A stretch of DNA of 64,000 bases from Clostridia bacterium (lineage in GTDB: Bacteria > Bacillota > Clostridia > Oscillospirales > Acutalibacteraceae): the NCBI GenBank assembly GCA_017397655.1, contig JAFQIG010000056.1, positions 6,306 through 70,305 of the forward strand. The letters are read 5' to 3'. Positions 1 to 64,000 of this stretch are shown piece after piece. Numbering within the stretch: the stretch's first letter is position 1; each line of letters begins with the position of its first letter. The notes under the pieces are model-generated. The model searched no databases and was not told where the DNA came from. It worked only from the letters and a program-made list of their open reading frames with translations. Both the position numbers and the translations under genes were made by a program.

Positions 1-2016
1 AGCATCGTAATAGTTCTGATCGGGTGTTGTAACAAGACGCTCATCAACGGGAAGCGGCTCCAGAAGCTGTGCCGGCTCGTTCCACTCCGCCTGCTCGGTA
101 TCCCATACAAGATCCTTGCGCTTTGAGTTGTAAAGCGGATAATTGATAAGGTCAAGCGGCAACTGCTGAAGATGCTCGATACCTGCTTCTATATCGCTTA
201 CACGACCTGTGAATACATAGTGAATAAAGTTAAACAGCGGATGGCGCTCGATTCTTTCATACTGCCAATGATCCTCAAGTCCGCAAAGATAAAGCGAACG
301 AAGTGCAGGATCATTCTCAAGACGAAGCAGAGTAACCGTAGAGAGGAATCCGAGATTATCGTCAATGTGGCAAAGATGGGCATTTCTGATCTTGTGCTGA
401 ACGACATTGAGTGCAAAGTGATGCTTTTTAATCAGTTCAAGATACAGATCGTTATACTTTTCTTCGCCCGATACATAATAGGCACTCTTGAGATAAGAAA
501 GAAGCTCAAGCGAGTTAATGCCTCTTTCGTCAATCCATTTGTCACAGTTGTTAAGAAGAACGGGATCCCACAACGCCCATGTTGTAGGCTTGTTATCATA
601 GTCGATGAGGCGGTAGTTGTTGTTAATAATGTGGTCAGTCATACCGCAAAGTGCTTTTTTAATAAGCTCTTTTTCCTGCTCATCCGCACAGATATCGTAA
701 TAAAGCGTAAGCGCAAAGAAATGACCTGTGATCTCGTCGCTGGAGGTCTCACCCTTCCATTCAAGGTCAGGCTCCGACGCTGTACGCCACTCTACATGGC
801 CGTTGCCGTAGCCGGGTTCACCCTTGTAACGGATGGCTCTTGCCGTAAATCCGGGAATACCCGAAACCTCACACAGATACAAAAGCGCCTTAAGACTCTT
901 GCGTGCTTTTTCAAGGGCAACCTCATCACCCGTTGCACCGTAGCGAAGAGCCTCTGCAGCAACATACCACGATGTCCAGAGTCCGTCATTATCGGAAATC
1001 TCGGGATAGCCCGATTCAATCGTAAAACCTTTGAGTACACGGCATCCTACGTGTCCGTGACGTGTATGATACTTTTCAATAAGCTTTTCGTAATACTCGG
1101 CTTTTTCGGTAAAGGTCATAGAGGTTGTAGTGATACGCGAGATACCCTTTTCGGTTGCAACAAATATGACAGAACCGTCATCCGAAACCGTGATGTCCTT
1201 GATAACCGTATCGGGAACCCAGCGGCAAGCCGGAAGATATTTGAGTGCGCCGTTTTTCTGACAGATAAGTCCGACATCGGAGGCGAAGTAACGTCCGCCC
1301 TGTTTGTCCGTAACAATCTTGTATACCGCATTTTTGGGCAATGTTGTGATTTTGTCACTCGTAAGCCAAAGATTCATATTGTCGTGAATCGCAAGACCAT
1401 CCGAAAAGCCTACCCAGAGATGTCCGACCGTGTCAAATGAAAGACAGGTTACGGGACTGTCGGGAAGTGCCGTAATACCGGGAAGAATCGACTTCCACTC
1501 ACGTCTTTTACCTACAAGAGAATGAATGCCTGTCTCGTTGGAAACATAGACCAATTCATCATTAGCGGCTACGTGCTGACCGTTTCCGCCCTCGTAGCGC
1601 TTTTTGAGCATAACCGAAGCATCGGAAAGTGCGAGCTGATAGAAAACCGAGCCTGCAAGAACATAAACGGAATCGGATGTTTCCGCTATCTCACATACAG
1701 GCTGCTCGGCCTCAAAGAAAAGTCTGATGCTGTCTCCGTTTACAAAATAGATCTTGTTTCCCGAACAGACAGCAACATTGCCGTCTGCAAGAAGCTTCAT
1801 AAACCGGACGCCGTCTGAAAAAGTCTTTCCCCCGAATGCGACAAAAGTGTCATTTTCAAGAACTGAAAGACCCTTTTCGGTGCCGGCAAAAAGTCTGCCG
1901 CAAGAATCAAGAACTACCGAGCAAACATTATCGACAGGAAGGCCTTGTGCCGTTGTAAAAAAAGTACGTACTCTCTGCGGAAAGCTGCCGCACATAAAAA
2001 CATTTTTATTATTCAT
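1..2016 (-). CDS. Hypothetical protein with N-terminal beta-propeller-like repeats and a C-terminal helical (glycosidase-like) region; 3' end runs off the window
   Basis: Absent from the ORF track because it has no stop in the window. My reverse-complement translation from the ATG at 2016 (MNNKNVFMCGSFPQRV...) stays open for 672 codons to position 1. The listed + ORF 172..1440 is its antisense shadow. Confidence 0.6.
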   Translation of the reverse strand, partial: MNNKNVFMCGSFPQRVRTFFTTAQGLPVDNVCSVVLDSCGRLFAGTEKGLSVLENDTFVAFGGKTFSDGVRFMKLLADGNVAVCSGNKIYFVNGDSIRLFFEAEQPVCEIAETSDSVYVLAGSVFYQLALSDASVMLKKRYEGGNGQHVAANDELVYVSNETGIHSLVGKRREWKSILPGITALPDSPVTCLSFDTVGHLWVGFSDGLAIHDNMNLWLTSDKITTLPKNAVYKIVTDKQGGRYFASDVGLICQKNGALKYLPACRWVPDTVIKDITVSDDGSVIFVATEKGISRITTTSMTFTEKAEYYEKLIEKYHTRHGHVGCRVLKGFTIESGYPEISDNDGLWTSWYVAAEALRYGATGDEVALEKARKSLKALLYLCEVSGIPGFTARAIRYKGEPGYGNGHVEWRTASEPDLEWKGETSSDEITGHFFALTLYYDICADEQEKELIKKALCGMTDHIINNNYRLIDYDNKPTTWALWDPVLLNNCDKWIDERGINSLELLSYLKSAYYVSGEEKYNDLYLELIKKHHFALNVVQHKIRNAHLCHIDDNLGFLSTVTLLRLENDPALRSLYLCGLEDHWQYERIERHPLFNFIHYVFTGRVSDIEAGIEHLQQLPLDLINYPLYNSKRKDLVWDTEQAEWNEPAQLLEPLPVDERLVTTPDQNYYDA

Positions 2017-2140
2017 TCAAAAAACTGCCTTTCTTCCACCGATTAAACAATTAAATAAATTATAATATGAAATGGATGCAATTGCAAGAAAAAAAGCAAA
2101 TATTATCATATCTTAACAAAATTGTAATCTTTCAGACCGT

Positions 2141-2194
2141 CAAAAATAAAAAAGATTCTTCTGCTTCGTACTGTCATGCACAAAGCGAAGAACC
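2141..2194 (-). terminator. Putative intrinsic terminator after the acyl-CoA synthetase gene
   Basis: Minus strand reads GGTTCTTCGCTT...GAAGCAGAAGAATC (imperfect hairpin) followed by TTTTTTATTTTT. Confidence 0.5.
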
Positions 2195-2211
2195 TTTTGT
2201 TTTTGTATTTA

Positions 2212-3915
2212 TCAGTGCTTCTGATTCGCGTAATACTTATCGTAGTCGCGCTGACGGATTTCCACTCTGCGGATCTTGTTGCTGATCGTCTTGGGAAGCG
2301 AGTCAACGTACTCGATCTTTCTGGGATACTTATACGGAGCCGTGTTTACCTTGACATAAGTCTGAAGCTCTTTTGTAAGCTCATCGGAAGGCTCGTAACC
2401 GTCACGAAGAATGATCGTTGCCTTTACGATTGTGCCTCTTGTCTCATCGGGATAAGCCGTGATTGCACACTCGTAAACTGCAGGATGCTTGACAAGAACA
2501 CTCTCTACCTCAAACGGACCGATTCTGTAGCCCGATGATTTGATAACATCGTCATTTCTGCCTACATACTTGACTCTGCCGTGCTCGTCCATATAAGCAG
2601 TATCGCCCGTGTGATAGAATCCGTCGTGGAATGCCTCTGCATTCTCATCAGGATTGTTATGATACTCGCAAAGCGTTCCTCTGGGACGCTCTTTCTTTGA
2701 CGGATATCTGATACAGATTTCGCCTGTTTCACCGGGAGCACATTCCTCATTGTCAGCGTTAAGGAGTCTGACATCGTATCCGGGAGTGGAGATACCGATT
2801 GTACCGGGAATAGGCTTCATAAACGGCGCTATCGTGCTTATACAAAGAGTTGTCTCTGTCTGTCCGAAGCCCTCGTATATCTCAAGACCCGTATATGCTT
2901 TCCAGTCGTCAAAGACCTTGGGGTTGAGTGCCTCGCCTGCGGTACAGCAATGAGTCAAAGAAGAAAGATCATATTTTGAAAGATCGTTCTGAAGTAACAT
3001 TCTGTACATTGTAGGAGGTACGCAGAAGGTTGTGACTTTATATTTTTCAAGCTTTGACAGTATGTCCGCACCGTCAAATTTATCAAAATCGTAAATAAGA
3101 ACGGCAGATTCACCGAACCACTGACCGTACATTTTTCCCCAAAGTGACTTGAGCCAGCCTGTATCGGAAATTGTGAAATGAAGTCCGCCGTCAATGACAC
3201 GGTGCCAGAAAACGCCTGTCATTATGTGTCCGAGCGGATATGTAAAGTCATGAATAACCATCTTGGGATAGCCTGTTGTTCCCGATGAGAACGACATCAG
3301 CATCGTATCGGTAGACATAACCGCATCCTTACCTGTGGGACGTGTCCACTCGTCGCTTGCGTTTTCAAGACCTTCTTCAAAGTCGAGCCAGCCGTCAACC
3401 TTTTTATGCTTTGTAACGAATTTGCAGGTTACTGTCTCGTACTGACCCTCACCGAGATCAAAATTATCGGTACAGGCACCGTCAGCCGTTACAACTACAC
3501 CCTTGATCTTGCCTGCGTTACAACGGTACACATAGTCCTTTTCCGTAAGCATATCAGTTGCCTGAACTGCTATACCGCCGATCTTGTGCAGACCCATCAT
3601 ACAGAACCAGAAAAGATAGCTTCTTTTAAGTACCAGAAGCACGGGATCACCTTTACCGATTCCGTTCTGCGTAAAGTAGTTTGCAGCCTTGTTGGAATAA
3701 AGCATTACATCACGGAATGTGAATCTCTTTTCTTCACCGGTTGACGAAACCCAAAGCATTGCAAGCTTATCGGGTTTTTCCGTACCGAGAACATCGACAA
3801 CGTCATAAGCAAAGTTAAAATCCTTGTTCCAGCTTATTTTAAAATTCTCATTTACGTCTTCATATGATGTAAAGCTGTCTCTGTCCCTGCCGATAAATCT
3901 TTCGTATATTGCCAT
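2212..3915 (-). CDS. AMP-forming acyl-CoA synthetase (medium-chain/short branched-chain type)
   Basis: 567 aa. AMP-binding signature SSGTTGYPKMV; YHTGDTAYMDEHGRVKYVGRNDDVIKSSGYRIGPFEVES adenylate-forming C-terminal motifs. Confidence 0.85.
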   Translation of the reverse strand: MAIYERFIGRDRDSFTSYEDVNENFKISWNKDFNFAYDVVDVLGTEKPDKLAMLWVSSTGEEKRFTFRDVMLYSNKAANYFTQNGIGKGDPVLLVLKRSYLFWFCMMGLHKIGGIAVQATDMLTEKDYVYRCNAGKIKGVVVTADGACTDNFDLGEGQYETVTCKFVTKHKKVDGWLDFEEGLENASDEWTRPTGKDAVMSTDTMLMSFSSGTTGYPKMVIHDFTYPLGHIMTGVFWHRVIDGGLHFTISDTGWLKSLWGKMYGQWFGESAVLIYDFDKFDGADILSKLEKYKVTTFCVPPTMYRMLLQNDLSKYDLSSLTHCCTAGEALNPKVFDDWKAYTGLEIYEGFGQTETTLCISTIAPFMKPIPGTIGISTPGYDVRLLNADNEECAPGETGEICIRYPSKKERPRGTLCEYHNNPDENAEAFHDGFYHTGDTAYMDEHGRVKYVGRNDDVIKSSGYRIGPFEVESVLVKHPAVYECAITAYPDETRGTIVKATIILRDGYEPSDELTKELQTYVKVNTAPYKYPRKIEYVDSLPKTISNKIRRVEIRQRDYDKYYANQKH

Positions 3916-3927
3916 AAATCGCTCTCC

Positions 3928-4479
3928 TTACTTCATTACAACAGCTATAAACTGTGTAAGCTCATCCTCGACAGTCTGCACTGTGTGAGGTATTCCCGAA
4001 TCAAAATAAATACTGTCACCCTCTTCAAGCTCGTAAGAAATAGAGCCGATGTAGAATGTCATTTTGCCGGAAAGCACATAGTTGAACTCCTGTCCCTCGT
4101 GTGCGTGGAAGGTAGGAACTGTATCTGTTTTTTCTACGGTAACAAGAAACGGCTCTGCCTTCTTGTCCTTGAATGTATAAGCAAGGTTGCTGTAATCGTA
4201 TGCTTCGTTGCGCTTAACGGAAAAACCTCTGCCCTTTTTGACAACTGCACAGGTAGAAAGCTTTGCGGATTCTCCTCGCATAATTTCAAGAACATCAACA
4301 CCTAAAATGGAGGCACAGTTGTACATTACGCTGAACGAAAAATCCTTTGTTCCGTTTTCATACTGAACATATTCTTCTTCGCTGATACCGAGCTTTTCTG
4401 CCATCTCGGTAATAGTGTATTCACAGATATTGCGAAGTCCTGCAAGTCTCTGGCCGATCTCTTTAAGTTGATCTAACAT
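3928..4479 (-). CDS. XRE-family HTH plus cupin-domain transcriptional regulator
   Basis: 183 aa. N-terminal HTH (ITEMAEKLGISEEEYVQYENG); C-terminal cupin-like HAHEGQEFNYVLSGKMTFY...GDSIYFDSGIPH. Confidence 0.8.
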   Translation of the reverse strand: MLDQLKEIGQRLAGLRNICEYTITEMAEKLGISEEEYVQYENGTKDFSFSVMYNCASILGVDVLEIMRGESAKLSTCAVVKKGRGFSVKRNEAYDYSNLAYTFKDKKAEPFLVTVEKTDTVPTFHAHEGQEFNYVLSGKMTFYIGSISYELEEGDSIYFDSGIPHTVQTVEDELTQFIAVVMK

Positions 4480-4497
4480 AGCGATCTCCTTTCAGCA

Positions 4498-5034
4498 TTA
4501 AAAATTGTAACCGAGTTCGATTGCCTTTTCGTTGATTTCGATAAGATTTTTACGCTTTGCGGGAACAAGCTTTTCCATAACCTTTGAAACATTTTCATAA
4601 GGCATAAGGTCGGTATTCTTAAGAACGTTTCCGAGAAGAATCATATTTGCGGAACCCGAAAGCTTTTCATCGGAAGCGATCTGAGTTGCGGGTATGTAAT
4701 AAACGTCAACGTCATCTCTCTCTACCTTGCGTTCGATAAGCGAAGAGTCAATAAAGATCTTTCCGCCGGGAACTACGGCATCCTCGAACTTGTCAAGTGA
4801 CGGAAGATTCATTGCGATAAGGATGTCGGGATTCATAACGATGGGAGATCCGATAGGATCATCGCTGACGATAACGCTGCAGTTTGATGTACCGCCACGT
4901 GCCTCGGGACCGTATGACGGAAGCCAGCTGACCTCACGCTCTTCAAAAAGTCCGTTGTATGCGATAAATTTTCCTGTAAATAATACACCCTGACCGCCGA
5001 AGCCTGCGATCAAAACCTGTTTTGAAAAGCTCAT
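4498..5034 (-). CDS. 2-oxoacid:ferredoxin oxidoreductase, gamma subunit
   Basis: 178 aa, QVLIAGFGGQGVLFTGK motif. 4-nt overlap with the beta subunit gene. Confidence 0.85.
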   Translation of the reverse strand: MSFSKQVLIAGFGGQGVLFTGKFIAYNGLFEEREVSWLPSYGPEARGGTSNCSVIVSDDPIGSPIVMNPDILIAMNLPSLDKFEDAVVPGGKIFIDSSLIERKVERDDVDVYYIPATQIASDEKLSGSANMILLGNVLKNTDLMPYENVSKVMEKLVPAKRKNLIEINEKAIELGYNF

Positions 5035-5795
5035 TTTGCTGCCTCCTCGCCTGCGTATTTATCCTTGTATACTCCGAGAGGATAGTAGGGAATCATATTT
5101 TCACCGAGCCACTCGAGTGCCTTTGCAGGAGGAAGACCCCAGTTCGTCGGACAAGTGGAAAGAACCTCTACAAGCGAGAATCCTTTGCCCTCTACCTGAT
5201 TCTTGAAAGCTTTATAAATAGCCTTTTTTGCCTTGTTGATATTGGGAACGCTGTTTACGGCGACTCTTTCAAGGTATGTTGCACCGTCAACGTTTGACAG
5301 AAGCTCACAGACCTTTACGGGAAGACCGACCTTTTCGGTATCTCTGCCGTAGGGGGATGTCTGTGTGACCATTCCCGGAAGAGATGTCGGAGCCATCTGA
5401 CCGCCTGTCATACCGTAGATTGCATTGTTTACGAAAATAACGGTAATGTTTTCGCCTCTTGCTGCTGCGTGAACCGTCTCTGCGGTACCGATAGCCGCAA
5501 GGTCACCGTCGCCCTGATATGTGAATACGATGTTGTTGGGATCGGAACGCTTGATTCCCGTTGCAACGGCAGGTGCTCTTCCGTGAGCTGCCTGTGCCAT
5601 ATCAACATCAAAGAAATTATATGCCATAACGGAACATCCTACAGGTGCTACACCTATTGTTGTTCCCTGAATTCCAAGCTCGTCAATAGCTTCTGCGACA
5701 AGACGTGTGATTATTCCGTGAGTACATCCGGGGCAGAATGAAAGCTCTGCATTCGTGAGAGAATCGGGTTTCTTGAATACTACCATTTTCATCAA
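5031..5795 (-). CDS. 2-oxoacid:ferredoxin oxidoreductase, beta (TPP-binding) subunit
   Basis: 254 aa. FCPGCTHG, GDGD...A.G TPP-binding region. Overlaps the alpha stop. Confidence 0.9.
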   Translation of the reverse strand: MMKMVVFKKPDSLTNAELSFCPGCTHGIITRLVAEAIDELGIQGTTIGVAPVGCSVMAYNFFDVDMAQAAHGRAPAVATGIKRSDPNNIVFTYQGDGDLAAIGTAETVHAAARGENITVIFVNNAIYGMTGGQMAPTSLPGMVTQTSPYGRDTEKVGLPVKVCELLSNVDGATYLERVAVNSVPNINKAKKAIYKAFKNQVEGKGFSLVEVLSTCPTNWGLPPAKALEWLGENMIPYYPLGVYKDKYAGEEAAK

Positions 5796-6853
5796 CCTCC
5801 AATTTTAACTGCTTCTTCTACTGCGTTCATAACATCCTGCGGTGTGGGAATCATACCGCCTACACGGTTACAAAGCAGTACGGGCTTCTTGCAACGGATC
5901 GAAAGCTCAATGTCATCAATCATCTGACCCATTGAAAGCTCTACGCTGACAAAAGCCTTGCACTTGTCTGCTGCTTTAAGAAGCGCATCCTTCGGGAACG
6001 GCCAGAGTGTGATGGGGCGGATAAGACCGACCTTGATGCCCTTCTTTCTTGCTTCGTTGATAACGTTTTTGGAAACACGTGAAGCAATACCGAAAGCTAC
6101 AACACAGTATTCTGCGTCGTCCATCATATATTCTTCATACATTACTTCGTTCTTTTCGATCTGAGCATATCTGTCATAACGTTCAAAGTTCGTCTGTTCA
6201 AGCTCTTCGGGCTTTAAGAAAAGAGAGTTGACGATGTTCGGCTTTCTCTGACGACCTGTTCCCGTAAGTGCCCAAGACTTGTCATACTGTGTAACCTCGC
6301 CCATATCAAGGCTGACAGGCTCCATCATCTGTCCGATGGTGCCGTCTGCAAGAAGCATGGACGTCATGCGGTACTTGTCGGCAAGATCAAAGCCCTTGAA
6401 TGTAAGGCTGACCATTTCCTGTACGGATGCAGGAGCTAAAACGATTCTGCGGAAGTCACCGTGACCCGATGCCTTTGTTGCCTGCCAATAGTCCGACTGT
6501 GACGGCTGAATACCGCCGAGTCCGGGGCCGCCTCTTTGTACATTGACTACAAGTGCGGGAAGATCGCATCCTGCAAGATATGAAAGTCCCTCGCTCTTGA
6601 GTGAGATTCCGGGGCTTGAGCTGGATGTCATAACTCTTTTGCCTGTTGCTGCAACACCGATAACCATGTTGATTGCAGCGATTTCGCTTTCTGCCTGAAG
6701 AAATACACCGTCAATTTTGGGCATACGCTTTGCCATATATGCGGCGATCTCTGTCTGAGGTGTAATGGGATATCCGAAGTAGTGACGGCAACCTGCCATG
6801 ATAGCTGCCTCTGCAATTGCTTCGTTTCCCTTCATCAATACTTTTTCGGACAT
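5792..6853 (-). CDS. 2-oxoacid:ferredoxin oxidoreductase, alpha subunit
   Basis: The track ORF begins at TTG 6877. An ATG at 6853 (MSEKVLMKGNEA...) sits 5 nt after AAGGAGGAG and downstream of the delta stop, so it is the preferred start. FGYPITPQTEI motif. Confidence 0.9.
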   Translation of the reverse strand: MSEKVLMKGNEAIAEAAIMAGCRHYFGYPITPQTEIAAYMAKRMPKIDGVFLQAESEIAAINMVIGVAATGKRVMTSSSSPGISLKSEGLSYLAGCDLPALVVNVQRGGPGLGGIQPSQSDYWQATKASGHGDFRRIVLAPASVQEMVSLTFKGFDLADKYRMTSMLLADGTIGQMMEPVSLDMGEVTQYDKSWALTGTGRQRKPNIVNSLFLKPEELEQTNFERYDRYAQIEKNEVMYEEYMMDDAEYCVVAFGIASRVSKNVINEARKKGIKVGLIRPITLWPFPKDALLKAADKCKAFVSVELSMGQMIDDIELSIRCKKPVLLCNRVGGMIPTPQDVMNAVEEAVKIGG

Positions 6854-6866
6854 TTCATTCTCCTCC

Positions 6867-7073
6867 TTATTTTTCAACGGTAATTACACAATCGGGACAC
6901 ATCTTTGCACACGATGCACAACCGATACAGGCTGCCTCATCCGTAAGCTCTGCAGGGTGATATCCCTTGACATTAATCTTGTCCTGTGAAAGTGCTACAA
7001 TCTTTTTGGGACAAGCGACTACACAAAGTCCGCATCCCTTACATCTGTCTGTTAAAAATGTAACCTTTGCCAT
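6867..7073 (-). CDS. 2-oxoacid:ferredoxin oxidoreductase, delta subunit (2x[4Fe-4S] ferredoxin)
   Basis: 68 aa with two CxxCxxCxxxCP motifs (CKGCGLCVVACP, CIGCASCAKMCP). Confidence 0.9.
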   Translation of the reverse strand: MAKVTFLTDRCKGCGLCVVACPKKIVALSQDKINVKGYHPAELTDEAACIGCASCAKMCPDCVITVEK

Positions 7074-7085
7074 ATCTGTTCCTCC

Positions 7086-7760
7086 TTATACAGTTGACCA
7101 TGTCTGATAAACATGAAGTTTTAACTTGAATAAATTTTCGATCTTTCCCGTGAGTGACGGTGCAAGATCCTCTTTGACGGTCGTATAACGAACATCAAGT
7201 CCCGTCAGTTCCGCTACTTCTTCAGCATACTTTTGCGATTCCAGAACATCCTCTGCCGTGGTCAGATGACCGAGATTTGAATTGTTGATGATTGCGGTAA
7301 ACGGTAATTTTGCCGCATATTCAATCTCACGAAGCACCTGAACAGTCTCCTGTGCGGTACCTGTCAGAGGTCTGAACTTATTGATAACAAAAAACATATC
7401 GTAGTCGTTCTCTTCAAGTATGTACGGAACATATCTGCCGAGTGCCACGGCACCTGCATCATCACCGCCGACGTCAATGACTGCCGAACGGCTCTTGTCC
7501 TGTACAACGGCATATGCCTCCGCCGGAAGTGCGGGAATGTCAAGATTTGTATTGGCAAACTGCGACGAAATGATGCGTATGCCCTCTTTTTCCAGAACAT
7601 CGCTGCTGTCCTTTGTTCTGAAATAAGGATTGACCATATCAAGGTCGGCTACCGTTACCTCTTTGCCGAAGCTTCTGAGATATAAAGCATAGTTGACGGC
7701 AATATTCGTCTTGCCGCTGCCGTAATGACCCGAAAACAGCGCAACTCTTTTAAAATCCAT
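7086..7760 (-). CDS. P-loop NTPase of the MinD/ParA/CooC-like type, function unknown
   Basis: Walker A GHYGSGKTN. The start was moved to the ATG at 7760 (MDFKRVALFSG) preceded by AGGTGA. The longer track ORF (to 7859) would read through the T-box terminator. Confidence 0.7.
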   Translation of the reverse strand: MDFKRVALFSGHYGSGKTNIAVNYALYLRSFGKEVTVADLDMVNPYFRTKDSSDVLEKEGIRIISSQFANTNLDIPALPAEAYAVVQDKSRSAVIDVGGDDAGAVALGRYVPYILEENDYDMFFVINKFRPLTGTAQETVQVLREIEYAAKLPFTAIINNSNLGHLTTAEDVLESQKYAEEVAELTGLDVRYTTVKEDLAPSLTGKIENLFKLKLHVYQTWSTV

Positions 7761-8044
7761 TTCATCACCTGCCCTACAAAAAAAATAAACGTCCCTGAGA
7801 AAACTCAGGGACGATAATAAACCGTGGTACCACCCTATTTGCCGCAAAAATGCGACCACTCTAAAGGCTCTATCAAGCCTCTGCCCTGATAACGGTGCAT
7901 GCCGTAGCCCCCTACTGCTGTTTCAGAAGCTCTGCTCGGGAATGATTAAGCTGAAAACCTATACACCGTTTCGCACCACACAACGGCTCTCTGAAGTAAT
8001 CGGTAAACGCCCGTTTCCGTCATAGCATTTAACTTTGTTGATTT
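7761..8044 (-). promoter_or_regulatory. T-box riboswitch leader (tRNA-sensing transcription attenuator)
   Basis: Minus strand shows K-turn-like UGC-UAU-GA...GA-GCA, an AGAGAG bulge, a distal loop GUGUGGUGCGA, the T-box motif AAAUAGGGUGGUACCACGG (7822-7840), then a terminator. AGGG of the T-box can pair with CCCU of the terminator 5' arm to form the antiterminator. Confidence 0.8.
7775..7813 (-). terminator. Intrinsic terminator of the T-box leader
   Basis: CGUCCCUGAG-UUUU-CUCAGGGACG (10 bp perfect stem) followed by UUUAUUUUUUUU. Confidence 0.8.
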
Positions 8045-8050
8045 TTGAAG

Positions 8051-8079
8051 ATTATACACCCTTAAAACCGATTTGTCAA
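8051..8079 (-). promoter_or_regulatory. Sigma-A type promoter of the T-box operon
   Basis: Minus strand TTGACA (8074-8079), 17 nt, TATAAT (8051-8056), with a TG at the extended -10 position. Confidence 0.7.
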
Positions 8080-8108
8080 GAAAAATTTTTAACAATCACA
8101 AAAAAGCT

Positions 8109-9077
8109 TTATCTCAGCGATTCGCCTGTTGCCTCGGGGTATCCTTCTTTAATAGTATGGTCATATTCTGCTTCTTCCTGTGTCATAAGGAAATAATATT
8201 CGTCAAAGCCGCCCACACCGTCTGCCCATGTAACGTCCACGTGGTATGTCGAGCCGTCCTCCAGCTTTACCATATTCCATTCATGATTCCCACCGCTTAC
8301 TGTTATATTCCAAAGACCTGCTCTGTGACAAAGATACTGATATGCCTGTGCATACGCCTGACAAAGACCTTTTCCCTTAAGTAAGATGCCGTTCATATAC
8401 GAGTACGAGAAATCATAATTAACTCTCAACAGATAATCCTTTTCGTCGTTATCGGTATATGTCGTCTTACGCGCAATTTCTCTTGCAAGGTATTCATACT
8501 TTTCTGCATTTGTACCGTCGGGCATACGTGCTATTATGCTGTCACAAACCAGATTGATTGCGTTCATTGTCATTTCCATCTGTCGGGGTGAAAAATACTG
8601 CCACATACGCCATAAATAACCGCAACGCACTTCACAACAAACAGCCTTATTCATCTCACAATCATATTCATAATATAAAGTCATATACATCCTCGTTTCC
8701 GGATAATCCATATGTATTGCCCTTGTCGCTTTCCAGAACTGATCTTCCGTAAAATCGCTCTTTCCGAAATCAAAGAAAGTGTCCTTGTATCCGACAAGAT
8801 TCCGAAGAACCTCATCATAGATTCTCTGACATGTCGTGTCAAGGCAGCTTCGCCAATAGTTCAGCTCCATATCCCTTGCAAAGCGACCGTATTCCTTTTT
8901 TGTGTATTCCTCGGCAGGCTCTTCGGTGTCGAGCGTGAGTTCAATCGGCTCTTGTTCAAAGCCCGATGTTACCACTTCTTCAAATGTCGGAATACGTATG
9001 TCCTTTTCGAAATATATGTTGAACGTACCCATAAATGTTGTGTAGAGCGACAGAATAAATGCTATTAATTTTCCCAT
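8109..9077 (-). CDS. Membrane-anchored transglutaminase-like (Cys-His-Asp) superfamily protein
   Basis: GKGLCQAYAQAY ... GGNHEWNMV ... HVDVTW triad-like spacing; N-terminal TM. The ATG at 9077 has a GAGG RBS, whereas the ATG at 9119 has none. Confidence 0.65.
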   Translation of the reverse strand: MGKLIAFILSLYTTFMGTFNIYFEKDIRIPTFEEVVTSGFEQEPIELTLDTEEPAEEYTKKEYGRFARDMELNYWRSCLDTTCQRIYDEVLRNLVGYKDTFFDFGKSDFTEDQFWKATRAIHMDYPETRMYMTLYYEYDCEMNKAVCCEVRCGYLWRMWQYFSPRQMEMTMNAINLVCDSIIARMPDGTNAEKYEYLAREIARKTTYTDNDEKDYLLRVNYDFSYSYMNGILLKGKGLCQAYAQAYQYLCHRAGLWNITVSGGNHEWNMVKLEDGSTYHVDVTWADGVGGFDEYYFLMTQEEAEYDHTIKEGYPEATGESLR

Positions 9078-9175
9078 ATTTTTTACCTCTTTTTCTTTAT
9101 TATTTTTGTCCTTCGACATATTAATAATAACATATTTTTCGTTTTGTAATTACTTTATGTAATTTTCGATGCATT

Positions 9176-10267
9176 TTATGTAATAAAATCATTTGTTTTG
9201 CCCGATGTGTTGATTATAAACACGCCTGCAGTCAGAAGCATCGCCGCGGATACGGGCGCAGATACCGAAAACGAGTGTACAAAAAGACCCTCTCTTGCCA
9301 TAAGCGTGCTTTGTTCTATCGGAAAAAAATGCAGAATCGCCTTGCAATACAACGCAGAAAGTGCGCCGCTGACAATACGCGATACTATAAAATGCGACGC
9401 TTTCACATCACATTCTTCTATACAGCTCCACACCTGACAATGCACCGAAAGACCTGCAAAGGATAGTATTGCCGATATGACGGGAATCGATATCCCCGCT
9501 TCGATTGCCGCTTTCGTGCCGTTTGTAACCTCCAACACCGAGCAAAGCGGCAGTCTTATGCCATCGGGTAATTCCGTCAAAGTCTTGCATATGCACGAAA
9601 ACAGAATTATCCATGCGCTGACGGATAGCATTGCCCCACCTGCCGTTGTTACCGCTTCGCAAAGACTGCTTGTTATCGGCCTGAAAGACGGCAGCTTTGT
9701 CGGTATATCCTCTTCGTTTGCCGTAAAGCGAAGCAGAAATCCGACCGTCAGCGTTGACAGACACGATGACAGAAACAGTACCCGACCGATCCTCACATCA
9801 GACATCATCACCGTGCCTACGGTACCGATCAAAAACGCAGGACCTGCCGAAAGACAAAACAGACACATTCTGTTTGCATCATTTTGTGAAATGCTGTTTT
9901 CTCTGTACAGCTGTCCCGTCATTTTAATTCCTGTCGGATAGCCTCCGACCATTCCCATTATCACCGCTGACGATGCGCTTCCCGGCAGTTTAAACACTTT
10001 TTTCATAAACGGATGCATAAATCTGCCGAGTGCCTCGGAAATTCCCGATACAGCCAGAAACGTACAAAGCACCGTCATCGGAAACAGCGTCGGTATCACC
10101 GATTCGGCACAAACGCAAAGTCCCTCTCTCGCTCCCTGTGCCGTCAAAGACGGATACTTTATCAGCATCAGCGAAAATATCACGGCTACCGTTATTTTAA
10201 TGACTGCCGAAACACACTTTACACCTTTATTCTTTGCATATACAATCTTCACGCTTACACACCTCAC
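9176..10267 (-). CDS. ylbJ: Polytopic membrane protein, YlbJ-like sporulation integral membrane protein (nucleoside-recognition domains)
   Basis: 363 aa with multiple TM segments. The family call is by recollection of YlbJ-type sequence and by context next to yqfC/yqfD. Confidence 0.55.
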   Translation of the reverse strand: MRCVSVKIVYAKNKGVKCVSAVIKITVAVIFSLMLIKYPSLTAQGAREGLCVCAESVIPTLFPMTVLCTFLAVSGISEALGRFMHPFMKKVFKLPGSASSAVIMGMVGGYPTGIKMTGQLYRENSISQNDANRMCLFCLSAGPAFLIGTVGTVMMSDVRIGRVLFLSSCLSTLTVGFLLRFTANEEDIPTKLPSFRPITSSLCEAVTTAGGAMLSVSAWIILFSCICKTLTELPDGIRLPLCSVLEVTNGTKAAIEAGISIPVISAILSFAGLSVHCQVWSCIEECDVKASHFIVSRIVSGALSALYCKAILHFFPIEQSTLMAREGLFVHSFSVSAPVSAAMLLTAGVFIINTSGKTNDFIT

Positions 10268-10360
10268 CTTTATATATGTTGATGAAGCCGTTTTATGTAC
10301 TTTTTATCCTCGTTGATGCATAAAAATTTACAGCAAGTGATATTTTTCAGGAGATTGAAC

Positions 10361-10660
10361 ATGAACAAAAGCTTCCGAAAACAAAAAGAAAAGCTTCTCT
10401 CTCTGACAGAAAAGCTGACAGATACCCTTGACCTTCCCGACACTGCCGTTCCCGGTACGGCACACATTGAGCTTTCGGGCAACAAGGAGGCCGTTGTTGA
10501 CGGCTGTAAGGGGGTTTTGCAATATGATGAGGACATCATCAGACTTAATACAGGCAGATTGACGGTGTGCTTTCGCGGAAGCGATCTGTGCATACGGTCA
10601 ATGCAGGCTGAACAGGTATTCGTCTGCGGTCACATAATAACAATCGAATTTTTACAGTGA
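10361..10660 (+). CDS. yqfC: Sporulation protein YqfC (YabP family)
   Basis: ATG at 10361 follows an AGGAG RBS. YabP-like core ELSGNKEAVVDGCKGVLQYDEDIIRLNTG. Sits directly upstream of yqfD, as in Bacillus. Confidence 0.7.
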   Translation: MNKSFRKQKEKLLSLTEKLTDTLDLPDTAVPGTAHIELSGNKEAVVDGCKGVLQYDEDIIRLNTGRLTVCFRGSDLCIRSMQAEQVFVCGHIITIEFLQ

Positions 10661-10667
10661 GGAAACT

Positions 10668-11840
10668 ATGCTGATTATACGACTGATTAACTGTTTGTAC
10701 GGTTATATTCTTTTTACCGCTTCGGGCGGCTTCCCCGAAAGATTTGTGAATCTTCTCAGCAGAATGAGCATAAAGGCATGGGACATACGTCCGCACAAAG
10801 GCGTCATTCACGGAAAATGCCGTGCCCGTGATTATAAAAAGCTTTGCAGAGCCGCAAAAAAGTCGGGTATGAGCATTCAGATCAAAAAGAAAAAAGGACT
10901 GCCGTTTTTTATAAAAAAGTACCGTAAAAGACTGGGATTTTTTCTTTCCGTACCGATGTTTCTGATCTTTATTTTTGTTATGTCAGGTCGGATATGGTCA
11001 ATTAACTTTTCGGGCAATGAGCGTCTGAGCGAAGAATATCTGCGACAGCTTCTGCGTGAAAACGGCATCAGCGAGGGTATAAAGCAAAGTGATATCACCG
11101 CTTCCGATACCGAATCCGCCATTCTTTCATCCTGTGATGAGCTGTCATGGATCGCGCTTAATATTGACGGCTCCGTACTGAATGTAGAGGTTCGTGAAAG
11201 CATAGAAAGTCTTGATCCGCTTGATTATACACATCCGTGTCATATTGTCGCATCAAAGGACGGCTTTTTAAAAACTCTTGAAACCTACGAGGGTACCAAA
11301 ATCGCAAAAATAAATTCTGCCGTAACAAAAGGGCAGCTGCTAATCAGCGGAGTTATCGAAGCTAAAGACAAATCCATAACATTCTGCCACGCAAAGGGCT
11401 ATGCCGCTGCAGAAACAACCGATCAGCTTTCCTTTGAAGTCAAAAAAAGAAGGAACCTGCTCTTCATAAGCGACTACGAATTCAGAGCAAGTCCCGAAAT
11501 ATTCAATATAATTATCCCTTTGGGATTGTTACCGTCCGACGAAAACGTCGTAATCAGCAACAGCGAATACCGACTGACCGTAAACGGCAGACGGCTTCCC
11601 GTCGCCTGTCACAAAACAAGTCTTATCTCCTTCCAAAAAAGATCAGTCACTCTTTCTGACAAAGAAGCTCTGCTTCTTCTTATGTCAGCTATGCACGAGA
11701 AGCTTTATTCTTTGTCAAAAAGCTGTGAAATTCTTGACTGTCGGACTGTTTTAAGCAACACAAAAGATTCATTCAAAGCCACAGTAAACCTGAAGCTTGT
11801 TGAAAGCATCGGTATCGAATCAGAGATTCTTACCGATTAA
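10668..11840 (+). CDS. yqfD: Sporulation protein YqfD (stage IV)
   Basis: 390 aa. N-terminus MLIIRLINCLYGYILFTASGGFPERFVNLL typical of YqfD, with a single central TM. Confidence 0.75.
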   Translation: MLIIRLINCLYGYILFTASGGFPERFVNLLSRMSIKAWDIRPHKGVIHGKCRARDYKKLCRAAKKSGMSIQIKKKKGLPFFIKKYRKRLGFFLSVPMFLIFIFVMSGRIWSINFSGNERLSEEYLRQLLRENGISEGIKQSDITASDTESAILSSCDELSWIALNIDGSVLNVEVRESIESLDPLDYTHPCHIVASKDGFLKTLETYEGTKIAKINSAVTKGQLLISGVIEAKDKSITFCHAKGYAAAETTDQLSFEVKKRRNLLFISDYEFRASPEIFNIIIPLGLLPSDENVVISNSEYRLTVNGRRLPVACHKTSLISFQKRSVTLSDKEALLLLMSAMHEKLYSLSKSCEILDCRTVLSNTKDSFKATVNLKLVESIGIESEILTD

Positions 11841-13022
11841 TCAATCGTTGCTCTCGCCTGCAAGCTGTTCCGAAAACCACGGAGCACCGCCCTCACTCAT
11901 AAAGTGAACGGGCGTAAAGGGATCCTGACAATTCCATGCCCTTTCGGGTACGGTATCGCCGACATTATCCTTTATTATAACCTGATCACCGTGACCGCCT
12001 CTGTCCTCTATCAGCTCTTTAACGGCACCGGGCAGCATCGTATTGTTCGCTATAACGCAATGTGAGCATTGCTCGATAATTATTCCCTTATGCGGTGATA
12101 TGCGACCGTTTCTGCCGTCGTCCTTCCATACGTTAAAGGTATTTCCGACTATCGCAATACCTGCGGCTCTTTTCATAAAGATATGGCAGTCACCATCGCT
12201 TCCGTCCTCTGCCGTTTTTCCGCTTCTGACAATCGTATTGCCCGTAACGGTGATTGCATACGGCATTACCGTATGCGTTTTGTGCAGACGCTTATGATAG
12301 TTTTCCGCATCCTCGATTATAATTGCAGGTCCGAAAGAACGGTCAATGTAATTGCCCGTGATATTGTATCTCATTCCGCCCGAAAGACGGATTCCGCATT
12401 CACCGTTCCATTCCACACGGTTAGATGTAAAGTTTACGGCAGAGTTCCACGTATCACCGCCAAAGCCTGCCTTTTTGTTGCCCGAAAACCAGTTATCAAC
12501 AATAAACGCATCCGTTCCGTCAAGATATAATCCGTAGCCTCCGTTATGACAGCTGTGCGAATGACGTACGCTGACTGCCCACGCTCCGATCAGATTCAGT
12601 CCGTTACCCGAGAACTCACGAATCTGACAGGTGTCAATACGGACAGCGTGCTCCTCATCTCTTCTGCGTTCACGGTCCATACTGATTCCGTGCATATTGC
12701 TTCCCATACCGTTTCCGCAAATACAAAGTCCGCTGATCGTCGCTCCCGATGCTCCCGACACATCAAAAATACAGTTCTGCTCTTCCTTTGCAGGAATCAG
12801 TACCGTTCTGCCCTTTGTTCTGAATGCCCATGTGGGCTCTGACTTTATACAGACCGCCTGCGGTACATCAATAACATCTGTACGGTATGTTCCGAAAGAA
12901 AATTTCACAACACCCGAGCCTTCCGATGCCTTCTGTATCGCTGCACGGATAGCCTCGGTATCATCGTGTATACCGTCACCGATCGCTCCGAAATCCTTTG
13001 GATTTATAAAATAATCGTTCAT
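11841..13022 (-). CDS. Right-handed parallel beta-helix protein (pectate-lyase-3/GH28-related fold), no signal peptide
   Basis: N-terminus FINPKDFGAIGDGIHDDTEAIRAAIQ is the pectate_lyase_3 hallmark, followed by repeated beta-helix rungs (..ISGLCICGNG.., ..ITGNYIDRS.., ..IVGNTFNV..). Confidence 0.75.
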   Translation of the reverse strand: MNDYFINPKDFGAIGDGIHDDTEAIRAAIQKASEGSGVVKFSFGTYRTDVIDVPQAVCIKSEPTWAFRTKGRTVLIPAKEEQNCIFDVSGASGATISGLCICGNGMGSNMHGISMDRERRRDEEHAVRIDTCQIREFSGNGLNLIGAWAVSVRHSHSCHNGGYGLYLDGTDAFIVDNWFSGNKKAGFGGDTWNSAVNFTSNRVEWNGECGIRLSGGMRYNITGNYIDRSFGPAIIIEDAENYHKRLHKTHTVMPYAITVTGNTIVRSGKTAEDGSDGDCHIFMKRAAGIAIVGNTFNVWKDDGRNGRISPHKGIIIEQCSHCVIANNTMLPGAVKELIEDRGGHGDQVIIKDNVGDTVPERAWNCQDPFTPVHFMSEGGAPWFSEQLAGESND

Positions 13023-13035
13023 AGCGTCTCCTCAG

Positions 13036-13067
13036 ATAAAAACAGGGGCAACGATTAACGCTGCCCC
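13036..13067 (-). terminator. Intrinsic terminator after ftsZ
   Basis: GGGGCAGCG-UUAAU-CGUUGCCCC followed by UGUUUUUAU. Confidence 0.65.
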
Positions 13068-13076
13068 GAAATTCAA

Positions 13077-14291
13077 TTATTTATCGTTCTTTTTGATGAT
13101 ATCCTTAAGGTATACATAGAAATCGTCATCATCTACGCTTTCGCTTGCTGCAGGTGCGTCGTTATGAGATGCGGCAGCCGCAGTTTCCTTTGACTTTGCG
13201 AATACGGGAGGCTCTACGGGAGCCTGATCAAATGACGGAACCTCTACGGGAGCGTTGGAAGCGGGAGCAGTTTCCTTGGAAGCCTGCTGAACCTGAGTCA
13301 TAAAGCTCTCAACTGCTGCAGAAGCACTTGCACGGTCAGATGCAAAGCCTGTTGCAACAACGGTAATAACCATTTCATCCTCAAGCTCGGGATCGAATGC
13401 AACACCCCAAATGATGTTTGCATCTGCATGAGCCTGAGCTGTGATTGTGCTTGCTGCATCCTCTACATCCTCAAGGTCGATATCCTCTGACGATGTGATG
13501 CTGATGATAACACCCTTTGCACCTGCAATGGTTGTTTCAAGCAGCGGACTGGAAGCTGCTGCAGTAGCGGCAAGCTCTGCCTTATCCTTGCCCGAAGCTC
13601 TGCCGACACCCATATGTGCGTAGCCTGCATCCTTCATAATGCTTGTAACGTCTGCAAAGTCGAGGTTGATAAAGCCGGGAACTGCGATAAGCTCGGATAT
13701 GCTTCTGACGCCGTGAAGGAGAACCTCATCAGCCATCAGGAAAGCCTGAGCAAGGCTCAACTTCTGATCAGAGATATAACGAAGTCTGTCGTTGGGAATA
13801 ACGATAAGGCTGTCAACGTGCTCTGCAAGCTTTGCGATACCGCTCTGAGCCTGATTCATACGCATTTTACCTTCAAACTTGAAGGGCTTTGTAACAACAC
13901 CTATAGTAAGGATACCCATTTCCTTTGCAGTCTGAGCAATGATGGGAGCCGCACCTGTACCTGTACCGCCGCCCATGCCTGCTGTGATAAATACCATATC
14001 GGTTCCCTTGAGAGCATCAGCGATAAGATCCTTGCTCTCTTCGGCAGCTTTTGCGCCGACCTCGGGACGTCCGCCTGCGCCCTGTCCTCTGGTAGCTTTT
14101 TCACCGATCTGAATCTTGTGAGTAGCTCTGGAGTGAGTCAGAATCTGCTTGTCCGTGTTGATAGCAATGAATTCTGCGCCGAGAACGCCGGACTCAACCA
14201 TTCTGTTGACAGCATTTCCGCCACCGCCGCCTACACCGATAACCTTTATCTGCACGGCACTTTCAAATTCATTATCAAGTTCTATAGCCAT
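13077..14291 (-). CDS. ftsZ: Cell division GTPase FtsZ
   Basis: [11 protein letters not shown] and [12 protein letters not shown] tubulin signature; acidic/Ala-Pro-rich C-terminal linker. Confidence 0.97.
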
Positions 14292-14421
14292 AATTGATCC
14301 TCCTATTTATTTACACACCATTTTCCTATTATAAACATAAGAATATCATACTTTTCAAAAAATTACAAGAACATTTTGTAAATTAATTGTATCAAATATG
14401 CATATTTTTCAAAAATTTAAT

Positions 14422-15576
14422 TTAATTTTCTTCAGGTTCGGTAGTTTCTTCCGTCTGTGTTACCTCTTCAAACGTATCCATTACGAATGCGGAGCCGACT
14501 ATTGACAGGTCAATAGCGCCTGTACGTGTTTTCTGACTGTCACTTTCTGCGGCAATCGCTCCTGCGCCCGTCTGAAGCTTTGTTTCAAGCCTTGACTCGT
14601 TGCCGAGGTGGAGAGTCAGTCTGTTTTCGTACATCAGCGTAAGCGCTCTTTCGTCACGGATATCTATCAGCGTTATACCGTCAAGCAAGCCTGCCGCTTC
14701 CGCCGCTTTTCTGATATCTCCGAAAAGTCGTATCATCTCTGTTTCAGCATTCGTTTCCTGACCCTTTTCAAGCTTTGATTTGTCTCCGATGTAATGACCG
14801 ATTTCGGGAGTGATCTCAACGGACGTACGAAGTGTGGGAACTGCCTCGGGGGTCATCTGTGTATACTCCAGCATTTTGCCGTTTTCGTCAATCAGAATAT
14901 ATCCCGCTCCGTGTACCAATGCCGCAGAAACCGATGTTGATATTACCGTAATCTTCAGCGATGAAGGAAAATCCTTTTCAACATATGCTTCGCCGATATA
15001 CGGAAGTCGTTGCTCTATATTCTTTTCAATCTTTTCAAGATCACAGCTGAACAGATTCTGTGTACCCGATACAATACCTGTTTCGGTTGATATCTGCTCT
15101 GTCGTATAGCTGACCTCGCTCGGATTTGTTACAACGATATTATCAATTTTGAAAAGCACCGTTCTCGACAAAATAAGCATTATAAGCAATACCGCCACTA
15201 CCGCCGAACCGATATAAAGCTGTTTTTTCATTTTCGGAAGCTGTCTGACAACAAGCTTTATCAGCACTTTTCGGTTATTTACCGCAGGACGTTTTTGGTT
15301 GTTCGCTCTTGCCTGATTGGATCTTTGTTGTACGGGTCTTTGTTGTACGGGTCTTTGTTGTACGGGTCTTCTTTGTGCCGGTTTTTTCTGTTCCGCCCTT
15401 TTCTGTACCGGTCTTTGCGCCGGTGCAGGCGTCCTTTGTGTGTTGACCGAATGCTTGGGTACCGCTTTTTTATCCTTACCCTCGGCTACCTTTAATATCA
15501 TCAGCGCCGCTTTCTGTACAACTGTTTTTTTCTTTTTTGTGTTAGCCCTTCTCGGTGCATTACCGTTAGAATTCAT
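14422..15576 (-). CDS. ftsQ: FtsQ/DivIB-type cell division protein with a long basic N-terminal tail
   Basis: Single TM followed by a POTRA-like region (FKIDNIVVTNPSEVSYTTEQI). The start was moved to the ATG at 15576 (MNSNGNAPRR) with an AGGGGAAG RBS, which avoids overlap with the murA 3' end. Confidence 0.7.
   Translation of the reverse strand: MNSNGNAPRRANTKKKKTVVQKAALMILKVAEGKDKKAVPKHSVNTQRTPAPAQRPVQKRAEQKKPAQRRPVQQRPVQQRPVQQRSNQARANNQKRPAVNNRKVLIKLVVRQLPKMKKQLYIGSAVVAVLLIMLILSRTVLFKIDNIVVTNPSEVSYTTEQISTETGIVSGTQNLFSCDLEKIEKNIEQRLPYIGEAYVEKDFPSSLKITVISTSVSAALVHGAGYILIDENGKMLEYTQMTPEAVPTLRTSVEITPEIGHYIGDKSKLEKGQETNAETEMIRLFGDIRKAAEAAGLLDGITLIDIRDERALTLMYENRLTLHLGNESRLETKLQTGAGAIAAESDSQKTRTGAIDLSIVGSAFVMDTFEEVTQTEETTEPEEN
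15322..15366 (-). repeat. 15-bp tandem repeat x3 (plus one degenerate copy) encoding (RPVQQ)n in the FtsQ tail
   Basis: Plus strand tctttgttgtacggg repeated at 15322, 15337 and 15352. Confidence 0.9.
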
Positions 15577-15596
15577 TTCTCTTCCCCTTGCTGTGT

Positions 15597-16901
15597 TCAG
15601 TCCTCCCCGGACTGTTTTTGAGTATCCTTCTCTCTTTTGACTTTCCCTCCGAGTTGTGTCAGCATATCCTCTAATCTTTCGCATCCTCGGTCGATGTGAC
15701 GGATGTTTCTGACTGACGTTTTACCCTCTGCCGCCAATGCCGCCGTTACAAGTGCGGCACCTCCGCGAAGATCGGTCGCCTGTGTTACTGCCGAATGAAG
15801 CGCGCTGACGCCCTCCACTACGGCAACCGTGTTTTGTACCGTTATTTTCGCTCCCATCCTGATGAGCTCAGGTACATGCTTGTATCTGCTTTCAAAAATA
15901 TTTTCTATTATCACGCTGGTTCCGCCTGCGCAGGTTGCCATCGCCATAATTCCCGCCTGAGAATCGGTCGGGAATCCCGGATACGGCATAGTTCTGATAA
16001 GTCCCGGTGACAACAGCCTTCTCGGTGCTTTTATTCTTAATGTATCCTTATTTGTAAAAAGTACGCATCCCGATTTTTCAAAATACGGCAGAACAGGCAT
16101 CAGATGCTCTGTGTTGACCGAATTCAGCGTTATATCGCCGCCTGTAACAGCCGCCGAAACCAGTAATGTAGATGCAATTATCCGATCCGGAATAATTGTA
16201 TGCTCATAATCGAAAAAGTCCTGCTTGCCCTCTATGACGACAGTTCCGCCGCCTGCACCCTTGATGTCGGCACCGCATCCGTTGAGAAAATCGGCAAGAT
16301 CCGAAATCTCAGGCTCACGCGCGGCATTTATTACCGTAGTAGTTCCCTTTGCCGCCACAGCCGCAAGAATTATGTTCTCTGTTGCTCCGACTGACGGAAA
16401 TGACAGCGTAATCTTTGCACCGTGCAAACCGTCGGGCGCATCACAGTATATTCTGCCGTCGGATTCAGTCGTTCTGACACCGAGCGCCTGAAGCGATGAC
16501 AGATGCAGATCTATCGGACGAAGTCCTATCTCACATCCGCCCGGTGATGACATCTCTGCCTTTTTGAATCTGCTGAGAATCGCTCCGAGAAAAACGATCG
16601 ACGAACGCATTTCTCTCATTAAAAAATCAGGAATATCATATCTTTTCAGATCCCCTGAATCGGTTATTACCGTATGACCTGCACGGACAGCCTTGCATCC
16701 GAGATAATTTAGTATACGGATAGCCGCCGAAGTATCACAAAGAACGGGACAATTATGTAAAATACAGCTTTTTCCCGTCACAACGGTCGCCGCAAGAATC
16801 GGTAAAGAGCTGTTTTTTGATCCCTGTACTTTTATATCGCCTTCAAGTCGCCGCATTCCCTCAATAACCAGTTTTTCCAACCCTGTACACCCCTTATGCA
16901 A
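15597..16901 (-). CDS. murA: UDP-N-acetylglucosamine 1-carboxyvinyltransferase MurA
   Basis: LVIEG..L.G.I.V.GSKNSSLPILAA N-terminus with full-length similarity pattern. A TTG at 16880 (LEKLVIEG) is an alternative start. Confidence 0.93.
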   Translation of the reverse strand: MHKGCTGLEKLVIEGMRRLEGDIKVQGSKNSSLPILAATVVTGKSCILHNCPVLCDTSAAIRILNYLGCKAVRAGHTVITDSGDLKRYDIPDFLMREMRSSIVFLGAILSRFKKAEMSSPGGCEIGLRPIDLHLSSLQALGVRTTESDGRIYCDAPDGLHGAKITLSFPSVGATENIILAAVAAKGTTTVINAAREPEISDLADFLNGCGADIKGAGGGTVVIEGKQDFFDYEHTIIPDRIIASTLLVSAAVTGGDITLNSVNTEHLMPVLPYFEKSGCVLFTNKDTLRIKAPRRLLSPGLIRTMPYPGFPTDSQAGIMAMATCAGGTSVIIENIFESRYKHVPELIRMGAKITVQNTVAVVEGVSALHSAVTQATDLRGGAALVTAALAAEGKTSVRNIRHIDRGCERLEDMLTQLGGKVKREKDTQKQSGED

Positions 16902-16949
16902 AATGGATTCGTTCCATAATATGCAGGCGTGTACATTTCAGTTACGACG

Positions 16950-18080
16950 TTATTTGCAGGCAATTTCAGATATGATCGAAGTAATTCTCTCGAGTGTATC
17001 GGGAATCGCCATCTTTTTGGCATTTTCTCCGATTTCCGTGAGTCGTTTTTTGTCCGATATGAGATTTCTGACTTCAAGAGCAAGTCTTTCCCCTGTCAGA
17101 TCCTTCTCTTCTATTATAACAGCAGCGCCGTTATTTACAAGTGCCATTGCGTTGTGGAACTGATGATTTTCCGCAACGTTGGGCGAGGGAATCAGTATGG
17201 ACGGCTTGCCGACTGCTTCAAACTCGGAAAGGCTTGACGCACCTGCACGACAGATAACAAGATCTGCCGCCGCCAGACAGCAATGCATATTGTCAATGTA
17301 TTCCCTGATTGTGAGGTTTTTGTGTGATTCTATGTCAATTCCCAGCTCACGAAGCTTGTCCGGGAACCATTTTCCGTACTGTCCGTATGCGTGATGGAAG
17401 TGTATATCGTTATCAGGAACAAGCTTTGCCATCATTTCCGCAACGGCATCGTTGATCGCTCTGGCTCCGAGGCTTCCGCCCATTGACAGTACCATCGGTC
17501 TGTCGTCAAGCTTCAGTTCTGCTCTGGCGAAGTCTCTGTCCTGAGAAACAATCTCGCTTCTGACGGGAAGTCCCGTATGGATGCACGGATTTTTTGATTC
17601 AAGATACTTTTCGGCATCCTTGACCGTCAGCATAACTGCCTCGGCTCTTTTTGCAAGTGCCTTATTGGTAACTCCCGGATATGCATTCTGCTCGTGAATC
17701 GCTATGGGAATACCCATCTTTGATGCCGTACGAAGCACAGGTCCGCTGACGTATCCGCCGAAGCCTACCACCACATCGGGTGAGAATTCTTTTATAATCC
17801 TCTTTGACTGTCCCGTTACAAAAAGCAATTTTTTTAAAGTACCGAGATTTCTTTTGATATTATTGAGTGAAAACGAACGCTGGAATCCGCTGATATCTAT
17901 TGTTCTGAAGTCAAAACCTGCATTCGGAACAAGCTTTGCTTCCATCTTTTCTGCCGTACCGACAAAAAGAATCTTTGCATCGGGATAATTATCCCTTATA
18001 TAACCTGCAACGGCAAGCGCAGGATTGATGTGTCCGCCTGTGCCTCCTGTAGCAAAAAGTATACGTTTTCCGTTAAGCAT
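16950..18080 (-). CDS. murG: Lipid II glycosyltransferase MurG
   Basis: GGTGGHINPALAV motif; 376 aa. Confidence 0.93.
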   Translation of the reverse strand: MLNGKRILFATGGTGGHINPALAVAGYIRDNYPDAKILFVGTAEKMEAKLVPNAGFDFRTIDISGFQRSFSLNNIKRNLGTLKKLLFVTGQSKRIIKEFSPDVVVGFGGYVSGPVLRTASKMGIPIAIHEQNAYPGVTNKALAKRAEAVMLTVKDAEKYLESKNPCIHTGLPVRSEIVSQDRDFARAELKLDDRPMVLSMGGSLGARAINDAVAEMMAKLVPDNDIHFHHAYGQYGKWFPDKLRELGIDIESHKNLTIREYIDNMHCCLAAADLVICRAGASSLSEFEAVGKPSILIPSPNVAENHQFHNAMALVNNGAAVIIEEKDLTGERLALEVRNLISDKKRLTEIGENAKKMAIPDTLERITSIISEIACK

Positions 18081-18093
18081 ACTTTCATAACCT

Positions 18094-19272
18094 CTACTTT
18101 CTGTTGCTTGAATTTCTTGATACCGACAGCACTACTCCCATTTCTCCGAGTAACATCATAAGTGCCGTTCCTCCGTAGCTGAAAAACGGCAGAGATATTC
18201 CCGTGTTGGGTATGGCATCAGTAACGACAAGAATGTTGAGTATCGTCTGTATTCCGACATGAGCGACTATTCCCATTACAAGAAAAGCGCTGAATTTATC
18301 TGAAGTTCTGAGTGCAATGACAAAGCCACGCCATATAAGCACGGCAAAAAGAAGAATAATTACCACGGCACCGATAAAACCGAGCTCTTCACATATTATC
18401 GCAAAGATAAAGTCGTTCTGCGGTTCGGGCATATACAGATGCTTCTGCTTTGAGTTGCCGAGTCCGAGTCCGAAAAGACCGCCCGAGCCTATGGCGTAAA
18501 GTGACTGATTGGTCTGCCATCTTTCGCTGAGTGATGCCGAATCCTTGTCAAGCCACGAAATAATTCTATCGGCAACACGGCCGCTCGGCAAGATCTCCAG
18601 AATCTGATCCTTGAATACAAATATAAGAACCAGGCAAAGTGCCGCACCTAAAAGTCCTACCGTGATAAGTCCACGGTTAAGCCCTCCGAGTATCATCATA
18701 ACAACAACTATGCCAAAAATCAAGATTATACACGAAAGATGCTTTTCAAAAACGATCAATCCGCACATCGTAAGTCCTGCCGCAAGACATATCGGCAACG
18801 ACATATCTCTGCCCTTGATCGTAATCTTGTTCTTGAGCGATAATATTTTTGAGCAGAATACTATTATCGCAAACTTTGCAATCTCTGACGGCTGAAAGGA
18901 AAAGCTGCCGAAACCGAGCCATCGTTTGAATTCCTCTTTACCGGGAAGCTGATAAGGGAATATAAGAACAAGTATCAGCAAGCCGATACTGACTATCAGC
19001 AAGGGATAAGCCATTTTCTTAAAGATTTTAACATTTATACGTGACATAATCAGCATTGCCACGATACCGGCGACGGCAAACAATGCCTGTCTTTTAAAGT
19101 AATAATACGGATTGCCCGTTGAATAATTTGCGTTGACGTAGCTTGCCGAAAACATCATGACGATTCCTACCGACAAAAGTATCATGACTATGGCAAAAAA
19201 ACCGATGTCAAGGCTTCCCCTGACAATCAGCGGATCTTTATTCCGGTCATTTCCTTTTGACGAAGTTCTCAT
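18094..19272 (-). CDS. ftsW: SEDS-family peptidoglycan polymerase FtsW/SpoVE
   Basis: About 10 TM segments; QPSEIAKF and SYGGTALM motifs. Confidence 0.9.
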   Translation of the reverse strand: MRTSSKGNDRNKDPLIVRGSLDIGFFAIVMILLSVGIVMMFSASYVNANYSTGNPYYYFKRQALFAVAGIVAMLIMSRINVKIFKKMAYPLLIVSIGLLILVLIFPYQLPGKEEFKRWLGFGSFSFQPSEIAKFAIIVFCSKILSLKNKITIKGRDMSLPICLAAGLTMCGLIVFEKHLSCIILIFGIVVVMMILGGLNRGLITVGLLGAALCLVLIFVFKDQILEILPSGRVADRIISWLDKDSASLSERWQTNQSLYAIGSGGLFGLGLGNSKQKHLYMPEPQNDFIFAIICEELGFIGAVVIILLFAVLIWRGFVIALRTSDKFSAFLVMGIVAHVGIQTILNILVVTDAIPNTGISLPFFSYGGTALMMLLGEMGVVLSVSRNSSNRK

Positions 19273-19289
19273 CAGAATACCTCCGAAAA

Positions 19290-20321
19290 TTATTTAGCTG
19301 CAAAATACATTATCAGTATACCTGCTGTGCTGCCGATTATGTTGACTGCCGAAAAGACCGTAACGATCTTTTTTTCGCTCCAACCCGACATTTCAAAGTG
19401 ATGATGTATCGGAGCCATTTTAAAAATACGCTTACCGTGAGTCAATTTGAAATATCCGATCTGGATAACGTCCGACAGACCTTCAATTACATAAATAATG
19501 CCTACGCAAAGAAGGATCAGAGGACAGTTGATTGCATATGCAAGCGCTACGACAAGTCCGCCGAGGAACATATATCCCGTATCGCCCATAAAGACCTTGG
19601 CAGGGTTGCGGTTCCACACAAGGAAGCCTGCACAGCCGCCTGCCAATGCCGATGCAACAACACCTACTCCCGACAGCTTGCAGATAACGGAAATCACAAC
19701 AAAAGCTACCGCCGCCGTCAAGGTAACGCTCGAACAAAGTCCGTCAATACCGTCCGTAAAGTTAACCGCATTGATCGTTGCATAAATTACCGCCGCACCG
19801 AGTATCCAGAAAAAGATACCCATCTCTACATTGCCGATAAACGGAATGTACATATACGGCTGTTTGCCCATACTCATATAAAGAGAGACAAGATATGCGG
19901 CAATGATAAAAACCTGCGCAACCGTCTTTTGCATTATTGACAGACCGAGGTTACGCTTTTTGACAACCTTGATATAGTCATCGGCAAAGCCGACAATTCC
20001 GAATGCAAATGCCATCAGAAGTCCCGAAATAAGCTTTGATCTGATCTCAAGCGGAAGAAGATACTCTCCTGCCAGAATGTCGCCACCCATCAGCTTATCC
20101 GTAACAACGGTTATAATAACCGCGATGACCGTTCCTGCCATAAACATTATACCGCCCATTGTGGGAGTACCCTGCTTTTGCTTGTGCCAGTTAGGTCCGA
20201 TGTCAAGTATCGTCTGTCCGAACTTCAGCTTGTGCAACCACGGAATAACAACTATTCCGAGAAGTGCCGTTACCGCAAATGCCACAACTGCCGATAAAAT
20301 AAATGCCGCTATCGTATTCAT
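19290..20321 (-). CDS. mraY: Phospho-N-acetylmuramoyl-pentapeptide transferase MraY
   Basis: KQGTPTMGG, NAVNFTDGIDGL and HHHFE motifs. Confidence 0.95.
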   Translation of the reverse strand: MNTIAAFILSAVVAFAVTALLGIVVIPWLHKLKFGQTILDIGPNWHKQKQGTPTMGGIMFMAGTVIAVIITVVTDKLMGGDILAGEYLLPLEIRSKLISGLLMAFAFGIVGFADDYIKVVKKRNLGLSIMQKTVAQVFIIAAYLVSLYMSMGKQPYMYIPFIGNVEMGIFFWILGAAVIYATINAVNFTDGIDGLCSSVTLTAAVAFVVISVICKLSGVGVVASALAGGCAGFLVWNRNPAKVFMGDTGYMFLGGLVVALAYAINCPLILLCVGIIYVIEGLSDVIQIGYFKLTHGKRIFKMAPIHHHFEMSGWSEKKIVTVFSAVNIIGSTAGILIMYFAAK

Positions 20322-21673
20322 GCTTCCAACTCCTCATATATGCTGTTTATAACTTCTTCAAGCTTCATACCTCTGCTTGCTTTGAAAAGTACAGCATCGT
20401 TTTCTTTTAATATATCCTTTAAAGCATCCGCAAGCTCTGACTTTGAATTGAAGCTGCGTACTGCCTTAACACCGCTTTTTATTGCAGTCTCTGCCGTCAG
20501 TTCTGATCTTTCACCGTAAGTGTACAGGATATCAATGCCTGCTTCACCTGCGATTCTGCCCGATTTGCGATGTGCCTCTTCTGACATTTCACCGAGCTCC
20601 AGCATATCTCCGAGCACGGCAATACGACGAGATGCATTAACTCCCGACAACGTGTTTATCGCCGCCTTGACCGAATCGGGACTTGCATTATAGCAATCCT
20701 CGATAAAGCAGATATCCTTCACCGTGCGGAAGCGCTGTCTCATACCGCTCGGTACATACCGAGAAAGCGCCCTTGCCGCCTGTTCGGGATCGACCGAAAC
20801 CAAAAATCCTGCCGTGAACGCCGCCAATGCATTATAAATATTGTGTATTCCCGGTGCAGGAAGCTCTACTCTCTGCTCACCGCATCCGAAGTCAACCGTG
20901 AAAGCACTCTTGTCACCGAGGTTTTCAATATCATATGCCTTGAAGCGGCAATATTTATTTCTGATTCCGTAATAATAAACGGGTCTGTCGGTCACCTTTG
21001 CATTATAAAGCAGCTCATCGTCACCGTTGAGAATCAGCGGTGCATCGGGCTTCATACCCTCGGTAATTTCCAGCTTTGCCTTGAGTATGTTCTCTCTTGA
21101 TCCGAGATTTTCGATATGCGAAATACCGATATTACCGATAATCGAAAGTGTCGGCGATGCCGCACGTGTCAGGCGTGCTATCTCGCCCGAATGATTCATT
21201 CCCATTTCGATTACCGCCGCTTCGTATGTGCCGTCAAGTCGGAACAGCGTCTTCGGCAAGCCTATTTCATTATTTAGATTTCCCTCGGTCTTGAGCGTTT
21301 TATATTTTTGCGAAAGGACATCGCAGGTCATCTCTTTTACCGTTGTTTTTCCGACACTTCCCGTGACACCTGCAACGGTTATCGGGAACTTATTTCTGTA
21401 ATAGCCCGAAAGACGCAAAAGCGCCTCTCTGGTGCCGTTTGTCACGATCTGTCTGTCAAGTCCGAGATCCCTTTCAGACAGCACAGCGACCGCACCCTTT
21501 TCGAGTGCGGCTTGCGCAAATGTATGTCCGTCAAAATTTTCGCCTGCTATGCAGACAAAAAGACTGCCTTTTTCTATCGTTCTGGTATCGGTACTGACCG
21601 ATAAAATATCATCATCAAAGCTTACGGAAACGCCTAAAGCTTCTGCTGTCTCACGTACAGAAAGTTTATCCAC
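20318..21673 (-). CDS. murF: UDP-MurNAc-tripeptide--D-Ala-D-Ala ligase MurF
   Basis: GVTGSVGKTT P-loop; Mur ligase architecture; ATGA overlap with mraY. Confidence 0.9.
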   Translation of the reverse strand: MDKLSVRETAEALGVSVSFDDDILSVSTDTRTIEKGSLFVCIAGENFDGHTFAQAALEKGAVAVLSERDLGLDRQIVTNGTREALLRLSGYYRNKFPITVAGVTGSVGKTTVKEMTCDVLSQKYKTLKTEGNLNNEIGLPKTLFRLDGTYEAAVIEMGMNHSGEIARLTRAASPTLSIIGNIGISHIENLGSRENILKAKLEITEGMKPDAPLILNGDDELLYNAKVTDRPVYYYGIRNKYCRFKAYDIENLGDKSAFTVDFGCGEQRVELPAPGIHNIYNALAAFTAGFLVSVDPEQAARALSRYVPSGMRQRFRTVKDICFIEDCYNASPDSVKAAINTLSGVNASRRIAVLGDMLELGEMSEEAHRKSGRIAGEAGIDILYTYGERSELTAETAIKSGVKAVRSFNSKSELADALKDILKENDAVLFKASRGMKLEEVINSIYEELEA

Positions 21674-21685
21674 AAAAACACCTCT

Positions 21686-23128
21686 TTATTTCTTGCCGTT
21701 CAATATTCCAGCTACAATTTCCCTCTCGTCCATATGATGCTTTTCGTGTCCTATTATCTGATACGTTTCCTGTCCTTTACCTGCAAGAAGTATAAAATCG
21801 CCCGACTTTGCTTTTTTCATAGCCCTCTCAATGGCTTCACGTCTGTCGGCTATTCTGTATACGGGAACCTTCGCCTTCTGTGTTCCCGCCATAATATCGT
21901 CAATGATCTTTTCGGGATCCTCCGTTCTCGGATTATCCGATGTTACAATTACCATATCGGCATTCTCTGCCGCTATTTTTCCCATAATGGGTCGCTTGGT
22001 GCTGTCACGGTCTCCTCCGCATCCGAATACCACAATCGTCTTTCCTGCCGTTATCTTCTGCAATGTTTTTATAACATTCTCAAGTGCATCGGGTGTATGT
22101 GCATAGTCAATGATTACCGTATAATCGGTATCGGTCGGAACAACCTCCATTCGTCCCGGTACGGAATTAAACAATGCTACCGCCTCGACGATTTCGTCAA
22201 TCGGAAGTCCCATACGTGCAAGGCAGACAACAGCTCCCATTGAGTTGTAAACAGAAAATTCTCCCGGAACCTTGAAGCGGATACGCTTGATAAAATTCTT
22301 GCTGACAAGCTCATACTCGGCACCCGTGCTTTTTATGTTGGGATTCTTTGCCGCAAAATCCGCTTTGTCATTCTTTATTGAAAAACTGACTACGGGACAG
22401 CTGACACCTTCGATCATCTTGTTTGCCGCCGCATCGTCAAGATTTATAACGGCGAGATCGGTGTTTTCAAACAGCATATGCTTTGCGGCAATGTAATTTT
22501 CAAAGCTTCCGTGGTAGTCAAGGTGATCCTGTGTAAGATTTGTAAAGATTGCCGAGCTGAAGCGGACACCCTGAAGCCTACGCTGTGCCAGAGCCTGCGA
22601 CGATGCTTCCATAACGCAATACTCACAGCCTGCATCAACCATTTTTCTGAAGTATTCGTAAAGCTGAATAGGATCGGGCGTTGTGAGCGTTGCTTCGATC
22701 TCTTCATCACCGATAACCGTCTTTACCGTACCGATAAGACCGCAGCTGTAGCCCATTCTTGTCAGAATGTCGTGTATAAGGAAGCAAGTCGTTGTCTTGC
22801 CGTTTGTTCCCGTTACACCGATAATCTTAAGTTGTCTTTCGGGATTGCCGAAAAGCGATGAGCACATAAGCGCATAAGCCGCCCTTGTGTTATCTGTCAC
22901 TATCTGATTATCAATACCAAGATCACGCTCGGTGACAACCGCAACTGCTCCCTGTGACAGCGCCTGTGCCGCCTTTGTGTGACCGTCAAAGTTGTTTCCC
23001 TGTATGCATACAAACACACTGCCGACCGTAACCTTTCTTGAATCATCGGTTACCGTGCTGACCTGCGATTGCATTTGTGCGGTGTTTGATATAATATTTA
23101 CATTTTCAAGAAGCTGTGAAAGCTGCAT
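21686..23128 (-). CDS. murE: UDP-MurNAc-L-Ala-D-Glu--2,6-diaminopimelate (or Lys) ligase MurE
   Basis: GVTGTNGKTT P-loop. The start was moved to the ATG at 23128 (MQLSQLLENV) after a GGAGG RBS, because the track start overlaps the PBP gene. Confidence 0.92.
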   Translation of the reverse strand: MQLSQLLENVNIISNTAQMQSQVSTVTDDSRKVTVGSVFVCIQGNNFDGHTKAAQALSQGAVAVVTERDLGIDNQIVTDNTRAAYALMCSSLFGNPERQLKIIGVTGTNGKTTTCFLIHDILTRMGYSCGLIGTVKTVIGDEEIEATLTTPDPIQLYEYFRKMVDAGCEYCVMEASSQALAQRRLQGVRFSSAIFTNLTQDHLDYHGSFENYIAAKHMLFENTDLAVINLDDAAANKMIEGVSCPVVSFSIKNDKADFAAKNPNIKSTGAEYELVSKNFIKRIRFKVPGEFSVYNSMGAVVCLARMGLPIDEIVEAVALFNSVPGRMEVVPTDTDYTVIIDYAHTPDALENVIKTLQKITAGKTIVVFGCGGDRDSTKRPIMGKIAAENADMVIVTSDNPRTEDPEKIIDDIMAGTQKAKVPVYRIADRREAIERAMKKAKSGDFILLAGKGQETYQIIGHEKHHMDEREIVAGILNGKK

Positions 23129-23141
23129 AATTCTGCCTCCG

Positions 23142-25427
23142 TTATCCTTCGTCATCGGATATTCCCGTATTTGATTTAAATGAGACGGTAACAACCGTTC
23201 CGTATTCTACCTGTGTTCCTTTTGCAATGCTTTGCTTGTATGAAACAAGCTCGCTTGTAAGAAGTGAGTTACCCGATATCTTTATATTGATTCCTGCCGC
23301 CAAAGCCTTGTTTGTCGCTTCGTTTACGGACAGTCCCGTAAGATCGGGCATCTCAAGTGTTTCGTTCTTTGCTTCTGCAGATGTGTACAGTATGACAACA
23401 CCGTTTTTCGGTACACTCTGACCTGCTGACGGTATCTGTGCAATAACTGTTTCTCCGTCGCCCCTTACCTTTACATTGACGGAATCCGCCGACAGAATAC
23501 TTCTCGCTTCCGACACGCTCTTGCCTACAACATCCTTTGCCGATATTTCAAATTTTTCAAGCTCTTCCTGAGTGTATTGCGGTTCAACATTAAGATACTG
23601 CATTACATCCTCAATTATTCCCGATGCAACGGGAGCCGCTACGGCACCGCCGCCGTGTGCACCGCGTGGATTGTCGATAACAAGAAGCATCGTAATCTCG
23701 GGATCATTTGCAGGTGCAAAGCACGCAAAGGATGCCCAATATTCTTTTGTTACACCGTTTTCGTTGGTGTTAAGGTTTTCGGATGTACCTGTTTTACCTG
23801 CCACACGATAGCCGGCCACATACGCATTTTTACCTGTTCCTTCCTTGACAACAAGCTCAAGCATCTCCCGCATTGTCGCACTTGTCTTTTCGGAAATGAC
23901 CTGTCTTTTGACTGTAGGCTCTGTCACCTTGATAACATTGCCCTCGTTATCAAGCTGTTTTGACACGATGTAAGGAACCAACAGCTTGCCGCCGTTTGCA
24001 ACGGCATTGACAGCCGTAATCATCTGAATGGGAGTTACCTCGAACGTCTGACCGAACGATGCGCTGGCAACATTGGCAAGAATCATATCGTCGATGTCAA
24101 AGTAAACCGATGTTCGCTCGCCCGGAAGATCAATTCCCGTTTTGTCAAGGAATCCGAAGGCTTCAAAATATCTGTTGAAGCCCGGAATTTCCAGTCTCAG
24201 ACCTCTTGTTATAAAAAACGGATTGCACGAATTCATCAAAGCCTTGGTAAGGTTCTGTGTTCCGTGGCCCTCGTGCTTGTGACAGTTATATGACGAGCCT
24301 GCCGCCTTGACATTTCCCGTACAGGTAAAGGTCTCGTCAAGAGTTATAAGGTTTTCTTCAAGCAATGCCGATGCCGTGAAAATCTTGAATACCGATCCCG
24401 GCTCATACGTGTCGCTGATACAGATGTTTCGCCATTGCTCGTATCTTTCGTTTTCGATAGCCTTCTTTCGGTCCTCTTCGTCCTCGATTGCTTCAAGCTT
24501 AGCCAGCATATTTTTATCAGCAATGGAGTAATAATCGGACAGATCGAAGTTACCTGCGCCTCTGCTCGCCATACCGAGTATTGCACCCGTATCCGTATCC
24601 ATAATGATTCCGAGTACAGAGTCGCATCCCGTATCAACAAATGCCTGTGAAAGCGCATTTTCAAGGTAGCTTTGAATATATTCGTCAATCGTCAGTACAA
24701 GCGAGTTGCCTTGCTTTGCATCGTACACACTCTTGTATTCGATCGGCATACTGTTGCTTTTTGTACCGCCGTTCTTTGCCGTAATTATTCTGCCCGGAAC
24801 ACCCGTCAGAACGGAATTATACTCCTGCTCAAGTCCGTAAAATCCCACATTGTCGGCACCGACATAGCCGAGTACCGATGATGCAAGATACGGTTTTGAA
24901 TAATATCTTTTTACGTCAGGCGTGATGCCGATATAATAACTGTATTTTTTTGTTACCGTATTGCCTTTTTCATCCTTGAAGCTGATTTTTTCCTCAAGAA
25001 ATTCGGAAACCTTGTTTGCCGTCTCAATATCAACTTCGCCTTTTATTGTAATGTTATTATAACCTGTTCTGCTGCATTTTTCTTTTATTGTTTCTTTATC
25101 AACACCGAGTAATTCGGACAATCGCTCCGATATTCTGTCAATGACAAGATTGTTATTATCAATTGCAGACGGATTGACATAAATCTTTTTAGCTCCCGTG
25201 CTTTCGGCAAGCGGCGTCATATTCGCATCGTAAATAATCCCTCTTTCTGCCGCCACAACCGTGTCCTGAAGCTGATTCTGTGCAGCCTTTTCGCGGTATT
25301 CGCCGCCCTTTACAAGCTGAACATAAGCCAGAGACACTATACAAGCACCAAGCCCCACTATACACAAAAGAGCCAGAACAAATATTGCCCGGCTTGCGAA
25401 TTTCTGTTTTGAGGTTTTCAGCGCCAT
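23142..25427 (-). CDS. Class B penicillin-binding protein (FtsI/PBP2B/SpoVD type) with two C-terminal PASTA domains
   Basis: N-terminal TM; SVFK (SxxK), SCN (SxN) and KTGT motifs; duplicated PASTA-like C-terminus. Confidence 0.92.
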   Translation of the reverse strand: MALKTSKQKFASRAIFVLALLCIVGLGACIVSLAYVQLVKGGEYREKAAQNQLQDTVVAAERGIIYDANMTPLAESTGAKKIYVNPSAIDNNNLVIDRISERLSELLGVDKETIKEKCSRTGYNNITIKGEVDIETANKVSEFLEEKISFKDEKGNTVTKKYSYYIGITPDVKRYYSKPYLASSVLGYVGADNVGFYGLEQEYNSVLTGVPGRIITAKNGGTKSNSMPIEYKSVYDAKQGNSLVLTIDEYIQSYLENALSQAFVDTGCDSVLGIIMDTDTGAILGMASRGAGNFDLSDYYSIADKNMLAKLEAIEDEEDRKKAIENERYEQWRNICISDTYEPGSVFKIFTASALLEENLITLDETFTCTGNVKAAGSSYNCHKHEGHGTQNLTKALMNSCNPFFITRGLRLEIPGFNRYFEAFGFLDKTGIDLPGERTSVYFDIDDMILANVASASFGQTFEVTPIQMITAVNAVANGGKLLVPYIVSKQLDNEGNVIKVTEPTVKRQVISEKTSATMREMLELVVKEGTGKNAYVAGYRVAGKTGTSENLNTNENGVTKEYWASFACFAPANDPEITMLLVIDNPRGAHGGGAVAAPVASGIIEDVMQYLNVEPQYTQEELEKFEISAKDVVGKSVSEARSILSADSVNVKVRGDGETVIAQIPSAGQSVPKNGVVILYTSAEAKNETLEMPDLTGLSVNEATNKALAAGINIKISGNSLLTSELVSYKQSIAKGTQVEYGTVVTVSFKSNTGISDDEG

Positions 25428-25541
25428 TTCTGTCCCCTTTCTAAAAAAGAAGCCTCAGCCAAGATACTTTTATTCCGTACCCCTCTGAGGCTCATATTAT
25501 TTCAGCCTTCGACAGTTAAATATATGACGTGATTTCAAAAA

Positions 25542-26030
25542 TCATTCATTGATATGACCGTCATAAATGACAACCTCGTCCTCGCTGTCGTTTGTAAAAA
25601 AGCGTACCTGATATTTTTGTCTTTTTACCATACCAAGCTCTTCTTCGGCGTACTTTTCGATGCTGTCGATTGAAAACAGGCTGTTGAATTCAGATTCAAG
25701 TCGTACCGTTTCGCTTTTTGCATCGCTTATTCGCTGTTCGATTTTCGCCGCTTCCGTATTAAGCTTTAAAAGCTGAACTCTTTCAAAAACGAGCGTACTG
25801 AACATAGCAAGAAGAAGCACGGATAAAACAATTATCTTTGTTGCACTCTTTGCGGATTCCCTGACCTGTGCCGAGCTTGTATTCTCGCTCACGAGCTTCT
25901 GAGGCACAAGATGAGGCGTTGCCACAACGTGCTTTGTCGTTGACGGCGGCGTTATTGCGTGCTTGGGTGCAGCTGTCTGTCTGCGCTGTACATTAATATC
26001 AAGTGCCGCATTTGCATTGTACGCTCTCAT
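25542..26030 (-). CDS. ftsL: FtsL-like septation protein (TM plus coiled coil)
   Basis: Position between rsmH and the PBP; single TM (IIVLSVLLLAMFSTLVF) followed by a coiled-coil region. Confidence 0.55.
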   Translation of the reverse strand: MRAYNANAALDINVQRRQTAAPKHAITPPSTTKHVVATPHLVPQKLVSENTSSAQVRESAKSATKIIVLSVLLLAMFSTLVFERVQLLKLNTEAAKIEQRISDAKSETVRLESEFNSLFSIDSIEKYAEEELGMVKRQKYQVRFFTNDSEDEVVIYDGHINE

Positions 26031-26052
26031 TTTTGTTCCCCTCTTTCGGTTT

Positions 26053-26973
26053 TTAAAGCTTTTCTATTACACGAAGCTTTGCGCTTCTGCTTCTGCTGTT
26101 TTCGGATAATTCCTTTTTGCTCGCTCCCGATGCCTTGACAGGTATTCTGCCCTGCGGCTTTTTGCCGCACACACACACGGGAAAATCAGGCGGACACGTG
26201 CATCCCGAACAAAGTGATGCAAATCGTTTTTTAACAATTCTGTCCTCAAGCGAATGGAATGTGATTATCGCGAGTCTGCCCGAAGGCTTAAGACTGTAAA
26301 ACAAGTCACAAACCGCATTGTCAAGCATTTCAAGCTCTCCGTTGACCTCGATACGAATTGCCTGAAAGGTCTTTCGTGCAGGATGTCCGTCTCTGCGTAC
26401 TGCCGCAGGTACCGCCGATCTGACAATATCGGCAAGCTGCAGAGTTGTTGTTATCGGAGCAATCTGCCGTTCCCTGACGATCGCCGCTGCTATTGACGGC
26501 GCAAACTTCTCTTCGCCGTAGTTGTACAGGATTCTCTGTAATTCGTTTTTGTCGTATGTATTAACGATATCTGCCGCACTCGTTCCCTGCATACTCATCC
26601 GCATATCAAGCGGTGCATCGTTGTGGAACGAAAAACCTCTTTCTGCCGTATCAAGCTGATGCGAGCTGACTCCGAGATCTGCAAGGATACCGTCTGCCCC
26701 GTCAATGCCGAGCTCCGACAAAATATCCTTTATGTTGAAAAAATTGTTGTTTACTATTTTTACGTTGTTTCTGCCCGAAAACCTGTTATGAAGATTTTCA
26801 ATTGCCTGCGGATCACGATCTATATCAATAAGCAATCCGTCAGTCAGTCTGTCAAGAATCAGCGATGAATGTCCGCCGCCGCCTGCCGTACAGTCAACAT
26901 ATATTCCGTTTTCACGTATGTTGAGCGCTTCGATACTTTCGGATGCCAGAACAGGTATGTGAGAAAATTCCAT
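26053..26973 (-). CDS. rsmH: 16S rRNA (cytosine1402-N4)-methyltransferase RsmH
   Basis: HIPVL...YVDCT.GGGGHS, DLGVSS and FHSLEDR motifs. Confidence 0.95.
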   Translation of the reverse strand: MEFSHIPVLASESIEALNIRENGIYVDCTAGGGGHSSLILDRLTDGLLIDIDRDPQAIENLHNRFSGRNNVKIVNNNFFNIKDILSELGIDGADGILADLGVSSHQLDTAERGFSFHNDAPLDMRMSMQGTSAADIVNTYDKNELQRILYNYGEEKFAPSIAAAIVRERQIAPITTTLQLADIVRSAVPAAVRRDGHPARKTFQAIRIEVNGELEMLDNAVCDLFYSLKPSGRLAIITFHSLEDRIVKKRFASLCSGCTCPPDFPVCVCGKKPQGRIPVKASGASKKELSENSRSRSAKLRVIEKL

Positions 26974-26985
26974 CGTCGCCCTCCG

Positions 26986-27417
26986 TTAAAATGCCAGCTC
27001 GAAGCCCTGATCCGCTGTATCGGATTCGTACTTGGCTTCCATCTGAGCCCACTCTTCGGGATCCCAGAATTCCACTCTGCGTCCTACGCCGAGAACGATA
27101 ACCTCTTTTTTAAATCCTGCTTTTTCCATAAATGCCGTAGGTACAGTGAATCGTCCCTGCTTGTCCACATCGGCGCTGTCCGTATTTTTGTAAATAAATC
27201 TTTGTCTGAGAGCAAGCTCTCTTGACGGTGCCTGATCATTGAACTTGTCCATCGCACACTGCCAATCCTCGTGAGTGTAGCCGTAAATACATTTGTCCCC
27301 GTTTTGCGGAAAATATAAAACAAAGCTGTCCCCGAGAATGTCACGCATCTTTGAAGGCACGAATAAACGGTTACGCTGGTCGAGAGTATGGGTGTACATT
27401 CCGAAGAGTCCTGCCAA
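26986..27417 (-). CDS. mraZ: Transcriptional regulator MraZ
   Basis: Two SpoVT/AbrB-like halves (DQRNRLFVPSKMR; DKQGRFTVPTAF). An ATG at 27399 (MYTHTLD) is an alternative start. Confidence 0.9.
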   Translation of the reverse strand: MAGLFGMYTHTLDQRNRLFVPSKMRDILGDSFVLYFPQNGDKCIYGYTHEDWQCAMDKFNDQAPSRELALRQRFIYKNTDSADVDKQGRFTVPTAFMEKAGFKKEVIVLGVGRRVEFWDPEEWAQMEAKYESDTADQGFELAF

Positions 27418-27492
27418 AATAACCGCCTGCCTTTCTGATATAATATAGTGTAAAATCGCTCCATTTTGTCCCTTTTTCCACCTATTGAGTTA

Positions 27493-27521
27493 ATTATATA
27501 GTATCAATTTCAATAAATCAA
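27493..27521 (-). promoter_or_regulatory. Candidate dcw (mraZ) promoter
   Basis: Minus strand TTGATT (27516-27521), 17 nt, TATAAT (27493-27498). Flanked by two AAATTGATAC direct repeats. Confidence 0.45.
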
Positions 27522-27589
27522 GTATTTGTATCAATTTTGTTATAATTATTTTCAGAAAATAGTTCACAATCAAAGCGTCGGCACAAGAT

Positions 27590-27636
27590 GTTGAAAAAAC
27601 AAAAAACCGCCGCCAGACTTTTTCAGCCTGCGGCGA
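27590..27636 (-). terminator. Intrinsic terminator after the SASP gene
   Basis: CGCCGCAGGC..GUCUGGCGGCG imperfect hairpin followed by GUUUUUUGUUUUUU. Confidence 0.55.
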
Positions 27637-27657
27637 TTAAAACTATAGAATCAAAGC

Positions 27658-27855
27658 TTATTTCATACCCTTTTCGTATGCTTCGATCATCTTCTTGACC
27701 ATCTGGCCACCGACACTACCTGCTTCCTTGGAAGTAAGGTTGCCGTTGTAACCCTGCTTAAGGTTAACGCCTACCTCGCTTGCAGCCTCCATCTTGAAAC
27801 GATCGAGAGCCTCACGTGCTTCAGGTACTACGCTGTTGTTACCACTTCTTGACAT
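27658..27855 (-). CDS. Alpha/beta-type small acid-soluble spore protein
   Basis: 65 aa. EALDRFKMEAASEVGV...SKEAGSVGGQMVKKMIE matches the two conserved SASP blocks. Confidence 0.9.
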   Translation of the reverse strand: MSRSGNNSVVPEAREALDRFKMEAASEVGVNLKQGYNGNLTSKEAGSVGGQMVKKMIEAYEKGMK

Positions 27856-27950
27856 TATTCTTTACACCCCTTTACTCGTGTAATTGCGTTTGCCCTATTA
27901 TTATTGAACAGGCTTCGGCAATTATTAAAGTAAAGTTTTGTCAAAAATAA

Positions 27951-27982
27951 TACTTTTTGAAAAGTATACTTTTTGAAAAGTA
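27951..27982. repeat. Two tandem copies of a 16-bp palindrome TACTTTTTGAAAAGTA
   Basis: Exact copies at 27951-27966 and 27967-27982, in the intergenic region between the agrB 3' end and the SASP gene 5' end. Confidence 0.85.
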
Positions 27983-27986
27983 TAAT

Positions 27987-28020
27987 GCATAACAGCAAAA
28001 CTTTCATTCTGCTGTTATGC
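27987..28020 (-). terminator. Hairpin after agrB (weak terminator candidate)
   Basis: GCAUAACAGCA-12 nt-UGCUGUUAUGC, an 11-bp perfect stem; the downstream U-tract is poor. Confidence 0.4.
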
Positions 28021-28070
28021 ACAAGTACACCGGACGGACAACATCGGGGTAAATGTATGCCGTTCGGGAC

Positions 28071-28634
28071 TTAACCGGATTTTTGTAACCGTTTGTTCTT
28101 TATCATTCCGAGAACCAACAGCACAGCCTGAACAGTCATTGCCGCAGTCAATGCACCTGTTACATTACGGTTACCATATACAATTATTATAGTCAATTCG
28201 ATAATTGATACAATAATCGCCTTACACTTGTTTATTCTTTTTCGTTTATCCGACAGCGGCTTTTCGGGTGCCGCTACAGGAGCCAGAAGAGCGATTATCG
28301 GAAATGAAGTCAAAGAAAATATCAGCCTCAGACTCAGCATCTCAAACGGAATCAGCTTCACGCCGATCAGCACGGCAACTATCATTAATGTTGACATTAC
28401 CGTACATCTCATTTCCGTTGATGCGTGCACTCCGCCGGAATATCTTCGCAGGAGGTTAAAGGCAAGAAAGAACGCCAAGGCAGCCGTCATACTTTTCAGT
28501 ATGCAGCCGCAAAGGACACAAACGGTAAGATAATACGCTTGTGATACGAGATTAAAGAGGACATATTCCATAACATCCTCTTCAATCCCGTTCAGTTTAA
28601 TTTTCCCCGATAGAAACCGAGCTATACGACTCAT
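28071..28634 (-). CDS. agrB: AgrB-family autoinducer-processing membrane peptidase (full length)
   Basis: Start at MSRIARFLSGK (28634). NLLRRYSGGVHAST motif (R..GG.HA); four or more TM segments. Confidence 0.85.
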   Translation of the reverse strand: MSRIARFLSGKIKLNGIEEDVMEYVLFNLVSQAYYLTVCVLCGCILKSMTAALAFFLAFNLLRRYSGGVHASTEMRCTVMSTLMIVAVLIGVKLIPFEMLSLRLIFSLTSFPIIALLAPVAAPEKPLSDKRKRINKCKAIIVSIIELTIIIVYGNRNVTGALTAAMTVQAVLLVLGMIKNKRLQKSG

Positions 28635-28644
28635 TCGTCTCTCA
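28276..28644. repeat. Direct repeat copy 1 (agrB 5' region; partner at 34394-34766)
   Basis: Near-identical DNA to 34394-34766. The encoded proteins differ by one 3-bp indel and two substitutions. Identity ends at ...tcattcgtctctca on one side and near ...acaggagcc on the other. Confidence 0.9.
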
Positions 28645-28752
28645 CACCATAACAAAATTCAGTCCAACACATCCTGACAGATGCTGACCGATTTCTTCGA
28701 TTTTTAACGCCGTTGCGGCGTAAAGCTTCCTTTCAAAACCATATTAATTGCC

Positions 28753-29820
28753 TTATCTATATTTTACAGGAATACCATTTTCTTTTGCAGCAATATCCGC
28801 AAAGGAGCCTTCTTCTGTTGTGATTGTAAGGTTGTTACATCCTGAAAAGGCACCGTGATCTATGCGTGTTACACTTGCAGGGATGTATATGTTTTCAAGC
28901 CTTTTGCAGTTACGGAATGCGAATCTTCCGATACTCGTCACCCCGTCGGGAATATTAACAGCTATCAACCGATTACATTCTGCAAAGGCAAGATCACGAA
29001 TCTGCTCGATTGTGCTCGGAAGAATGATCTCTGTAAGGTTTTTGCATCCATAATAACAACTTTCACCTATCCATTCTGTACCTTCCGGAAGATTTGCAGA
29101 CTCGATTTTTACACAGTTTTCAAAAAACGAGGTTGTTTGTATTTTTGCCTCTTCACACAAAAACTCAATACCCAAAAGGTTGCGACACCCCGAAAACATA
29201 CTTCCACTTATTTCTTTCAGCTCTTTCGGCAATTTGATTTCTTTCAAACCCGAACAACCATTAAAAGCCGATTCAATATATCTCAGGCTGTCGGGCAATT
29301 CAATTGATTCCAATGAATTGCAATTGCGGAAACCGCCTTTCAGAACCTTAAGATTTTCCGACAGAACAACATCATCAAGCAAGCGACAATTGATAAAAGC
29401 GTATGTATCAATAATCTGTACGGTATCGGGAACGATTACGCTTTTAATCCAGAGCTTGCTGTCAAAACAGTTTTTCGCAAGCATAAAAACGTAATAACCG
29501 TTGATCTTAAAAGGAATGTCTATATAGGCATCTTTTCCCACATATTCTTCAATAACGGCTGTTCCGTTCTCGTAACCGCTGTATGAAAAGCTGTTACAGA
29601 TACCTCTTATAACAGGCTCGTTCTCTTCGTAATAGCAATAATATCCCTTACCGTCTGATGTGATGGATTCATAAACGAGATTGCAGTATTGAATTGCCTG
29701 TCCGTATTCATAGGCAGATTTTGACACCGTGTCAGAGCAAGCTCCCAATCCCAGAACCGACATAACTGTCAGAACAACCGTTACAAGTAAATTTAACAAT
29801 TTTCCTGTTACGTTTTTCAT
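28753..29820 (-). CDS. BspA-type leucine-rich-repeat lipoprotein; candidate immunity or partner of the RHS toxin
   Basis: The ATG at 29820 overlaps the RHS stop (ATGA). Signal peptide with lipobox LGLGAC. Repeated ..I.IP..V..I...AF..C..L.. LRR_5-like units. Confidence 0.75.
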   Translation of the reverse strand: MKNVTGKLLNLLVTVVLTVMSVLGLGACSDTVSKSAYEYGQAIQYCNLVYESITSDGKGYYCYYEENEPVIRGICNSFSYSGYENGTAVIEEYVGKDAYIDIPFKINGYYVFMLAKNCFDSKLWIKSVIVPDTVQIIDTYAFINCRLLDDVVLSENLKVLKGGFRNCNSLESIELPDSLRYIESAFNGCSGLKEIKLPKELKEISGSMFSGCRNLLGIEFLCEEAKIQTTSFFENCVKIESANLPEGTEWIGESCYYGCKNLTEIILPSTIEQIRDLAFAECNRLIAVNIPDGVTSIGRFAFRNCKRLENIYIPASVTRIDHGAFSGCNNLTITTEEGSFADIAAKENGIPVKYR

Positions 29821-32800
29821 ATTAAATCCCCCCATGGATAGTATTGTCCGATATATGTTTGATCATATTCTTCCTCCGGAGTAGGCATCCATAAAATGTG
29901 AACCACCGAATCGTTTGGTGCAACAACATAGTGATAATATCCGTCAGTTCGATTCCCATCTATATTAGTCACAAATTTATTTGCCAATTCTGTAGTTTTA
30001 AAATCAATCCGTGCAGCCATAATAAGATTAGGTTTTACAAACGGCAACCAATAATATGGATTGGGAGAATATAAAAATCCAGTAAGCCACCAATGACCAT
30101 CTTCATTTGTACTAATATCAAAAAGTTTATCAACGCTGATTTTCCCTTCTGATGTTTTGCCAGATTCGATTAAAAGCGAAAAATTCATAACGAACAATTC
30201 ATCTTCTAAACAATCATATTTGGTAAAAAAAATTAAAAACTTGCTCTTATTTTTATAGAAACCAATTTCTCCACCAAAAGAAATGCCATACGCGCCTTTC
30301 CACAATTCAATTCTCCAATCTTCGCCAGAATAGCTAAACTCGCTAATAAGACAATCAATTCTAATATTAAGCAGTATAGCTGTATCATCAAAAATATCTG
30401 AATATCCAAACGCTTTTTGCCAAGGATCTAAAACAGTTGACCACGGTGTCAGAAACCAATGAATAATATTGTTAGATGGATGATAAAATCCTAAAATACC
30501 TTTTCCGTTTATGTCTGACAATTGACCAGTCTTATCAGTATACAAAATCGGATTATTTTCACAATAAGCAAAAACATTAGATCCGTTTATTCCATTTTGC
30601 TTATCAATAAAAACATCAGTATTCAAAAATCTTCCCCACTGAGGATTATAATACCTACTACCAGTATAATACAGACCAGTCTCTAAATCATAGTAATAAC
30701 CTCTATATGTCGCAGGATTAAAATTAATTGCCAGTATACTTGCAGGAGAGCACTCTTCGGAATATAGATCAAACGACATATTGCCCCAAGCATCATATAA
30801 ATATGAAACCAAAGGCGTACCCTCAGAATTTACTATTTTTATTACGTCTCCTAAAAGGTTTTTTATGTAATAATAGTTTTCATTCAAAAAATTAAAACCA
30901 ATTATGCTACCCGTTTCATCATACATTAAAGAAACAACATATTCTTCATCACCTATTTGAATACTATACCTTAACAATTCACCATCGTCCGACCAAGAGT
31001 ATTTATAAACCCAATCATTTTCATTATCAAAATTAACCTGTTTCATTATACGATAACCATCTTCATTATAACGAAAATCAATATTTTTTTCATTTTCTAC
31101 ATCTCTATAATTCCACAATTCTCGCCCATACCACTCTAAATTTACTGTGCTCTGCATTTGCGCATTATTAAATGTTATTGGATTACCGATAGCATCGTAA
31201 ACAATAGGAGTATTATCAAAGTTTATCAACTTGTCTCGCCAAGCATCATCGTATACATAAAGCGTTGTTTTAATCTCGTTATCAAGTGATTCTGTCGAGA
31301 AAGGAAACTCTGTTTTTGATGCAATATTGCCACCCTTATCATATTGATAAACAATACTTTTCAATAAAAGCACGTTATCTTCTCGAACCAATTGATTTGC
31401 TTCATCATATCTATATCTTGCTAATAATTGTTCTATTTGCTGAGACGTATCATAAATTTCAGTAATATCTCCTCGATTATTATATACGTATCTGTAGGAT
31501 TCAGTCGCTAGAGTTGAATTGCCATTTGAAATTGATGTTGAATATGACTCTACATAAGTACCTGCTGTATTCTCCGTATCATTAAACCCATTTTCTGTTA
31601 TATGTTGAACTATCAAATTGTTATCCTTATCATAAAACGATACTCCTTTTTGTGTTATCCTGTTAAATGGATCTACAACAGCATATCTTTCCGTTTTTCC
31701 ATCAGAATAAATAGTGGTTGTAGATCCCTTTGTTTCACCCGTAACAAAATCATACTCTTCCTCATTACTCGTTGTTATATATGTTTTTCCATAAAGAACA
31801 TCCGTAATAGCACCGCTATCGGGATCCACAGCATATGACTGAATTGTTCCTGATTGATTAGAGAGAACATAGCCGTTTTCTGTATAAGTTTTTGTTTCAC
31901 CCGTTAATACATCTGTTTTTGAAATAATATTGCCCTCTTCATCTCTTAAGTATGTATGCATAGGAGAATAAGTGCCATTTTCATCTTGATATTTAATTTC
32001 TGTTTTCTGTCCATTTATGTCATAACAGAAAACAATCTTGTCACCGTTACCGTAACAAACTTCATCAATATTATCATCTTGATTATAATAGTATTTTACT
32101 AAAGTATAGTCTTCAACTAAATGTTCCTTAGTATTCTCTTCCTCGTCATATAAAATTGAATATAAAGTATCGTTTCTTTCTATAGCATATACCGTACCAT
32201 CTTCTTCACAATAGTATCGTACTTCCATTAGATCATCATTGGTTAAATTTGACACACAAATCTCTTGTTTGGATAAGTTATCATAGCTATCATAAGAAAA
32301 CAACATATATGAATCTTCATATGCAGGATCGTCAGATTCTACATATAAATACGATACCAAATTATTTGAGTAATATGAGCAATCTATAGTATTTCCGTTT
32401 GTATCTGTAAATTCAAGAGGAAACGCTTCTCCGTTGTAAACATACGATTCCGTCATACATTTTGTACCGTCAGATATTGAATAAGAAACCAATGATCCAT
32501 TTTCATCTTCCACCTTGTTTTCTGTTCTTTTGCAAGCAACACAAGCACACACATCTTCACTCTCGCACAAACACTGACAATCTGGACCGTATGCACAATT
32601 TAGCTTGCCACAACCGCAGTAGTTACGATTATCGCACTCAACGCAATCGCACTCGTCTTCAGAAACACAGCTACATGGACAATCCGCTCCAAACATACAG
32701 TTATATCCACAAACACAAAGTGTACTTTTATAATATATTTTCAACACAGAACTGTTTATAGGAGTGTCTTCCATTGAACGTATAATGGATCTTCTCATAA

Positions 32801-34226
32801 TGCTTTCATCCGACAACGATAACATGAAACCATTATTATCATTACCGCTATACCAGCCTTTGATCAAATTATATAAATCAAAAGTATATATTATATCGTT
32901 TTCCTTAACAAACGGCTGACTGTCTTCAATAGGCATCAAAGTATATGCATTAACTTCCTGAGATACTGGTTGATTGTTCCAAGATATTGTTGATGGATTC
33001 CAACTAGAGAAATTTGATAAATCATAAACATTAAGAGAGGTATTTTGTGATGAAAAGAAGTTATAATATCTCTTCTGATAAATTTGAAATTCTGCCCCAG
33101 TTATCTCAAATTCATCCGAAAGTGTCGGAAGCAAAATCTTATAGTATCCTCTTGAACGACTATCCAGATTCTTTCCAACACCCACCTCGTCACTTGTTGA
33201 AAAATTTTGATTTTCCCATAAAGAATCGACCTCAACATCTTGAATTGATGCACTAGATACAGACAGACTAAATGTAGGATTGATAATTACCGGAAACTCT
33301 CTATTATTATCATTTATCCAATTCAGATTCGCTTGTACTTTTAGTAAACTATAATTATCCTCTTCAAGAAAAGTCATAACAACATCACTGCTATATTCGC
33401 CACTCGCATCAAACATATACGGAGAATCTATACTAAACACCATTTCTTTATTCTTCTTTGATAACAAATGGACAGACCCATCCTTTTGCGGCATAGCATA
33501 AAGACCATCCATTTTTAAAATAAATTCAAAGTTATAGCATTCTTTGCGTTCAGAAATAACTATGTATTCTTTAAGCGCTTTCGGTGTTATCATATATTCT
33601 AGATCGGTAGCATAAAAGGCATTATTATACACAACAGCGGATGTTTTATTGCTAACATAGTCCACCGATTTTTTGCTTTTCCATTCTTCAATCTTTTCTT
33701 CAACAAAAGAAAAAGGGGTTGATTTACTTCTATATTTCATTCTATATGATTGTAAATCTTCAATTTCACTTAACCTTGCATTGCTGTAAGAATCACTTTT
33801 ACCGTTGTTACTAACAGCAATGGAAATACTATATTCGTTATGTTTTAACTCAATGGGATTTTTTTGATTTAAGCATTTAGGTATAAGCACTTTTAAAGAA
33901 TTCGACTTATTCATCCAATTTTCTTGAGAATCAACAGATGATACGCTCTTTACCGGTATAAGAGTGTTATCAATCTCTTCCCATTTACCTTGTTTCATAT
34001 AGTGAACTGGTTCACTATATACTTCTGCAACATAAGAACCGTCTTCACAACGAAATTGTTTTACATACTCATCTCTAAAATCAAAAACTTCTCTCACCAA
34101 TTTTTTTGATTTATTTGATGATAAACTTTCTGCAAAAATAGACAAACCAGAAATATTAATCAAAACACAGCACAACAGAACAAAAGCCAGCACTCTTTTT
34201 ATTGCTATATTCAACTTAATTTTCAT
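29817..34226 (-). CDS. Sec-secreted RHS/YD-repeat polymorphic toxin (WapA-like) with a variable C-terminal domain
   Basis: 1469 aa with an N-terminal signal peptide and a DNRLRE-like region (..STISWNNQP..). Many YD repeats, an RHS core end ..YYTGSRYYNPQWGRFLNTD...NNPILYTDKTGQL, then a distinct tail of about 235 aa. GGAGG RBS. Confidence 0.9.
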   Translation of the reverse strand: MKIKLNIAIKRVLAFVLLCCVLINISGLSIFAESLSSNKSKKLVREVFDFRDEYVKQFRCEDGSYVAEVYSEPVHYMKQGKWEEIDNTLIPVKSVSSVDSQENWMNKSNSLKVLIPKCLNQKNPIELKHNEYSISIAVSNNGKSDSYSNARLSEIEDLQSYRMKYRSKSTPFSFVEEKIEEWKSKKSVDYVSNKTSAVVYNNAFYATDLEYMITPKALKEYIVISERKECYNFEFILKMDGLYAMPQKDGSVHLLSKKNKEMVFSIDSPYMFDASGEYSSDVVMTFLEEDNYSLLKVQANLNWINDNNREFPVIINPTFSLSVSSASIQDVEVDSLWENQNFSTSDEVGVGKNLDSRSRGYYKILLPTLSDEFEITGAEFQIYQKRYYNFFSSQNTSLNVYDLSNFSSWNPSTISWNNQPVSQEVNAYTLMPIEDSQPFVKENDIIYTFDLYNLIKGWYSGNDNNGFMLSLSDESIMRRSIIRSMEDTPINSSVLKIYYKSTLCVCGYNCMFGADCPCSCVSEDECDCVECDNRNYCGCGKLNCAYGPDCQCLCESEDVCACVACKRTENKVEDENGSLVSYSISDGTKCMTESYVYNGEAFPLEFTDTNGNTIDCSYYSNNLVSYLYVESDDPAYEDSYMLFSYDSYDNLSKQEICVSNLTNDDLMEVRYYCEEDGTVYAIERNDTLYSILYDEEENTKEHLVEDYTLVKYYYNQDDNIDEVCYGNGDKIVFCYDINGQKTEIKYQDENGTYSPMHTYLRDEEGNIISKTDVLTGETKTYTENGYVLSNQSGTIQSYAVDPDSGAITDVLYGKTYITTSNEEEYDFVTGETKGSTTTIYSDGKTERYAVVDPFNRITQKGVSFYDKDNNLIVQHITENGFNDTENTAGTYVESYSTSISNGNSTLATESYRYVYNNRGDITEIYDTSQQIEQLLARYRYDEANQLVREDNVLLLKSIVYQYDKGGNIASKTEFPFSTESLDNEIKTTLYVYDDAWRDKLINFDNTPIVYDAIGNPITFNNAQMQSTVNLEWYGRELWNYRDVENEKNIDFRYNEDGYRIMKQVNFDNENDWVYKYSWSDDGELLRYSIQIGDEEYVVSLMYDETGSIIGFNFLNENYYYIKNLLGDVIKIVNSEGTPLVSYLYDAWGNMSFDLYSEECSPASILAINFNPATYRGYYYDLETGLYYTGSRYYNPQWGRFLNTDVFIDKQNGINGSNVFAYCENNPILYTDKTGQLSDINGKGILGFYHPSNNIIHWFLTPWSTVLDPWQKAFGYSDIFDDTAILLNIRIDCLISEFSYSGEDWRIELWKGAYGISFGGEIGFYKNKSKFLIFFTKYDCLEDELFVMNFSLLIESGKTSEGKISVDKLFDISTNEDGHWWLTGFLYSPNPYYWLPFVKPNLIMAARIDFKTTELANKFVTNIDGNRTDGYYHYVVAPNDSVVHILWMPTPEEEYDQTYIGQYYPWGDLI

Positions 34227-34333
34227 ACCATTACCTCCTAAAAGTTTTCTTTTATCATCATTCGAAAGTCAAAACGTTCTTAGATATTCTTAAACAGGCA
34301 ATCTTTTTTCATTACAAACACAATTCTTAAAAA

Positions 34334-34756
34334 TCAGTTTTTAGCATTGCTCACAAAGCATAATAAAAACAAACAAAATCCGCTACCATATACCACAGGA
34401 GCCAGAAGAGCGATTACCGGAAATGAAGTCAAAGAAAATATCAGCCTCAGACTCAGCAGCTCAAACGGAATCAGTTTCACGCCGATCAGCACGGCAACTA
34501 TCATTAATGTTGACATCACCGTACATCTCATTTCCGTTGATGCGTGCACTCCGCCGGAATATCTTCGCAGGAGGTTGAAGGCGAGAAAGAACGCCAAGGC
34601 AGCCGTCATACTTTTCAGTATGCAGCCGCAAAGGACACAAACGGTAAGATAATACGCTTGTGATACGAGATTAAAGAGGACAACATATTCCATAACATCC
34701 TCTTCAATCCCGTTCAGTTTAATTTTCCCCGATAGAAACCGAGCTATACGACTCAT
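34334..34756 (-). pseudogene. agrB: 3'-truncated agrB copy (first ~123 aa conserved, then unrelated 17-aa tail)
   Basis: 140-aa ORF identical to the full-length AgrB up to ..LLAPV except for one inserted Val and two substitutions. It lacks the C-terminal TM segments. Confidence 0.75.
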
Positions 34757-34766
34757 TCGTCTCTCA
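34394..34766. repeat. Direct repeat copy 2 (agrB 5' region; partner at 28276-28644)
   Basis: See copy 1. Confidence 0.9.
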
Positions 34767-34878
34767 TGCTGCGGGGCATCTCGGGCTGATACATCCAGAT
34801 AGATGTTGCCGAGTTAATCTGGCTCTTTGACAAAAGATTCAATGCAGCCTTAAGTGCCTTAATAATCAAGCCGATCAT
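34753..34878 (-). CDS. agrD: AgrD-like autoinducing peptide precursor (41 aa, Cys-free)
   Basis: Not in the track because it is under 60 aa. Translation by eye gives MIGLIIKALKAALNLLSKSQINSATSIWMYQPEMPRSMRDE. GAGGAG RBS 6 nt upstream; stop overlaps the agrB ATG (ATGA). Amphipathic N-terminus plus a QPE.P.S.RDE tail as in clostridial AgrD. Confidence 0.75.
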   Translation of the reverse strand: MIGLIIKALKAALNLLSKSQINSATSIWMYQPEMPRSMRDE

Positions 34879-34940
34879 ACTTTCACTCCTCTCTTTTTTT
34901 CGTCACGATACACCACTTTTACAAAAAAATCAATGCAGAA

Positions 34941-34969
34941 TGCAAAATCGTTCGAAAAACGTGCAAAAT
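34941..34969. promoter_or_regulatory. Candidate LytTR-regulator binding repeats upstream of agrD
   Basis: TGCAAAAT at 34941 and again at 34962 (21-bp periodicity), immediately upstream of a possible TTGATT-17-TATCGT promoter for agrD. Confidence 0.3.
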
Positions 34970-35100
34970 TGTACTTTTTCCCAATTACAATTAATTTTTT
35001 CTAAAAAATATTGATAATTCCAAATTTCATTGATATAATAAATTGAATTTTGTTCTAAAGCGATTTTTGAAATGTTACCATTAATAGGGGGTAATTAATT

Positions 35101-35439
35101 TTGTATGAAAAAAGCAATGCAGTTGTTATCGGTCTTCGGATAATGCAACGAAGAAAGGCGCTGGGAATAACGCAGGCTGAGCTTGCCGAAACCATCGGCG
35201 TATGTGACAATCAGATATCAAATATCGAAAACGGAAAATGTTTTTTGCGTATGAGCAGCTTTCTGAAAATATGCGATGCACTGGACTGCACCACAGACTA
35301 TCTCTGCTCCGGCATGGTCAAAGATGATCTGCAGGATAACCTTGTCGATCTTTTATCTTTATTATCTGCCGAGGAGCAAAAAACCGTATGGAAATTGCTT
35401 GACGCTTATATTCACCGTGAGGATAACACTCTTGTATAA
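35101..35439 (+). CDS. XRE-family HTH transcriptional regulator
   Basis: IGLRIMQRRKALGITQAELAETIGVCDNQISNIENGK classic HTH_3. TTG start; an ATG at 35143 is the alternative. Confidence 0.75.
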   Translation: MYEKSNAVVIGLRIMQRRKALGITQAELAETIGVCDNQISNIENGKCFLRMSSFLKICDALDCTTDYLCSGMVKDDLQDNLVDLLSLLSAEEQKTVWKLLDAYIHREDNTLV

Positions 35440-35471
35440 CTGATTTATAATTTGTTTCATTTTTTATTCGG

Positions 35472-36176
35472 GTGATCAATTTGAAAATTCTGATTTGTGA
35501 TGACGAAAAAGTATACGTTGATACCATCAGCACAAATATATACTATTATTTTGACAACAAACAAATCCCATATTCCGTAAGCACTTTCACAGACAGTTCC
35601 GAGATCTTCAGAAACAACGAAAAATATGACATAGCTTTTCTGGATATTGAAATGAAGCCGAAAAACGGTATTGAGATAGCGAGTGAATTAAAAAGAATCA
35701 ATCCGCATACGATCATCTTTATCATCACTTCACACAACAAATATCTGGACGACGCTATGGATCTTCAGGTTTTCCGCTATATTCAAAAGCCGATTAACAT
35801 AGGTCGGATGTTTGCAGGTCTTGACAAAGCGCTTGAAAGGCTGAAAAATACATCTGTTCAGTTTTATCTTTCGGAAAAACCGTCATATGTCCGCGTTTGT
35901 TCCGATGACATAATCTATATAGAGATCGTCAACCGCAAAACAAATGTTGTTACCTTTGACAACACATATGTTTCTGCACTTTCTATCAAGGAATGGATGG
36001 AAAAGCTTCCGAAGGGCTCTTTTTATCCCGTTCATACCAGCTTTATTGTCAATCTCAAACACATAACGGCATATTCCCGCGAATCGGTTGTTATGGACAA
36101 TCGGTTTACCATACCGATTTCTAATAAAAATAAAACTGAATTCAGAACATTCTTTTTACATTTCAACAGAAAATAA
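35472..36176 (+). CDS. LytTR-family response regulator (AgrA-like)
   Basis: Receiver domain (KILICDDE...DIAFLDIEM) plus a C-terminal LytTR DNA-binding domain (..IIYIEIVNRKTNVVT...HTSFIVNLKHI). Confidence 0.88.
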   Translation: MINLKILICDDEKVYVDTISTNIYYYFDNKQIPYSVSTFTDSSEIFRNNEKYDIAFLDIEMKPKNGIEIASELKRINPHTIIFIITSHNKYLDDAMDLQVFRYIQKPINIGRMFAGLDKALERLKNTSVQFYLSEKPSYVRVCSDDIIYIEIVNRKTNVVTFDNTYVSALSIKEWMEKLPKGSFYPVHTSFIVNLKHITAYSRESVVMDNRFTIPISNKNKTEFRTFFLHFNRK

Positions 36177-36219
36177 AATACAATAACCGAAACTTCTTTT
36201 GAAAGACGTGATATGATCA

Positions 36220-37506
36220 ATGACTCAACATCTGGTTTCTGTCGGTGCATTTATTGTTGAATGGTGGATCGTCTTTTTATACTTTAACAACATTTTTGAG
36301 AACAAAAGGCCGAAACACACAACAGCGCTTGCCGGTCTCGGATTATACGCTGTCCCGACAATAGTATTCATTCTTTTCGGAATACCGGTTGTCAACACCT
36401 TATTGCTTATTGTTATAAACTGTATTTATGCATTCTGCTTTTACAAAGCTTCGCTGATAAAAAGCATTGTTGCATCCGCTACATACATAGCGCTGATGAT
36501 GGCATCCGAGTTTATTGTAATGATTCTTCTGTCACTGATTACAAACGGCGACATCAACCAATACATCTCATCGGAACCCGTCTATGCGCTTTCCACTACA
36601 ATATCAAAAACGTTGCTTTTGTTCCTGAGTATTTTTGTTGCACGGTTTCTTTTCTCACGCAAAAGCGCATCTACGGACAAAACTCCTGCGTTTCTTTTTA
36701 TCTTTCCGCTGTCAGCCATATTTATTGACCTATCGTTCTGGAGAATCGCTTCGACAATCGAGCTTGAATCCGAAACAAAGATCATCATAAGTGCCGGAAG
36801 CGTGGTTCTTCTTATATCCGTCCTTTTCACCTATGTGTTCTACGGCAATGCCATGCGCAAAAACAGCGAGCTTTTTCAGCTGCAGAGCGCTTTTGAAAGA
36901 AGCGAAACCGAGAGGAAATACTATTCCATCCTTGACAAGCAGAACGAAGAACTGCGTTCGTTTATACACGATGAAAAAAATCATCTGACTGCAATCAAGG
37001 TAATGTCTGACGATCCTGAGATACATAATTATATTGACAGCATCATAGGTGATCTGAACCGGTCCACACCTCTCGGAAATACAAAGAACAAAACGCTTGA
37101 TCTGATTATCGGGAAGTACAACTATCTGTGTAACATAAAACAAATCAACTTTACATATTCAACACCCACTGCAAATCTTTTGTTTATAAACGACAGTGAC
37201 CTCGTCTCTATGATGAGTAATATTCTCGACAATGCTGTTGAAGCATCGGAAAATGCCGACGATAAATGGATTGATATGTATATAGAGCGTGTCGGCGGTG
37301 TCACTCTGTTCACCTGCGATAATTCGTGTGCCACAGCTCCGATAATCCTTAACGGCACTCTCAAATCCTCAAAAGAAAACAAAAAGCTTCACGGTATCGG
37401 AATGAAAAGTATTGCCCGTACCTGTGAAAAGTACAATGCTCAGCTTGAATGGAATTACAATGAAGACAACAAAGTTTTCTCCGTCAATATTCTGTTCAGA
37501 GAATAA
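36220..37506 (+). CDS. AgrC-like (HPK10) membrane sensor histidine kinase
   Basis: About six N-terminal TM segments; H-box FIHDEKNHLTAIK; GHKL ATPase N-box ILDNAVEAS and G-box HGIGMKSI. Confidence 0.8.
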   Translation: MTQHLVSVGAFIVEWWIVFLYFNNIFENKRPKHTTALAGLGLYAVPTIVFILFGIPVVNTLLLIVINCIYAFCFYKASLIKSIVASATYIALMMASEFIVMILLSLITNGDINQYISSEPVYALSTTISKTLLLFLSIFVARFLFSRKSASTDKTPAFLFIFPLSAIFIDLSFWRIASTIELESETKIIISAGSVVLLISVLFTYVFYGNAMRKNSELFQLQSAFERSETERKYYSILDKQNEELRSFIHDEKNHLTAIKVMSDDPEIHNYIDSIIGDLNRSTPLGNTKNKTLDLIIGKYNYLCNIKQINFTYSTPTANLLFINDSDLVSMMSNILDNAVEASENADDKWIDMYIERVGGVTLFTCDNSCATAPIILNGTLKSSKENKKLHGIGMKSIARTCEKYNAQLEWNYNEDNKVFSVNILFRE

Positions 37507-37522
37507 GGCTGTATATAAAATG

Positions 37523-37552
37523 AACCACCTTCGCCAAAAAACGAAGGTGGTT
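37523..37552 (+). terminator. Intrinsic terminator after the kinase gene
   Basis: AACCACCUUCG-8 nt-CGAAGGUGGUU followed by UUGCUUG. Confidence 0.7.
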
Positions 37553-37689
37553 TTGCTTGTCGAAAAAATATTTTTTCGGCAAGCAGGGAGACTTCGAGAA
37601 AGGTGACGGGATGGCGTGTTCTTTGCCCCGAAGCTGTACAAAGGTACTGCGAGAGGGCAAAAACACGACAAACGCACATTAATAATTAC

Positions 37690-37800
37690 CAAAAGATTCT
37701 TCTTCCTTCGCCTCAGAATGACACGATCGGTTTTCCTCTTACAAATTCCGATTGCTTTTTTATAACAATGTGCGTGTTCCCGGTGCATTTATCGACAGTC
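37690..37800 (-). repeat. Interspersed non-coding element of ~110 nt, copy A (partner 48811-48925 on +)
   Basis: Minus strand GATAAATGCACCGGGAACACGCACATTGTTATAAA...TGTCATTCTGAGGCGAAGGAAGAAGAATCTT, compared with plus strand GATAAAGGCAACGGGAACACGCACATTATTACAAA...TGTCATCCTGAAGCGAAGAATCTT. Confidence 0.7.
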
Positions 37801-37802
37801 TG

Positions 37803-37831
37803 AACCACCTTCGCCAAAAGCGAAGGTGGTT
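37803..37831 (-). terminator. Hairpin/terminator after hsdR, a near-duplicate of the 37523 hairpin
   Basis: Same 11-bp arms AACCACCTTCG/CGAAGGTGGTT with a 7-nt loop, 6 nt after the hsdR stop. Confidence 0.65.
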
Positions 37832-37836
37832 CTGTT

Positions 37837-40800
37837 TCAGATCAGACCCGAATACTTCTCAAAGAATTTCTGCAATCTTTCAAGAACAGCTTTCTTTTTC
37901 TGTGCGCGGTTATTTCCGGCACCACCGAAAAGTGACATGGCAGGAAGAATTTTATCAATATCTGTTCCTGTCGTTTTTATTCCACCGTCACAAAAAGCAT
38001 TTTCAATAAACACTTTTGTTTCTTCCGGCTTTAATCTGTGTTCCGCGATAACCTCGTCAATCTCTTTTTCTTTTTGTTCACCGACAAACTTTTTCCAGTC
38101 ATTCCTGACATCGGTATTGACATTGACGGTATCAATAAAAGCTTCGATAAGCTCTTTCTTGGAACGAAGCTCAATGCTCGAACGGATAGCCTTGTCAATG
38201 GAACCGATGATCTCTTTATCCGTACAGTTTGAGTCATGATACTTTGCAACAAGCATAAGGATGTAATCGATATTAACCTCAACCTGCTTTACAAGTTCAA
38301 GTTCAAAAACAACATCATCACGTATACTCTCTTTTTCAACTTTGATTGTAAAATCATCCTTGATATCAAGATACAGGCTTGTATAATCCTGAACATCAAA
38401 GGGAGAAAGAATCTCGTTACCGATAAACTTGTCAAAAACCGAAAGGATATTGCGAAGCCTCAAGATATTACCGAAAAGAACAACGAAGTCCTTCTGGTTT
38501 TTCTCACCGCATATTTCCCTGCCGAGAGGATATTTCTGCAAAAGCTCGGCAATTCTTTCTTCATAGCCCTTTACGTGTTTGCCGTTTTCATCATAGCCGA
38601 AGTAATAATCCTCAAAGGATTTGAGAAGCACCAGACCGCTTGCATTTTTATCACCGAACAAAGAAACGGCTTCGTTGGTTTCCTGTTCAAGGTCACGGAA
38701 GCATACGATGTTACCGAACGACTTGACGGCATTCAGAATTCTGTTGGTACGGGAGAACGCCTGAATAAGACCGTGCTGTCTGAGATTTTTATCGACCCAG
38801 AGGGTATTAAGCGTTGTTGCATCAAAGCCTGTCAGGAACATATTTACAACGATCAGAATATCAACTTCACGCTCTTTGACCTTCAGTGACAAGTCTTTAT
38901 AATAGTCCTGAAAGCCTTTTGAGGATGTGTCGTAATTCGTTTTAAACAGCTTGTTATAGTCATCAATAGCGTTATCGAGGAACTCACGAGAGGTGACATC
39001 AAGCATATCGGTGTCAAAGCTTTCATCGGCAAGCAAACCGTTGGTGCCGTCCTCTTCGTTTGCACCGTAGGAGAATATTGTTGCGATTTTCAAGTCACGC
39101 TGTTTTTCTTCAAGCTGTTTTTTGAACTCATAATAATACTTTTTGGCTACAGGAATAGAACTGACGGCAAAGATCGAGTTAAAGCCGTTAAGACGCTTAC
39201 CCTTTGCCATATAGAACTGATTACGTTTTGTATGGCGGTCAAAGTTGTCAATGATATAGCTTACAATACCCTTGATGCGTTCAGGTGACTGCATGGCTTC
39301 TTCCGTGTCGATCGCATTGACCTGTCTGTCCCTTATGCCGTCTTTTCTTTTGAGTGTATCAACAAAGTCGATTCTGAACGGCAGAACATTTTTATCATTG
39401 ATAGCATCGACTATGGTATATGTATGGAGCTTTTGTCCGAAAGCCTGCTCGGTTGTTTTGAGATCAGGTATACCGCCCGATGAGGCATTTTCCGAAAAAA
39501 TCGGTGTGCCCGTAAAACCGAAGATGTGATAATTCTTAAAAAACTTATTAAACTTAATTACCTTTTCACCCTTTTTAACGGTACCTCCGACAATCCTTGT
39601 ATGCATTTCGCCGAATTGGCTGCGGTGGCATTCGTCAAAAATAAGTACAACGTGCTTATCTCTGATCGGGTGATCAGGATTCTTTGTAATAAAAATATCA
39701 AGCTTCTGAATTGTTGTAACGATAATTCTTGCCGAATCATCTTCAAGCTGCTTCTGAAGAACAGCAGTGTTTCTGTTACCGTTTGCAGCACCTTTCTCAA
39801 AGCGGTCATATTCTTTGATCGTCTGATAGTCAAGGTCTTTACGGTCAACGACAAACAGAACCTTGTCGATAAACGGAAGTGCCGTTGCAAGCTGAGCAGT
39901 CTTGAACGATGTGAGCGTTTTGCCCGAGCCCGTTGTGTGCCAGATGTAACCGCCTGCATCAATAGTGCCGGTCTGTTTGTAGTTGGTTGACGTGATTATC
40001 TTGCTGATGATCTTCTCCGTTGCAACGATCTGATACGGACGCATTACAAGTAAAAGACTCTCGCTTGTGAACACACAGTATTTTGTCAGGATACTGAGAA
40101 TCGTATGCTTTGCAAAGAATGTTTTTGTAAAGTCAACAAGATCGGGAATTGTTCTGTTATCGGCATCTGCCCAGAAGGATGTAAACTCAAACGAGTTGCT
40201 TGTTTTCTTTTTGTTGCGGGAAGATGTTCTTTCTTTTACGTGCAGATCACGTGTGGTGTTGGAGTAATATTTTGTGTGCGTACCGTTGGAAATGACGAAA
40301 AGCTGAATATATTCATAAAGTCCGCAGCCTGCCCAGAAGGACTCACGCTGATAGCGGTCAATCTGATTGAACGCTTCTCTGAGTGGTCTGCCACGGCGTT
40401 TAAGTTCAACATGAATAAGCGGCAGACCGTTGACAAGAATTGTCACATCATAACGGTTGTCGTGAGTGCCGCTGTCTTCGGTATATTGATTGATAACCTG
40501 TAAAAAGTTGTTGTGAATATTCTTTTTGTCAATCAGATAAATATTTTTTGAAGTGCCGTCATCACGCTTTAAAACCTGAATGTAATCTTCCTGAATCCTG
40601 CGTGTTTTCTCAACAATATGTTCATTGGGATTGGCGATCTGATTCTCAAAAAAGTATTTCCACTCTTTATCGGAAAACTTATAGTTGTTAAGCTTTTCAA
40701 TCTGAACACGAAGGTTTTCAATCAAAGCAGACTGACAGCTTATATCAAGATACTGATAGCCTTGCTCTGTCAGCATTTTTATAAACGCTTTTTCAAGCTC

Positions 40801-40902
40801 GGCTTCGCTCTGATACGCATCGGAACGGGCGCTCTGAGGCTCATATTTACTGACAACAGTAGCCTCGCTTGTGGATAAAACCATGTTGTACTGACTCATC
40901 AC
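37837..40902 (-). CDS. hsdR: Type I restriction enzyme R subunit HsdR
   Basis: 1021 aa. SF2 helicase motifs (TGSGKT, DECHRS) and an N-terminal PD-(D/E)xK-type region (DVTILVNGLPLIHVELK). Confidence 0.93.
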   Translation of the reverse strand: MMSQYNMVLSTSEATVVSKYEPQSARSDAYQSEAELEKAFIKMLTEQGYQYLDISCQSALIENLRVQIEKLNNYKFSDKEWKYFFENQIANPNEHIVEKTRRIQEDYIQVLKRDDGTSKNIYLIDKKNIHNNFLQVINQYTEDSGTHDNRYDVTILVNGLPLIHVELKRRGRPLREAFNQIDRYQRESFWAGCGLYEYIQLFVISNGTHTKYYSNTTRDLHVKERTSSRNKKKTSNSFEFTSFWADADNRTIPDLVDFTKTFFAKHTILSILTKYCVFTSESLLLVMRPYQIVATEKIISKIITSTNYKQTGTIDAGGYIWHTTGSGKTLTSFKTAQLATALPFIDKVLFVVDRKDLDYQTIKEYDRFEKGAANGNRNTAVLQKQLEDDSARIIVTTIQKLDIFITKNPDHPIRDKHVVLIFDECHRSQFGEMHTRIVGGTVKKGEKVIKFNKFFKNYHIFGFTGTPIFSENASSGGIPDLKTTEQAFGQKLHTYTIVDAINDKNVLPFRIDFVDTLKRKDGIRDRQVNAIDTEEAMQSPERIKGIVSYIIDNFDRHTKRNQFYMAKGKRLNGFNSIFAVSSIPVAKKYYYEFKKQLEEKQRDLKIATIFSYGANEEDGTNGLLADESFDTDMLDVTSREFLDNAIDDYNKLFKTNYDTSSKGFQDYYKDLSLKVKEREVDILIVVNMFLTGFDATTLNTLWVDKNLRQHGLIQAFSRTNRILNAVKSFGNIVCFRDLEQETNEAVSLFGDKNASGLVLLKSFEDYYFGYDENGKHVKGYEERIAELLQKYPLGREICGEKNQKDFVVLFGNILRLRNILSVFDKFIGNEILSPFDVQDYTSLYLDIKDDFTIKVEKESIRDDVVFELELVKQVEVNIDYILMLVAKYHDSNCTDKEIIGSIDKAIRSSIELRSKKELIEAFIDTVNVNTDVRNDWKKFVGEQKEKEIDEVIAEHRLKPEETKVFIENAFCDGGIKTTGTDIDKILPAMSLFGGAGNNRAQKKKAVLERLQKFFEKYSGLI

Positions 40903-40912
40903 TTCGCTCCTC

Positions 40913-41467
40913 CTATCTTTTCATATTGCTTCCCAAATCTTTTCTCATCTCTGTATAAAGGGCTGCTATATGTTGTTTGAAAATTTCAGTGCTCGGGATA
41001 TTTTCTCTTTTGAAGTTTTCCACACGACTCTCAAAACATAAAATATCCATATCAGTTACATGGCAAATCTCATATTCCTCGCCGTACTCATTAAACTCAG
41101 TCTCAAAAAAACCCGGATTATTCTGCGGATCGTTCTTGATGTAAAAGCTTCTATATTCCTCATAGTTTTTAATTACAAATTCGTAGAAAGCCTTGAAAGC
41201 CTCTTCTGTTTTAGTCGAAGAGAGAAGCTTCATTTTGGGTTTAAAATCCAGTAAAACTTGTATGTAGCTACTATCGTATGTTTTAAACCTATCATGCAGT
41301 AAATGTTCTGCTTCATCATAAAACTTAAAATACAACTCTGCCCTTTTTTCCAAAACAAGCTTTTTGACTTCGTTTTTATGTGTTATCGATAAAGTTATAA
41401 GTGCTGTAATAATTGATGTAATAATTGACACCACACCAGTTAGTATAATAATATAAAAATCGTTCAT
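40913..41467 (-). CDS. Hypothetical single-pass membrane protein embedded between hsdS and hsdR
   Basis: 184 aa with an N-terminal TM (IIILTGVVSIITSIITALITLSI). ATGA overlap with the hsdS stop. No family recognised. Confidence 0.6.
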   Translation of the reverse strand: MNDFYIIILTGVVSIITSIITALITLSITHKNEVKKLVLEKRAELYFKFYDEAEHLLHDRFKTYDSSYIQVLLDFKPKMKLLSSTKTEEAFKAFYEFVIKNYEEYRSFYIKNDPQNNPGFFETEFNEYGEEYEICHVTDMDILCFESRVENFKRENIPSTEIFKQHIAALYTEMRKDLGSNMKR

Positions 41468-42672
41468 ACGTTTGTCACCCCAAATGTCAACAACATATTC
41501 CTATAATGCTCATACTGCTTCTGCCTTGCTTCGATTTCGGCAGGAAGACCGATATTAAGATCGGAACAGATAGCATCAAAATTATCAAGAACTTCTACAA
41601 GACGATCCTGAACATCACGAGGTGGTAAAGGAATTTCAATACTCTCTATTGATGGGACATTTGAATGAACAACCTTGCTTTTAACTTTTCCTTTGCTCTT
41701 TTGCTGTCTTGCCAAAGAAGTTGACAAAACATAAGAGAGATACTTGGGGTTCTGATTATGTTTCAGAACAACTATATCACCACCGGCAAGACATTTTTCG
41801 TTGCCTACATAAGCAGTTGACTTCGCAATATCTTCAACGCTTTCACCGGTGATTGCAAAAAGAATATCTCCATACTCAAAATATTTGGGACTGTTCACAT
41901 ATTCGAGTTTGGTGTGTGAATAGCATTTGTCAAACCATATTCCGTATTTGGTATAAATTTCACCGTATCTGACACAAGGAATCCCTTCTTCGGTTACTTC
42001 ATCTCTCTTAATTCCTGCACCACGATAAATATCGGTTGCTATATCACCAAGTTTAACTCTGTGTATTTCTCCGATTCTGTCAAACGAAAGTAAATCATCA
42101 CGATAATACTCATACTGCTTTTTACGAGCTGTAAGCTCTGCTGTGAGCTCTGCTGTGAGCTCTGCTGTGAGCTCTGTAAAATTGTCCAGAATACGGACAA
42201 TTTCATTCTGCACCTCCATGGGCGGTACAGGGATTAAAAAGTCTTCTGTAACATGCAGAGAAATCTGTGGAAGAGAACCCATTCCTGAGGCAGCATCTCG
42301 GAATATTTGAATATTATTCTTCAAAACATAGTACAAAAATTTAACGGAGACTTTATCATCTGTTGTATAAGCCCACATTTCATTTTTAAATGTAAAAGGC
42401 TTGTCGTAATATACAACATCTATCACTCCACGCGACTGAACTAAAACAGCAGGGACTCTTGTAATATTAGCGTTTGGAATATCATCTTCAAAAGCATTAA
42501 TAACAGTTTTTCCACCGGCAAATACTTTTATATCACCATCAGGGTTATCAATCTCTTTCATTTTTCCTGCAGTAATAGGAGTTCCTTTTAATCGAGTGTA
42601 GACATCTTTTACCTTTCTATACTCTACACCATTGGGACAAAGTTCCTCTATCAGTTGTTCAAGTTTTGTCAT
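41464..42672 (-). CDS. hsdS: Type I R-M specificity subunit HsdS (type IC-like central region)
   Basis: Two TRDs separated by ...FTELTAELTAELTAELTARKKQYEYYRDDLL, with C-terminal ...EIEARQKQYEHYRNMLLTF. The start is taken at [18 protein letters not shown]. Confidence 0.9.
   Translation of the reverse strand: MTKLEQLIEELCPNGVEYRKVKDVYTRLKGTPITAGKMKEIDNPDGDIKVFAGGKTVINAFEDDIPNANITRVPAVLVQSRGVIDVVYYDKPFTFKNEMWAYTTDDKVSVKFLYYVLKNNIQIFRDAASGMGSLPQISLHVTEDFLIPVPPMEVQNEIVRILDNFTELTAELTAELTAELTARKKQYEYYRDDLLSFDRIGEIHRVKLGDIATDIYRGAGIKRDEVTEEGIPCVRYGEIYTKYGIWFDKCYSHTKLEYVNSPKYFEYGDILFAITGESVEDIAKSTAYVGNEKCLAGGDIVVLKHNQNPKYLSYVLSTSLARQQKSKGKVKSKVVHSNVPSIESIEIPLPPRDVQDRLVEVLDNFDAICSDLNIGLPAEIEARQKQYEHYRNMLLTFGVTNV
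42128..42175 (-). repeat. 12-bp tandem repeat x4 inside hsdS encoding (TAEL)4
   Basis: Plus strand gctgtaagctct, then gctgtgagctct three times (42128-42175). Confidence 0.95.
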
Positions 42673-43525
42673 TGATTCTATCCCTCGCACATTTTAATGC
42701 TTCAAAACTCTTATTGGAAAATAAAAGCCGAGAACAGTTTTTGATTATTTCCTTATTGTATGAAGCAATATTCTTGATCTGATATATATCAAAAAACGCT
42801 AAGTCATTTTTCAAAATATCTTTGTGAAATATTTCAACTGCAACAGTAGGTGAAAGCGGTACAAAATATGTCACTTCCGGTGATACTGCTGAAATGGGTT
42901 CATTTGTTTTTTTACTATGGTCAATTTTTATCACAGGATTGTCGGATGTAATAAACGGAAGTTCTGTATGATTAATTATGAAAATCCAATGCCAATCACT
43001 AAATAGATTTGCATAGAAATTGCTCATACCAAAATCTAAAATTTCAGATGTGTGGATGCGCTGAAAATCCGTTTTTGAATATTGCGGTATATCCGCATAA
43101 GGAAAACCATCTTTTATCTGTTGATAAATATCTTTATAATAATTTCTAAATGCCTCTGTTCTTGTTATTAACAGTGCAAATTGAGCAGAAAGTTGCTCTT
43201 TTTCTATCTGTAGAGAAGAGCAATCTCGATGCTGAGGATCAATAATTATCGTGTCAAGCAAAACACGTAATAATGTGGCAAGTTCTCCCTCTATTTTATT
43301 TCCAAAAAATTTTTCAATAATTTTCTTTTGTTCGCCAAGTTCTTCGATATCATAAAAACGTTTGATTACTGGAAACTTTCCCACTTTTGAGCTGTCACAT
43401 TTATTTTCCTGCACATTGTAGAAATAAAGCATTGAATCACGACCTTTATTCCCTTCAATGCCGAAATTTGCCAAATAGGCTACCGGAACAGTATGCGAAT
43501 GTTCTACTGTGTTTTTATTTCCCAT
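42659..43525 (-). CDS. Hypothetical protein, DUF4238-like, embedded between hsdM and hsdS
   Basis: About 288 aa. N-terminal [13 protein letters not shown] resembles the H..VPQFYL..F start of DUF4238, recalled from memory and not searched. Overlaps both neighbours. Confidence 0.5.
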
Positions 43526-45083
43526 TTTCGATCTCCGCAATTATTTTTGCAATCTCGTCACGGAGCGCCTGCTCACGTGCTACGATTTCTTCGATCTCTG
43601 CATTCAGCTTTACGATGTCGACCTTTTCTCTTATATCCTCTGCTTCGACGTAGGTTGAAACCGAAAGATTATAATCATTCTCTTTGATTTCATCGTATGA
43701 AACAAGTCGGGCAAAGTGAGGAGCATCCTCACGGCTTGTAAATTCCGATACGATCTTTTCGATATTTGCATCGGTGAGCTTGTTGTTGTTTGTGACTTTG
43801 ACAAATTCGGCTGATGCATCAATAAACAGCGTTTTATTATCCGCCTTTGACTTTTTAAGCACCATGATGCACGTTGCTATTGATGTGCCGTAGAAAAGAT
43901 TTGACGGCAGCTGAATAATACAGTCAATAAAGTTGTTGTCAATAAGATATTTGCGGATTTTCTGCTCTGCTCCGCCACGGTACATAATTCCGGGGAAGCA
44001 GACAATTGATGCCACGCCGTTTGTCGCAAGCCAGGAAAGCGAATGCATTATAAATGCCATGTCCGCTTTTGACTTCGGTGCCAACACGCCTGCCGGGGCA
44101 AACCGAGGGTCATTGATAAGCACGGGGTTATCCTCGCCCTCCCATTTGATTGAGTAGGGCGGATTTGAAACGATTACCTCAAACGGCTCGTCATCCCAAT
44201 GCTGCGGTGACAAAAGCGTATCCTCGTTTGCTATATCAAATTTATCATAGCCGATATCGTGAAGAAACATATTGATTCGGCAAAGGTTATATGTAGTGAT
44301 GTTGATCTCCTGTCCGTAAAAGCCCTGTCGCACCTTATCTTTTCCGAGTATCTTTGATGCCTTAAGCAGTAACGAGCCCGATCCGCATGCAGGGTCATAT
44401 ATCTTATTAATTTCTGTTTTGCCGACTATTGCAAGCTTTGTCAGAAGTTCGGAAACCTCCTGCGGAGTAAAGAACTCTCCGCCGCTTTTGCCTGCGTTTC
44501 CTGCATACATTCCCATAAGATATTCGTATGCATCACCAAAGGCATCTATCGTGTTATCCTGATAGTTGCCGAGATTCATATTGCCGATACCGTCAAGAAG
44601 CTTGACAAGCTTTTCGTTGCGCTTGCCGACCGTTGCACCAAGCTTATTGGAGTTGACATCAATATCATCAAACAAGCCTGCAAAGTCATCCTCGCTGAAA
44701 CTGCCCTTTGCAGATTCTTCTATATGTCGGAACACGTTCTCAAGTGTTTCATTGAGGTTTTCATCGCGAGAAGCTCTTTTTCTGACATTGCAGAAAAGCT
44801 CTGACGGCAATATGAAAAAGCCCTTTGATTCAACAAGTGTTTCTCTTGCCGTTTCCGCATATTCATCCGACATAAGTGCATATTCAAAACCGATATTGCC
44901 TGCATCATGCTCCAGCTTATTAATATAGTTTGTCAGATTCTCCGATATGTAACGATAAAACATTATTCCGAGTACATAACTTTTAAAATCCCATCCGTCT
45001 ACACTTCCGCGCAGTTCATCAGCAATGCCCCAAATCGTTCTGTGAAGCTCGTCTCTCTCCTGCTCCCTTTTGATATCCGCCAT
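43515..45083 (-). CDS. hsdM: Type I R-M N6-adenine DNA methyltransferase HsdM
   Basis: HsdM N-terminal domain; [10 protein letters not shown] (motif I); NPPYS (motif IV). Confidence 0.95.
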
Positions 45084-45146
45084 ATCTCTTCTCCTTCTTT
45101 ATGGTGAGTTAAGTGTATCACCTTTGTTGTACGATATACCGTACAA

Positions 45147-46547
45147 TTATTCCTCAAGCATTTTTTTGAATTTTATTTTTAATCGGACAAGCGGCTCCCA
45201 TCCGCTGTATTCGTTTACGATATCGGGGCGATCTTTCCACTCATATTCCTTGCCGAGCTCGTAATTCAACCATTCCCTTACAACCTTTACAAAGTAGAAG
45301 TCCTTACTCTTTACATATCCGTAGGTACCCGTTTCCTGATCGTAGCCGTATACCGTTATCAGCTTTGCATTACTAAGCAGGCTCTCTTCAAAGTATTTTC
45401 TGCACGTTTCCTCATCGTCATAATGTGCATATCCCTCGGCGTTGGCATACTCGTTTCTGCCGCGCTTTGCAAGCTGAAGATACAGCTCATAAAGGTCATA
45501 CGGACACGTTTTCGGACTCATCGTCCAGCCGGGTGTGCAATACTCGTTGATACACACATCAACCGGAGGTCTTGTTGTACTGTACTCCCCTGTATGCGAT
45601 GACAGCGACACTATGTGCGATATGATCTTGTGTCTTTCTATACCTGCATCATAAAACAGCTTGCACGTAAACTTTATGTAATCGGCAATTACCGAGTACA
45701 GCAGCTTTTTGGTATAATCCCTTACCGACATTCTGTTTTTTGCCGCTTCCTTCCTGAGCGACTTTTCGGTATATCCCATATTGTGAAGTGCGTGGTATCC
45801 GTACTGCGCCTTTTCAAAATCCTCTAAAGATGCATAATCCTTATCGCTGTAATCGGGAATCTGCGTCTCCCATCCCGTGTTTATTCCCGCAAAAAGGTAT
45901 GCTTTGTTCTCCTCTTTGAGTCTTGTATAATTCTCTGTAAGCGGCTCTATAAATCCTTTTGTTACCTGATTTTTATACCATTCAAGATATTTTTCTGAAT
46001 TGAAGCACGGGAAGCCTCCCGCCGTTGCAAAAGGTACTCCGCTCCAATCGCAATGCCATCTCGGCAACATTCCGTATGACTCTCCGCCCCATTTTTCGCC
46101 CTCCTTCGGAAAGGCTATCCATTCGCACATTTCGGGATCGTTATAAAACTTGTTGCCGTCTTTTGTAACTGCTCCGTCACCGAAATAGTCCGTGTAATTG
46201 GTACAGTCATCCATCTGGAAATATACCGGAACATTATACTTTTCGGCAAGAGCGAAAACATGATTGACCTCTTCTCTCATCTGCTCCACAGACTGTGTCA
46301 GACACATAGGTCCTACCACTCCGAAGGCATACATTCGCTTTGAATCTGCATCAATCTCTCCGTGAAGCTCCACCATCTGACTGACATACGGTTCAAGATT
46401 CATATAATGAACATTGGTTACCATAAATACTACGTATTGCGGATCATCCTCACCCGTTATATCCGGCGTTATATCCGTGCCGAACAACGTCAATAATGCT
46501 GTTATCAGCGCAATAATAAAGCTGATTATTCTCTTTTTCAGTGACAT
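45147..46547 (-). CDS. Hypothetical membrane-anchored/secreted protein
   Basis: The start at MSLKKRIISFIIALITALLTLFG gives a signal/anchor sequence. No family recognised. Confidence 0.55.
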   Translation of the reverse strand: MSLKKRIISFIIALITALLTLFGTDITPDITGEDDPQYVVFMVTNVHYMNLEPYVSQMVELHGEIDADSKRMYAFGVVGPMCLTQSVEQMREEVNHVFALAEKYNVPVYFQMDDCTNYTDYFGDGAVTKDGNKFYNDPEMCEWIAFPKEGEKWGGESYGMLPRWHCDWSGVPFATAGGFPCFNSEKYLEWYKNQVTKGFIEPLTENYTRLKEENKAYLFAGINTGWETQIPDYSDKDYASLEDFEKAQYGYHALHNMGYTEKSLRKEAAKNRMSVRDYTKKLLYSVIADYIKFTCKLFYDAGIERHKIISHIVSLSSHTGEYSTTRPPVDVCINEYCTPGWTMSPKTCPYDLYELYLQLAKRGRNEYANAEGYAHYDDEETCRKYFEESLLSNAKLITVYGYDQETGTYGYVKSKDFYFVKVVREWLNYELGKEYEWKDRPDIVNEYSGWEPLVRLKIKFKKMLEE

Positions 46548-46670
46548 ATAAACACCCCTTTTGTATAAATATATCACAAAATTTTTGTTTAATCAATAAT
46601 GTTTCTTTTTCCGCTTTTTCTTGACTTTTGTTTTATTTGCAAATAAAATAGTATCAAGGAGTGATTTTGA

Positions 46671-47573
46671 ATGAAGACAAGAATTATTGCTTTTCTGATG
46701 GGAATTGTTTTGTCGTTCTGCAATCTGTTCGGTATAGATTATAAGGGTACGGTTGTTGCCGAAACCTTTACAAATTACATATATCAGGATGCCTCTTACG
46801 GTGATCACGAACGTCAGAAGCTTGATCTGTATATCCCGAAATTACGTGGCGATGAGTTGGGACTTGTCCTTTACATTCACGGTGGAGGCTGGGTTGCAGG
46901 CGATAAGGAAGGTTACCGAAACGATATCCGTGAGATGGCAAAAATGGGCTATGCTGCCGCCTGCATCAATTATCGCTACCTCTCGTACGATGTTTCTTTT
47001 GATGATATTCTGAATGACATTGAAGCTGCTCTTTCGTTTATCAGAACTACAGGCAAAGAGAAAAACATCTCAATTGACAAGGTTCTTCTTACAGGCTATT
47101 CCGCAGGCGGTCATCTCTCTATGCTTTACGCATACGCAAGAAAGGATTCTTCACCCGTTGAGCCTGTTGCGGTTGTTGATTACTGCGGTCCTACTGATCT
47201 TTACGATCCGTCTTTTTATAACGAATCGTCTACCGATGAACTGAAAAATCTTTTCCTGATGTTCGCATCATACTCTTACGGTCAGGAGCTGACACTTGAC
47301 AACGCTTATCTTGCCGAGCAAGTTCTGAAAAAAGCTTCTCCGATTTATTATGTTGATGAAAATACCGTTCCTACTGTCAAAAATCACGGCATGGCTGATA
47401 CGCTGGTTCCCTACTCAAATGCTTTATCTCTTGAAGAAGCTTTTGTAAGTCACGGTGTAACTCATATTCTGAACACTTTCCCGAACTCGGGTCACGGTCT
47501 CGAAAATGATCCGTATCACAAAAAGCTCTCCGATCAATACTTTGAGGATTATGTAAAAACATATCTCGGCTGA
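46671..47573 (+). CDS. Secreted alpha/beta-hydrolase (esterase/lipase family)
   Basis: HGGGW oxyanion motif, GYSAGGH nucleophile elbow, C-terminal ..GHG.. His region, and a signal peptide. Confidence 0.8.
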   Translation: MKTRIIAFLMGIVLSFCNLFGIDYKGTVVAETFTNYIYQDASYGDHERQKLDLYIPKLRGDELGLVLYIHGGGWVAGDKEGYRNDIREMAKMGYAAACINYRYLSYDVSFDDILNDIEAALSFIRTTGKEKNISIDKVLLTGYSAGGHLSMLYAYARKDSSPVEPVAVVDYCGPTDLYDPSFYNESSTDELKNLFLMFASYSYGQELTLDNAYLAEQVLKKASPIYYVDENTVPTVKNHGMADTLVPYSNALSLEEAFVSHGVTHILNTFPNSGHGLENDPYHKKLSDQYFEDYVKTYLG

Positions 47574-47605
47574 TCAATATTCATTTAGAATTGGAGCTGT
47601 AATTT

Positions 47606-48472
47606 ATGAAAAAAACATTTTCAAAAGCGCTCGATAAGTTTAATAGTTTGAATAACTTTTGTAAATCCATGATTATTCTATCAATTATTGTTGTATCAGG
47701 CATAATCGTTTCTACATGTATGATTTTATCGAGAAACAACGTATACATTAAAGCAGAAGAACGCGAAACCGATGTTGCGCAGTCTGACGTTTCCGTTCTT
47801 GAAACGATGCCCACAGATATAGAAAAGATCGCCGAGACAACAGAAACAACCCATATAACAGAATTAACTGAACATCCTGTCATCGATGATCAAACAACTT
47901 CAAATTCTTGGAAAAGAACCTACAAAGAATACCTTTTGAACATATGTTCAAGTGATCCTCGTGCCTCTTATCTCAACTTTATTCTGCGTTATATCGATAA
48001 CGATGATATTCCTGAACTTTTGATAAGTAGTGGTGATTTTCATAATTCTACAGTCACAATCGTTACCTACTCAAACGGGGAGCTTAATGAATATGACGGA
48101 TTGGGATCATATGGCGAACTCTACTTTGAAGAACGATCGAATCAATTTTTCGCAACATATTCGGGTATGGGCGTTTTTGATTTAACTTGTTATTATATCA
48201 ACAACGGTACTATTGTAAAGGATTTTCAACTTTCATATAGCGATCCCGAGGTTGTAGACTTAGATCTTGAAAAAATCTTTCACTATAATAATAAACTAAT
48301 TTCAGAAAGCGACTTTGTTCGTATTTATAATGAAAAAATCCCCGATTGGTATGCAACAATTGAAGTCTATAATGATGCGTGGGGCGTCCAACCTTTGGAT
48401 AATAACACTTTTACTACCTACACAAAATTAACCGAAGAAAACGTTAGAATTATTTTGGATCCCCTTAAATAA
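47606..48472 (+). CDS. Hypothetical membrane-anchored protein
   Basis: 288 aa with a TM at residues ~22-42. No family recognised. Confidence 0.5.
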   Translation: MKKTFSKALDKFNSLNNFCKSMIILSIIVVSGIIVSTCMILSRNNVYIKAEERETDVAQSDVSVLETMPTDIEKIAETTETTHITELTEHPVIDDQTTSNSWKRTYKEYLLNICSSDPRASYLNFILRYIDNDDIPELLISSGDFHNSTVTIVTYSNGELNEYDGLGSYGELYFEERSNQFFATYSGMGVFDLTCYYINNGTIVKDFQLSYSDPEVVDLDLEKIFHYNNKLISESDFVRIYNEKIPDWYATIEVYNDAWGVQPLDNNTFTTYTKLTEENVRIILDPLK

Positions 48473-48590
48473 ATCAAGGCTGATCAAAAAATACAAATAT
48501 TCAATCAAAAATTACAACTTTACCTCTTTCTCTGTGTGATGTGCTATTGTATGGATGTCAACAAAACACAGACGAAAGAGGTAATTTATT

Positions 48591-48773
48591 ATGAAAAAAG
48601 TTTTTATCTTCCTTACAATTTCGCTCATTCTTACATCCTTTACAAATAAGTACGAAGAAAAAAAGACAGAGAACTTTACACAGACAACAACATCCTGCAC
48701 AACAATTGATCTTACCTCCTCCGAATATGATCAATTTTTTGAAGATTACGAAAACAGTCTTGTTGCCGAATAA
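48591..48773 (+). CDS. Small hypothetical secreted protein
   Basis: 60 aa with an AAGAGG RBS and a signal-like N-terminus. Confidence 0.35.
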   Translation: MKKVFIFLTISLILTSFTNKYEEKKTENFTQTTTSCTTIDLTSSEYDQFFEDYENSLVAE

Positions 48774-48810
48774 AAAACTGACTCCGTTTTCACGAAGTCA
48801 GCAAACTGTT

Positions 48811-48925
48811 GATAAAGGCAACGGGAACACGCACATTATTACAAAGAGCCTTCGGATAACACGGGGGTTTTGAGATAATCAAGCCTAAGCTGTCATCCTG
48901 AAGCGAAGAATCTTAATAATAGTTT
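48811..48925 (+). repeat. Interspersed non-coding element, copy B (partner 37690-37800 on -)
   Basis: See copy A. Confidence 0.7.
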
Positions 48926-48929
48926 TTGT

Positions 48930-49937
48930 TCAGTTGAGTAACGATTTCATTATGGTGAGGTCGGTGGAATTGACGATTCCGTCACCGTTGAGGTCGGCGG
49001 CTTTTTTGTTTATGTCGGAGTATTCGGAGTCGCTGCCTGTGATGATGTCACGCATTGCAGAAAAGTCCTCGGCAGAGACAGCCGCACCGTCTCCGTTTAT
49101 GTCACCGTCAATTATTACGGTGTAGGTGTTATCGATAAGTCCGTATTCTCTGTTGATAAGCTCGATTGTCGTACCTGTCGTGATAACATCGTCACTTATC
49201 TCCATAATCGCATCACCGTCTACCGATACATAATCCCTTACCGTCTCTTTCGTCAGTCCCGACGGCAAGCCTCTGACATTCAACTCCTCATCAATCGTTG
49301 CCGTCTTTGATGTCAAGTGCGATTCGTCGATAAAATGAATGTCTGTGTATCCCTCGTAAAAGTCATTCCATTTGAGCAAATACTTATGGATTTCGGAATT
49401 CTCATAGCAATAAACATTTTCACATATTTGTGAGTTAATAATCGTGCCAACAAATGTCGTTACATTTTTTCCTATTACAATATTTTCGACATCATAAATG
49501 CCCCATTTTTCTATGTTTTCTACATTATTGCCAATAATGAGGGTTTTTAGTTCTACTTCGTGCCACGGACCGTGAGTGTCAAGTTCAAAAGCACTTTTAG
49601 CAATTGTTGTAACAGGTACACCGTCTATTTCATCGGGAATACGTAAAACTTCTTTATTGCAACTAAACAAATAGCCATAGTTAAAGATATAATCATACAC
49701 CTTGAAGCCGGTAATAACGATTTCCGTTCCGTCATTAATGTAGTGACCGGAAAAGTCATCACTCGGAATGCTGTTTCTCTCGGCAAGCACTTTCTGGACA
49801 TATATCATATCTTCTGCCGTTCCGCTTGCAGAAACACCCTGTTCCGTATCATTATCGGTTATAATCGAAGTGGGAATACCTATGCTGATAAAAAAACTCA
49901 TTATGAGGGACAGTATCTTTTGAAAAAGCTTTATCAT
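48930..49937 (-). CDS. Secreted LRR(BspA-like)-dockerin protein
   Basis: ATG at 49937 after a GGGAGG RBS; signal peptide; IPDEIDGVPVTTIAKSAFE LRR_5-like unit. The C-terminus is a type I dockerin (DGDINGDG...DLNGDGIVNSTDLTIMKSLL). Confidence 0.85.
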   Translation of the reverse strand: MIKLFQKILSLIMSFFISIGIPTSIITDNDTEQGVSASGTAEDMIYVQKVLAERNSIPSDDFSGHYINDGTEIVITGFKVYDYIFNYGYLFSCNKEVLRIPDEIDGVPVTTIAKSAFELDTHGPWHEVELKTLIIGNNVENIEKWGIYDVENIVIGKNVTTFVGTIINSQICENVYCYENSEIHKYLLKWNDFYEGYTDIHFIDESHLTSKTATIDEELNVRGLPSGLTKETVRDYVSVDGDAIMEISDDVITTGTTIELINREYGLIDNTYTVIIDGDINGDGAAVSAEDFSAMRDIITGSDSEYSDINKKAADLNGDGIVNSTDLTIMKSLLN

Positions 49938-50038
49938 TGTCAAAACCTCCCATTTATTTCTGTTTTTATTGTAACATAAATATTTCTTTTTTACAATAGT
50001 AAATCGCCCTTGCTATGTGGTACAGCAAGGGCGATTGT

Positions 50039-51244
50039 TCAGTTAAGTAACGATTTCATTATGGTGAGGTCGGTGGAATTTACGATACCGTCACCGTTGA
50101 GGTCGGCGGCTTTTTTGTTAATGTCGGAGTACTCGGAGTCGCTGCCTGTGATGATGTCACGCATTGCGGTGAAGTCCTCGGCAGAGACAGCCGCACCGTC
50201 TCCGTTTATGTCACCGTCTACGACCGCCGTATATGTTTTGTATACAAATTCGGGATCGGCGTTGACAAGTTCTATTTTTGTACCGGTTTTTACAACTTCG
50301 TCCGAAACTCTGATTTCTGCTTCTCCTTCAACTTTGAGATATGATTTTAAATCATTTTCAGTCAGTCCGCCTTGAAGTCCCGATATTACATAATCCTCAC
50401 TTATGTCAACCGTTTCCGAAGTCAGATATGCGTTCTCGATCAGGTGATATTCGTTATTGATCTCTCCGCTTTTAAGCTTTTGATGTATTGTGGAGTTTTC
50501 ATAACAGTAGACGATACATTCCGAATTTATTATATTTTCTTCTCCAAAATTCAATTCGGCACTTAAAACAACAAGTTTTTTTGCGTTTACGATATTTCCA
50601 CCCCAAAACTTCAACCCTTTCGGGATAACGAATGTATTCGTGTTTCTGATTCCTCCGAAACAATACGAATCTATATACTCGATTGATTCTGGCATTTGAG
50701 GTATATATGTACTATTAAAATAATCACCGAACGCCAAAGACGAACCTTTTATAACACGCAAATTATTATTCAACTCGATCTCGTTCAAAAAATAACAACA
50801 TTCAAATGCACCTTGTTCTATAATCTCGACATTCTTACCTAACTCTATACTTTCAATATGACTGTCAAGGAAAGCACAACGTCCTATATATCGAACATTG
50901 TCACCGATTTTAACAGACTTTATAAAATCAAGAGAGTTGGAACCGCCTTCATTAAAGAACGCCGTATCGCAGATTGTTGTTACAGGATAGCCGTTAATTT
51001 CATCAGGTATCATGATGTGTTCAACTTTACTGTATCCGCTTTCTTCAGAAAATTTTAATCCTTTTACGAATACTTCCGAATTTGATGAACCGCCGATAAA
51101 AACATCCAAATACTCATGGTCTACCAGTGTTTCAGAAGATATACCGACAGTAGGTGTCTCGATAATTGAATCATTACAAATCGTTGCATTTGGCATAAGC
51201 AGAACAAGAAAATATAAAAGAATTTTCTTAATAAACGCAAACAT
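50039..51244 (-). CDS. Secreted LRR(BspA-like)-dockerin protein
   Basis: ATG at 51244 (MFAFIKKILLYFLVLLMPNA) after an AGGTGA RBS. Several LRR_5 units and the same dockerin module. Confidence 0.85.
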   Translation of the reverse strand: MFAFIKKILLYFLVLLMPNATICNDSIIETPTVGISSETLVDHEYLDVFIGGSSNSEVFVKGLKFSEESGYSKVEHIMIPDEINGYPVTTICDTAFFNEGGSNSLDFIKSVKIGDNVRYIGRCAFLDSHIESIELGKNVEIIEQGAFECCYFLNEIELNNNLRVIKGSSLAFGDYFNSTYIPQMPESIEYIDSYCFGGIRNTNTFVIPKGLKFWGGNIVNAKKLVVLSAELNFGEENIINSECIVYCYENSTIHQKLKSGEINNEYHLIENAYLTSETVDISEDYVISGLQGGLTENDLKSYLKVEGEAEIRVSDEVVKTGTKIELVNADPEFVYKTYTAVVDGDINGDGAAVSAEDFTAMRDIITGSDSEYSDINKKAADLNGDGIVNSTDLTIMKSLLN

Positions 51245-51341
51245 AATATCACCTGATAATGTTAAAATATTATTATAATTATAGTATAAACAAATACTAT
51301 AAGTCAAGTAATACTTTTAAACTCCATACACATACATACTT

Positions 51342-53270
51342 TTAAACTCCATACCCATATTCTTCAGTTTTTTTATAGTGGGCATCGTGATAATCTGTAA
51401 AATAAATATTGTTGTAAGAAACAAATCTGTTTTTTGATGCAAGAGCATTTGTAGCACTTATTACGTCTTCTGAATTGACCTCACCATCCCAAGCCGGATC
51501 TGTAATCGTTGCCTCACTATCCCAATTTTGCATTATTTTAGAATTTCTCAAAACAAACCTAAAACCTACGAACATACATTTTTTTACAGTGCAAAAGATA
51601 TGAGAACCGCCTTCTGTATAATATTCATTCATAATAGCAGAATTGATTGTATATGGAGCATTGTTAATAAAGTTACAATTTCTAAATGACCAATGCATAT
51701 AAATTCTACGATTACTTCCAAATGAAAAAAACACGCCGTTTCTATATATATCTCTCAACTCATCAATCTCTGAAGCACTGTTGGGTATAGGGGAGAATAT
51801 AAAATCGCAAAAAGCAAACTCAACAAAACTAAGAACGCCTTTTGTGTGCGCAGGTAATGCTTCGTACGTTTTCGCTTTTGTATAGTCAATAACGATGTCA
51901 TTTATTTTAAATGTACAATCCTTAATCAACATATTATCGTTTTCAACATTTCTACTATTGCCAACAGTAAAAAACTTATGATGAAAATCGAAGTGGCAAT
52001 TCTTGATAACCAGATCGTTAACATAGTAGTTTGGTGAACCGCTCTTGTTTGATGGGATATTAAAAGCACCGCCGGCACTTGTATAATCGGGATGTCCGGA
52101 AAAACTGCAGTTTGTCACTACGACATTTTTTACACCTGCAAAAACAAGTCCGCAATATCTGACGTTGGTTGCGATTATATTCTCTATAACACAATTGTGC
52201 GTATTGTGACCGACATTAACTGCACAATAACAGTTGTCTATAATAATGTTTTTGATGACGAGAGAATCACTTTCCCTGATATCGTCGGTAGCTTCATCCG
52301 CCCAGTTTCTTTGTATTGCAGTACCCTCACCTGCATTAAGAAGTGTGAGATTTTCAAACGTGTAGTTGTTAATTGATCTTGAGGCATATATACAATGATT
52401 ACCGTGTCCTTCGTTATAAATATTCCAATCACAGGAGATGTATGAATCAACAAGATATCCACCGGTAACAAAGGAATACTCAATACCGGTAATCACTTTT
52501 TCGATATGGAGATTTTCCAGTCGGATATTTGCATTTGACGATGTAATATCCATGCCGTAGTTTGCGTTTTCCATTGTAACGTCGTGAATATGAATGTTGT
52601 TACAATCTGCAATATAAAAACACTTGTTATAAGTACTGTTGTTTCCTGTCGTAAGACAATGATACAGTCTGATATCCTTTACCTCAATATCGGAAACACC
52701 ACTCATATAGATCAAAGTGCTTTCATCTGTACCATTAGCAAGTGTCTGCAACGGCATAAGCATGGCGCCGCAACCGTTGAGCACTTTTCCCGATGGTATA
52801 TTAATCTTAGCGGAGATGCAATAACATTTACCGTGTGTCAGGCGAACCTCTTTGACATCTTCATGACTTAAAGCATCATCAATAATGCCTATTCTTGTAA
52901 TAATATTATTATCACGTATTGTACTATTATTATCTGTCTTGCCCGAGTTTGCGGCGACAAGTGAAGTGCCGTAATCGTGAACTTTTTTGATGGGTGGCTC
53001 TACCGGTGTGTTATGCGATTCCAAATACTCCTCAAATGTTATCGGAAACGCACCGTCACCTTTAGCGCCGAGCTGATCGATGTTGACTGTACCGTTTTCG
53101 ATAATCATAACGGCTTTGAGCTGCTTATCTGCTGTATTGACAAGCGTGTGCTCGAAATGAGAGCTCTCATCAGCGAGACCCTGTTCCACCTTGAAACGTG
53201 CACCGCCGCCGTCATCGACAGCGTAATATCCGAGCGTTACAATCTCATCGCCAACGTTGAAGTGTTTCTT
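51342..53270 (-). pseudogene. 5'-truncated paralog of the beta-helix genes (may still be expressed from GTG 53189)
   Basis: The frame is open to 53270 (..KKHFNVGDEIVTLGYYAVDDGGGARFKVEQ..) and is homologous to residues ~23 onward of the two upstream paralogs. It has no ATG or RBS, and the missing 5' end is replaced by the terminator of the dockerin gene. Confidence 0.55.
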
Positions 53271-53276
53271 TTACTT

Positions 53277-53328
53277 TACAAAAAATCCTTCGCTTTCACG
53301 GTAGTGTTCCGAGCATAGCGAAGGATTT
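53277..53328 (-). terminator. Intrinsic terminator of the dockerin gene 53333-54370
   Basis: AAAUCCUUCGCU-22 nt-AGCGAAGGAUUU followed by UUUUG. Confidence 0.65.
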
Positions 53329-53332
53329 TCAT

Positions 53333-54370
53333 TTAGTTGAGTAACGATTTCATTATGGTGAGGTCGGTGGAGTTTACGATACCGTCACCGTTGAGGTCGG
53401 CGGCTTTTTTGTTAATGTCGGAGTATTCGGAATCGCTTCCCGTGATGATGTCACGCATTGCGGAAAAGTCCTCGGCTTCGCCTGTCAACCCGTCTCCGTT
53501 TATGTCTCCGTCAATTATTACGGTGTAGGTGTTGTCGATAAGTTCGTACTCTCTGTTGATAAGCTCGATCGTTGTACCTGTTGTAATGACATCGTCACTT
53601 ATCTCCATGATCGCATCACCGTCTACGGAAACATAGTCCTTTACCGTCTCTTTCGTCAGTCCCGACGGCAAGCCTCTGACATTCAACTCATCATCAATTG
53701 TTGCCGTGTTTGATGTCAGATGTGATTCGTCGATGATAAATATTTCTGCATTTTCATAGTTTTGTTTTATCGAAAAGTTGTATATTTCGGAGTCTTTATA
53801 GCAAAACAGCTTCTGTCCCATTTTCCAACCGAAATTCGGTTGCTCCTCATCTATATACATCAGCTCATCATTCAGATGAAAAGGAGATACATTTTTGCCT
53901 GCTATAACATTGGGTATGTCCACAACGCCCAAATACTCTATTGTTTTAATATTGTTACCCAAAACAATAGTGTGCGGTTTAATATCGGTAGCAATCGTTC
54001 CCGCAAACCCCCATTCAAAGGCGCTTTCAGCAATTGTCGTAACAGGAATACCATCTATTTCGTCAGGAATCCTAATATTATAGTTTTTGTTAAAAAATTC
54101 ATAACCGTCATACCCATTTGCATCATATGACTCTGCGCGGAAACCTCTGATTACAATTTCTGTACCGTCATTTATATAATAGCCACCAAATTCATCACTT
54201 GGAATCTGATTCCAATAATCAAGCATTTGTTGCTCATATATTATCCCCGGATCAATATCCGGATCATAGTAGATCATATTATTCTCTGTTTCTATTACAC
54301 TTGCAGAAATATTAACACTCATAAAAATACTCATTATGAGGGACAGTATCTTTTGAAAAAGCTTTATCAT
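53333..54370 (-). CDS. Secreted LRR(BspA-like)-dockerin protein (paralog of 48930-49937)
   Basis: Same signal peptide (MIKLFQKILSLIMS) and near-identical C-terminal ~115 aa including the dockerin. Has its own TTGTAA-17-TATAAT promoter at ~54395-54425. Confidence 0.85.
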   Translation of the reverse strand: MIKLFQKILSLIMSIFMSVNISASVIETENNMIYYDPDIDPGIIYEQQMLDYWNQIPSDEFGGYYINDGTEIVIRGFRAESYDANGYDGYEFFNKNYNIRIPDEIDGIPVTTIAESAFEWGFAGTIATDIKPHTIVLGNNIKTIEYLGVVDIPNVIAGKNVSPFHLNDELMYIDEEQPNFGWKMGQKLFCYKDSEIYNFSIKQNYENAEIFIIDESHLTSNTATIDDELNVRGLPSGLTKETVKDYVSVDGDAIMEISDDVITTGTTIELINREYELIDNTYTVIIDGDINGDGLTGEAEDFSAMRDIITGSDSEYSDINKKAADLNGDGIVNSTDLTIMKSLLN

Positions 54371-54435
54371 TGTCAAAACCTCCCATAATTTATATTTTTA
54401 TTATAACATAAATATTTCTTTTTTACAATAGTTTC

Positions 54436-54472
54436 GGGTCGGATATTTACGACTATCGGAAATATCCGACCC
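54436..54472 (-). terminator. Hairpin/terminator after the beta-helix gene 54480-56435
   Basis: GGGUCGGAUAUUU-11 nt-AAAUAUCCGACCC, a 13-bp perfect stem; weak U-tract. Confidence 0.55.
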
Positions 54473-54479
54473 TGTCAAA

Positions 54480-56435
54480 TCAGATGCCGAAATCGACACC
54501 CTTTACATAGTGGGTGGTGTTGAATCCGTCAATAATTTCGTTATATTGATGAATGTTATTGATTGCTATGAAGCGCTGTTTGTTATTCATAGCATTAACA
54601 GCAGTATCGACAGACACATTATTACCGGCTCCCGGCGGATAAAAACACGGGTTGGTATCACTGCTTTTGTCATCACCTGTAGTTGAAACACGTATAGTCC
54701 AACGAAAATTGACAAGAGTACAGTTTTTCATTGTACAGTGAACTTTCTTAGTAACAACATTATTATACATTTCATCGGACATCGAATTGCTTAGAACAGG
54801 ACTGTTAACCGTTACACTACCGTTATTAATGAATTTACAACGATCAAATGTCCAATGCATCTCTTTATTACGGTCACTGGTAAAATAGAAAAAAACACCG
54901 TTTTGACTGTGACTGTCATTAAAAAAGCGTTCTGCTTCAAACACACATTTAATAAAGGTTACGTTTGAAACAATTCCCTTAACCAGCGCAGGTGTTGAAG
55001 CTTGTGCCATCTGAGGCGAGAATATATGGAAATAACAGTTCTTTACTATTAAACTATCACCGAATAAAATTCTGCTACTTCCAATCGAAATAAATTTACG
55101 GTTAAAATCAAATTTGCAATTATCAACAATAACATTTTTAATATAATCCAATTCTTTAGAGTCACTCGGAACGGATATTCCACAAGCGGCTTCGTCCATG
55201 CTTTTGAAAGAACAGTTGGTGATAAGTACATCTTCCGCACCGCAAAGTGCAATACCTGATTCCATGACGTTGGTTGCAATGATATTTTTAAAGACACTAT
55301 TACGTGTTCTTTTACCGACATGAACAGCACAGTCACAGTTGTCAATAATAATATTGCTAAACAACAGGTTTTCTCCGAAATAATCAAATGAATCAAGTGC
55401 CTCGTTGCGGTTTATAGCATTACCTTTACCGGCATTACGCAATGTAAGATTTTTGAATACACAATCCTTCATTGCTCCGCCGGCGTAAATGCAATGCTTG
55501 CCGTTTGCTTTATCCGCAGAGAGAAGAAGATTGTAATCACATGAAATATATGAATCGCTTATCAAGCTGTTCATTATATCTCCGATCTCCAAGCCTGTGT
55601 AAACATCTAATATATGCACATTACGGATTGAAACGGTGTTGTAATCAGTACCTTTTTTGCTTGCTGTAGATTTAATTCCTACATGAGAACGTTCGATAGT
55701 AACATCGTGAATATCAACGTTTCTGCAATGCTGAATATAGATTGCTCTGTACGTATAGTCATCGCTGATAAATGCGTTATGGATAAGTCGTACATTCATA
55801 ATTTCGATATTCTCATTAAATGCAGTACCGCTGTTGCGACAATTAATGAGATAGTGTAACCCTGATAGTGGAGTTGTGTTAATATACATTATTGTGGCAC
55901 TGTTTCCGTCAAGAACCTTGTTGCTCTGCATATTGATGGTCGATTTTGTTCCGTAGATTTTGCCTGCGGTAAGACGAATGCAATGCACCTCCGAATTTGA
56001 AATCGCTTCATTGAAAAACTTTGCATTATCTGTTGCTGTAATAGCAACCTCGTTTTCATCCAGATACTCGGAACTGCCGTTATTGATATTAAGCGTTTTT
56101 ATGGTTCTCATATCACAGCTTTCCGGATTGCTATACGAATCATTAAATGATAACGGCAGAACCGCATCACCTTTAGCACCGAGCTGATCAATATTGACCG
56201 TGCCGTCCTCGATGATCATAACGGCTTTGATCTGCTTATCTGCTGTATTGACAAGCGTGTACTCGAAATGAGAGCTCTCAGCAGCGAGATCCTGTTTCAC
56301 TCTGAAGCGTGCACCGCCACCATCTCCGCTGCTGTAATAGCCGTGTGTAACAATTTCATCACCCGGCTTGATGTCGGTTATTGTCTGTGAAATTGTACCT
56401 AAATCGGCAGTTGCAGCTATTGTATAAACTGACAT
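54480..56435 (-). CDS. Right-handed beta-helix protein (pectate-lyase-3-like), no signal peptide
   Basis: 651 aa with an AAGGAGG RBS. N-terminal GDEIVTHGYYSSGDGGGARF...VNIDQLGAKGD, then many beta-helix rungs (..VFKNIIATNV.., ..VLITNCSF.., ..VIVDNCKF..). Confidence 0.8.
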   Translation of the reverse strand: MSVYTIAATADLGTISQTITDIKPGDEIVTHGYYSSGDGGGARFRVKQDLAAESSHFEYTLVNTADKQIKAVMIIEDGTVNIDQLGAKGDAVLPLSFNDSYSNPESCDMRTIKTLNINNGSSEYLDENEVAITATDNAKFFNEAISNSEVHCIRLTAGKIYGTKSTINMQSNKVLDGNSATIMYINTTPLSGLHYLINCRNSGTAFNENIEIMNVRLIHNAFISDDYTYRAIYIQHCRNVDIHDVTIERSHVGIKSTASKKGTDYNTVSIRNVHILDVYTGLEIGDIMNSLISDSYISCDYNLLLSADKANGKHCIYAGGAMKDCVFKNLTLRNAGKGNAINRNEALDSFDYFGENLLFSNIIIDNCDCAVHVGKRTRNSVFKNIIATNVMESGIALCGAEDVLITNCSFKSMDEAACGISVPSDSKELDYIKNVIVDNCKFDFNRKFISIGSSRILFGDSLIVKNCYFHIFSPQMAQASTPALVKGIVSNVTFIKCVFEAERFFNDSHSQNGVFFYFTSDRNKEMHWTFDRCKFINNGSVTVNSPVLSNSMSDEMYNNVVTKKVHCTMKNCTLVNFRWTIRVSTTGDDKSSDTNPCFYPPGAGNNVSVDTAVNAMNNKQRFIAINNIHQYNEIIDGFNTTHYVKGVDFGI

Positions 56436-56495
56436 TAATTTTTCCTCCTTTACTTTTTATGCGGTGAGTGACCTTTCGGACACCCACCGTTTTTA

Positions 56496-58367
56496 TTATG
56501 ACTGTTCGGATTCCTCGTTATTTGATAATCCGTACTCCTCTGCCTTCTTGTAATGCGTAGTATTAACTCCGGTTGTGAGAGTATCGAAAAGATATAGGTT
56601 GTTATATGCCAGATATCTTTTCTTATCCGTGAATAGCGTTTCTGATGCCTCGATAATATCTGCATCCGGATAGCCACCGAACGCAGGATTGATTTTTACA
56701 ACACCTGTCTGAGGAACGATATTACCTTCCTCATCCTTGCACGGAACGGCAGACGTCTCTGTCGATGTGCAAATGCGCGTAATCCAACGGAAGCCTTTGA
56801 AAGAACTATTTCTTACAGAAACAGTTGTACTGTCAGCATTCTGTAAATCAACCCAAATGGGAGAATTAAGCGTGACAATGTTTCCGTTTGAATCTTTTGT
56901 ATTGTTGAAAAATCTGCAATTATCAAAAGACCAGTTCAAATCCTTACCGTTCTCAAACGGCGCAAAGTAAAACAGAGCTGCAACAGAATCGCTGTTACTT
57001 TCGTTGAGGGGATATCCGTTCACTTCAAACAGACAATTATCAAAAGCTGCATTGAGGGTTTCTCTCGGATAAATCATCGACGGGGATACTGTGGCTGGGT
57101 CCATATCGGTGAGCCTGAAAATACAATCGTTGAAGAAAAACATATTAAAAGCCTGTGTGTTATCAGCGGGTTTTGCGTAAACCCAATTAGATTTGCTTTC
57201 AAACAAACAATTGTTAAAAGCTATGCTTTCGCTTCGCAGGGAGTACATATAAACATTTGTTTCCTGCGTATCTTTAAATACACAGTTGTTGAAATGTATA
57301 TCTCCTGCGATTCCGAAAGAAAGGGAAGTGTTTACATTATTCACAAAAACTCTGTCGAATTGAGTTTTTTCGCCCGACAAACTCATGGCTAAATCACAAT
57401 TCATTATTGATATATCCTCAAAGCGATTATTGTCAACGATGCTTGAAGATGAAATACCTGTTCCTGTTCGAGCGGTGTCAATATTACCGGAGATAGAGCA
57501 GTTTGCAAAATAGTTATTCATATTGCCATCGCCCAAAGAGATACCTCGGTTTAACCCTGCATTTGAGGGAGCAATAGAGATACCTGAAAACACAGAACCA
57601 GAAAGATTTGAACAGCGTATTCCATAGGATTTAGCAAAAATTTGTACATAGCGAATATCCGCAGTACAATACTTCACTGACGTATCGTAAAATTTGATGC
57701 CGTCACATAAAGACTTGATTACCAGATCACGCATCCTTACCGATTCTGCATCAACAAAGCCTATAGCGCTGTTTCCGGAGAATTTGTAGAACTTAAGGCT
57801 CTCAATATTTACAGTCGCACTTGATGTAAACTTCATAATGTCTGTTGAAATATTTGCAATCTCTAAAAGAGATGCGGGCTCGGCAGCAGAACTGCAAATC
57901 TTTTTTGCGATACTTCCCGAATAATTGATTGTGCTCTTTACACCGTAGATTTTTCCGGGAGAAAGCATAACAACGCAGATATCCTCTCTGTTTAACGCTG
58001 CAGTAATAATGGGTGAATTATCTTTAGCACCTGTGTTAGCACTAAATGTATTCTGCCTGTATGTGCTGTTATAGACAGTTTCCTCAGGCAGAACCGCATC
58101 ACCTTTAGCACCGAGCTGATCGATATTGACCGTACCGTTTTCGATAATCATAACGGCTTTGAACTGCTTTTCTTCCGTATTGACAAGCGTGTACTCGAAA
58201 CAGGAACCTTCAGCAGCGATACCCTGTTCTACTCGGAAGCGTGCACCTGCACCATCATCAATATGGTAATACCCTTGAGTGATAATTTCGTCTCCAACGT
58301 CTACACCGTTGAAAACTTCTGTGCCCATATTAAACAAATCTGTTATGGGTAATTTGTAAATTGACAT
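56496..58367 (-). CDS. Right-handed beta-helix protein (pectate-lyase-3-like), no signal peptide
   Basis: 623 aa with an AAGGAG RBS. The N-terminal ~95 aa are conserved with 54480-56435 and 51342-53270, and the remainder is divergent. Confidence 0.8.
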   Translation of the reverse strand: MSIYKLPITDLFNMGTEVFNGVDVGDEIITQGYYHIDDGAGARFRVEQGIAAEGSCFEYTLVNTEEKQFKAVMIIENGTVNIDQLGAKGDAVLPEETVYNSTYRQNTFSANTGAKDNSPIITAALNREDICVVMLSPGKIYGVKSTINYSGSIAKKICSSAAEPASLLEIANISTDIMKFTSSATVNIESLKFYKFSGNSAIGFVDAESVRMRDLVIKSLCDGIKFYDTSVKYCTADIRYVQIFAKSYGIRCSNLSGSVFSGISIAPSNAGLNRGISLGDGNMNNYFANCSISGNIDTARTGTGISSSSIVDNNRFEDISIMNCDLAMSLSGEKTQFDRVFVNNVNTSLSFGIAGDIHFNNCVFKDTQETNVYMYSLRSESIAFNNCLFESKSNWVYAKPADNTQAFNMFFFNDCIFRLTDMDPATVSPSMIYPRETLNAAFDNCLFEVNGYPLNESNSDSVAALFYFAPFENGKDLNWSFDNCRFFNNTKDSNGNIVTLNSPIWVDLQNADSTTVSVRNSSFKGFRWITRICTSTETSAVPCKDEEGNIVPQTGVVKINPAFGGYPDADIIEASETLFTDKKRYLAYNNLYLFDTLTTGVNTTHYKKAEEYGLSNNEESEQS

Positions 58368-58426
58368 TAAATTTTTCTCCTTAATAATTTTTAATAGTTA
58401 CGAATAAGAGAAAAATCTGCTACAAC

Positions 58427-58466
58427 ATAAAAAACACCTCCTGCAAGAAATTACACTTGCAGAAGG
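58427..58466 (-). terminator. Intrinsic terminator inside the 5' leader of the beta-helix array (attenuator candidate)
   Basis: CCUUCUGCAAG-UGUAAUUU-CUUGCAGGAGG (11 bp, all paired including one G-U) followed by UGUUUUUUAU. It lies ~60 nt upstream of the start codon. Confidence 0.6.
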
Positions 58467-58573
58467 CCCGATTTTGCGGTATAATAAAACTACCGCACGA
58501 GCCTTTGCTTGTGTGGGGATCGGTGGCAGGCTGCTGTAACTTTGGTCGGGAACTGCGGCCTGCTTACCAAACA

Positions 58574-58587
58574 GAACAAATGTTCTA
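58574..58587. promoter_or_regulatory. LexA (Cheo-box)-like palindrome AGAACAAATGTTCT
   Basis: Matches GAAC-N4-GTTC and extends to a 14-bp palindrome. It lies 7 nt downstream of the -10 box, overlapping the predicted transcription start. Confidence 0.4.
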
Positions 58588-58594
58588 TAATTTA

Positions 58595-58623
58595 TTATAT
58601 ATATCTTTTTTCTGTTTGTCAAT
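58595..58623 (-). promoter_or_regulatory. Consensus sigma-A promoter driving the beta-helix array
   Basis: Minus strand TTGACA (58618-58623), 17 nt, TATAAT (58595-58600). Confidence 0.65.
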
Positions 58624-58761
58624 AGCTTTAATATGAATTTTTTGTAAATACCCTCGAAGCTGTCATTTTTCGTCAGCTTCGGGGGATTATGTTTTTCTGA
58701 TTCTTATTGCATATTTTTGTCTTATGAAGTATAATTATAAAAAACTCGGGAGGTAACAGGG

Positions 58762-60513
58762 ATGAAAAAGACATTCAGGGTACTGCTTATTACGGCGGTA
58801 GTGTTATCCGTTATTATTCAGTCTGTTTCACTTGCGTTTGCAGGGGACAAAAATCCGTTGTCAATATATGTTGCATCGGACGTTCACTTCAGACCCGATA
58901 CAGTTCTGCCGCCTATCGGTGAGGTGCAGAGTCTGCCCGGTGATCCGATTTTTTCTCATTGCAACACAAAGGGCATGATGACCTATGAAGCAGGCGCCAT
59001 TGTTGATGAGTTTTTGTCGCGCTTTGAACAGTCCGACAGCGAGATTCTGCTCATTCCCGGAGATATCAGCGAGGACGGTTTTTTTGAAGAACATCTTGCT
59101 ATTGCCGAAAAGCTTCTGCAATTCAAACAGCGTACGGGCAAGCGCATCTTTGTAATTCCCGGTAATCACGATATCAGAACGTCAAAGTCAAAAAACCGAC
59201 TTGATCTTGAGGATTTTATGGATATCTATGCCGAGATCGGTTACGATGAGGCGATAGAGATTCACGATACATCAGCATCCTTTACTGCTGATCTTGACAG
59301 CAACTACAGGCTTATCGGCATTGATGCTTGTGTGTACCGTGAGGACAATGCAGTTATCAGCGAAAGTCTTTATTCATGGATTGAAAAGCAGGTGCAATCT
59401 GCCAAAGCTGACGGTAAAAAAATGATTGCCATGGTGCATCACAATGTTCTTGAGCATTTTGCGATAGAGGGACTTGCAATGGGTCTTCTTTGTGTAGAGG
59501 ATCATCGGACATTTTCGTCTGCACTTGCAGATTGGGGTATCAAATATGTCTTTACAGGTCACGGTCACGCCAATGATATATCGGCTGCCGTATCGGCAAA
59601 GGGCAACAGAATCTATGATATCGAAACAGGCAGTCTTATCACATATCCCAACGCATACAGAAAAGTTACATTTTCCGATGAATGTGTTGATGTTAAAACG
59701 GAGTACATCCGCAACATTGATATTTCTCTTTTGCCCGACGGTTACACCGAAGAACAGCTTGACATGATACAAAACGATTTTGTCGGATACAGTTTAGGCA
59801 GTATGCGTTCGGGAATGAGAAGCTTTACAACAACGATTCCCGACCTTATTGAGGATCTGTCAGAATCTCTTAAAATTAAGGAAGGCACAGCTTCTTACGC
59901 TGTGCTTGAAGAGCTTCTTGAAACTTTAAAGAATACGGTTGAGCTTCCTCTCTACGATAAAGAAAACACCAAAGAGATTGACAGCGTAAGTGAGATTGCA
60001 GCCTTTGCGGGAATAGAGCTTCCCGAAAGCGATTATGTTGATCTGGTTGATATAGGAGCAGGGATTTATGCAGGCTTTTATGCCGGTGACGAAGCACTCA
60101 GCTTGCACGGGTCAACAGAACTCAAGCTTTTGAGTAACGCACTTAATGCCATTCTTGTTTATGCTCTTGTTAACCTTCCTCTTTCTCCCGTAAACACTCT
60201 TCTGGCAGAGCTCGGAGCGTTTGATCTGTACTTTTTGCCAAGCACATCGGTCTACACACTTGCGGCAAAGATTGCGTATCTTCGCACGGCAGGCGAAAAG
60301 ATCGCTATAGAGCTTATCGCTCCCGTTGCGGGCGGTATCATCAATGATGTTTCTGATCCCGTAGACCTTGATGTTATTCTTGAATCATATTCGGAAACTT
60401 CCGATTCTTTTCAGAATGAAGTACCTCTGACATTCTTCGGTATCCTGAAAAAACTCTTTGAGGTTTTTATGGAAACTGTTTCAAATATTTTCAGATTCTT
60501 TTTAGGAAAGTGA
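58762..60513 (+). CDS. Secreted calcineurin-like metallophosphoesterase
   Basis: Signal peptide; SDVHF, GDISEDG, GNHD, VHHN and GHGH motifs. Confidence 0.8.
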   Translation: MKKTFRVLLITAVVLSVIIQSVSLAFAGDKNPLSIYVASDVHFRPDTVLPPIGEVQSLPGDPIFSHCNTKGMMTYEAGAIVDEFLSRFEQSDSEILLIPGDISEDGFFEEHLAIAEKLLQFKQRTGKRIFVIPGNHDIRTSKSKNRLDLEDFMDIYAEIGYDEAIEIHDTSASFTADLDSNYRLIGIDACVYREDNAVISESLYSWIEKQVQSAKADGKKMIAMVHHNVLEHFAIEGLAMGLLCVEDHRTFSSALADWGIKYVFTGHGHANDISAAVSAKGNRIYDIETGSLITYPNAYRKVTFSDECVDVKTEYIRNIDISLLPDGYTEEQLDMIQNDFVGYSLGSMRSGMRSFTTTIPDLIEDLSESLKIKEGTASYAVLEELLETLKNTVELPLYDKENTKEIDSVSEIAAFAGIELPESDYVDLVDIGAGIYAGFYAGDEALSLHGSTELKLLSNALNAILVYALVNLPLSPVNTLLAELGAFDLYFLPSTSVYTLAAKIAYLRTAGEKIAIELIAPVAGGIINDVSDPVDLDVILESYSETSDSFQNEVPLTFFGILKKLFEVFMETVSNIFRFFLGK

Positions 60514-60517
60514 TAAA

Positions 60518-61213
60518 ATGCGTTCCCCGTATACAAAAGGACTTATTGACGGCATAGCGATAGGATTGGGATACCTCTCCGTATCGTTCGGATTCGGAGT
60601 AATGGCTGTCAAGGCAGGATTGTCAATCCTCGCAACTGTCGGTATTTCTCTTACCAATTTAACCTCTGCAGGGCAGGCTGCAGGTGTCACCGTCATCGCT
60701 GCAGGCGGTACTCTGATCGAAATGCTTCTGACTCAGCTTGTAATCAATCTTCGTTATTCACTTATGGGATTTACGCTGTCCCAGAAGCTCGATAACACCT
60801 TTAACACTCCGAGACGTATGTTGGTATCTTTCGGAATTACCGATGAAATCTTTGCCGTTGCCTGTGCGCAAAAAGAACGGCTCACGGCAAAGTATATGTA
60901 CGGTCTCATCACTATGCCTGTTATCGGCTGGTCGCTCGGTACGCTTCTCGGTGCGGCGGCAGGTGCCGTTTTGCCGTCATACATATCGGATGTACTCGGC
61001 ATTCTTTTGTACGGAATGTTTATAGCAATAGTTGTTCCTCCCGCAAAAAAGAACAGGCATATCTTATTTGCGGTGATTCTGAGTATCGGTTTCAGTCTTT
61101 TGATAAAGTACGTATTTACATTTATTTCAAGCGGATTTGCGGTTATTATAAGTGCTGTTGCCGCATCCGTTATTACCGCTTTATTCTTCCCCGTAAAGGA
61201 GGATGAAGTATGA
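60518..61213 (+). CDS. azlC: AzlC-family branched-chain amino acid exporter component
   Basis: 231 aa polytopic membrane protein. Paired with a ~100-aa AzlD-like gene through an ATGA overlap. Confidence 0.8.
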   Translation: MRSPYTKGLIDGIAIGLGYLSVSFGFGVMAVKAGLSILATVGISLTNLTSAGQAAGVTVIAAGGTLIEMLLTQLVINLRYSLMGFTLSQKLDNTFNTPRRMLVSFGITDEIFAVACAQKERLTAKYMYGLITMPVIGWSLGTLLGAAAGAVLPSYISDVLGILLYGMFIAIVVPPAKKNRHILFAVILSIGFSLLIKYVFTFISSGFAVIISAVAASVITALFFPVKEDEV

Positions 61214-61521
61214 GTATCTTTTTGTATATTGCGGTTATGGCGATAACGACTTATCTTGTCCGTATGATACCGTTTACCGTGTTCAGAAAACAGATCAAGT
61301 CACGATTTATTAAGAGTGTTCTGTTCTATCTTCCGTATGCTGTTTTAACGGCAATGACAATTCCCGCAATTTTCTATTCAACAGGCAATATGATGACAGC
61401 CGTAGCAGGTACGGTTGTTGCAATAATTATGGCATATTTCAACCTGCCTCTTATCGTTGTTGCGGTATCGGCATCAGCTGCTGCGCTGATTGCGCATTTT
61501 ATTCTGTTATATATCGGGTGA
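61210..61521 (+). CDS. azlD: AzlD-family branched-chain amino acid transport protein
   Basis: 103 aa with 3-4 TM segments (YLVRMIPF motif). Confidence 0.8.
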   Translation: MSIFLYIAVMAITTYLVRMIPFTVFRKQIKSRFIKSVLFYLPYAVLTAMTIPAIFYSTGNMMTAVAGTVVAIIMAYFNLPLIVVAVSASAAALIAHFILLYIG

Positions 61522-61527
61522 TTAATA

Positions 61528-62250
61528 TTGATTAAAAAAATCATAATGATTTTTGCAATAACGTGTGTGCTGTTTCTTGCGTTTGCGTTTTGCTCAAAAA
61601 CAAAAGAGGATACACTTATTGTGACAGAAAAAGAAACTACATTAACAACGGAATCAATTTCTGAAACCTCAACCGAAGCGGTGATATCGGAAACATCTGT
61701 ACATTCAACAACCGTGACAACGACAGTTTCTGCGACGGTTACGACACTTCCGACAACGACAAAGCCGTCAACAACTCACACTACAACCACAGCTTCGCCG
61801 TCATCGGGAATAACATCACCTACAGCTTATACCACAACAACGCTTCCGACAACGGCAACCACAATACCGCAGTTTCCGAAACCGTATTATGACCCGAACG
61901 CGGCATCGGAGCTTTTGAAAAGGACTAACGAAGAGCGCGCCAAGCACTCGCTTGCACCGCTTACGTTATCATCATCATTGACAGATGCGGCAAAGATCCG
62001 TTCGTATGAGATAAGCCTGCGATTTTCTCACACAAGACCTAACGGAAAATCGTGTGACACCGTTTATACTCAGGATATCGGCGAAAATATTGCCTACGGA
62101 CAAACCTCTTATGACGAAGTTTTTAATGCGTGGATGAACAGCGAAGCGCATCGAAAAAACATTTTAAAAGAAGACTATACCCGGATGGGTGCGTATTGTT
62201 ATGTCGAATCAAACGGCAGAAAATACTGGGCGCAATTATTTATAATATAA
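61528..62250 (+). CDS. Secreted CAP/SCP (YkwD-like) domain protein with a Thr-rich linker
   Basis: C-terminal ..ERAKHSLAPL...HTRPNG...GENIAYG...WMNSEAHRKNIL.. CAP motifs. TTG start. Confidence 0.8.
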   Translation: MIKKIIMIFAITCVLFLAFAFCSKTKEDTLIVTEKETTLTTESISETSTEAVISETSVHSTTVTTTVSATVTTLPTTTKPSTTHTTTTASPSSGITSPTAYTTTTLPTTATTIPQFPKPYYDPNAASELLKRTNEERAKHSLAPLTLSSSLTDAAKIRSYEISLRFSHTRPNGKSCDTVYTQDIGENIAYGQTSYDEVFNAWMNSEAHRKNILKEDYTRMGAYCYVESNGRKYWAQLFII

Positions 62251-62262
62251 GGAGATATTAAC

Positions 62263-63327
62263 ATGGCAAGCGGATTATTAAGTCTTAACAAAAATGCAAA
62301 ACGTGAACCTTTACGCTTTGGAGAGGACGGAAAGTTCAGAATTTTACAGCTTACGGATATCCATATGGCTGATCCCGAAATGGACGATGAAGAGGACAGA
62401 AGCATACCTCAGAAAAAGCTTGAGGAAACGATGAATGTAATCACAACCTGTATCGAAAGAGCAAAGCCTGATCTTGTTGTTCTGACAGGCGATATCGTAA
62501 ACGGTTATTGGGAAGAGCTGACCTACGGTTATGTAGCAAAGATCATCGAACGCATCGTAGCACCGATTAAGGAAAAGAACATTCCTCTTGCGGTAGCTTT
62601 CGGTAACCACGACAGCGAGCTGAATTTTCATCGTGAGATTCAGATGTGTATGTATCTTGATTATGAGAATTGCCGTGCAAGCCTTAATGCGGAAGAGATG
62701 CACGGATGCGGAACATACAACCTTACGATCAAAAGCAGTAAATCCGATAAGGATGCTTTTAACATCTGGATGTTTGATTCAAATGATTATCCGAGAGATG
62801 AGAATGGAGACAGAATCCGTGAGGGAGGATATGACTATGTTCATCCCGATCAGATCGCATGGTACGAGCGTACGTCGAAGAAGCTTAAAGAGCAAAACGG
62901 CGGCGAACCGTTACCTTCGATACTTTTCCAGCACATTCCCGTTCAGCAGGAATACGATCTTATCGAAAGCTCGGAAACGGAGTTTGACGGCGAATATGTA
63001 GGATTTTGTGACTCGGACGGTCGTTATCACAGATTGACAAGCTGTATATCGGGCAGACTTCGTGAGTTCCCCTGTCCGCCTAAAGACGGTCACCGAGAAC
63101 AGTTTGACAGCTGGAAAAAGATGGGCGACATTGTTGCGGCATACTTTGGTCATGACCATACGAACGACTTTATAATCGATGTTGACGGAATCCTTCTTTG
63201 CCAGACCATCGGTGCAGGCTATTGGAGCTACGGCAACGAAAGAGGCGGAAGGCTGATCGTTCTTGACGAAAACGATCCTAAGAACATCTATACGGAAACT
63301 ATCGAAGTAGAAAAGCTTTATAAGTGA
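62263..63327 (+). CDS. Calcineurin-like metallophosphoesterase (cytoplasmic)
   Basis: LQLTDIHM, GDIVNG, GNHD and GHDH motifs. Confidence 0.8.
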   Translation: MASGLLSLNKNAKREPLRFGEDGKFRILQLTDIHMADPEMDDEEDRSIPQKKLEETMNVITTCIERAKPDLVVLTGDIVNGYWEELTYGYVAKIIERIVAPIKEKNIPLAVAFGNHDSELNFHREIQMCMYLDYENCRASLNAEEMHGCGTYNLTIKSSKSDKDAFNIWMFDSNDYPRDENGDRIREGGYDYVHPDQIAWYERTSKKLKEQNGGEPLPSILFQHIPVQQEYDLIESSETEFDGEYVGFCDSDGRYHRLTSCISGRLREFPCPPKDGHREQFDSWKKMGDIVAAYFGHDHTNDFIIDVDGILLCQTIGAGYWSYGNERGGRLIVLDENDPKNIYTETIEVEKLYK

Positions 63328-63364
63328 TTTCTTAAAATATCTTTTTAAGCCGGGATGTGATTTT

Positions 63365-63853
63365 GTGTTACTCAATATACTGATTGAAATACTGCTCATC
63401 GCATTACCTTTAGCAATAATCGCATTTTTAGTCTATGCACCGATACGTTTCTTCAAATTGAAGAATAAAGAAAAGAAAGACCCTTCTTCCGTCAGTGCCG
63501 AAGAGATGAAAGACGGTAAGATATTGCTGTGTATGGCATTGACTGTTTTGGGCTTTTTGTTGATGCTGTTTATTATCATTCTCATTCAGATTTTCCTCTT
63601 GGATTCTTATTGGTTTTTGACTTATGTTGTTCTGTGCTTGGGACCTGCAATATCGTTGATTTTCTTTATTCACAGTCTGGTTAAATACAAAAAAATAAAG
63701 AAAAAGACAGATATTGATCCCGATACCGTCAGCAAAGAAGAACTGAAAAGAAGAAAGCTCAATCTCACGCTTTCTTTGACTATAATAGGTGTGCTGGTGG
63801 TTTGTGCAGTTATTCTGTTTTCGTTGTACACTATGTTTATGCTCTCTATGTGA
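63365..63853 (+). CDS. Hypothetical membrane protein with an internal two-fold repeat
   Basis: GTG start. Two similar halves (K-rich loop ..KDPSSVSAEEMK.. / ..IDPDTVSKEELK.., each followed by a TM). Confidence 0.45.
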   Translation: MLLNILIEILLIALPLAIIAFLVYAPIRFFKLKNKEKKDPSSVSAEEMKDGKILLCMALTVLGFLLMLFIIILIQIFLLDSYWFLTYVVLCLGPAISLIFFIHSLVKYKKIKKKTDIDPDTVSKEELKRRKLNLTLSLTIIGVLVVCAVILFSLYTMFMLSM

Positions 63854-63861
63854 GGTGCGGT

Positions 63862-64000
63862 ATGAGCGAACGTGTATTCTCAAAAATACTTATCATTACA
63901 GTAGTAATCTGCATATTGCTGACGGTAGCCCATGTCATATATGATGTATACGCTTATCAGCACGGCTCGATAATATATTTTGTCGCAAAGGAGCTGTGGT
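63862..64000 (+). CDS. Hypothetical small membrane protein, partial (runs off the window)
   Basis: ATG at 63862 (MSERVFSKILIITVVICILLTVAHV...) is open to the window end. Confidence 0.3.
   Translation, partial: MSERVFSKILIITVVICILLTVAHVIYDVYAYQHGSIIYFVAKELW

Follow-up and report, generated by a model that had tools for sequence, protein, structure and literature searches.

On the minus strand of the window, which is the whole 64-kb stretch of DNA that was analysed, seven co-directional genes follow one another, spaced by 0-20 nt or overlapping slightly. They encode, in this order, a P-loop NTPase, the delta, alpha, beta and gamma subunits of a 2-oxoacid:ferredoxin oxidoreductase (OFOR), an XRE-family helix-turn-helix (HTH) plus cupin protein and an AMP-forming acyl-CoA synthetase; gene packing and domain matches bear out this arrangement, which had been claimed in an earlier reading of the sequence alone (the sequence-only reading). 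The perfect TTGACA-17-TATAAT promoter noted there is present as a sigma-A/sigma-70-type promoter at 8051..8079 (TTGACA 8079-8074, spacer of 17 nt, TATAAT 8056-8051); it is the sole 12/12 consensus match within positions 1900-8300 (the runner-up scores 10/12), and both hexamers are unchanged across three orthologous leaders (L081, L082, L085). In addition to what had been reported, a long hairpin with a trailing U-run lies 3′ of the ligase gene (about 2142..2198, minus strand; −29 kcal/mol, z = −7.2, 0 of 200 shuffles equally stable), and this strong intrinsic terminator closes the transcription unit there. Promoter (8079) to terminator (~2142) is thus a single transcription unit.

Between promoter and first gene lies a T-box leader (7790..8032, minus strand) composed of Stem I, Stem II/IIA-B, Stem III and an antiterminator/terminator switch. 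The Rfam covariance model RF00230, proposed earlier as a check, matches 8032-7804 significantly over its full length (model 1-219), scoring 115.4 bits (E 8.4e-25; gathering score 93), and is the only Rfam family match within the 64-kb window. All the canonical elements that had been named were found in the leader: the K-turn GCUAUGACGGAA (8026-8015), pairing with UUCC-C-GAGC (7942-7934), the AGAGAG bulge (7992-7987), the distal loop GUGUGGUGCGA (7981-7971) and, from direct reading of the sequence and the model alignment, the T-box sequence AAAUAGGGUGGUACCACGG (7822..7840). In the T-box bulge UGGU (7832-7829) complements the NCCA 3′ end of the tRNA, where U7829 calls for the discriminator A73. 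The leader ends, as claimed, in an intrinsic terminator (7780..7813), whose hairpin at 7813-7790 has a 10-bp stem (CGUCCCUGAG/CUCAGGGACG) with 7 GC pairs and a 4-nt loop and is followed by the U-run UUUAUUUUUU; the 5′ arm of this stem shares residues with the antiterminator's 3′ strand, and the 3′ part of the leader has z = −4.1. Covariation, the second check proposed, was analysed for Stem I of 31 related leaders: 84% of cells are paired as compared with 64.5% in shuffles, and 161 cells carry double changes as compared with 59. One point against the interpretation given below is that, in the RF00230 alignment, the leader lacks the AGUA element of the specifier-loop S-turn.

The register of the specifier is set by this alignment, and it places AUC (Ile) exactly where it had been read, at 7944..7946, followed by the purine A7943 and by UUCC (7942-7939), the 3′ strand of the K-turn-proximal helix. 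The three orthologous operons closest to the window operon (L081, L082-84, L085), each also of seven genes, have an Rfam T-box directly in front of the NTPase gene, and all three leaders contain AUC-A-UUCC-CGAGC, whereas the three bases 5′ of AUC vary (UUA, CUU, CCU). The alternative specifier CUU (Leu) is rejected because it is not conserved among these orthologs. About 28 leaders of homologous ligase modules carry AUC, of which 27 precede XRE-cupin/ligase pairs and one precedes a lone ligase. GUA (Val) precedes paralogous modules (L071b, L076, L057b) and CUC (Leu) is found on clusters headed by a LeuA-like gene (L004, L014, L020, L054a, L055b); since the specifier column of the alignment (A3) contains only ATC, CTC or GTA, only codons of branched-chain amino acids are read. 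The clearest case is L071, where T-box(Ile)-XRE-ligase is followed by T-box(Val)-XRE-ligase-NTPase-OFOR-IlvE. The same specifiers reportedly occur in the ileS (AUC), valS (GUA) and leuS (CUC) leaders of Bacillus subtilis. By comparative sequence evidence, the leader is a T-box with the Ile specifier AUC.

With the B. subtilis ileS and ilv-leu T-boxes (RF00230) the leader shares the K-turn, the specifier loop, the AG bulge, the distal loop, Stem II/III, the T-box bulge UGGN and the competition between terminator and antiterminator, and also the logic that uncharged tRNA induces the supply of the cognate amino acid. It differs in lacking the AGUA half of the S-turn and in its targets, which in the operon described here are neither an aminoacyl-tRNA synthetase nor a de novo ilv/leu pathway nor a transporter but a ferredoxin-dependent OFOR and an acyl-CoA ligase, apparently for salvage from a fermentation acid.

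The gene closest to the terminator (2212..3915, minus strand) encodes an AMP-forming short/medium-chain acyl-CoA synthetase, predicted to be a 2-methylbutyrate-CoA ligase. Its best solved relative is 3ETC_A, the Macs of Methanosarcina acetivorans (MacsMa; 649 bits, E 4.5e-194, 52% identity), and among NCBIfam models MbcS scores best, with 421 bits, short of the equivalog cutoff of 850. Both are AMP-forming acyl-CoA synthetases that prefer 2-methylbutyrate and are its closest characterised relatives. MacsMa was reported to complete both half-reactions with 2-methylbutyrate, its preferred substrate, and also adenylates propionate to octanoate; MbcS, a 2-methylbutyrate/isobutyrate-CoA synthetase, is selective for these two acids and feeds lipid primers in Staphylococcus aureus. 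All three have Gly where acetyl-CoA synthetases carry the chain-length-limiting Trp of the pocket (FGQTE motif in the window ligase), and conservation extends to the Trp residues of the alternative pocket segment. The comparison with Macs and MbcS covers enzymology; the window ligase is T-box-controlled, paired with an XRE-cupin gene and co-transcribed with an OFOR. The XRE-cupin gene (3928..4479, minus strand; Pfam HTH_3/HTH_19 and Cupin_2) lies directly upstream of the ligase gene in 68 of 80 genome loci, the other 12 being cut too close to the ligase, devoid of the XRE-cupin gene (L057) or not resolved (L033, L051); its product is probably a regulator that responds to a small-molecule ligand and is tied to the ligase.

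The OFOR genes, all on the minus strand, comprise delta (6867..7073), a 2x[4Fe-4S] ferredoxin with two CxxCxxCxxxCP motifs, alpha (5792..6877; POR_N and PFOR_II), beta (5031..5795; Pfam TPP_enzyme_C) with a thiamine pyrophosphate (TPP)-binding GDG...NN motif and four Cys for the proximal cluster, and gamma (4498..5034; POR domain, Pfam PF01558, 126 bits). The true start of alpha is likely ATG 6853, which would give 353 amino acids and match the gene lengths of the orthologs. Alpha passes the NCBIfam model NF005507 of the VorB subfamily (537 bits, cutoff 399), a membership shared with 2-oxoisovalerate:ferredoxin oxidoreductase (VOR). Common to the window OFOR, VOR and other four-subunit OFORs are the delta/alpha/beta/gamma set, the TPP motif and the three [4Fe-4S] sites. 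The characterised VORs are said to be archaeal and to have been assayed oxidatively. In all loci whose sequence covers the position directly preceding delta, the window type of OFOR has there a gene for a Cys-free P-loop NTPase (7086..7760, minus strand; SIMIBI class, 224 amino acids, Walker A GHYGSGKT), which in P0194 is fused to delta. The NTPase has a weak Pfam CbiA match (28 bits), and its AF2 model (pLDDT 83) finds only remote fold matches, SRP GTPases and HypB (TM 0.5-0.6). Judged from gene order, it is a constant and apparently obligatory partner of this four-subunit OFOR type; to our knowledge, nothing comparable has been described for the OFOR systems that are characterised.

In related clusters a LeuA-like gene and the gene of a class IV branched-chain aminotransferase, IlvE (NF009897, 467 bits versus a cutoff of 307), lie immediately upstream of the NTPase-OFOR-XRE-ligase block. 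IlvE adjoins the NTPase-OFOR block in L005, L008, L009, L012-14, L019, L020 and L071, and the clusters with CUC are longer by the LeuA-like gene and often also by IlvE. An orthologous OFOR-XRE-ligase block stands behind a Leu T-box in L004, L014 and L020, and no T-box was found at the block of L008, L009, L012 and L013; the block is therefore not intrinsically Ile-specific, and its OFOR is probably promiscuous. The operon encodes no aminotransferase, in agreement with the sequence-only reading, and no ferredoxin-reducing system or acid transporter; none of these was found in the 64-kb window either.

Established, at the level that sequence analysis and comparison afford, are the T-box with its Ile specifier, the layout of the operon and the pattern seen across related loci. 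The salvage of a branched acid toward Ile under tRNA control, proposed earlier, gains support from four independent lines, namely specifiers for branched-chain amino acids only, linkage to IlvE and LeuA-like genes, the Macs/MbcS-like ligase and an OFOR alpha above the VorB cutoff. The substrates, the flux direction and the roles of both accessory proteins are inferred. We consider it probable (roughly 0.7) that the operon is under a tRNA-Ile T-box and that ligase and OFOR convert 2-methylbutyrate to the keto acid of Ile.

The transcription-attenuating T-box would be specific for tRNA-Ile, AUC pairing with the anticodon GAU. With charged tRNA-Ile the 10-bp leader terminator would form and transcription halt upstream of the first gene; accumulating uncharged tRNA-Ile would instead bind AUC in Stem I through its anticodon and pair by its free ACCA end with UGGU in the T-box bulge, stabilising the antiterminator and allowing readthrough into the operon. 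The ligase would then convert exogenous 2-methylbutyrate to 2-methylbutyryl-CoA, which the VorB-type OFOR would carboxylate with CO2 and reduced ferredoxin to 3-methyl-2-oxopentanoate. The last step to isoleucine would be catalysed by a branched-chain aminotransferase encoded elsewhere in the genome and, in many relatives, within the cluster. An AMP-forming (irreversible) ligase beside the OFOR, together with induction by shortage of charged tRNA-Ile, makes the assimilatory direction the only sensible one.

The ligase might instead activate propionate, with the OFOR acting as 2-oxobutyrate synthase (propionyl-CoA, CO2 and reduced ferredoxin to 2-oxobutyrate) and the product entering IlvBNCDE. 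Anaerobes are known to reach Ile by carboxylating propionate reductively to 2-oxobutyrate, an Ile T-box would be equally compatible with it, and propionate is among the acids adenylated by MacsMa-type ligases. We nevertheless regard it as unlikely, since it cannot account for the Val and Leu specifiers on paralogous or orthologous ligase modules, the nearest characterised ligases favour branched C4/C5 acids, alpha sits in the VorB subfamily and the OFOR clusters with IlvE, not with ilvBNCD genes. Just as doubtful is that 2-methylbutyryl-CoA mainly primes anteiso branched-chain fatty acids, with the Ile T-box as a proxy for primer shortage. This would fit the proven role of MbcS and the finding that most XRE-ligase modules behind an Ile T-box lack an OFOR within 10 kb, but for primers the complete OFOR co-transcribed with the window ligase and the IlvE of the relatives' clusters would both be superfluous, and an oxidative VOR would use up the Ile keto acid under Ile shortage. 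Primer supply and Ile synthesis are compatible, as 2-methylbutyryl-CoA could serve both. Very improbable is a catabolic operon in which the OFOR oxidises branched-chain 2-oxoacids from amino acid fermentation to acyl-CoAs: the NCBIfam name "dehydrogenase subunit VorB" speaks for it and VOR-type enzymes were reportedly first characterised in the oxidative direction, but induction by uncharged tRNA-Ile would start Ile breakdown at the very time of Ile shortage, the CoA enzyme encoded alongside is AMP-forming and acid-activating and not an ATP-conserving ADP-forming synthetase or a Ptb/Buk pair, and relatives tie the block to biosynthetic LeuA-like and IlvE genes under Leu/Val T-boxes.

The specificity of ligase and OFOR lies beyond what sequence can tell; the assimilation of 2-methylbutyrate to Ile remains the most likely reading. 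Methanogens form Val, Leu and Ile by reductive carboxylation of isobutyrate, isovalerate and 2-methylbutyrate, respectively, and the same reactions are classical in rumen bacteria. A full-text literature search found no earlier report of an Ile T-box wired to an OFOR and a ligase. Candidate genes and a candidate regulator can be assigned to a pathway of the rumen and gut whose biochemistry has been known for decades.

A TTGACA-17-TATAAT promoter that matches the consensus in 12 of 12 positions lies on the minus strand at 8079-8051 and is the sole such match between 1900 and 8300. In the leaders of three orthologous seven-gene operons (L081, L082-84 and L085) its -35 and -10 hexamers are unchanged, while the rest of the flanking sequence is only about 64% identical. 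The promoter is followed, on the same strand, by a leader with a terminator (7813-7790; a 10-bp hairpin with 7 GC, then a U-run) and by seven genes that are spaced by 0-20 nt or slightly overlap. They encode a P-loop NTPase (7760-7086), the delta (7073-6867, with 2x[4Fe-4S]), alpha (6877 or 6853 to 5792), beta (5795-5031) and gamma (5034-4498) subunits of a 2-oxoacid:ferredoxin oxidoreductase (OFOR), a protein composed of an XRE-type HTH and a cupin domain (XRE-cupin, 4479-3928) and an AMP-forming acyl-CoA synthetase (the ligase, 3915-2212). The promoter, the leader terminator and the seven tightly spaced co-directional genes (7760 to 2212) had already been recognized in the sequence-only reading, and all are present. 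That reading had also pointed out that the operon is without an aminotransferase; the branched-chain aminotransferase IlvE is absent from the rest of the window, too, and LeuA-like and fusion-ligase genes sought elsewhere in the 64 kb were not found, nor were tRNA genes.

We consider the operon to be self-contained because a hairpin with a U-run (about 2198-2142, minus strand; -29 kcal/mol, z = -7.2) directly follows the ligase gene, because the next minus-strand gene, which continues past the window edge, has its own promoter-like site, and because the genes upstream are of the sporulation type (ylbJ, yqfD). The minus-strand ORF beyond the ligase (1-2016) starts at 2016, has at least 672 codons and runs off the window start; the promoter-like site before it (10/12) is at 2059-2087 on the minus strand. 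A plus-strand ORF overlapping it (172-1440) is without an NCBIfam match and may be spurious.

The leader (8032-7804, minus strand) is matched by the Rfam T-box model RF00230 over its full length (positions 1-219) with 115.4 bits (gathering score 93, E 8.4e-25), and in a scan of the entire 64-kb window it was the single Rfam hit. The elements from which a T-box had been deduced earlier can each be read directly: the K-turn GCUAUGACGGAA paired with UUCC-C-GAGC (Stem I motifs at 8026-7934), the AGAGAG bulge, the distal loop GUGUGGUGCGA and the T-box sequence AAAUAGGGUGGUACCACGG with the bulge UGGU (7832-7829, minus strand). CGUCCCU belongs both to the 5′ arm of the terminator and to the antiterminator's 3′ strand, so that the two helices are mutually exclusive.

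For Stem I we relied on the covariance-model alignment and on covariation because nearest-neighbour folding does not capture K-turn RNAs; the single-sequence minimum free energy fold of Stem I gave z = +1.0. In an alignment of 31 related leaders 84% of the Stem I cells are paired (64.5% after shuffling, 32-46% when the partners are slid), double changes number 161 versus 59, and pairing is complete (100%), with compensatory changes, in the two helices that flank the K-turn and reaches 94.6% in the distal helix, all of which supports the Stem I pairing. An S-turn (loop E), AGUA...GAA, was not found in the window leader: the covariance-model alignment has a gap at AGUA, and the 3′ side is UAA, not GAA. 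The specifier loop (8015-7944, minus strand) lacks the AGUA half in the orthologs as well, its 5′ side being just ACG. The motif is present in the related Leu and Val leaders L054a and L057b. The S-turn is a minor feature that is missing from other natural T-boxes, too.

The specifier is AUC (7946-7944, minus strand), an Ile codon, followed by A at 7943. The covariance-model alignment gives ...CUUAAUC-A-UUCC-C-GAGC for the 3′ side of the specifier loop, the register being three bases, one base and then the 3′ strand of the helix proximal to the K-turn, and the three orthologous operons all read AUC-A-UUCC-CGAGC. AUC had been the preferred specifier of the sequence-only reading, and its register is thus kept; CUU (Leu), named there as the alternative, is ruled out because the three bases before the invariant AUC vary among the orthologs (UUA, CUU, CCU). 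In the alignment of 31 leaders the specifier column contains ATC, CTC or GTA only. UCA (Ser), obtained when a naive "GAA + 3 nt" register is applied, is excluded because the register is conserved with respect to the lower helix, and it is also disfavoured by the T-box bulge: UGGU implies a discriminator A73, in keeping with tRNA-Ile, and bacterial tRNA-Ser carries G73. In five Ile leaders (L061, L063, L071 at 2389-2632, L074 and L028) the specifier is followed by C instead of the usual purine.

The best solved relative of the ligase is MacsMa, the medium-chain acyl-CoA synthetase of Methanosarcina acetivorans (3ETC_A; 649 bits, E 4.5e-194, 52% identity over 544 residues), the next ones being far weaker (4-hydroxybutyrate-CoA ligase and ACSM2A, about 350 bits; acetyl-CoA synthetases, at most 240 bits). 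Like MacsMa, it has a Gly (in EGFGQTET) at the position of the pocket Trp of acetyl-CoA synthetase, and it keeps W237, W254, W259 and W266, the full set of Trp in the alternative pocket segment. Macs, in which this Gly replaces the chain-limiting Trp, prefers 2-methylbutyrate, with which both half-reactions are reported to be complete; adenylates of many other acids are not turned into thioesters (PMC10455477). The best NCBIfam model is that of MbcS (NF047394), a ligase that feeds lipid primers in Staphylococcus aureus and, when purified, selectively activates 2-methylbutyrate and isobutyrate (PMC10026030); with 421 bits, under the equivalog cutoff of 850, the window ligase is not MbcS proper and is classed as a Macs/MbcS-like relative.

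Pfam domains were found for all four OFOR subunits. Alpha exceeds the cutoff of the NCBIfam VorB subfamily NF005507 (537 versus 399 bits), beta has the GDG...NN motif for TPP and four cluster cysteines, and delta has two CxxCxxCxxxCP motifs. That the OFOR acts on branched-chain substrates is inferred from its association, in related genomes, with IlvE and with T-boxes for Ile, Val and Leu.

We therefore propose, with a probability of roughly 0.7, that the operon responds to uncharged tRNA-Ile by salvaging 2-methylbutyrate to the keto acid of isoleucine. From the sequence and its comparison, the strong promoter would start transcription constitutively, and the leader would terminate it unless uncharged tRNA-Ile binds to AUC and UGGU and stabilizes the antiterminator. 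The ligase would then convert 2-methylbutyrate to its CoA ester, the OFOR would reductively carboxylate the ester to 3-methyl-2-oxopentanoate, and an unlinked IlvE would finish isoleucine. The assimilatory direction is suggested because the ligase is AMP-forming and because the operon would be induced by amino-acid shortage.

A ligase-profile scan of one genome per species yielded 80 loci, which were annotated by tblastn and T-box searches and checked with Rfam; a strict T-box regular expression missed variants with GAGUGG, GGUAUC or GGUAAC, which were regained by relaxed patterns and Rfam E-value searches. The nearest relatives are L081 (ligase 92% identical to that of the window), L082-84 and L085 (72-73%), which have the same seven genes in differing genomic neighbourhoods and an Rfam T-box (99-122 bits) immediately before the NTPase gene. 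The order NTPase-delta-alpha-beta-gamma-XRE-cupin-ligase is kept in many Clostridia. Several genomes extend the block upstream by a Leu T-box (CUC), a LeuA-like gene, a gene for an 830-aa protein in which a xylose-isomerase-like TIM barrel is fused to an AMP-binding acyl-CoA ligase and, often, IlvE. Since this class IV aminotransferase (NF009897, 467 bits versus a cutoff of 307) stands near the OFOR block in the extended clusters, the aminotransferase that is absent from the window is linked to the OFOR elsewhere.

The Leu T-box, the LeuA-like gene and the fusion gene are found together in L004 (1878-6099), L014 (932-5058), L020 (576-4833) and L054 (4756-8906); in L071 (12460-16340) the gene pair is present and a T-box before it was not detected. 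The LeuA-like protein consists of HMGL-like and LeuA_dimer domains and scores under every isopropylmalate synthase cutoff. The LeuA-like and fusion genes may serve as the leucine branch of this salvage system, for instance by activating isovalerate.

The XRE-cupin/ligase pair also stands alone, in about 27 loci with an AUC T-box directly before it; in L076 and in the second module of L071 (L071b) the specifier before the pair is GUA (Val). L071 thus reads T-box(Ile)-XRE-ligase, then T-box(Val)-XRE-ligase-NTPase-OFOR-IlvE, and L057 has T-box(Ile)-ligase and T-box(Val)-ligase. These tandem modules, with AUC first and GUA second, extend over 2389-12282 in L071 and 5308-10249 in L057. By neighbour joining, the ligases of the four Ile seven-gene operons group as a clade inside the OFOR-linked ones, and those behind the Val T-boxes of L071 and L076 are each other's sisters beside the Ile-linked L071 copy, which fits a duplication followed by a switch of the specifier.

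One of the roughly 27 AUC loci is that of a cultured organism, Solibaculum intestinale CLA-JM-H44, with T-box(AUC)-XRE-cupin-ligase (L034, 9040-11632); its T-box scores 82.8 bits (E 1.9e-16), under the Rfam gathering score, and carries GGUAAC in place of GGUACC, as do those of L029 and L046. L043 also has, several kb before its T-box module, a NiCo (nickel/cobalt) riboswitch (2272-2371, 81 bits) that has no bearing on the operon type described here. Both the ligase and the NTPase families are abundant, with at least 8,000 candidates each and every scored protein above threshold; the listed matches belong mostly to uncultured Oscillospiraceae, Acutalibacteraceae and Ruminococcus from the guts of ruminants and humans.

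Not every such cluster is under a T-box. In L008, L009, L012 and L013, which contain an IlvE-NTPase-OFOR-XRE-ligase cluster, neither a T-box nor any other Rfam family was detected at E ≤ 0.01; these lineages must regulate the cluster differently, perhaps through the XRE-cupin protein.

Against salvage of 2-methylbutyrate stand three other uses of the same enzymes. The first, conversion of propionate to 2-oxobutyrate by the ligase and the OFOR, we regard as unlikely, as we do the second, a supply of lipid primers as by MbcS, the ligase of the best-scoring NCBIfam model. Either may be a partial function of the operon; the Val and Leu specifiers of the sister modules, the linkage to IlvE and the regulatory logic weigh against both. 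Catabolism of branched-chain 2-oxoacids, against which the same three arguments speak, is highly improbable.

The XRE-cupin protein has a metal-type cupin motif. Of the 80 genome loci, 68 have its gene immediately before that of the ligase; the remaining 12 end too near the ligase, lack XRE-cupin (L057) or could not be resolved (L033, L051). A search for its operator near the promoter of the four orthologs showed nothing conserved beyond the -35 and -10 hexamers, and a palindrome search in the T-box-less loci gave no consistent operator. Three T-box-less XRE-cupin/ligase loci (L021, L022 and L024) share a promoter, GTTGACA-N17-(A)CCTATTAT, some 60-100 nt before the XRE-cupin gene, again with no consistent palindrome.

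The family of the NTPase is very abundant, and its annotation is just "hypothetical". It has no cysteine, a Walker A motif GHYGSGKT and an invariant DxGGDD. Comparison of its confident AlphaFold2 model (pLDDT 83) revealed no close solved relative and only remote matches of the SIMIBI class, SRP GTPases and HypB, with TM scores of 0.5-0.6. A role as Fe-S or Ni carrier (like Mrp/NBP35, CooC or NifH) was rejected, there being zero cysteines and no close structural relative. The gene lies directly upstream of that of delta in every locus that covers this position, and in the protein cluster P0194 the NTPase is fused in frame to delta. Dethiobiotin synthetase, a related SIMIBI-class enzyme, activates CO2 or bicarbonate. 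Its constant place and occasional fusion could mean that the NTPase is a working part of the carboxylating enzyme, in which it would use nucleotide hydrolysis to drive the thermodynamically difficult reductive carboxylation, for instance via activation of CO2 or bicarbonate, or would gate or assemble the complex. Together with the specifier-swapped T-boxes (Ile, Val, Leu) of the paralogous ligases, this would make a dedicated, energized machine from acids to amino acids in gut and rumen Clostridia, the whole being a speculation that we think unlikely.

Neither the T-box mechanism nor OFORs nor Macs/MbcS-type ligases are new in themselves, and it has been known for decades that rumen and gut anaerobes need or use isobutyrate, isovalerate and 2-methylbutyrate for valine, leucine and isoleucine. 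Genome papers call the route "probably" reductive carboxylation without naming the bacterial genes. Full-text searches gave no paper in which an OFOR or an acyl-CoA ligase is tied to a T-box, an earlier mention in other T-box surveys or RegPrecise being possible; the in-silico T-box survey of Wels 2008 does not mention OFOR or acyl-CoA ligase genes. What appears to be new is the predicted wiring of a standard riboswitch logic to a CO2-fixing salvage pathway, the modular addressing to Ile, Val or Leu and two conserved uncharacterized components, the NTPase and the XRE-cupin protein.

The operon family offers a concrete, regulated candidate gene set for the route from branched acids to amino acids, in which the tRNA specificity of the leader is an independent label, readable from the sequence, of what a module supplies: Ile, Val or Leu. 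In L071 and L057 the ligases behind the Ile and the Val T-boxes are expected to prefer different acids, the OFOR should carboxylate branched acyl-CoAs, and the uncharacterized NTPase is flagged as its partner; S. intestinale CLA-JM-H44 is a cultured carrier of the T-box(Ile)-XRE-ligase module. With this family, a ferredoxin-dependent salvage reaction that fixes CO2 would join the T-box regulon, and the family bears on the cross-feeding of branched-chain acids and on feed supplementation.

What the first reader, a model, noticed from the sequence alone, without database searches (positions are those of the whole stretch)
28753..30528. Unassigned ~235-aa RHS C-terminal toxin domain translationally coupled to an LRR lipoprotein
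After the RHS core terminus (..NNPILYTDKTGQL, ~30530) the protein ends in a tail that I cannot assign to a nuclease, deaminase, ADP-ribosyltransferase or peptidase family. The tail reads ..EDWRIELWKGAYGISFGGEIGFY..HWWLTGFLY... The W.IELWKG.YG..GGEIG.Y block resembles DUF4474, but that is from memory only.

The toxin stop overlaps the start of the next gene (ATGA at 29817-29820). That gene is not a small cytoplasmic immunity protein. It is a 355-aa BspA-type LRR protein with a lipobox (LGLGAC), so it is predicted to be surface-tethered.

Inference: the LRR lipoprotein may be an extracytoplasmic immunity protein, which would imply an envelope-acting toxin. Alternatively it is a co-secreted partner and the true immunity gene is missing.
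Basis: partly seen in the sequence, partly recalled or inferred. Interest (0 to 1): 0.7.

Follow-up and report, generated by a model that had tools for sequence, protein, structure and literature searches.

The report
RHS toxin tip with lipoprotein antidote
A secreted RHS toxin of an uncultured gut-type Clostridia bacterium ends in a DUF4474 domain, a widespread domain of unknown function and unmatched fold, and in every related locus this tip is followed by an exported leucine-rich-repeat protein that is most likely its antidote, which points to a toxin that attacks the cell envelope from outside.

Summary
A 1469-aa Sec-signal RHS protein (29817-34226, minus strand) ends after its RHS core in a 236-aa tail. 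Its stop overlaps (ATGA) the start of a 355-aa BspA-type LRR lipoprotein.

DUF4474 has 1860 representative clusters, almost all in Clostridia. No searchable paper mentions it. Two confident AlphaFold models (pLDDT 85 and 91) have no Foldseek match in the PDB.

RHS tails close to this one form a single clade. In all 7 loci with enough downstream DNA, the next gene is an exported LRR_5 protein; two truncated loci are consistent. None of 4 RHS genes with other tails has one, and none of 875 ORFs around standalone DUF4474 genes is LRR_5-like. More distant RHS-DUF4474 tails are followed by other small lipoproteins or membrane-anchored proteins.

Best reading: a polymorphic toxin that acts outside the cytoplasmic membrane and is neutralised by a membrane-tethered LRR immunity protein. 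Its chemistry is unknown. Standalone homologues are tightly linked or fused to metallophosphoesterases, which hints at a phosphate-containing envelope substrate.

This is a new member of a known kind. The cassette sits inside an agrD-agrB quorum-sensing operon.

The parts
29817..34226 (-). RHS/YD-repeat polymorphic toxin gene, 1469 aa including the stop codon: Sec signal peptide, DNRLRE domain, Cys-rich stretch, RHS shell, Rhs core and DUF4474 tail
   Evidence: ORF and translation. PF05593, TIGR03696, NF033679 and PF14751 hits. An identical protein is P0058 / MBQ3151129.1.
34131..34226 (-). Predicted Sec signal peptide of the RHS protein (MKIKLNIAIKRVLAFVLLCCVLINISGLSIFA|ES)
   Evidence: Read from the translation: positive n-region, hydrophobic core and an A-x-A-like site. 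No dedicated predictor was available.
32769..33239 (-). DNRLRE domain (aa 330-486) in the N-terminal surface or targeting part
   Evidence: NF033679, E 1.6e-18, 67.3 bits against a cut-off of 34.
30522..30797 (-). Rhs-associated core (aa 1144-1235), ending in ..YTDKTGQL. This is the position of the usual autocleavage motif that releases the tail.
   Evidence: TIGR03696, E 3.1e-17. The motif is a variant of PxxxxDPxGL. Cleavage itself was not tested.
29820..30527 (-). C-terminal tail (aa 1234-1469), the predicted toxin domain of family DUF4474. The Pfam match covers aa 1263-1432, window 29931-30440.
   Evidence: PF14751, E 2.3e-28. All 11 family-invariant residues are present: W76 K77 G78 Y80 G85 E87 Y91 W146 W147 T149 G150. 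AlphaFold model with pLDDT 85.4 and pTM 0.84, mostly long antiparallel strands.
29817..29820 (-). ATGA overlap of the toxin stop codon and the LRR start codon (translational coupling)
   Evidence: Sequence.
28753..29820 (-). BspA-type LRR lipoprotein, 355 aa: the predicted extracytoplasmic immunity protein
   Evidence: LRR_5, E 3.4e-53. Lipobox pattern met. Exported LRR_5 proteins lie directly downstream of all related RHS-DUF4474 tails.
29737..29820 (-). Lipoprotein signal peptide of the LRR protein, up to the lipid-modified Cys28 (..SVLGLGAC)
   Evidence: Regex modelled on my recollection of PROSITE PS51257. Translation.
34395..34766 (.). Upstream copy of a 372-nt direct repeat (5' part of agrB) bounding the low-GC RHS-LRR cassette
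   Evidence: the repeat finder families D1 and D2, 98-100% identity. GC is 32% inside the cassette against about 44% outside.
28276..28644 (.). Downstream copy of the same direct repeat, here the start of the intact agrB
34753..34878 (-). AgrD-type autoinducing-peptide precursor (41 aa), the first gene of the operon that now contains the cassette
   Evidence: TIGR04223, E 5.6e-8, 32.8 bits against a cut-off of 19.
34334..34756 (-). Truncated agrB' (140 aa, N-terminal part only), upstream of the RHS gene
   Evidence: PF04647 profile positions 3-125 of 185.
28071..28655 (-). Full-length agrB downstream of the LRR gene. A terminator-like hairpin follows at 27985-28022.
   Evidence: PF04647 profile positions 3-182 of 185. 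Hairpin.

Best explanation
**What it is.** This is a two-gene polymorphic toxin-immunity cassette of a monoderm, spore-forming Clostridia bacterium.

**Shown**
- The RHS protein carries a Sec signal peptide.
- It has an RHS shell and an Rhs core.
- It ends in a DUF4474 tail.

**Inferred mechanism**
1. As in other RHS toxins, the tail is cut off at the core motif (..YTDKTGQ|L), kept inside the shell, and delivered to neighbouring bacteria.
2. The DUF4474 tail acts on the outer face of the cytoplasmic membrane or in the wall, not in the cytoplasm.
3. Most likely it is an enzyme or a tight ligand binder. Its site would be built from the invariant Lys, Glu, Tyr, Thr and Trp residues on the beta2-beta3 hairpin and strand beta7.
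4. The substrate would be a membrane-proximal envelope component. It possibly contains phosphate, for example a lipid-linked precursor, a phospholipid or a teichoic-type polymer.
5. The LRR lipoprotein is translationally coupled to the toxin and tethered by its lipid anchor to the outside of the producer's membrane. It binds the tail on its concave repeat surface and blocks it, protecting the producer and its siblings.
6. The cassette was acquired horizontally. It lies within an agrD-agrB operon, so it may be expressed under quorum-sensing control.
For: **Domain identities and family size**
- DUF4474 is a large family: 1860 representative clusters at E <= 1e-3. It has 11 invariant residues, among them K, E, Y and T, which suggests a site rather than a scaffold.

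**Polymorphic-toxin context**
- DUF4474 tails sit in orphan-module arrays, interleaved with other tail-plus-small-immunity modules (L087, L094, L082).
- Related RHS scaffolds carry other tails.

**Immunity position and export**
- In 13 independent RHS-DUF4474 loci the gene right after the tail encodes a protein with a lipobox or an N-terminal signal or membrane anchor.
- In the clade that contains the window tail (NJ tree), 7 of 7 complete downstream genes are LRR_5 proteins. The truncated L081 neighbour hits the window LRR protein at E 7e-6.

**Specificity**
- None of 875 ORFs in the 80 standalone DUF4474 loci is LRR_5-like. Fisher p is about 1e-6; this test used 6 LRR-positive of 12 RHS loci, run before L136 was added.
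- None of 4 RHS genes with non-DUF4474 tails has an LRR_5 gene immediately downstream.
- The closest tail pair also has the closest LRR pair: L089-L091, 64% and 40% identity.

**Envelope link**
- Exported DUF4474 proteins are fused to M23 peptidase, PG_binding_1, an Rv2525c-like glycoside-hydrolase-like domain, SH3_3, Big_2, fn3, and Zn-phospholipase C plus PLAT.

**Phosphate hint**
- A metallophosphoesterase gene lies immediately downstream of 56 of 82 non-RHS DUF4474 ORFs (52 of type 1, 4 of type 2), and it is fused to DUF4474 in 3 representatives.

**Precedent**
- Zhang et al. 2012 list an Imm-LRR immunity class (PMC3482391).
Against: - There is no experimental or structural evidence of toxicity or of tail-LRR binding.
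- The fold has no match in the PDB or BFVD, so no chemistry can be transferred.
- By the positive-inside rule, most standalone homologues place DUF4474 in the cytoplasm: 51 of 82 are N-out/C-in, and a further 12 have no N-terminal membrane segment. They sit next to a cytoplasmic metallophosphoesterase. The ancestral site of action may therefore be the inner face of the membrane.
- BspA-type LRR proteins are common surface proteins in Clostridia and could have another role.
- The NJ tree has no support values.
- The loci come mostly from metagenome fragments.
- Signal peptides, lipoboxes and topology were judged by simple rules, not by dedicated predictors.
Confidence: 0.6

Rival explanations
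1. The DUF4474 tail acts at the cytoplasmic face of the membrane or inside the cytoplasm, as most of its homologues seem to. The LRR lipoprotein protects by capturing the tail at the cell surface before it can translocate. It would be a surface decoy or entry block, not an inhibitor at the site of action.
For: 51 of 82 standalone homologues are predicted N-out/C-in, and a further 12 lack an N-terminal membrane segment. 46 of the 51 are followed by a signal-less metallophosphoesterase. Zhang et al. 2012 discuss membrane immunity proteins that may block toxin uptake.
Against: The family also has many clearly exported members with wall-binding partner domains, so the domain does function outside the cell. 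The characterised Sec-exported Gram-positive RHS-type toxin I know of, B. subtilis WapA, acts in the cytoplasm and has a cytoplasmic immunity protein (own knowledge). No cytoplasmic candidate gene exists in the cassette.
Confidence: 0.15
2. The LRR lipoprotein is not an immunity protein. It is an accessory partner of the toxin, such as a surface tether, chaperone or receptor-binding adaptor. Immunity is either absent or unnecessary because the target is another kind of organism.
For: BspA-type LRR proteins are commonly annotated as adhesins; the HupY/LrrG adhesin is the best NCBIfam hit, though far below its cut-off. A standalone exported DUF4474 lipoprotein is also followed by a 951-aa secreted LRR_5 protein (L096). 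That could reflect a working partnership rather than immunity.
Against: The LRR gene tracks the tail, not the RHS delivery scaffold. It follows orphan tail modules (L081, L087, L089) and is absent after 4 related RHS genes with other tails. More distant RHS-DUF4474 tails are followed by small unrelated lipoproteins or anchored proteins in the same slot, which is the pattern of fast-evolving immunity genes. A lipid anchor under a thick wall is a poor position for an adhesin (inference).
Confidence: 0.15
3. The DUF4474 tail is not a toxin. It is a binding or remodelling module, for example a wall- or glycan-binding domain, carried by an RHS-like surface protein.
For: Many family members are ordinary-looking surface proteins with Big_2 or fn3 repeats. 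The domain is rich in invariant aromatic residues, as carbohydrate-binding modules are. No toxin family or fold matches.
Against: The tail sits after the Rhs core, where characterised RHS proteins carry toxins (own knowledge). It occurs in orphan tail-immunity arrays. It is strictly paired with a variable exported partner. The invariant K, E and T residues suggest more than stacking.
Confidence: 0.08

Closest known systems
WapA/WapI of Bacillus subtilis and RHS/YD-repeat polymorphic toxins in general
   Same: A Sec-exported large wall-associated protein with an RHS shell, an Rhs core and a variable C-terminal tail. A cognate gene lies immediately downstream, orphan tail-immunity modules occur elsewhere, and acquisition is horizontal.
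   Different: WapA tails are tRNases with small cytoplasmic immunity proteins (own knowledge). Here the tail is a DUF4474 domain of unknown activity, and the partner is a 355-aa lipid-anchored LRR protein outside the membrane.
TelC-TipC of Streptococcus intermedius (LXG/T7SS lipid II phosphatase with a membrane-anchored extracellular immunity protein)
   Same: A working analogy only. A Gram-positive interbacterial toxin acts outside the membrane on an envelope precursor, and its immunity protein is displayed on the outer face of the membrane (own knowledge).
   Different: The delivery system differs (T7SS/LXG against Sec/RHS). There is no sequence or fold similarity: Foldseek against the PDB gave no hit with E < 1e-3 for either DUF4474 model. 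TipC is not an LRR protein.
Imm-LRR immunity class of Zhang et al. 2012 (PMC3482391)
   Same: Leucine-rich-repeat proteins encoded next to polymorphic toxins and in polyimmunity loci, including in Firmicutes.
   Different: That class was described next to T5SS toxins and without a lipid anchor. The same paper calls lipoprotein immunity exceptional, naming only Imm65. Here the LRR is of the BspA LRR_5 type, is exported, and is tied to one toxin clade.
Periplasm-acting T6SS effectors with lipoprotein or periplasmic immunity (Tae/Tai, Tge/Tgi, Tle/Tli)
   Same: The location of the immunity protein reports the compartment in which the toxin acts (own knowledge).
   Different: Those occur in diderm bacteria with T6SS delivery and have known hydrolase folds. 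None matches DUF4474.
Standalone DUF4474 proteins of Clostridia (PF14751)
   Same: They share the same domain with all invariant residues.
   Different: They are usually 260-380 aa single-pass membrane proteins, mostly predicted to face the cytoplasm. They have an extra C-terminal helical region (Pfam profile positions ~175-240; helices 216-278 in the P0016 model) that the RHS tail lacks. They pair with a metallophosphoesterase gene rather than an LRR gene.

Membership tests
Pfam PF14751 (DUF4474) | Score above the curated gathering threshold of the family HMM | tested here: met
   99.7 bits against a cut-off of 23, E 2.3e-28. The match covers profile positions 20-173 of 240. The C-terminal ~65 profile positions are absent.
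Pfam PF14751 (DUF4474) | Family-invariant residues (WKGxY, GxEIGxY, WWLTG) | tested here: met
   All 11 invariant columns of a 57-sequence alignment are present in the tail.
RHS/YD-repeat polymorphic toxin | RHS repeats and the Rhs-associated core domain preceding the variable tail | tested here: met
   PF05593, 25.6 bits (cut-off 22). TIGR03696, 62.9 bits (cut-off 32.5), at aa 1144-1235.
RHS/YD-repeat polymorphic toxin | Autoproteolytic release motif PxxxxDPxGL at the end of the core | tested here: inconclusive
   The sequence reads NNPILYTDKTGQL: the Asp and Gly are kept, but DPxGL is replaced by DKTGQL. Related proteins have DPNGEL, DPYGYI and similar. Cleavage is not testable here.
RHS/YD-repeat polymorphic toxin | Tail polymorphism: the same kind of scaffold with different tails, and orphan tail-immunity modules | tested here: met
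   Related RHS proteins carry non-DUF4474 tails. Orphan DUF4474 modules occur in arrays (L081, L087, L094). No close (>35% identity) homologue of this particular scaffold was found.
RHS/YD-repeat polymorphic toxin | The tail is toxic and is neutralised by the product of the downstream gene | not testable with these tools
   Needs expression and competition assays.
Imm-LRR immunity proteins (Zhang et al. 2012) | A leucine-rich-repeat protein encoded directly next to a polymorphic toxin tail, co-varying with it | tested here: met
   LRR_5, E 3.4e-53, with an ATGA overlap. LRR_5 lies downstream in 7 of 7 complete loci of the clade. The closest tail pair is also the closest LRR pair.
Bacterial lipoprotein (SPase II substrate) | Signal peptide ending in a lipobox with an invariant Cys | tested here: met
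   MKNVTGK-LLNLLVTVVLTVMSVLG-LGAC matches a pattern modelled on my recollection of PROSITE PS51257. No dedicated predictor (SignalP or LipoP) was available.
Known toxin or hydrolase folds (nuclease, deaminase, ART, peptidase, lipase, lysozyme, TelC, colicin M, beta-pore-formers) | Detectable sequence or fold similarity | tested here: not met
   Pfam and NCBIfam show only DUF4474. PDB sequence and profile searches were empty. Foldseek against the PDB and BFVD gave a best E of 0.003-0.05 and TM < 0.3 for two confident models. PADLOC was empty.
agr quorum-sensing locus (context) | AgrD precursor, AgrB processing protein, and a LytTR regulator with a GHKL kinase | tested here: met
   TIGR04223. 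PF04647 twice, PF04397 with PF00072, and PF14501.

The most novel reading that the evidence does not exclude
DUF4474 is a previously unrecognised enzyme fold that acts on a phosphate-linked membrane or envelope lipid, such as a polyprenyl-linked precursor or a phospholipid head group. In most Clostridia it would work as a housekeeping, membrane-tethered partner of a metallophosphoesterase at the inner face of the membrane. It has been weaponised several times as an RHS tail that attacks the same substrate from outside, each time with its own exported inhibitor: an LRR lipoprotein in one clade and small lipoproteins in others. The RHS toxin-LRR pair would then be a natural enzyme-plus-specific-inhibitor reagent set for deorphanising a family present in at least 595 species genomes.
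Probability: 0.25. Interest if true: 0.75.

Novelty: new member of a known kind. Interest (0 to 1): 0.52.

Why it matters
DUF4474 is a large family confined to Clostridia. It has 1860 representative clusters and hits in at least 595 species genomes, many from gut MAGs. It has no literature and no structural analogue.

Finding it as the business end of RHS toxins gives the first functional handle on it. The invariant pairing with an exported inhibitor-like protein suggests an activity that is harmful at the outer face of the membrane.

It also adds a Gram-positive example of an interbacterial toxin with extracytoplasmic, lipid-anchored immunity. Few such cases are characterised.

The toxin-LRR pair is a concrete system for experiments: toxicity by compartment, co-crystallisation, and a substrate search guided by the metallophosphoesterase link.

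The insertion into an agrDB operon raises a testable idea that toxin production is under quorum-sensing control.

Tried and rejected
- **Known toxin classes.** Pfam, NCBIfam and PADLOC scans of the tail gave nothing beyond DUF4474. This included a permissive Pfam scan (E <= 1) of 57 family members.
- **Solved relatives.** phmmer and a profile hmmsearch against PDB sequences gave nothing credible; the best hit was a DNA ligase at E 1.6.
- **Fold comparison.** Two AlphaFold models were made: the tail (pLDDT 85.4) and the standalone P0016 (pLDDT 91.2). Foldseek against the PDB and BFVD gave only chance-level hits (GFP-like barrels, CapZ, leukocidins) at TM 0.1-0.3. I therefore reject any claim of a GFP-like or pore-former fold.
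- **Literature.** 'DUF4474' and 'PF14751' each return zero papers.
- **LRR as a general RHS accessory.** Rejected, because 4 control RHS loci lack an LRR_5 gene immediately downstream.
- **Defence-system reading of the standalone DUF4474-metallophosphoesterase pair.** There is no PADLOC support, and I did not pursue it.
- **Complex prediction.** A tail-LRR complex could not be predicted. The structure tool takes single chains and only window or first-search sequences.


Full report
**1. The observation**

The minus-strand ORF 29817..34226 encodes a 1469-aa protein. It has:
- a Sec-type signal peptide;
- a DNRLRE domain at aa 330-486 (NF033679, E 1.6e-18);
- a Cys-rich stretch;
- RHS repeats (PF05593);
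- the Rhs-associated core TIGR03696 at aa 1144-1235, ending in ..NNPILYTDKTGQL.

The remaining 236 aa (window 29820-30527) contain the quoted WRIELWKGAYGISFGGEIGFY and HWWLTGFLY blocks. They hit Pfam PF14751 (DUF4474) at E 2.3e-28, 99.7 bits against a cut-off of 23.

The toxin's TGA overlaps the ATG of the next gene (ATGA, 29817-29820), with a GGGGGA run 8 nt upstream. That gene (28753-29820) encodes a 355-aa protein with BspA-type LRR_5 repeats (E 3.4e-53). Its N-terminus MKNVTGKLLNLLVTVVLTVMSVLGLGAC fits a lipobox pattern modelled on my recollection of PROSITE PS51257.

The gene pair, with the RHS protein identical, occurs on four metagenome contigs. It belongs to a MAG labelled 'Clostridia bacterium' (MBQ3151129.1 and MBQ3151128.1). 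The neighbouring genes are SASP, mraZ, rsmH, ftsL and a PASTA-domain PBP, which fits a spore-forming monoderm.

**2. What DUF4474 is**

No paper in the library mentions DUF4474 or PF14751.

*Size and spread*
- A full HMMER scan with a small profile found 1860 representative clusters at E <= 1e-3, and 577 at E <= 1e-30.
- A scan of one genome per species found at least 595 loci, all in Clostridia/Bacillota.

*Conserved residues*
- A 57-sequence alignment has 11 invariant residues, in tail numbering: W76 K77 G78 Y80 G85 E87 Y91 W146 W147 T149 G150.
- Near-invariant residues are Q37, D47, D58 and R138.

*Structure*
- AlphaFold models are confident: tail pLDDT 85.4, pTM 0.84; standalone P0016 pLDDT 91.2, pTM 0.88.
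- They show a sheet of long antiparallel strands. The invariant residues lie on the beta2-beta3 hairpin and on strand beta7.
- Foldseek against the PDB and BFVD gave no hit below E 1e-3 and no TM above 0.3.
- PDB sequence and profile searches, a permissive Pfam scan of all members, and PADLOC were also empty.
- With the libraries at hand, the fold has no known analogue. The AlphaFold DB was not available.

*Architectures*
- Most members are 260-380 aa single-pass membrane proteins.
- By the positive-inside rule, 51 of 82 ORFs in the genome loci are N-out/C-in, so the domain is cytoplasmic. Twelve more lack an N-terminal membrane segment. Sixteen have a signal peptide or lipobox, so the domain is outside.
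- 46 of the 51 N-out/C-in ORFs are followed directly by a signal-less ~300-aa calcineurin-like metallophosphoesterase. Four lipoprotein forms are followed by a second, 472-aa metallophosphoesterase type.
- Three representatives fuse DUF4474 to a metallophosphoesterase.
- Exported multidomain members combine DUF4474 with:
  - S8 and M23 peptidases;
  - PG_binding_1 plus an Rv2525c-like glycoside-hydrolase-like domain;
  - SH3_3, Big_2 or fn3 repeats;
  - Zn-phospholipase C plus PLAT.

The domain therefore works on both sides of the membrane and always near it. Its partners are phosphoesterases or envelope-binding and envelope-degrading modules.

**3. The RHS-linked members and their partners**

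A metagenome scan with an alignment of RHS-type tails, two hits from the RHS-scaffold search and contig look-ups gave 13 independent RHS-DUF4474 loci. The downstream gene in each is as follows.

| Locus | Downstream gene |
|---|---|
| Window | LRR_5 lipoprotein |
| L087, L089, L091 | LRR_5 lipoproteins |
| L130 (P0204) | LRR_5 lipoprotein |
| L131 (P0205) | signal-anchored LRR_5 protein |
| L136 (P0126) | two LRR_5 proteins, the first signal-anchored |
| L081, L090 | lipoproteins cut by the contig end before the repeats; L081 still hits the window LRR at E 7e-6 |
| L082, L094 | unrelated small lipoproteins |
| L092 | small membrane-anchored protein |
| L088 | lipoprotein fragment |

In a neighbour-joining tree, the nine tails linked to LRR proteins form one clade apart from all other DUF4474 sequences. 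The tails with small partners lie elsewhere (no support values).

*Controls*
- None of 875 ORFs around the 80 standalone DUF4474 genes resembles the LRR protein. Fisher p is about 1e-6; the test used 6 LRR-positive of 12 RHS loci, before L136 was added.
- Four RHS genes with related scaffolds but other tails are followed by non-LRR proteins of 116-282 aa.

*Further support*
- Several DUF4474 modules are orphan tails inside arrays in which each tail is followed by its own small gene (L087, L094). There the LRR gene occupies the immunity slot.
- The closest tail pair (L089-L091, 64% identity) also has the closest LRR pair (40%).

The partner therefore tracks the tail, not the delivery scaffold, and it is always exported.

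**4. Mechanism**

*Shown:* the domain composition, the coupling of the two genes, the clade-wide pairing, and the export signals.

*Inferred:*
1. The tail is released at the core motif and delivered to neighbouring cells, as in other RHS toxins.
2. It acts outside the cytoplasmic membrane.
3. The LRR lipoprotein, held on the outer leaflet, binds and blocks it.

The argument from compartment rests on a contrast. A Sec-exported Gram-positive RHS-type toxin that acts in the cytoplasm (WapA) has a cytoplasmic immunity protein (own knowledge). Here every partner is extracytoplasmic. The working analogy is TelC-TipC, but membership is excluded by the lack of any sequence or fold similarity.

The chemistry is open. 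The invariant K, E, Y and T residues with flanking glycines and tryptophans suggest an enzyme or a tight ligand site. The phosphoesterase and phospholipase C links suggest a phosphate-bearing membrane or wall substrate. I give that last step about 25%.

The main caveat is that most homologues face the cytoplasm. This keeps alive the rival that the LRR protein intercepts the tail before entry.

**5. Comparison and novelty**

The locus is a canonical RHS toxin-immunity pair in layout. LRR immunity proteins are a listed class, and the same survey calls lipoprotein immunity exceptional (PMC3482391).

What is new:
- a toxin role can be assigned to DUF4474;
- its fold has no match in the libraries searched;
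- one tail clade is strictly paired with exported BspA-type LRR proteins in monoderm bacteria.

NCBI already labels the protein as DUF4474-containing, so the domain call itself is not new. I rate the finding a new member of a known kind, with moderate interest.

**6. Context noticed**

The 6.1-kb cassette has 32% GC against about 44% around it. It is bounded by a 372-nt direct repeat at 28276-28644 and 34395-34766, which is the 5' part of agrB.

The gene order on the minus strand is: AgrD precursor (TIGR04223), truncated agrB', RHS, LRR, intact agrB, and then the only strong terminator-like hairpin. An XRE regulator, a LytTR response regulator and a GHKL kinase lie divergently upstream.

This is the layout expected from a single-crossover integration through an agrB fragment. 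It would place the toxin pair in the agrDB transcript. Both points are inferences.

A second RHS-DUF4474-LRR locus (L130) also has a LytTR regulator and GHKL kinase just upstream.

Noticed in passing
window 28276-28644 and 34395-34766 (with 28071-28655, 34334-34756 and 34753-34878): The low-GC RHS-LRR cassette is inserted inside an agrD-agrB operon and flanked by a 372-nt direct repeat of the 5' part of agrB (98-100% identical). The upstream agrB copy is truncated at 140 aa and the downstream copy is intact. The only strong terminator-like hairpin follows the intact copy (27985-28022). The layout looks like a single-crossover (Campbell-type) integration and may put the toxin under quorum-sensing control.
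   Followed up: partly
L130 699-2722 (upstream of RHS-DUF4474 at 5001-11447); window 35472-37506: A second, independent RHS-DUF4474-LRR locus (GCA_947628175.1) also has a LytTR response regulator and a GHKL (HATPase_c_5) kinase directly upstream, as the window does. This could be a recurrent agr-type regulatory link or a coincidence.
   Followed up: no
L001-L080 (e.g. L055 2145-3215 and 3221-4123; L024 5545-6522 and 6555-7973); P0070: Non-RHS DUF4474 genes form a conserved pair with a calcineurin-like metallophosphoesterase immediately downstream (56 of 82 ORFs: 52 of a ~300-aa type, 4 of a 472-aa type), and three representatives fuse the two domains. The function of this widespread Clostridia module is unknown. 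PADLOC gave no hit.
   Followed up: partly
L001-L080, N-termini of the DUF4474 ORFs: By the positive-inside rule, 51 of 82 DUF4474 proteins are N-out/C-in, with a K/R cluster after the single membrane helix and often Cys-rich or Pro/Cys-rich segments. Sixteen have true signal peptides or lipoboxes. The same domain thus appears on both faces of the membrane.
   Followed up: partly
L096 6629-7540 and 7699-10554: A standalone lipoprotein-type DUF4474 (303 aa) is followed by a 951-aa secreted protein made largely of LRR_5 repeats (E 4.5e-170). This is a second DUF4474-LRR adjacency, outside any RHS context.
   Followed up: no
P0176 (1111 aa), P0117 (1799 aa): These are unusual multidomain DUF4474 proteins. 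P0176 has Zn-phospholipase C, DUF7910 repeats, PLAT and DUF4474, with no signal peptide. P0117 has an S8 protease, FG-GAP repeats, CARDB, an M23 peptidase and DUF4474.
   Followed up: no
window 37837-43540: A type I restriction-modification region lies next to the agr locus. It includes a 1021-aa HsdR (EcoR124_C, T1R_D3-like, SWI2_SNF2, HSDR_N) and further ORFs that were not annotated here.
   Followed up: no
L087 2-9606: A textbook orphan-module array: a main RHS gene, then repeated tail and small-immunity modules, with the start of the orphan ORFs (MLNKSFTYTYDKGGN) repeated. The main RHS protein itself has an LRR-like N-terminal region.
   Followed up: no

Follow-up and report, generated by a model that had tools for sequence, protein, structure and literature searches.

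Nesting of defence genes in type I restriction-modification (R-M) operons is an established pattern, as the original prediction for this locus had assumed. In the guilt-by-embedding survey, genes located inside type I R-M, BREX, DISARM and Hma systems were found to be largely defence genes (Payne et al. 2024, 10.1101/2024.01.29.577857), and the PDC candidates of that survey are included in the PADLOC v2.0.0 library (PMC10855318). In Vibrio cholerae, the VPI-2 type I R-M cluster is interrupted by TgvAB, a GmrSD-like type IV restriction pair that acts independently of HsdR (PMC11411939). The rlo genes of Campylobacter jejuni (Miller et al. 2005), cited in the same paper, are likewise unrelated genes that interrupt a working operon of this type and act independently of HsdR. 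In the type IC EcoprrI locus, prrC is situated between hsdS and hsdR (PMC12707154).

DUF4238 proteins are known from anti-phage defence as well. A single gene of the family, located in a P2 prophage hotspot, shields E. coli from T7 (Rousset et al. 2022, PMC9122126), and active defence has also been shown for a TIR-DUF4238 protein (PMC11350192). DefenseFinder lists the family as Rst_DUF4238 and PADLOC lists it as DUF4238-Pers (10.1101/2024.10.26.620412).

Here we describe a type IC (EcoR124-like) R-M operon with two nested genes. It lies in a 64,000-nt stretch of DNA from a Clostridia bacterium, which as a whole is referred to as the window; loci used for comparison are denoted by L and a number. 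One insert is a DUF4238 gene and the other encodes a single-pass membrane protein that we call X. Like the genes of the embedding survey, they are nested between subunit genes on the same strand and belong to families that also occur non-embedded. Neither insert is similar to TgvAB in sequence or domain, and searches with Pfam, NCBIfam and PADLOC found no ABC-type ATPase or anticodon-nuclease domain in either of them.

Structure of the operon

All five ORFs are on the minus strand (Table 1). The order hsdM, DUF4238 gene, hsdS, X and hsdR had been proposed earlier and is borne out by the ORFs together with the family matches. The three R-M genes are all present and intact, with no internal stop codons. 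The hsdM product matches TIGR00497 with E = 1.3e-223 (743 bits), HsdS matches PADLOC Specificity_I with E = 9.8e-94, and HsdR scores 1145 bits against PADLOC REase_I and 559 bits against TIGR00348. An alternative GTG start of hsdS is found at 42690. With the EcoR124 and EcoprrI type of systems the locus shares the EcoR124-type C-terminal domain of HsdR (residues 758-1017, PF12008 EcoR124_C, E = 5.6e-64) and the TAEL repeats of HsdS. The HsdS of EcoR124I has two TAEL copies and that of EcoR124II has three; among related hsdS genes the number is 2 or 3.

Table 1. Features of the type IC R-M operon and its surroundings (positions in the window)
Feature	Position	Strand	Basis
hsdM, type I methyltransferase subunit, 522 aa	43515-45083	-	TIGR00497, N6_Mtase, HsdM_N
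DUF4238 protein, 288 aa, predicted cargo in the hsdM-hsdS slot	42659-43525	-	PF14022
hsdS, specificity subunit, two target-recognition domains	41464-42672	-	Methylase_S, two stretches
12-nt unit in 4.1 tandem copies, coding for (TAEL)3 of the HsdS central conserved region	42128-42176	-	tandem repeat finder
X, 184-aa single-pass membrane protein, predicted cargo in the hsdS-hsdR slot	40913-41467	-	uncatalogued family
Codons for residues ~5-29 of X, the predicted N-terminal transmembrane helix	41381-41455	-	Kyte-Doolittle
hsdR, type IC restriction subunit, ~1020 aa	37837-40899/40902	-	HSDR_N, SWI2_SNF2, T1R_D3-like, EcoR124_C
Terminator-like hairpin, 13-bp stem then T run, between hsdR and a convergent histidine-kinase gene	37523-37552	-	pattern scan

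The junctions are overlapping or close, as the original prediction stated. Read from the sequence, the hsdM stop overlaps the DUF4238 ATG by 11 nt, the DUF4238 stop overlaps the hsdS ATG by 14 nt, the end of hsdS and the start of X have ATGA in common, and X is separated from hsdR by a gap of 10-13 nt containing AGGAGG. The Shine-Dalgarno-like motif of each gene sits within the 3' end of the preceding gene. A pattern scan revealed no strong minus-strand terminator within the operon, and the hairpin downstream of hsdR probably ends it. The search for internal promoters gave 20 promoter-like sites against 20.8 expected from shuffled sequence, and Rfam had no structured RNA match in 36000-47000. 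It is probable that the cargo genes are transcribed together with the R-M genes and that their translation is coupled. Short gene overlaps are ordinary in bacterial operons, and the corresponding junctions of related operons vary between an overlap of 4 nt and a gap of 35 nt. For this reason the overlaps suggest co-transcription and probable translational coupling; the obligatory functional dependence that had also been seen in them does not follow.

The DUF4238 gene

The protein encoded between hsdM and hsdS matches PF14022 over its full length (residues 11-272 against profile positions 3-279 of 281) with E = 2.8e-29 and 102.9 bits, the gathering cut-off being 27. As in the described anti-phage system, PF14022 is the single domain of a protein of ~290 aa, and the N-terminal motif H-x-V-P-x-x-Y-L-x-x-F is shared, as is a T-S-D-x-P motif. 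The residues H11, E71, E79, R122, D195 and N257 are invariant. By sequence, the window copy is a member of a validated stand-alone single-gene anti-phage family. It differs from the described system in its location, being nested in an R-M operon of a gut/rumen Clostridia-type genome and not in a P2 prophage hotspot. It is also too diverged for the PADLOC model: DUF4238-Pers (PDLC03000) does not match the window protein at E <= 0.1, whereas 14 of its 21 aligned relatives are matched (best E 5.9e-12). Relatives with 49-92% identity occupy the same slot in type IC operons. The AF2 model has moderate confidence (pLDDT 71.5). A Foldseek search with it against the PDB, a check suggested earlier for both inserts, gave no match at E <= 0.001, and the family profile found nothing among PDB chain sequences. 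The earlier view that neither insert could be assigned a function holds for X, which matches no library searched, and not for DUF4238, already known as an anti-phage family.

The X family

A profile search puts the size of the X family at ~231 clusters at 50% identity. The N-terminal hydrophobic helix is present in 57 of 58 diverse members, in agreement with the membrane anchor predicted for this small protein from the window alone; in the window X its 19-aa Kyte-Doolittle mean is 2.62. There are 0-2 K/R residues before the helix and 2-6 after it. We read the topology as N-out/C-in, with a short N-terminus predicted outside and a cytoplasmic helical domain of ~150 aa. Small residues recur in the helix every 3-4 positions (10/11, 14, 17/18, 21/22, 25/26 and 29), and this conserved face, which includes G11, S14, S18, A22, T25 and T29, suggests packing against other copies of X or against a membrane partner.

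Searches of Pfam, NCBIfam, PADLOC and PHROGs with the single protein and the 58 members found no consistent family model. In PADLOC-DB v2.0.0, HEC and PDC models included, the window X matches only PDLC00690 (2TM effector, E = 0.0055), and over the 58 members every model is matched by at most one. Judged by the libraries searched, X is an uncatalogued family and the new part of the locus. The AF2 model (pLDDT 89.8) has no Foldseek match in the PDB at E <= 0.001, and the family profile matches nothing in PDB chain sequences. Foldseek against BFVD gave one borderline match (TM 0.56, E = 0.037), to an uncharacterised protein of 184 aa from Siphoviridae. X and two distant members gave no tblastn match in phage and plasmid collections, and three queries found none in IMG/VR. 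X contains no catalytic or known effector motif. X was also considered as a DNA mimic and rejected, its soluble part having only a mild acidity (median pI of 5.2 and net charge of about -5.5).

The 1TM/2TM effectors of CBASS type in PADLOC are likewise short, have an N-terminal membrane helix and lie inside a defence operon. However, the matches of X to them are weak and confined to the membrane helix (the PDLC00690 match and single members), X lacks a cyclic-nucleotide sensor domain and the operon lacks a signalling enzyme.

X is embedded in type IC R-M operons in the window and in L001, L005, L008, L026, L028 and L039. In every R-M case it is directly upstream of hsdR, with gaps of 12-22 nt in the related operons, and the X proteins of these operons are 36-75% identical. 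On two contigs (L030, L042) X is located between pglX and pglZ of type 1 BREX, so the family, like those of the embedding survey, occurs in type I R-M as well as in BREX. Non-embedded copies occur in L025 and in L031-33; in the latter X is solo on a Tn916-like element, beside Xis, integrase and relaxase genes. X is also fused to a DUF2085 membrane domain with R-M genes absent nearby, and it also occurs close to a resolvase gene. The sampled contexts, a small sample for the distant members, are mostly inside defence operons of two system types. X has the features used by Payne et al. 2024 for embedded candidates, i.e. it is on the same strand as a complete host system, is neither a mobility nor a housekeeping gene and has homologues elsewhere. 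It differs from the candidates of that survey in matching no PADLOC v2.0.0 model, and judged by this library it is none of the catalogued candidates.

Variable occupants of the two slots

The GC content is 32.5% in the DUF4238 gene and 32.4% in X, compared with 43.7% in hsdM and 41.2% in hsdR, i.e. both inserts are ~10 GC points lower than these two R-M genes. Occupants of the slots vary. The hsdM-hsdS slot holds window-type DUF4238 in L009-15 (L012 among them) and L026, a DUF4238 in L001 that has diverged so far that BLASTP can hardly align it, PIN_12 and an 88-aa ORF in L008, and nothing in L039. The hsdS-hsdR slot is empty in L009/10 and contains DUF4160, a second DUF4238 and a 241-aa protein in L013-15. 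In L012, the closest related operon with HsdR 80.6% identical to that of the window, it contains a 174-aa protein with two membrane helices. The 174-aa protein and the 241-aa protein (L013) were considered as relatives of X, and comparison shows that they are unrelated to it.

X is present without DUF4238 in L008, L039, the BREX loci and the solo loci, and DUF4238 is present without X in L009/10, L012 and L013-15. By gene content, the two inserts assort independently in related operons and do not form one module. Base composition and assortment mark both of them as foreign, separately acquired genes.

HsdM proteins of the X-carrying type IC operons are 76-87% identical. Because these operons are mutually related, their X genes may stem from one or a few insertions and not from many independent ones. 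Pairwise identities of X and HsdR correlate with r = 0.27, and between L001 and L039 HsdR is 82% identical and X 44%; by these identities X alleles are shuffled relative to HsdR. Many carrier operons are on mobilisable elements (TnpV, serine recombinase, MobA).

Discussion

Both inserts are genuine genes, the type I R-M operon in which they are nested is intact, and a role in defence is most plausible for them, as originally proposed. We consider it fairly likely that both junctions of the type IC operon are slots for separately acquired low-GC cargo and that X is an autonomous membrane-acting defence gene. In this arrangement the slot between hsdM and hsdS would hold DUF4238 and the one between hsdS and hsdR would hold X. 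X would act at the membrane, either as a self-associating abortive-infection effector that damages it or as an entry-exclusion protein, and would provide a second protection layer against phages that escape restriction. We infer both that X defends at all and its mode of defence.

The overlapping junctions had raised the possibility of a composite module, in which hsdM, DUF4238, hsdS, X and hsdR would be one obligate five-gene system with DUF4238 and X as a sensor/effector pair. The tight overlaps are in line with this, and the five-gene order recurs in L001-L004, L021-23 and L026, even at 45% X identity. Elsewhere the inserts assort independently: X is found with PIN_12 or an empty hsdM-hsdS slot, in BREX and solo, and DUF4238 also occurs without X. 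Moreover, the DUF4238 genes in the five-gene loci fall into two or more lineages that are barely alignable, and the DUF4238 gene that acts in E. coli does so as a single gene. Because of the independent assortment the composite reading is largely refuted, and we regard it as highly improbable.

The position of X immediately upstream of hsdR or pglZ might instead stem from a functional connection with that half of the host system which restricts or acts as effector. If so, X would be a dedicated accessory of methylation-based defences. As a PrrC-like guard it would sense inhibition of R-M or BREX and then kill or arrest the cell via the membrane; as a membrane tether or regulator it would hold HsdR or PglZ at the membrane, or delay restriction in a new host. 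It speaks for such a role that X adjoins hsdR in all R-M operons that carry it though X itself has diverged so far, that divergent alleles have repeatedly been placed in the same slot, that pglX-X-pglZ is an equivalent methyltransferase/effector boundary and that prrC holds the same position in EcoprrI. The mobilisable carrier elements fit as well, and Ocr, the T7 DNA mimic, reportedly inhibits both type I R-M and BREX, the two system types that host X. On the other hand, the slot is occupied by an unrelated protein in the operon with the closest HsdR (L012) and is empty in L009/10, from which it follows that HsdR does not need X. X also exists solo on the Tn916-like element and in DUF2085 fusions away from R-M genes, and X and HsdR do not co-diverge. 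The likeness to PrrC (EcoprrI) and RloC concerns position only, together with co-expression with the R-M genes. PrrC is a soluble protein of ~400 aa in which an ABC-type ATPase is fused to an anticodon nuclease, whereas X is a membrane protein without either domain. Unlike PrrC or PARIS, it lacks an ATPase, a nuclease or any other domain for sensing. A dedicated accessory role thus seems unlikely to us.

In a broader form of the guard idea, the membrane-anchored X family would guard methylation-based immunity as a whole and would be released on anti-restriction attack. X stands at the boundary of methyltransferase and effector in type I R-M (hsdS|hsdR) and in BREX (pglX|pglZ), and it might dock there on the complexes at the inner membrane face. 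When a phage anti-restriction protein disabled the complex, X would be freed and would oligomerise via its small-residue face, and the membrane potential would collapse. A DNA mimic of Ocr or ArdA type would suit as the trigger because Ocr is said to inhibit both systems. If this were true, X would correspond to PrrC or PARIS in a minimal form without an enzyme. We think it very improbable.

X may also have nothing to do with defence and be a membrane protein of mobile elements, involved in maintenance, surface exclusion or stress response, that hitch-hikes in a recombination-prone slot. Its solo occurrence on an integrative element, the nearby resolvase gene, the mobilisable carriers and the lack of a matching defence model are consistent with this. 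However, most sampled contexts of X are inside defence operons of two types, embedded genes are mostly neither mobility nor housekeeping genes (10.1101/2024.01.29.577857), and the plasmid and phage collections searched gave no match to X. We consider a non-defence role quite improbable, and prefer to see X as autonomous defence cargo.

Conclusions

The arrangement itself adds nothing new, as it is well-described defence cargo in type I R-M with one insert from a validated family. The locus is an example of how both junctions between the subunit genes of type IC operons act as exchangeable cargo slots. X is a new candidate defence gene: compact (~180 aa), membrane-anchored, uncatalogued and embedded in two mechanistically related immune systems. 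These features recommend it for phage challenge as a cheap, well-defined candidate.

If X is active, a very small single-gene membrane effector would join the defence repertoire. It would also give an entry to the question whether membrane proteins of the hsdS-hsdR slot act alone or watch the restriction complex, a question made sharper by the second, unrelated membrane protein in this slot of the closest related operon.

Organization of the operon

Our ORF listing and family searches place hsdM, a DUF4238 gene, hsdS, X (a 184-aa protein with one N-terminal membrane helix) and hsdR in one minus-strand operon, which the domain set of hsdR assigns to type IC. The junction overlaps read from the sequence are 11 nt, 14 nt and ATGA, and a spacer of ~10 nt with AGGAGG precedes hsdR, exactly as originally reported. 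Obligatory co-expression had been suggested on the strength of these overlaps, and that is only partly upheld. Such overlaps are typical for operons, and since the same junctions differ among related loci, with a 4-nt overlap and a 35-nt gap as the extremes, they indicate co-expression and not dependence. An Rfam search of the operon region gave zero family matches. The palindrome upstream of hsdM could be a leftover operator or a chance occurrence; in mobile relatives of the operon an HTH gene lies immediately 5' of hsdM, which is not the case in the window.

Features of the operon and of the neighbouring low-GC stretch (genes within 28071-37506 were assigned by reading the sequences alone)
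Feature	Positions	Strand	Description
hsdM	43515-45083	minus	TIGR00497, E = 1.3e-223
DUF4238 protein, 288 aa	42659-43525	minus	PF14022, E = 2.8e-29, exceeds cut-off
hsdS	41464-42672	minus	Methylase_S, two stretches
12-nt tandem repeat	42128-42176		4.1 copies in hsdS; encodes (TAEL)3 in HsdS central region
X, 184 aa	40913-41467	minus	no family matched
hsdR	37837-40902	minus	HSDR_N, SWI2_SNF2, T1R_D3-like, EcoR124_C
Terminator	37523-37552	minus	sole strong minus-strand one of the region, past hsdR
Palindrome	45128-45145		TGTACG-N6-CGTACA, within 63-nt spacer separating upstream gene from hsdM
Low-GC stretch	28071-37506		GC 32-37%
LytTR response regulator, GHKL histidine kinase	35472-37506		at RHS/LRR flank
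RHS/YD-repeat polymorphic-toxin-like protein	29817-34226		1469 aa
LRR-type surface protein	28753-29835
Possible AgrB-like membrane protein	28071-28655		at one flank of RHS/LRR genes

Related hsdS genes (L001-L023) carry two or three TAEL copies, and among otherwise near-identical loci L013 has three and L014 and L015 have two. EcoR124I and EcoR124II differ by the same switch in repeat number, which changes how long the spacer in their recognition sites is. By this analogy, the specificity of the type IC systems considered here probably varies through repeat slippage.

Contents of the two junctions

Both inserts are about 10 GC points lower (DUF4238 32.5%, X 32.4%) than hsdM (43.7%) and hsdR (41.2%); they are foreign and independent of each other. 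Related operons were retrieved via homologues of each insert and then mapped by tblastn.

Genes nested at the two junctions of related operons
Locus	hsdM-hsdS	hsdS-hsdR
Window, L026	window-type DUF4238	X
L001	DUF4238, lineage barely alignable to the window's	X
L002-4, L021-23 (tblastn mapping or partial contigs only)	where present, DUF4238-sized gene or gap, no tblastn match to the window's DUF4238	X
L008	PIN_12 and 88-aa ORF (5723-7041)	X retained
L039	empty	X
L009/10	DUF4238	empty
L012	DUF4238	174-aa protein unrelated to X, two membrane helices
L013-15	DUF4238	DUF4160 (not in L014), second DUF4238, 241-aa protein

Both slots vary in content across these operons, and some are empty. The HsdR closest to that of the window is found in L012 (80.6% identical), yet this operon has another protein in the hsdS-hsdR slot. 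Between pairs drawn from eight operons, X identity is poorly correlated with HsdR identity (r = 0.27); L001 and L039, for example, share 82% identity in HsdR and 44% in X. In two related genomes DUF4238 lies away from type I genes altogether. The varied contents and the mismatch between X and HsdR mean that both junctions behave like exchangeable cargo slots and that the inserts are not a pair. A composite accessory module of both, as originally proposed, is largely refuted by this independent assortment, and we regard an obligate five-gene system as very improbable.

HsdM of L012 is also the closest to the window's (86.7% identical). Its slot protein (9027-9551) matches no Pfam family and is predicted to have two membrane helices at the N-terminus; it is another small membrane protein, of analogous kind, at this position. 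In L013 (9102-11161; also L014, L015) the second DUF4238 is strongly diverged, 22% identical to the first, and no family is known for the 241-aa protein. In L013-15 a gene for a WYL regulator stands ahead of hsdM and an SduA (Shedu) gene comes after hsdR; together these genes form a compact defence island. On copies of the mobilisable element, hsdR is damaged in some samples while X and the methylation genes are intact: it is shortened to 444 aa and adjoins a VapE-like gene in L002 (8570-10914), and is split into ORFs of 357 aa and 627 aa in L003 (2104-5205).

The X family

A word-indexed search found 34 close relatives of X, all ~183 aa and without a Pfam domain. The full profile search gave 231 clusters (50% identity), with E <= 1e-10 for 132; almost all of the 231 measure 165-195 aa. 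The family is rare. Searches detected X in 1-2 genomes out of 399 from the class and in 5 out of 401 from the phylum; apart from the window's own genome, only one (G689) has a full-length match, and the close subfamily is represented by three loci across ~185,000 species genomes. No match to X was found among Pfam, NCBIfam, PADLOC and PHROG models, nor a sequence relative among PDB entries. PADLOC v2.0.0 contains the guilt-by-embedding candidates (PMC10855318).

In the contexts sampled, which were few for distant members of the family, X lies immediately 5' of hsdR in type IC operons (window, L001-4, L005-6, L008, L021-23, L026-27, L028-29, L039), where the copies are 36% to 75% identical to the window's. 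As these operons are related to one another, not all R-M occurrences are independent acquisitions. On two contigs from different samples X is found between pglX and pglZ of type 1 BREX (brxC-pglX-X-pglZ-brxL; 33% identity to the window protein, tblastn E = 1e-13, profile E = 4e-36). On a Tn916-like element a solitary X has HTH/Xis-type genes, resolvase, relaxase and integrase at its flanks. Four longer proteins (P0175 at L025:3729-4694, P0174, P0194, P0181) consist of a multi-pass DUF2085 membrane domain with the X domain after it; this fusion has zinc-ribbon/TPR proteins and a resolvase as neighbours and lies outside any R-M context. X is mobile, as both its shuffling against HsdR and its occurrence outside R-M show.

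The predicted N-terminal anchor was borne out, as 57 of 58 diverse members have a hydrophobic N-terminal helix. It is preceded by 0-2 and followed by 2-6 K/R residues, from which the positive-inside rule predicts a cytoplasmic C-terminal domain. Positions 10/11, 14, 17/18, 21/22, 25/26 and 29 are repeatedly occupied by small residues (G, A, S, T), and the helical periodicity of this stripe is 90-100 degrees. The pattern points to helix-helix packing rather than a passive anchor. The AF2 model is confident (pLDDT 89.8) and has one long helix (residues 3-58) followed by a helical bundle that includes a beta hairpin (121-135). In the soluble part, which is mildly acidic, R42, Y46, K76, L81, S84, P114 and M174-R175-x-D177-L-G are conserved, and no catalytic motif is obvious. 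Foldseek gave no PDB match; the sole structural match, a borderline one, is the uncharacterised 184-aa phage protein A0A8S5THW7 in BFVD (Siphoviridae sp. ct6Ob18; TM 0.56 both ways, 14% identity, E = 0.037), which may be a remote phage-borne relative.

Roles of the inserts

The DUF4238 protein had been considered to be without assignable function, a view that does not hold as regards defence, since it belongs to a known anti-phage family. Previously it has been shown that a DUF4238 gene of a P2 prophage hotspot confers strong T7 resistance on its own, with molecular function unknown (PMC9122126). The family is entered as Rst_DUF4238 among defence systems of unknown mechanism (10.1101/2024.10.26.620412), and active defence is also recorded for a TIR-DUF4238 protein (PMC11350192). 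The PADLOC model DUF4238-Pers matches 14 of 21 relatives of the window's protein but not that protein itself. Residues invariant in the alignment (H11, V13, P14, Y17, L18, F21, E71, E79, R122, N173, T193-S194-D195-x-P197, N257, S270) are compatible with an enzyme. Foldseek found no fold relative of its AF2 model (pLDDT 71.5) in the PDB.

The best-supported reading, and in our judgement a reasonably probable one, is that each insert is an autonomous piece of defence cargo, expressed along with R-M. They would add a further defence layer, in which X self-associates at the membrane and causes abortive infection, or else excludes entry there. The main rival sees X as a guard, tether or regulator with a functional tie to either the restriction half or the effector half of methylation-based systems. 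The precedent of PrrC (PMC12707154) and the fixed place that X keeps ahead of hsdR or pglZ speak for such a role; X is, however, replaced or missing in the closest operons, occurs solo and does not co-diverge with HsdR, and we consider this alternative unlikely. Still less likely is that X is cargo unrelated to defence.

Genes nested in type I R-M operons include PrrC in EcoprrI as well as TgvAB and the rlo genes of C. jejuni (PMC11411939), and a systematic survey covers the embedded genes of type I R-M, BREX, DISARM and Hma systems (10.1101/2024.01.29.577857). Nesting is therefore already established as a phenomenon, and the DUF4238 family was known before. X is an embedded candidate defence gene that is new and uncatalogued; what is novel here is its family, in a class of embedded candidates described previously.
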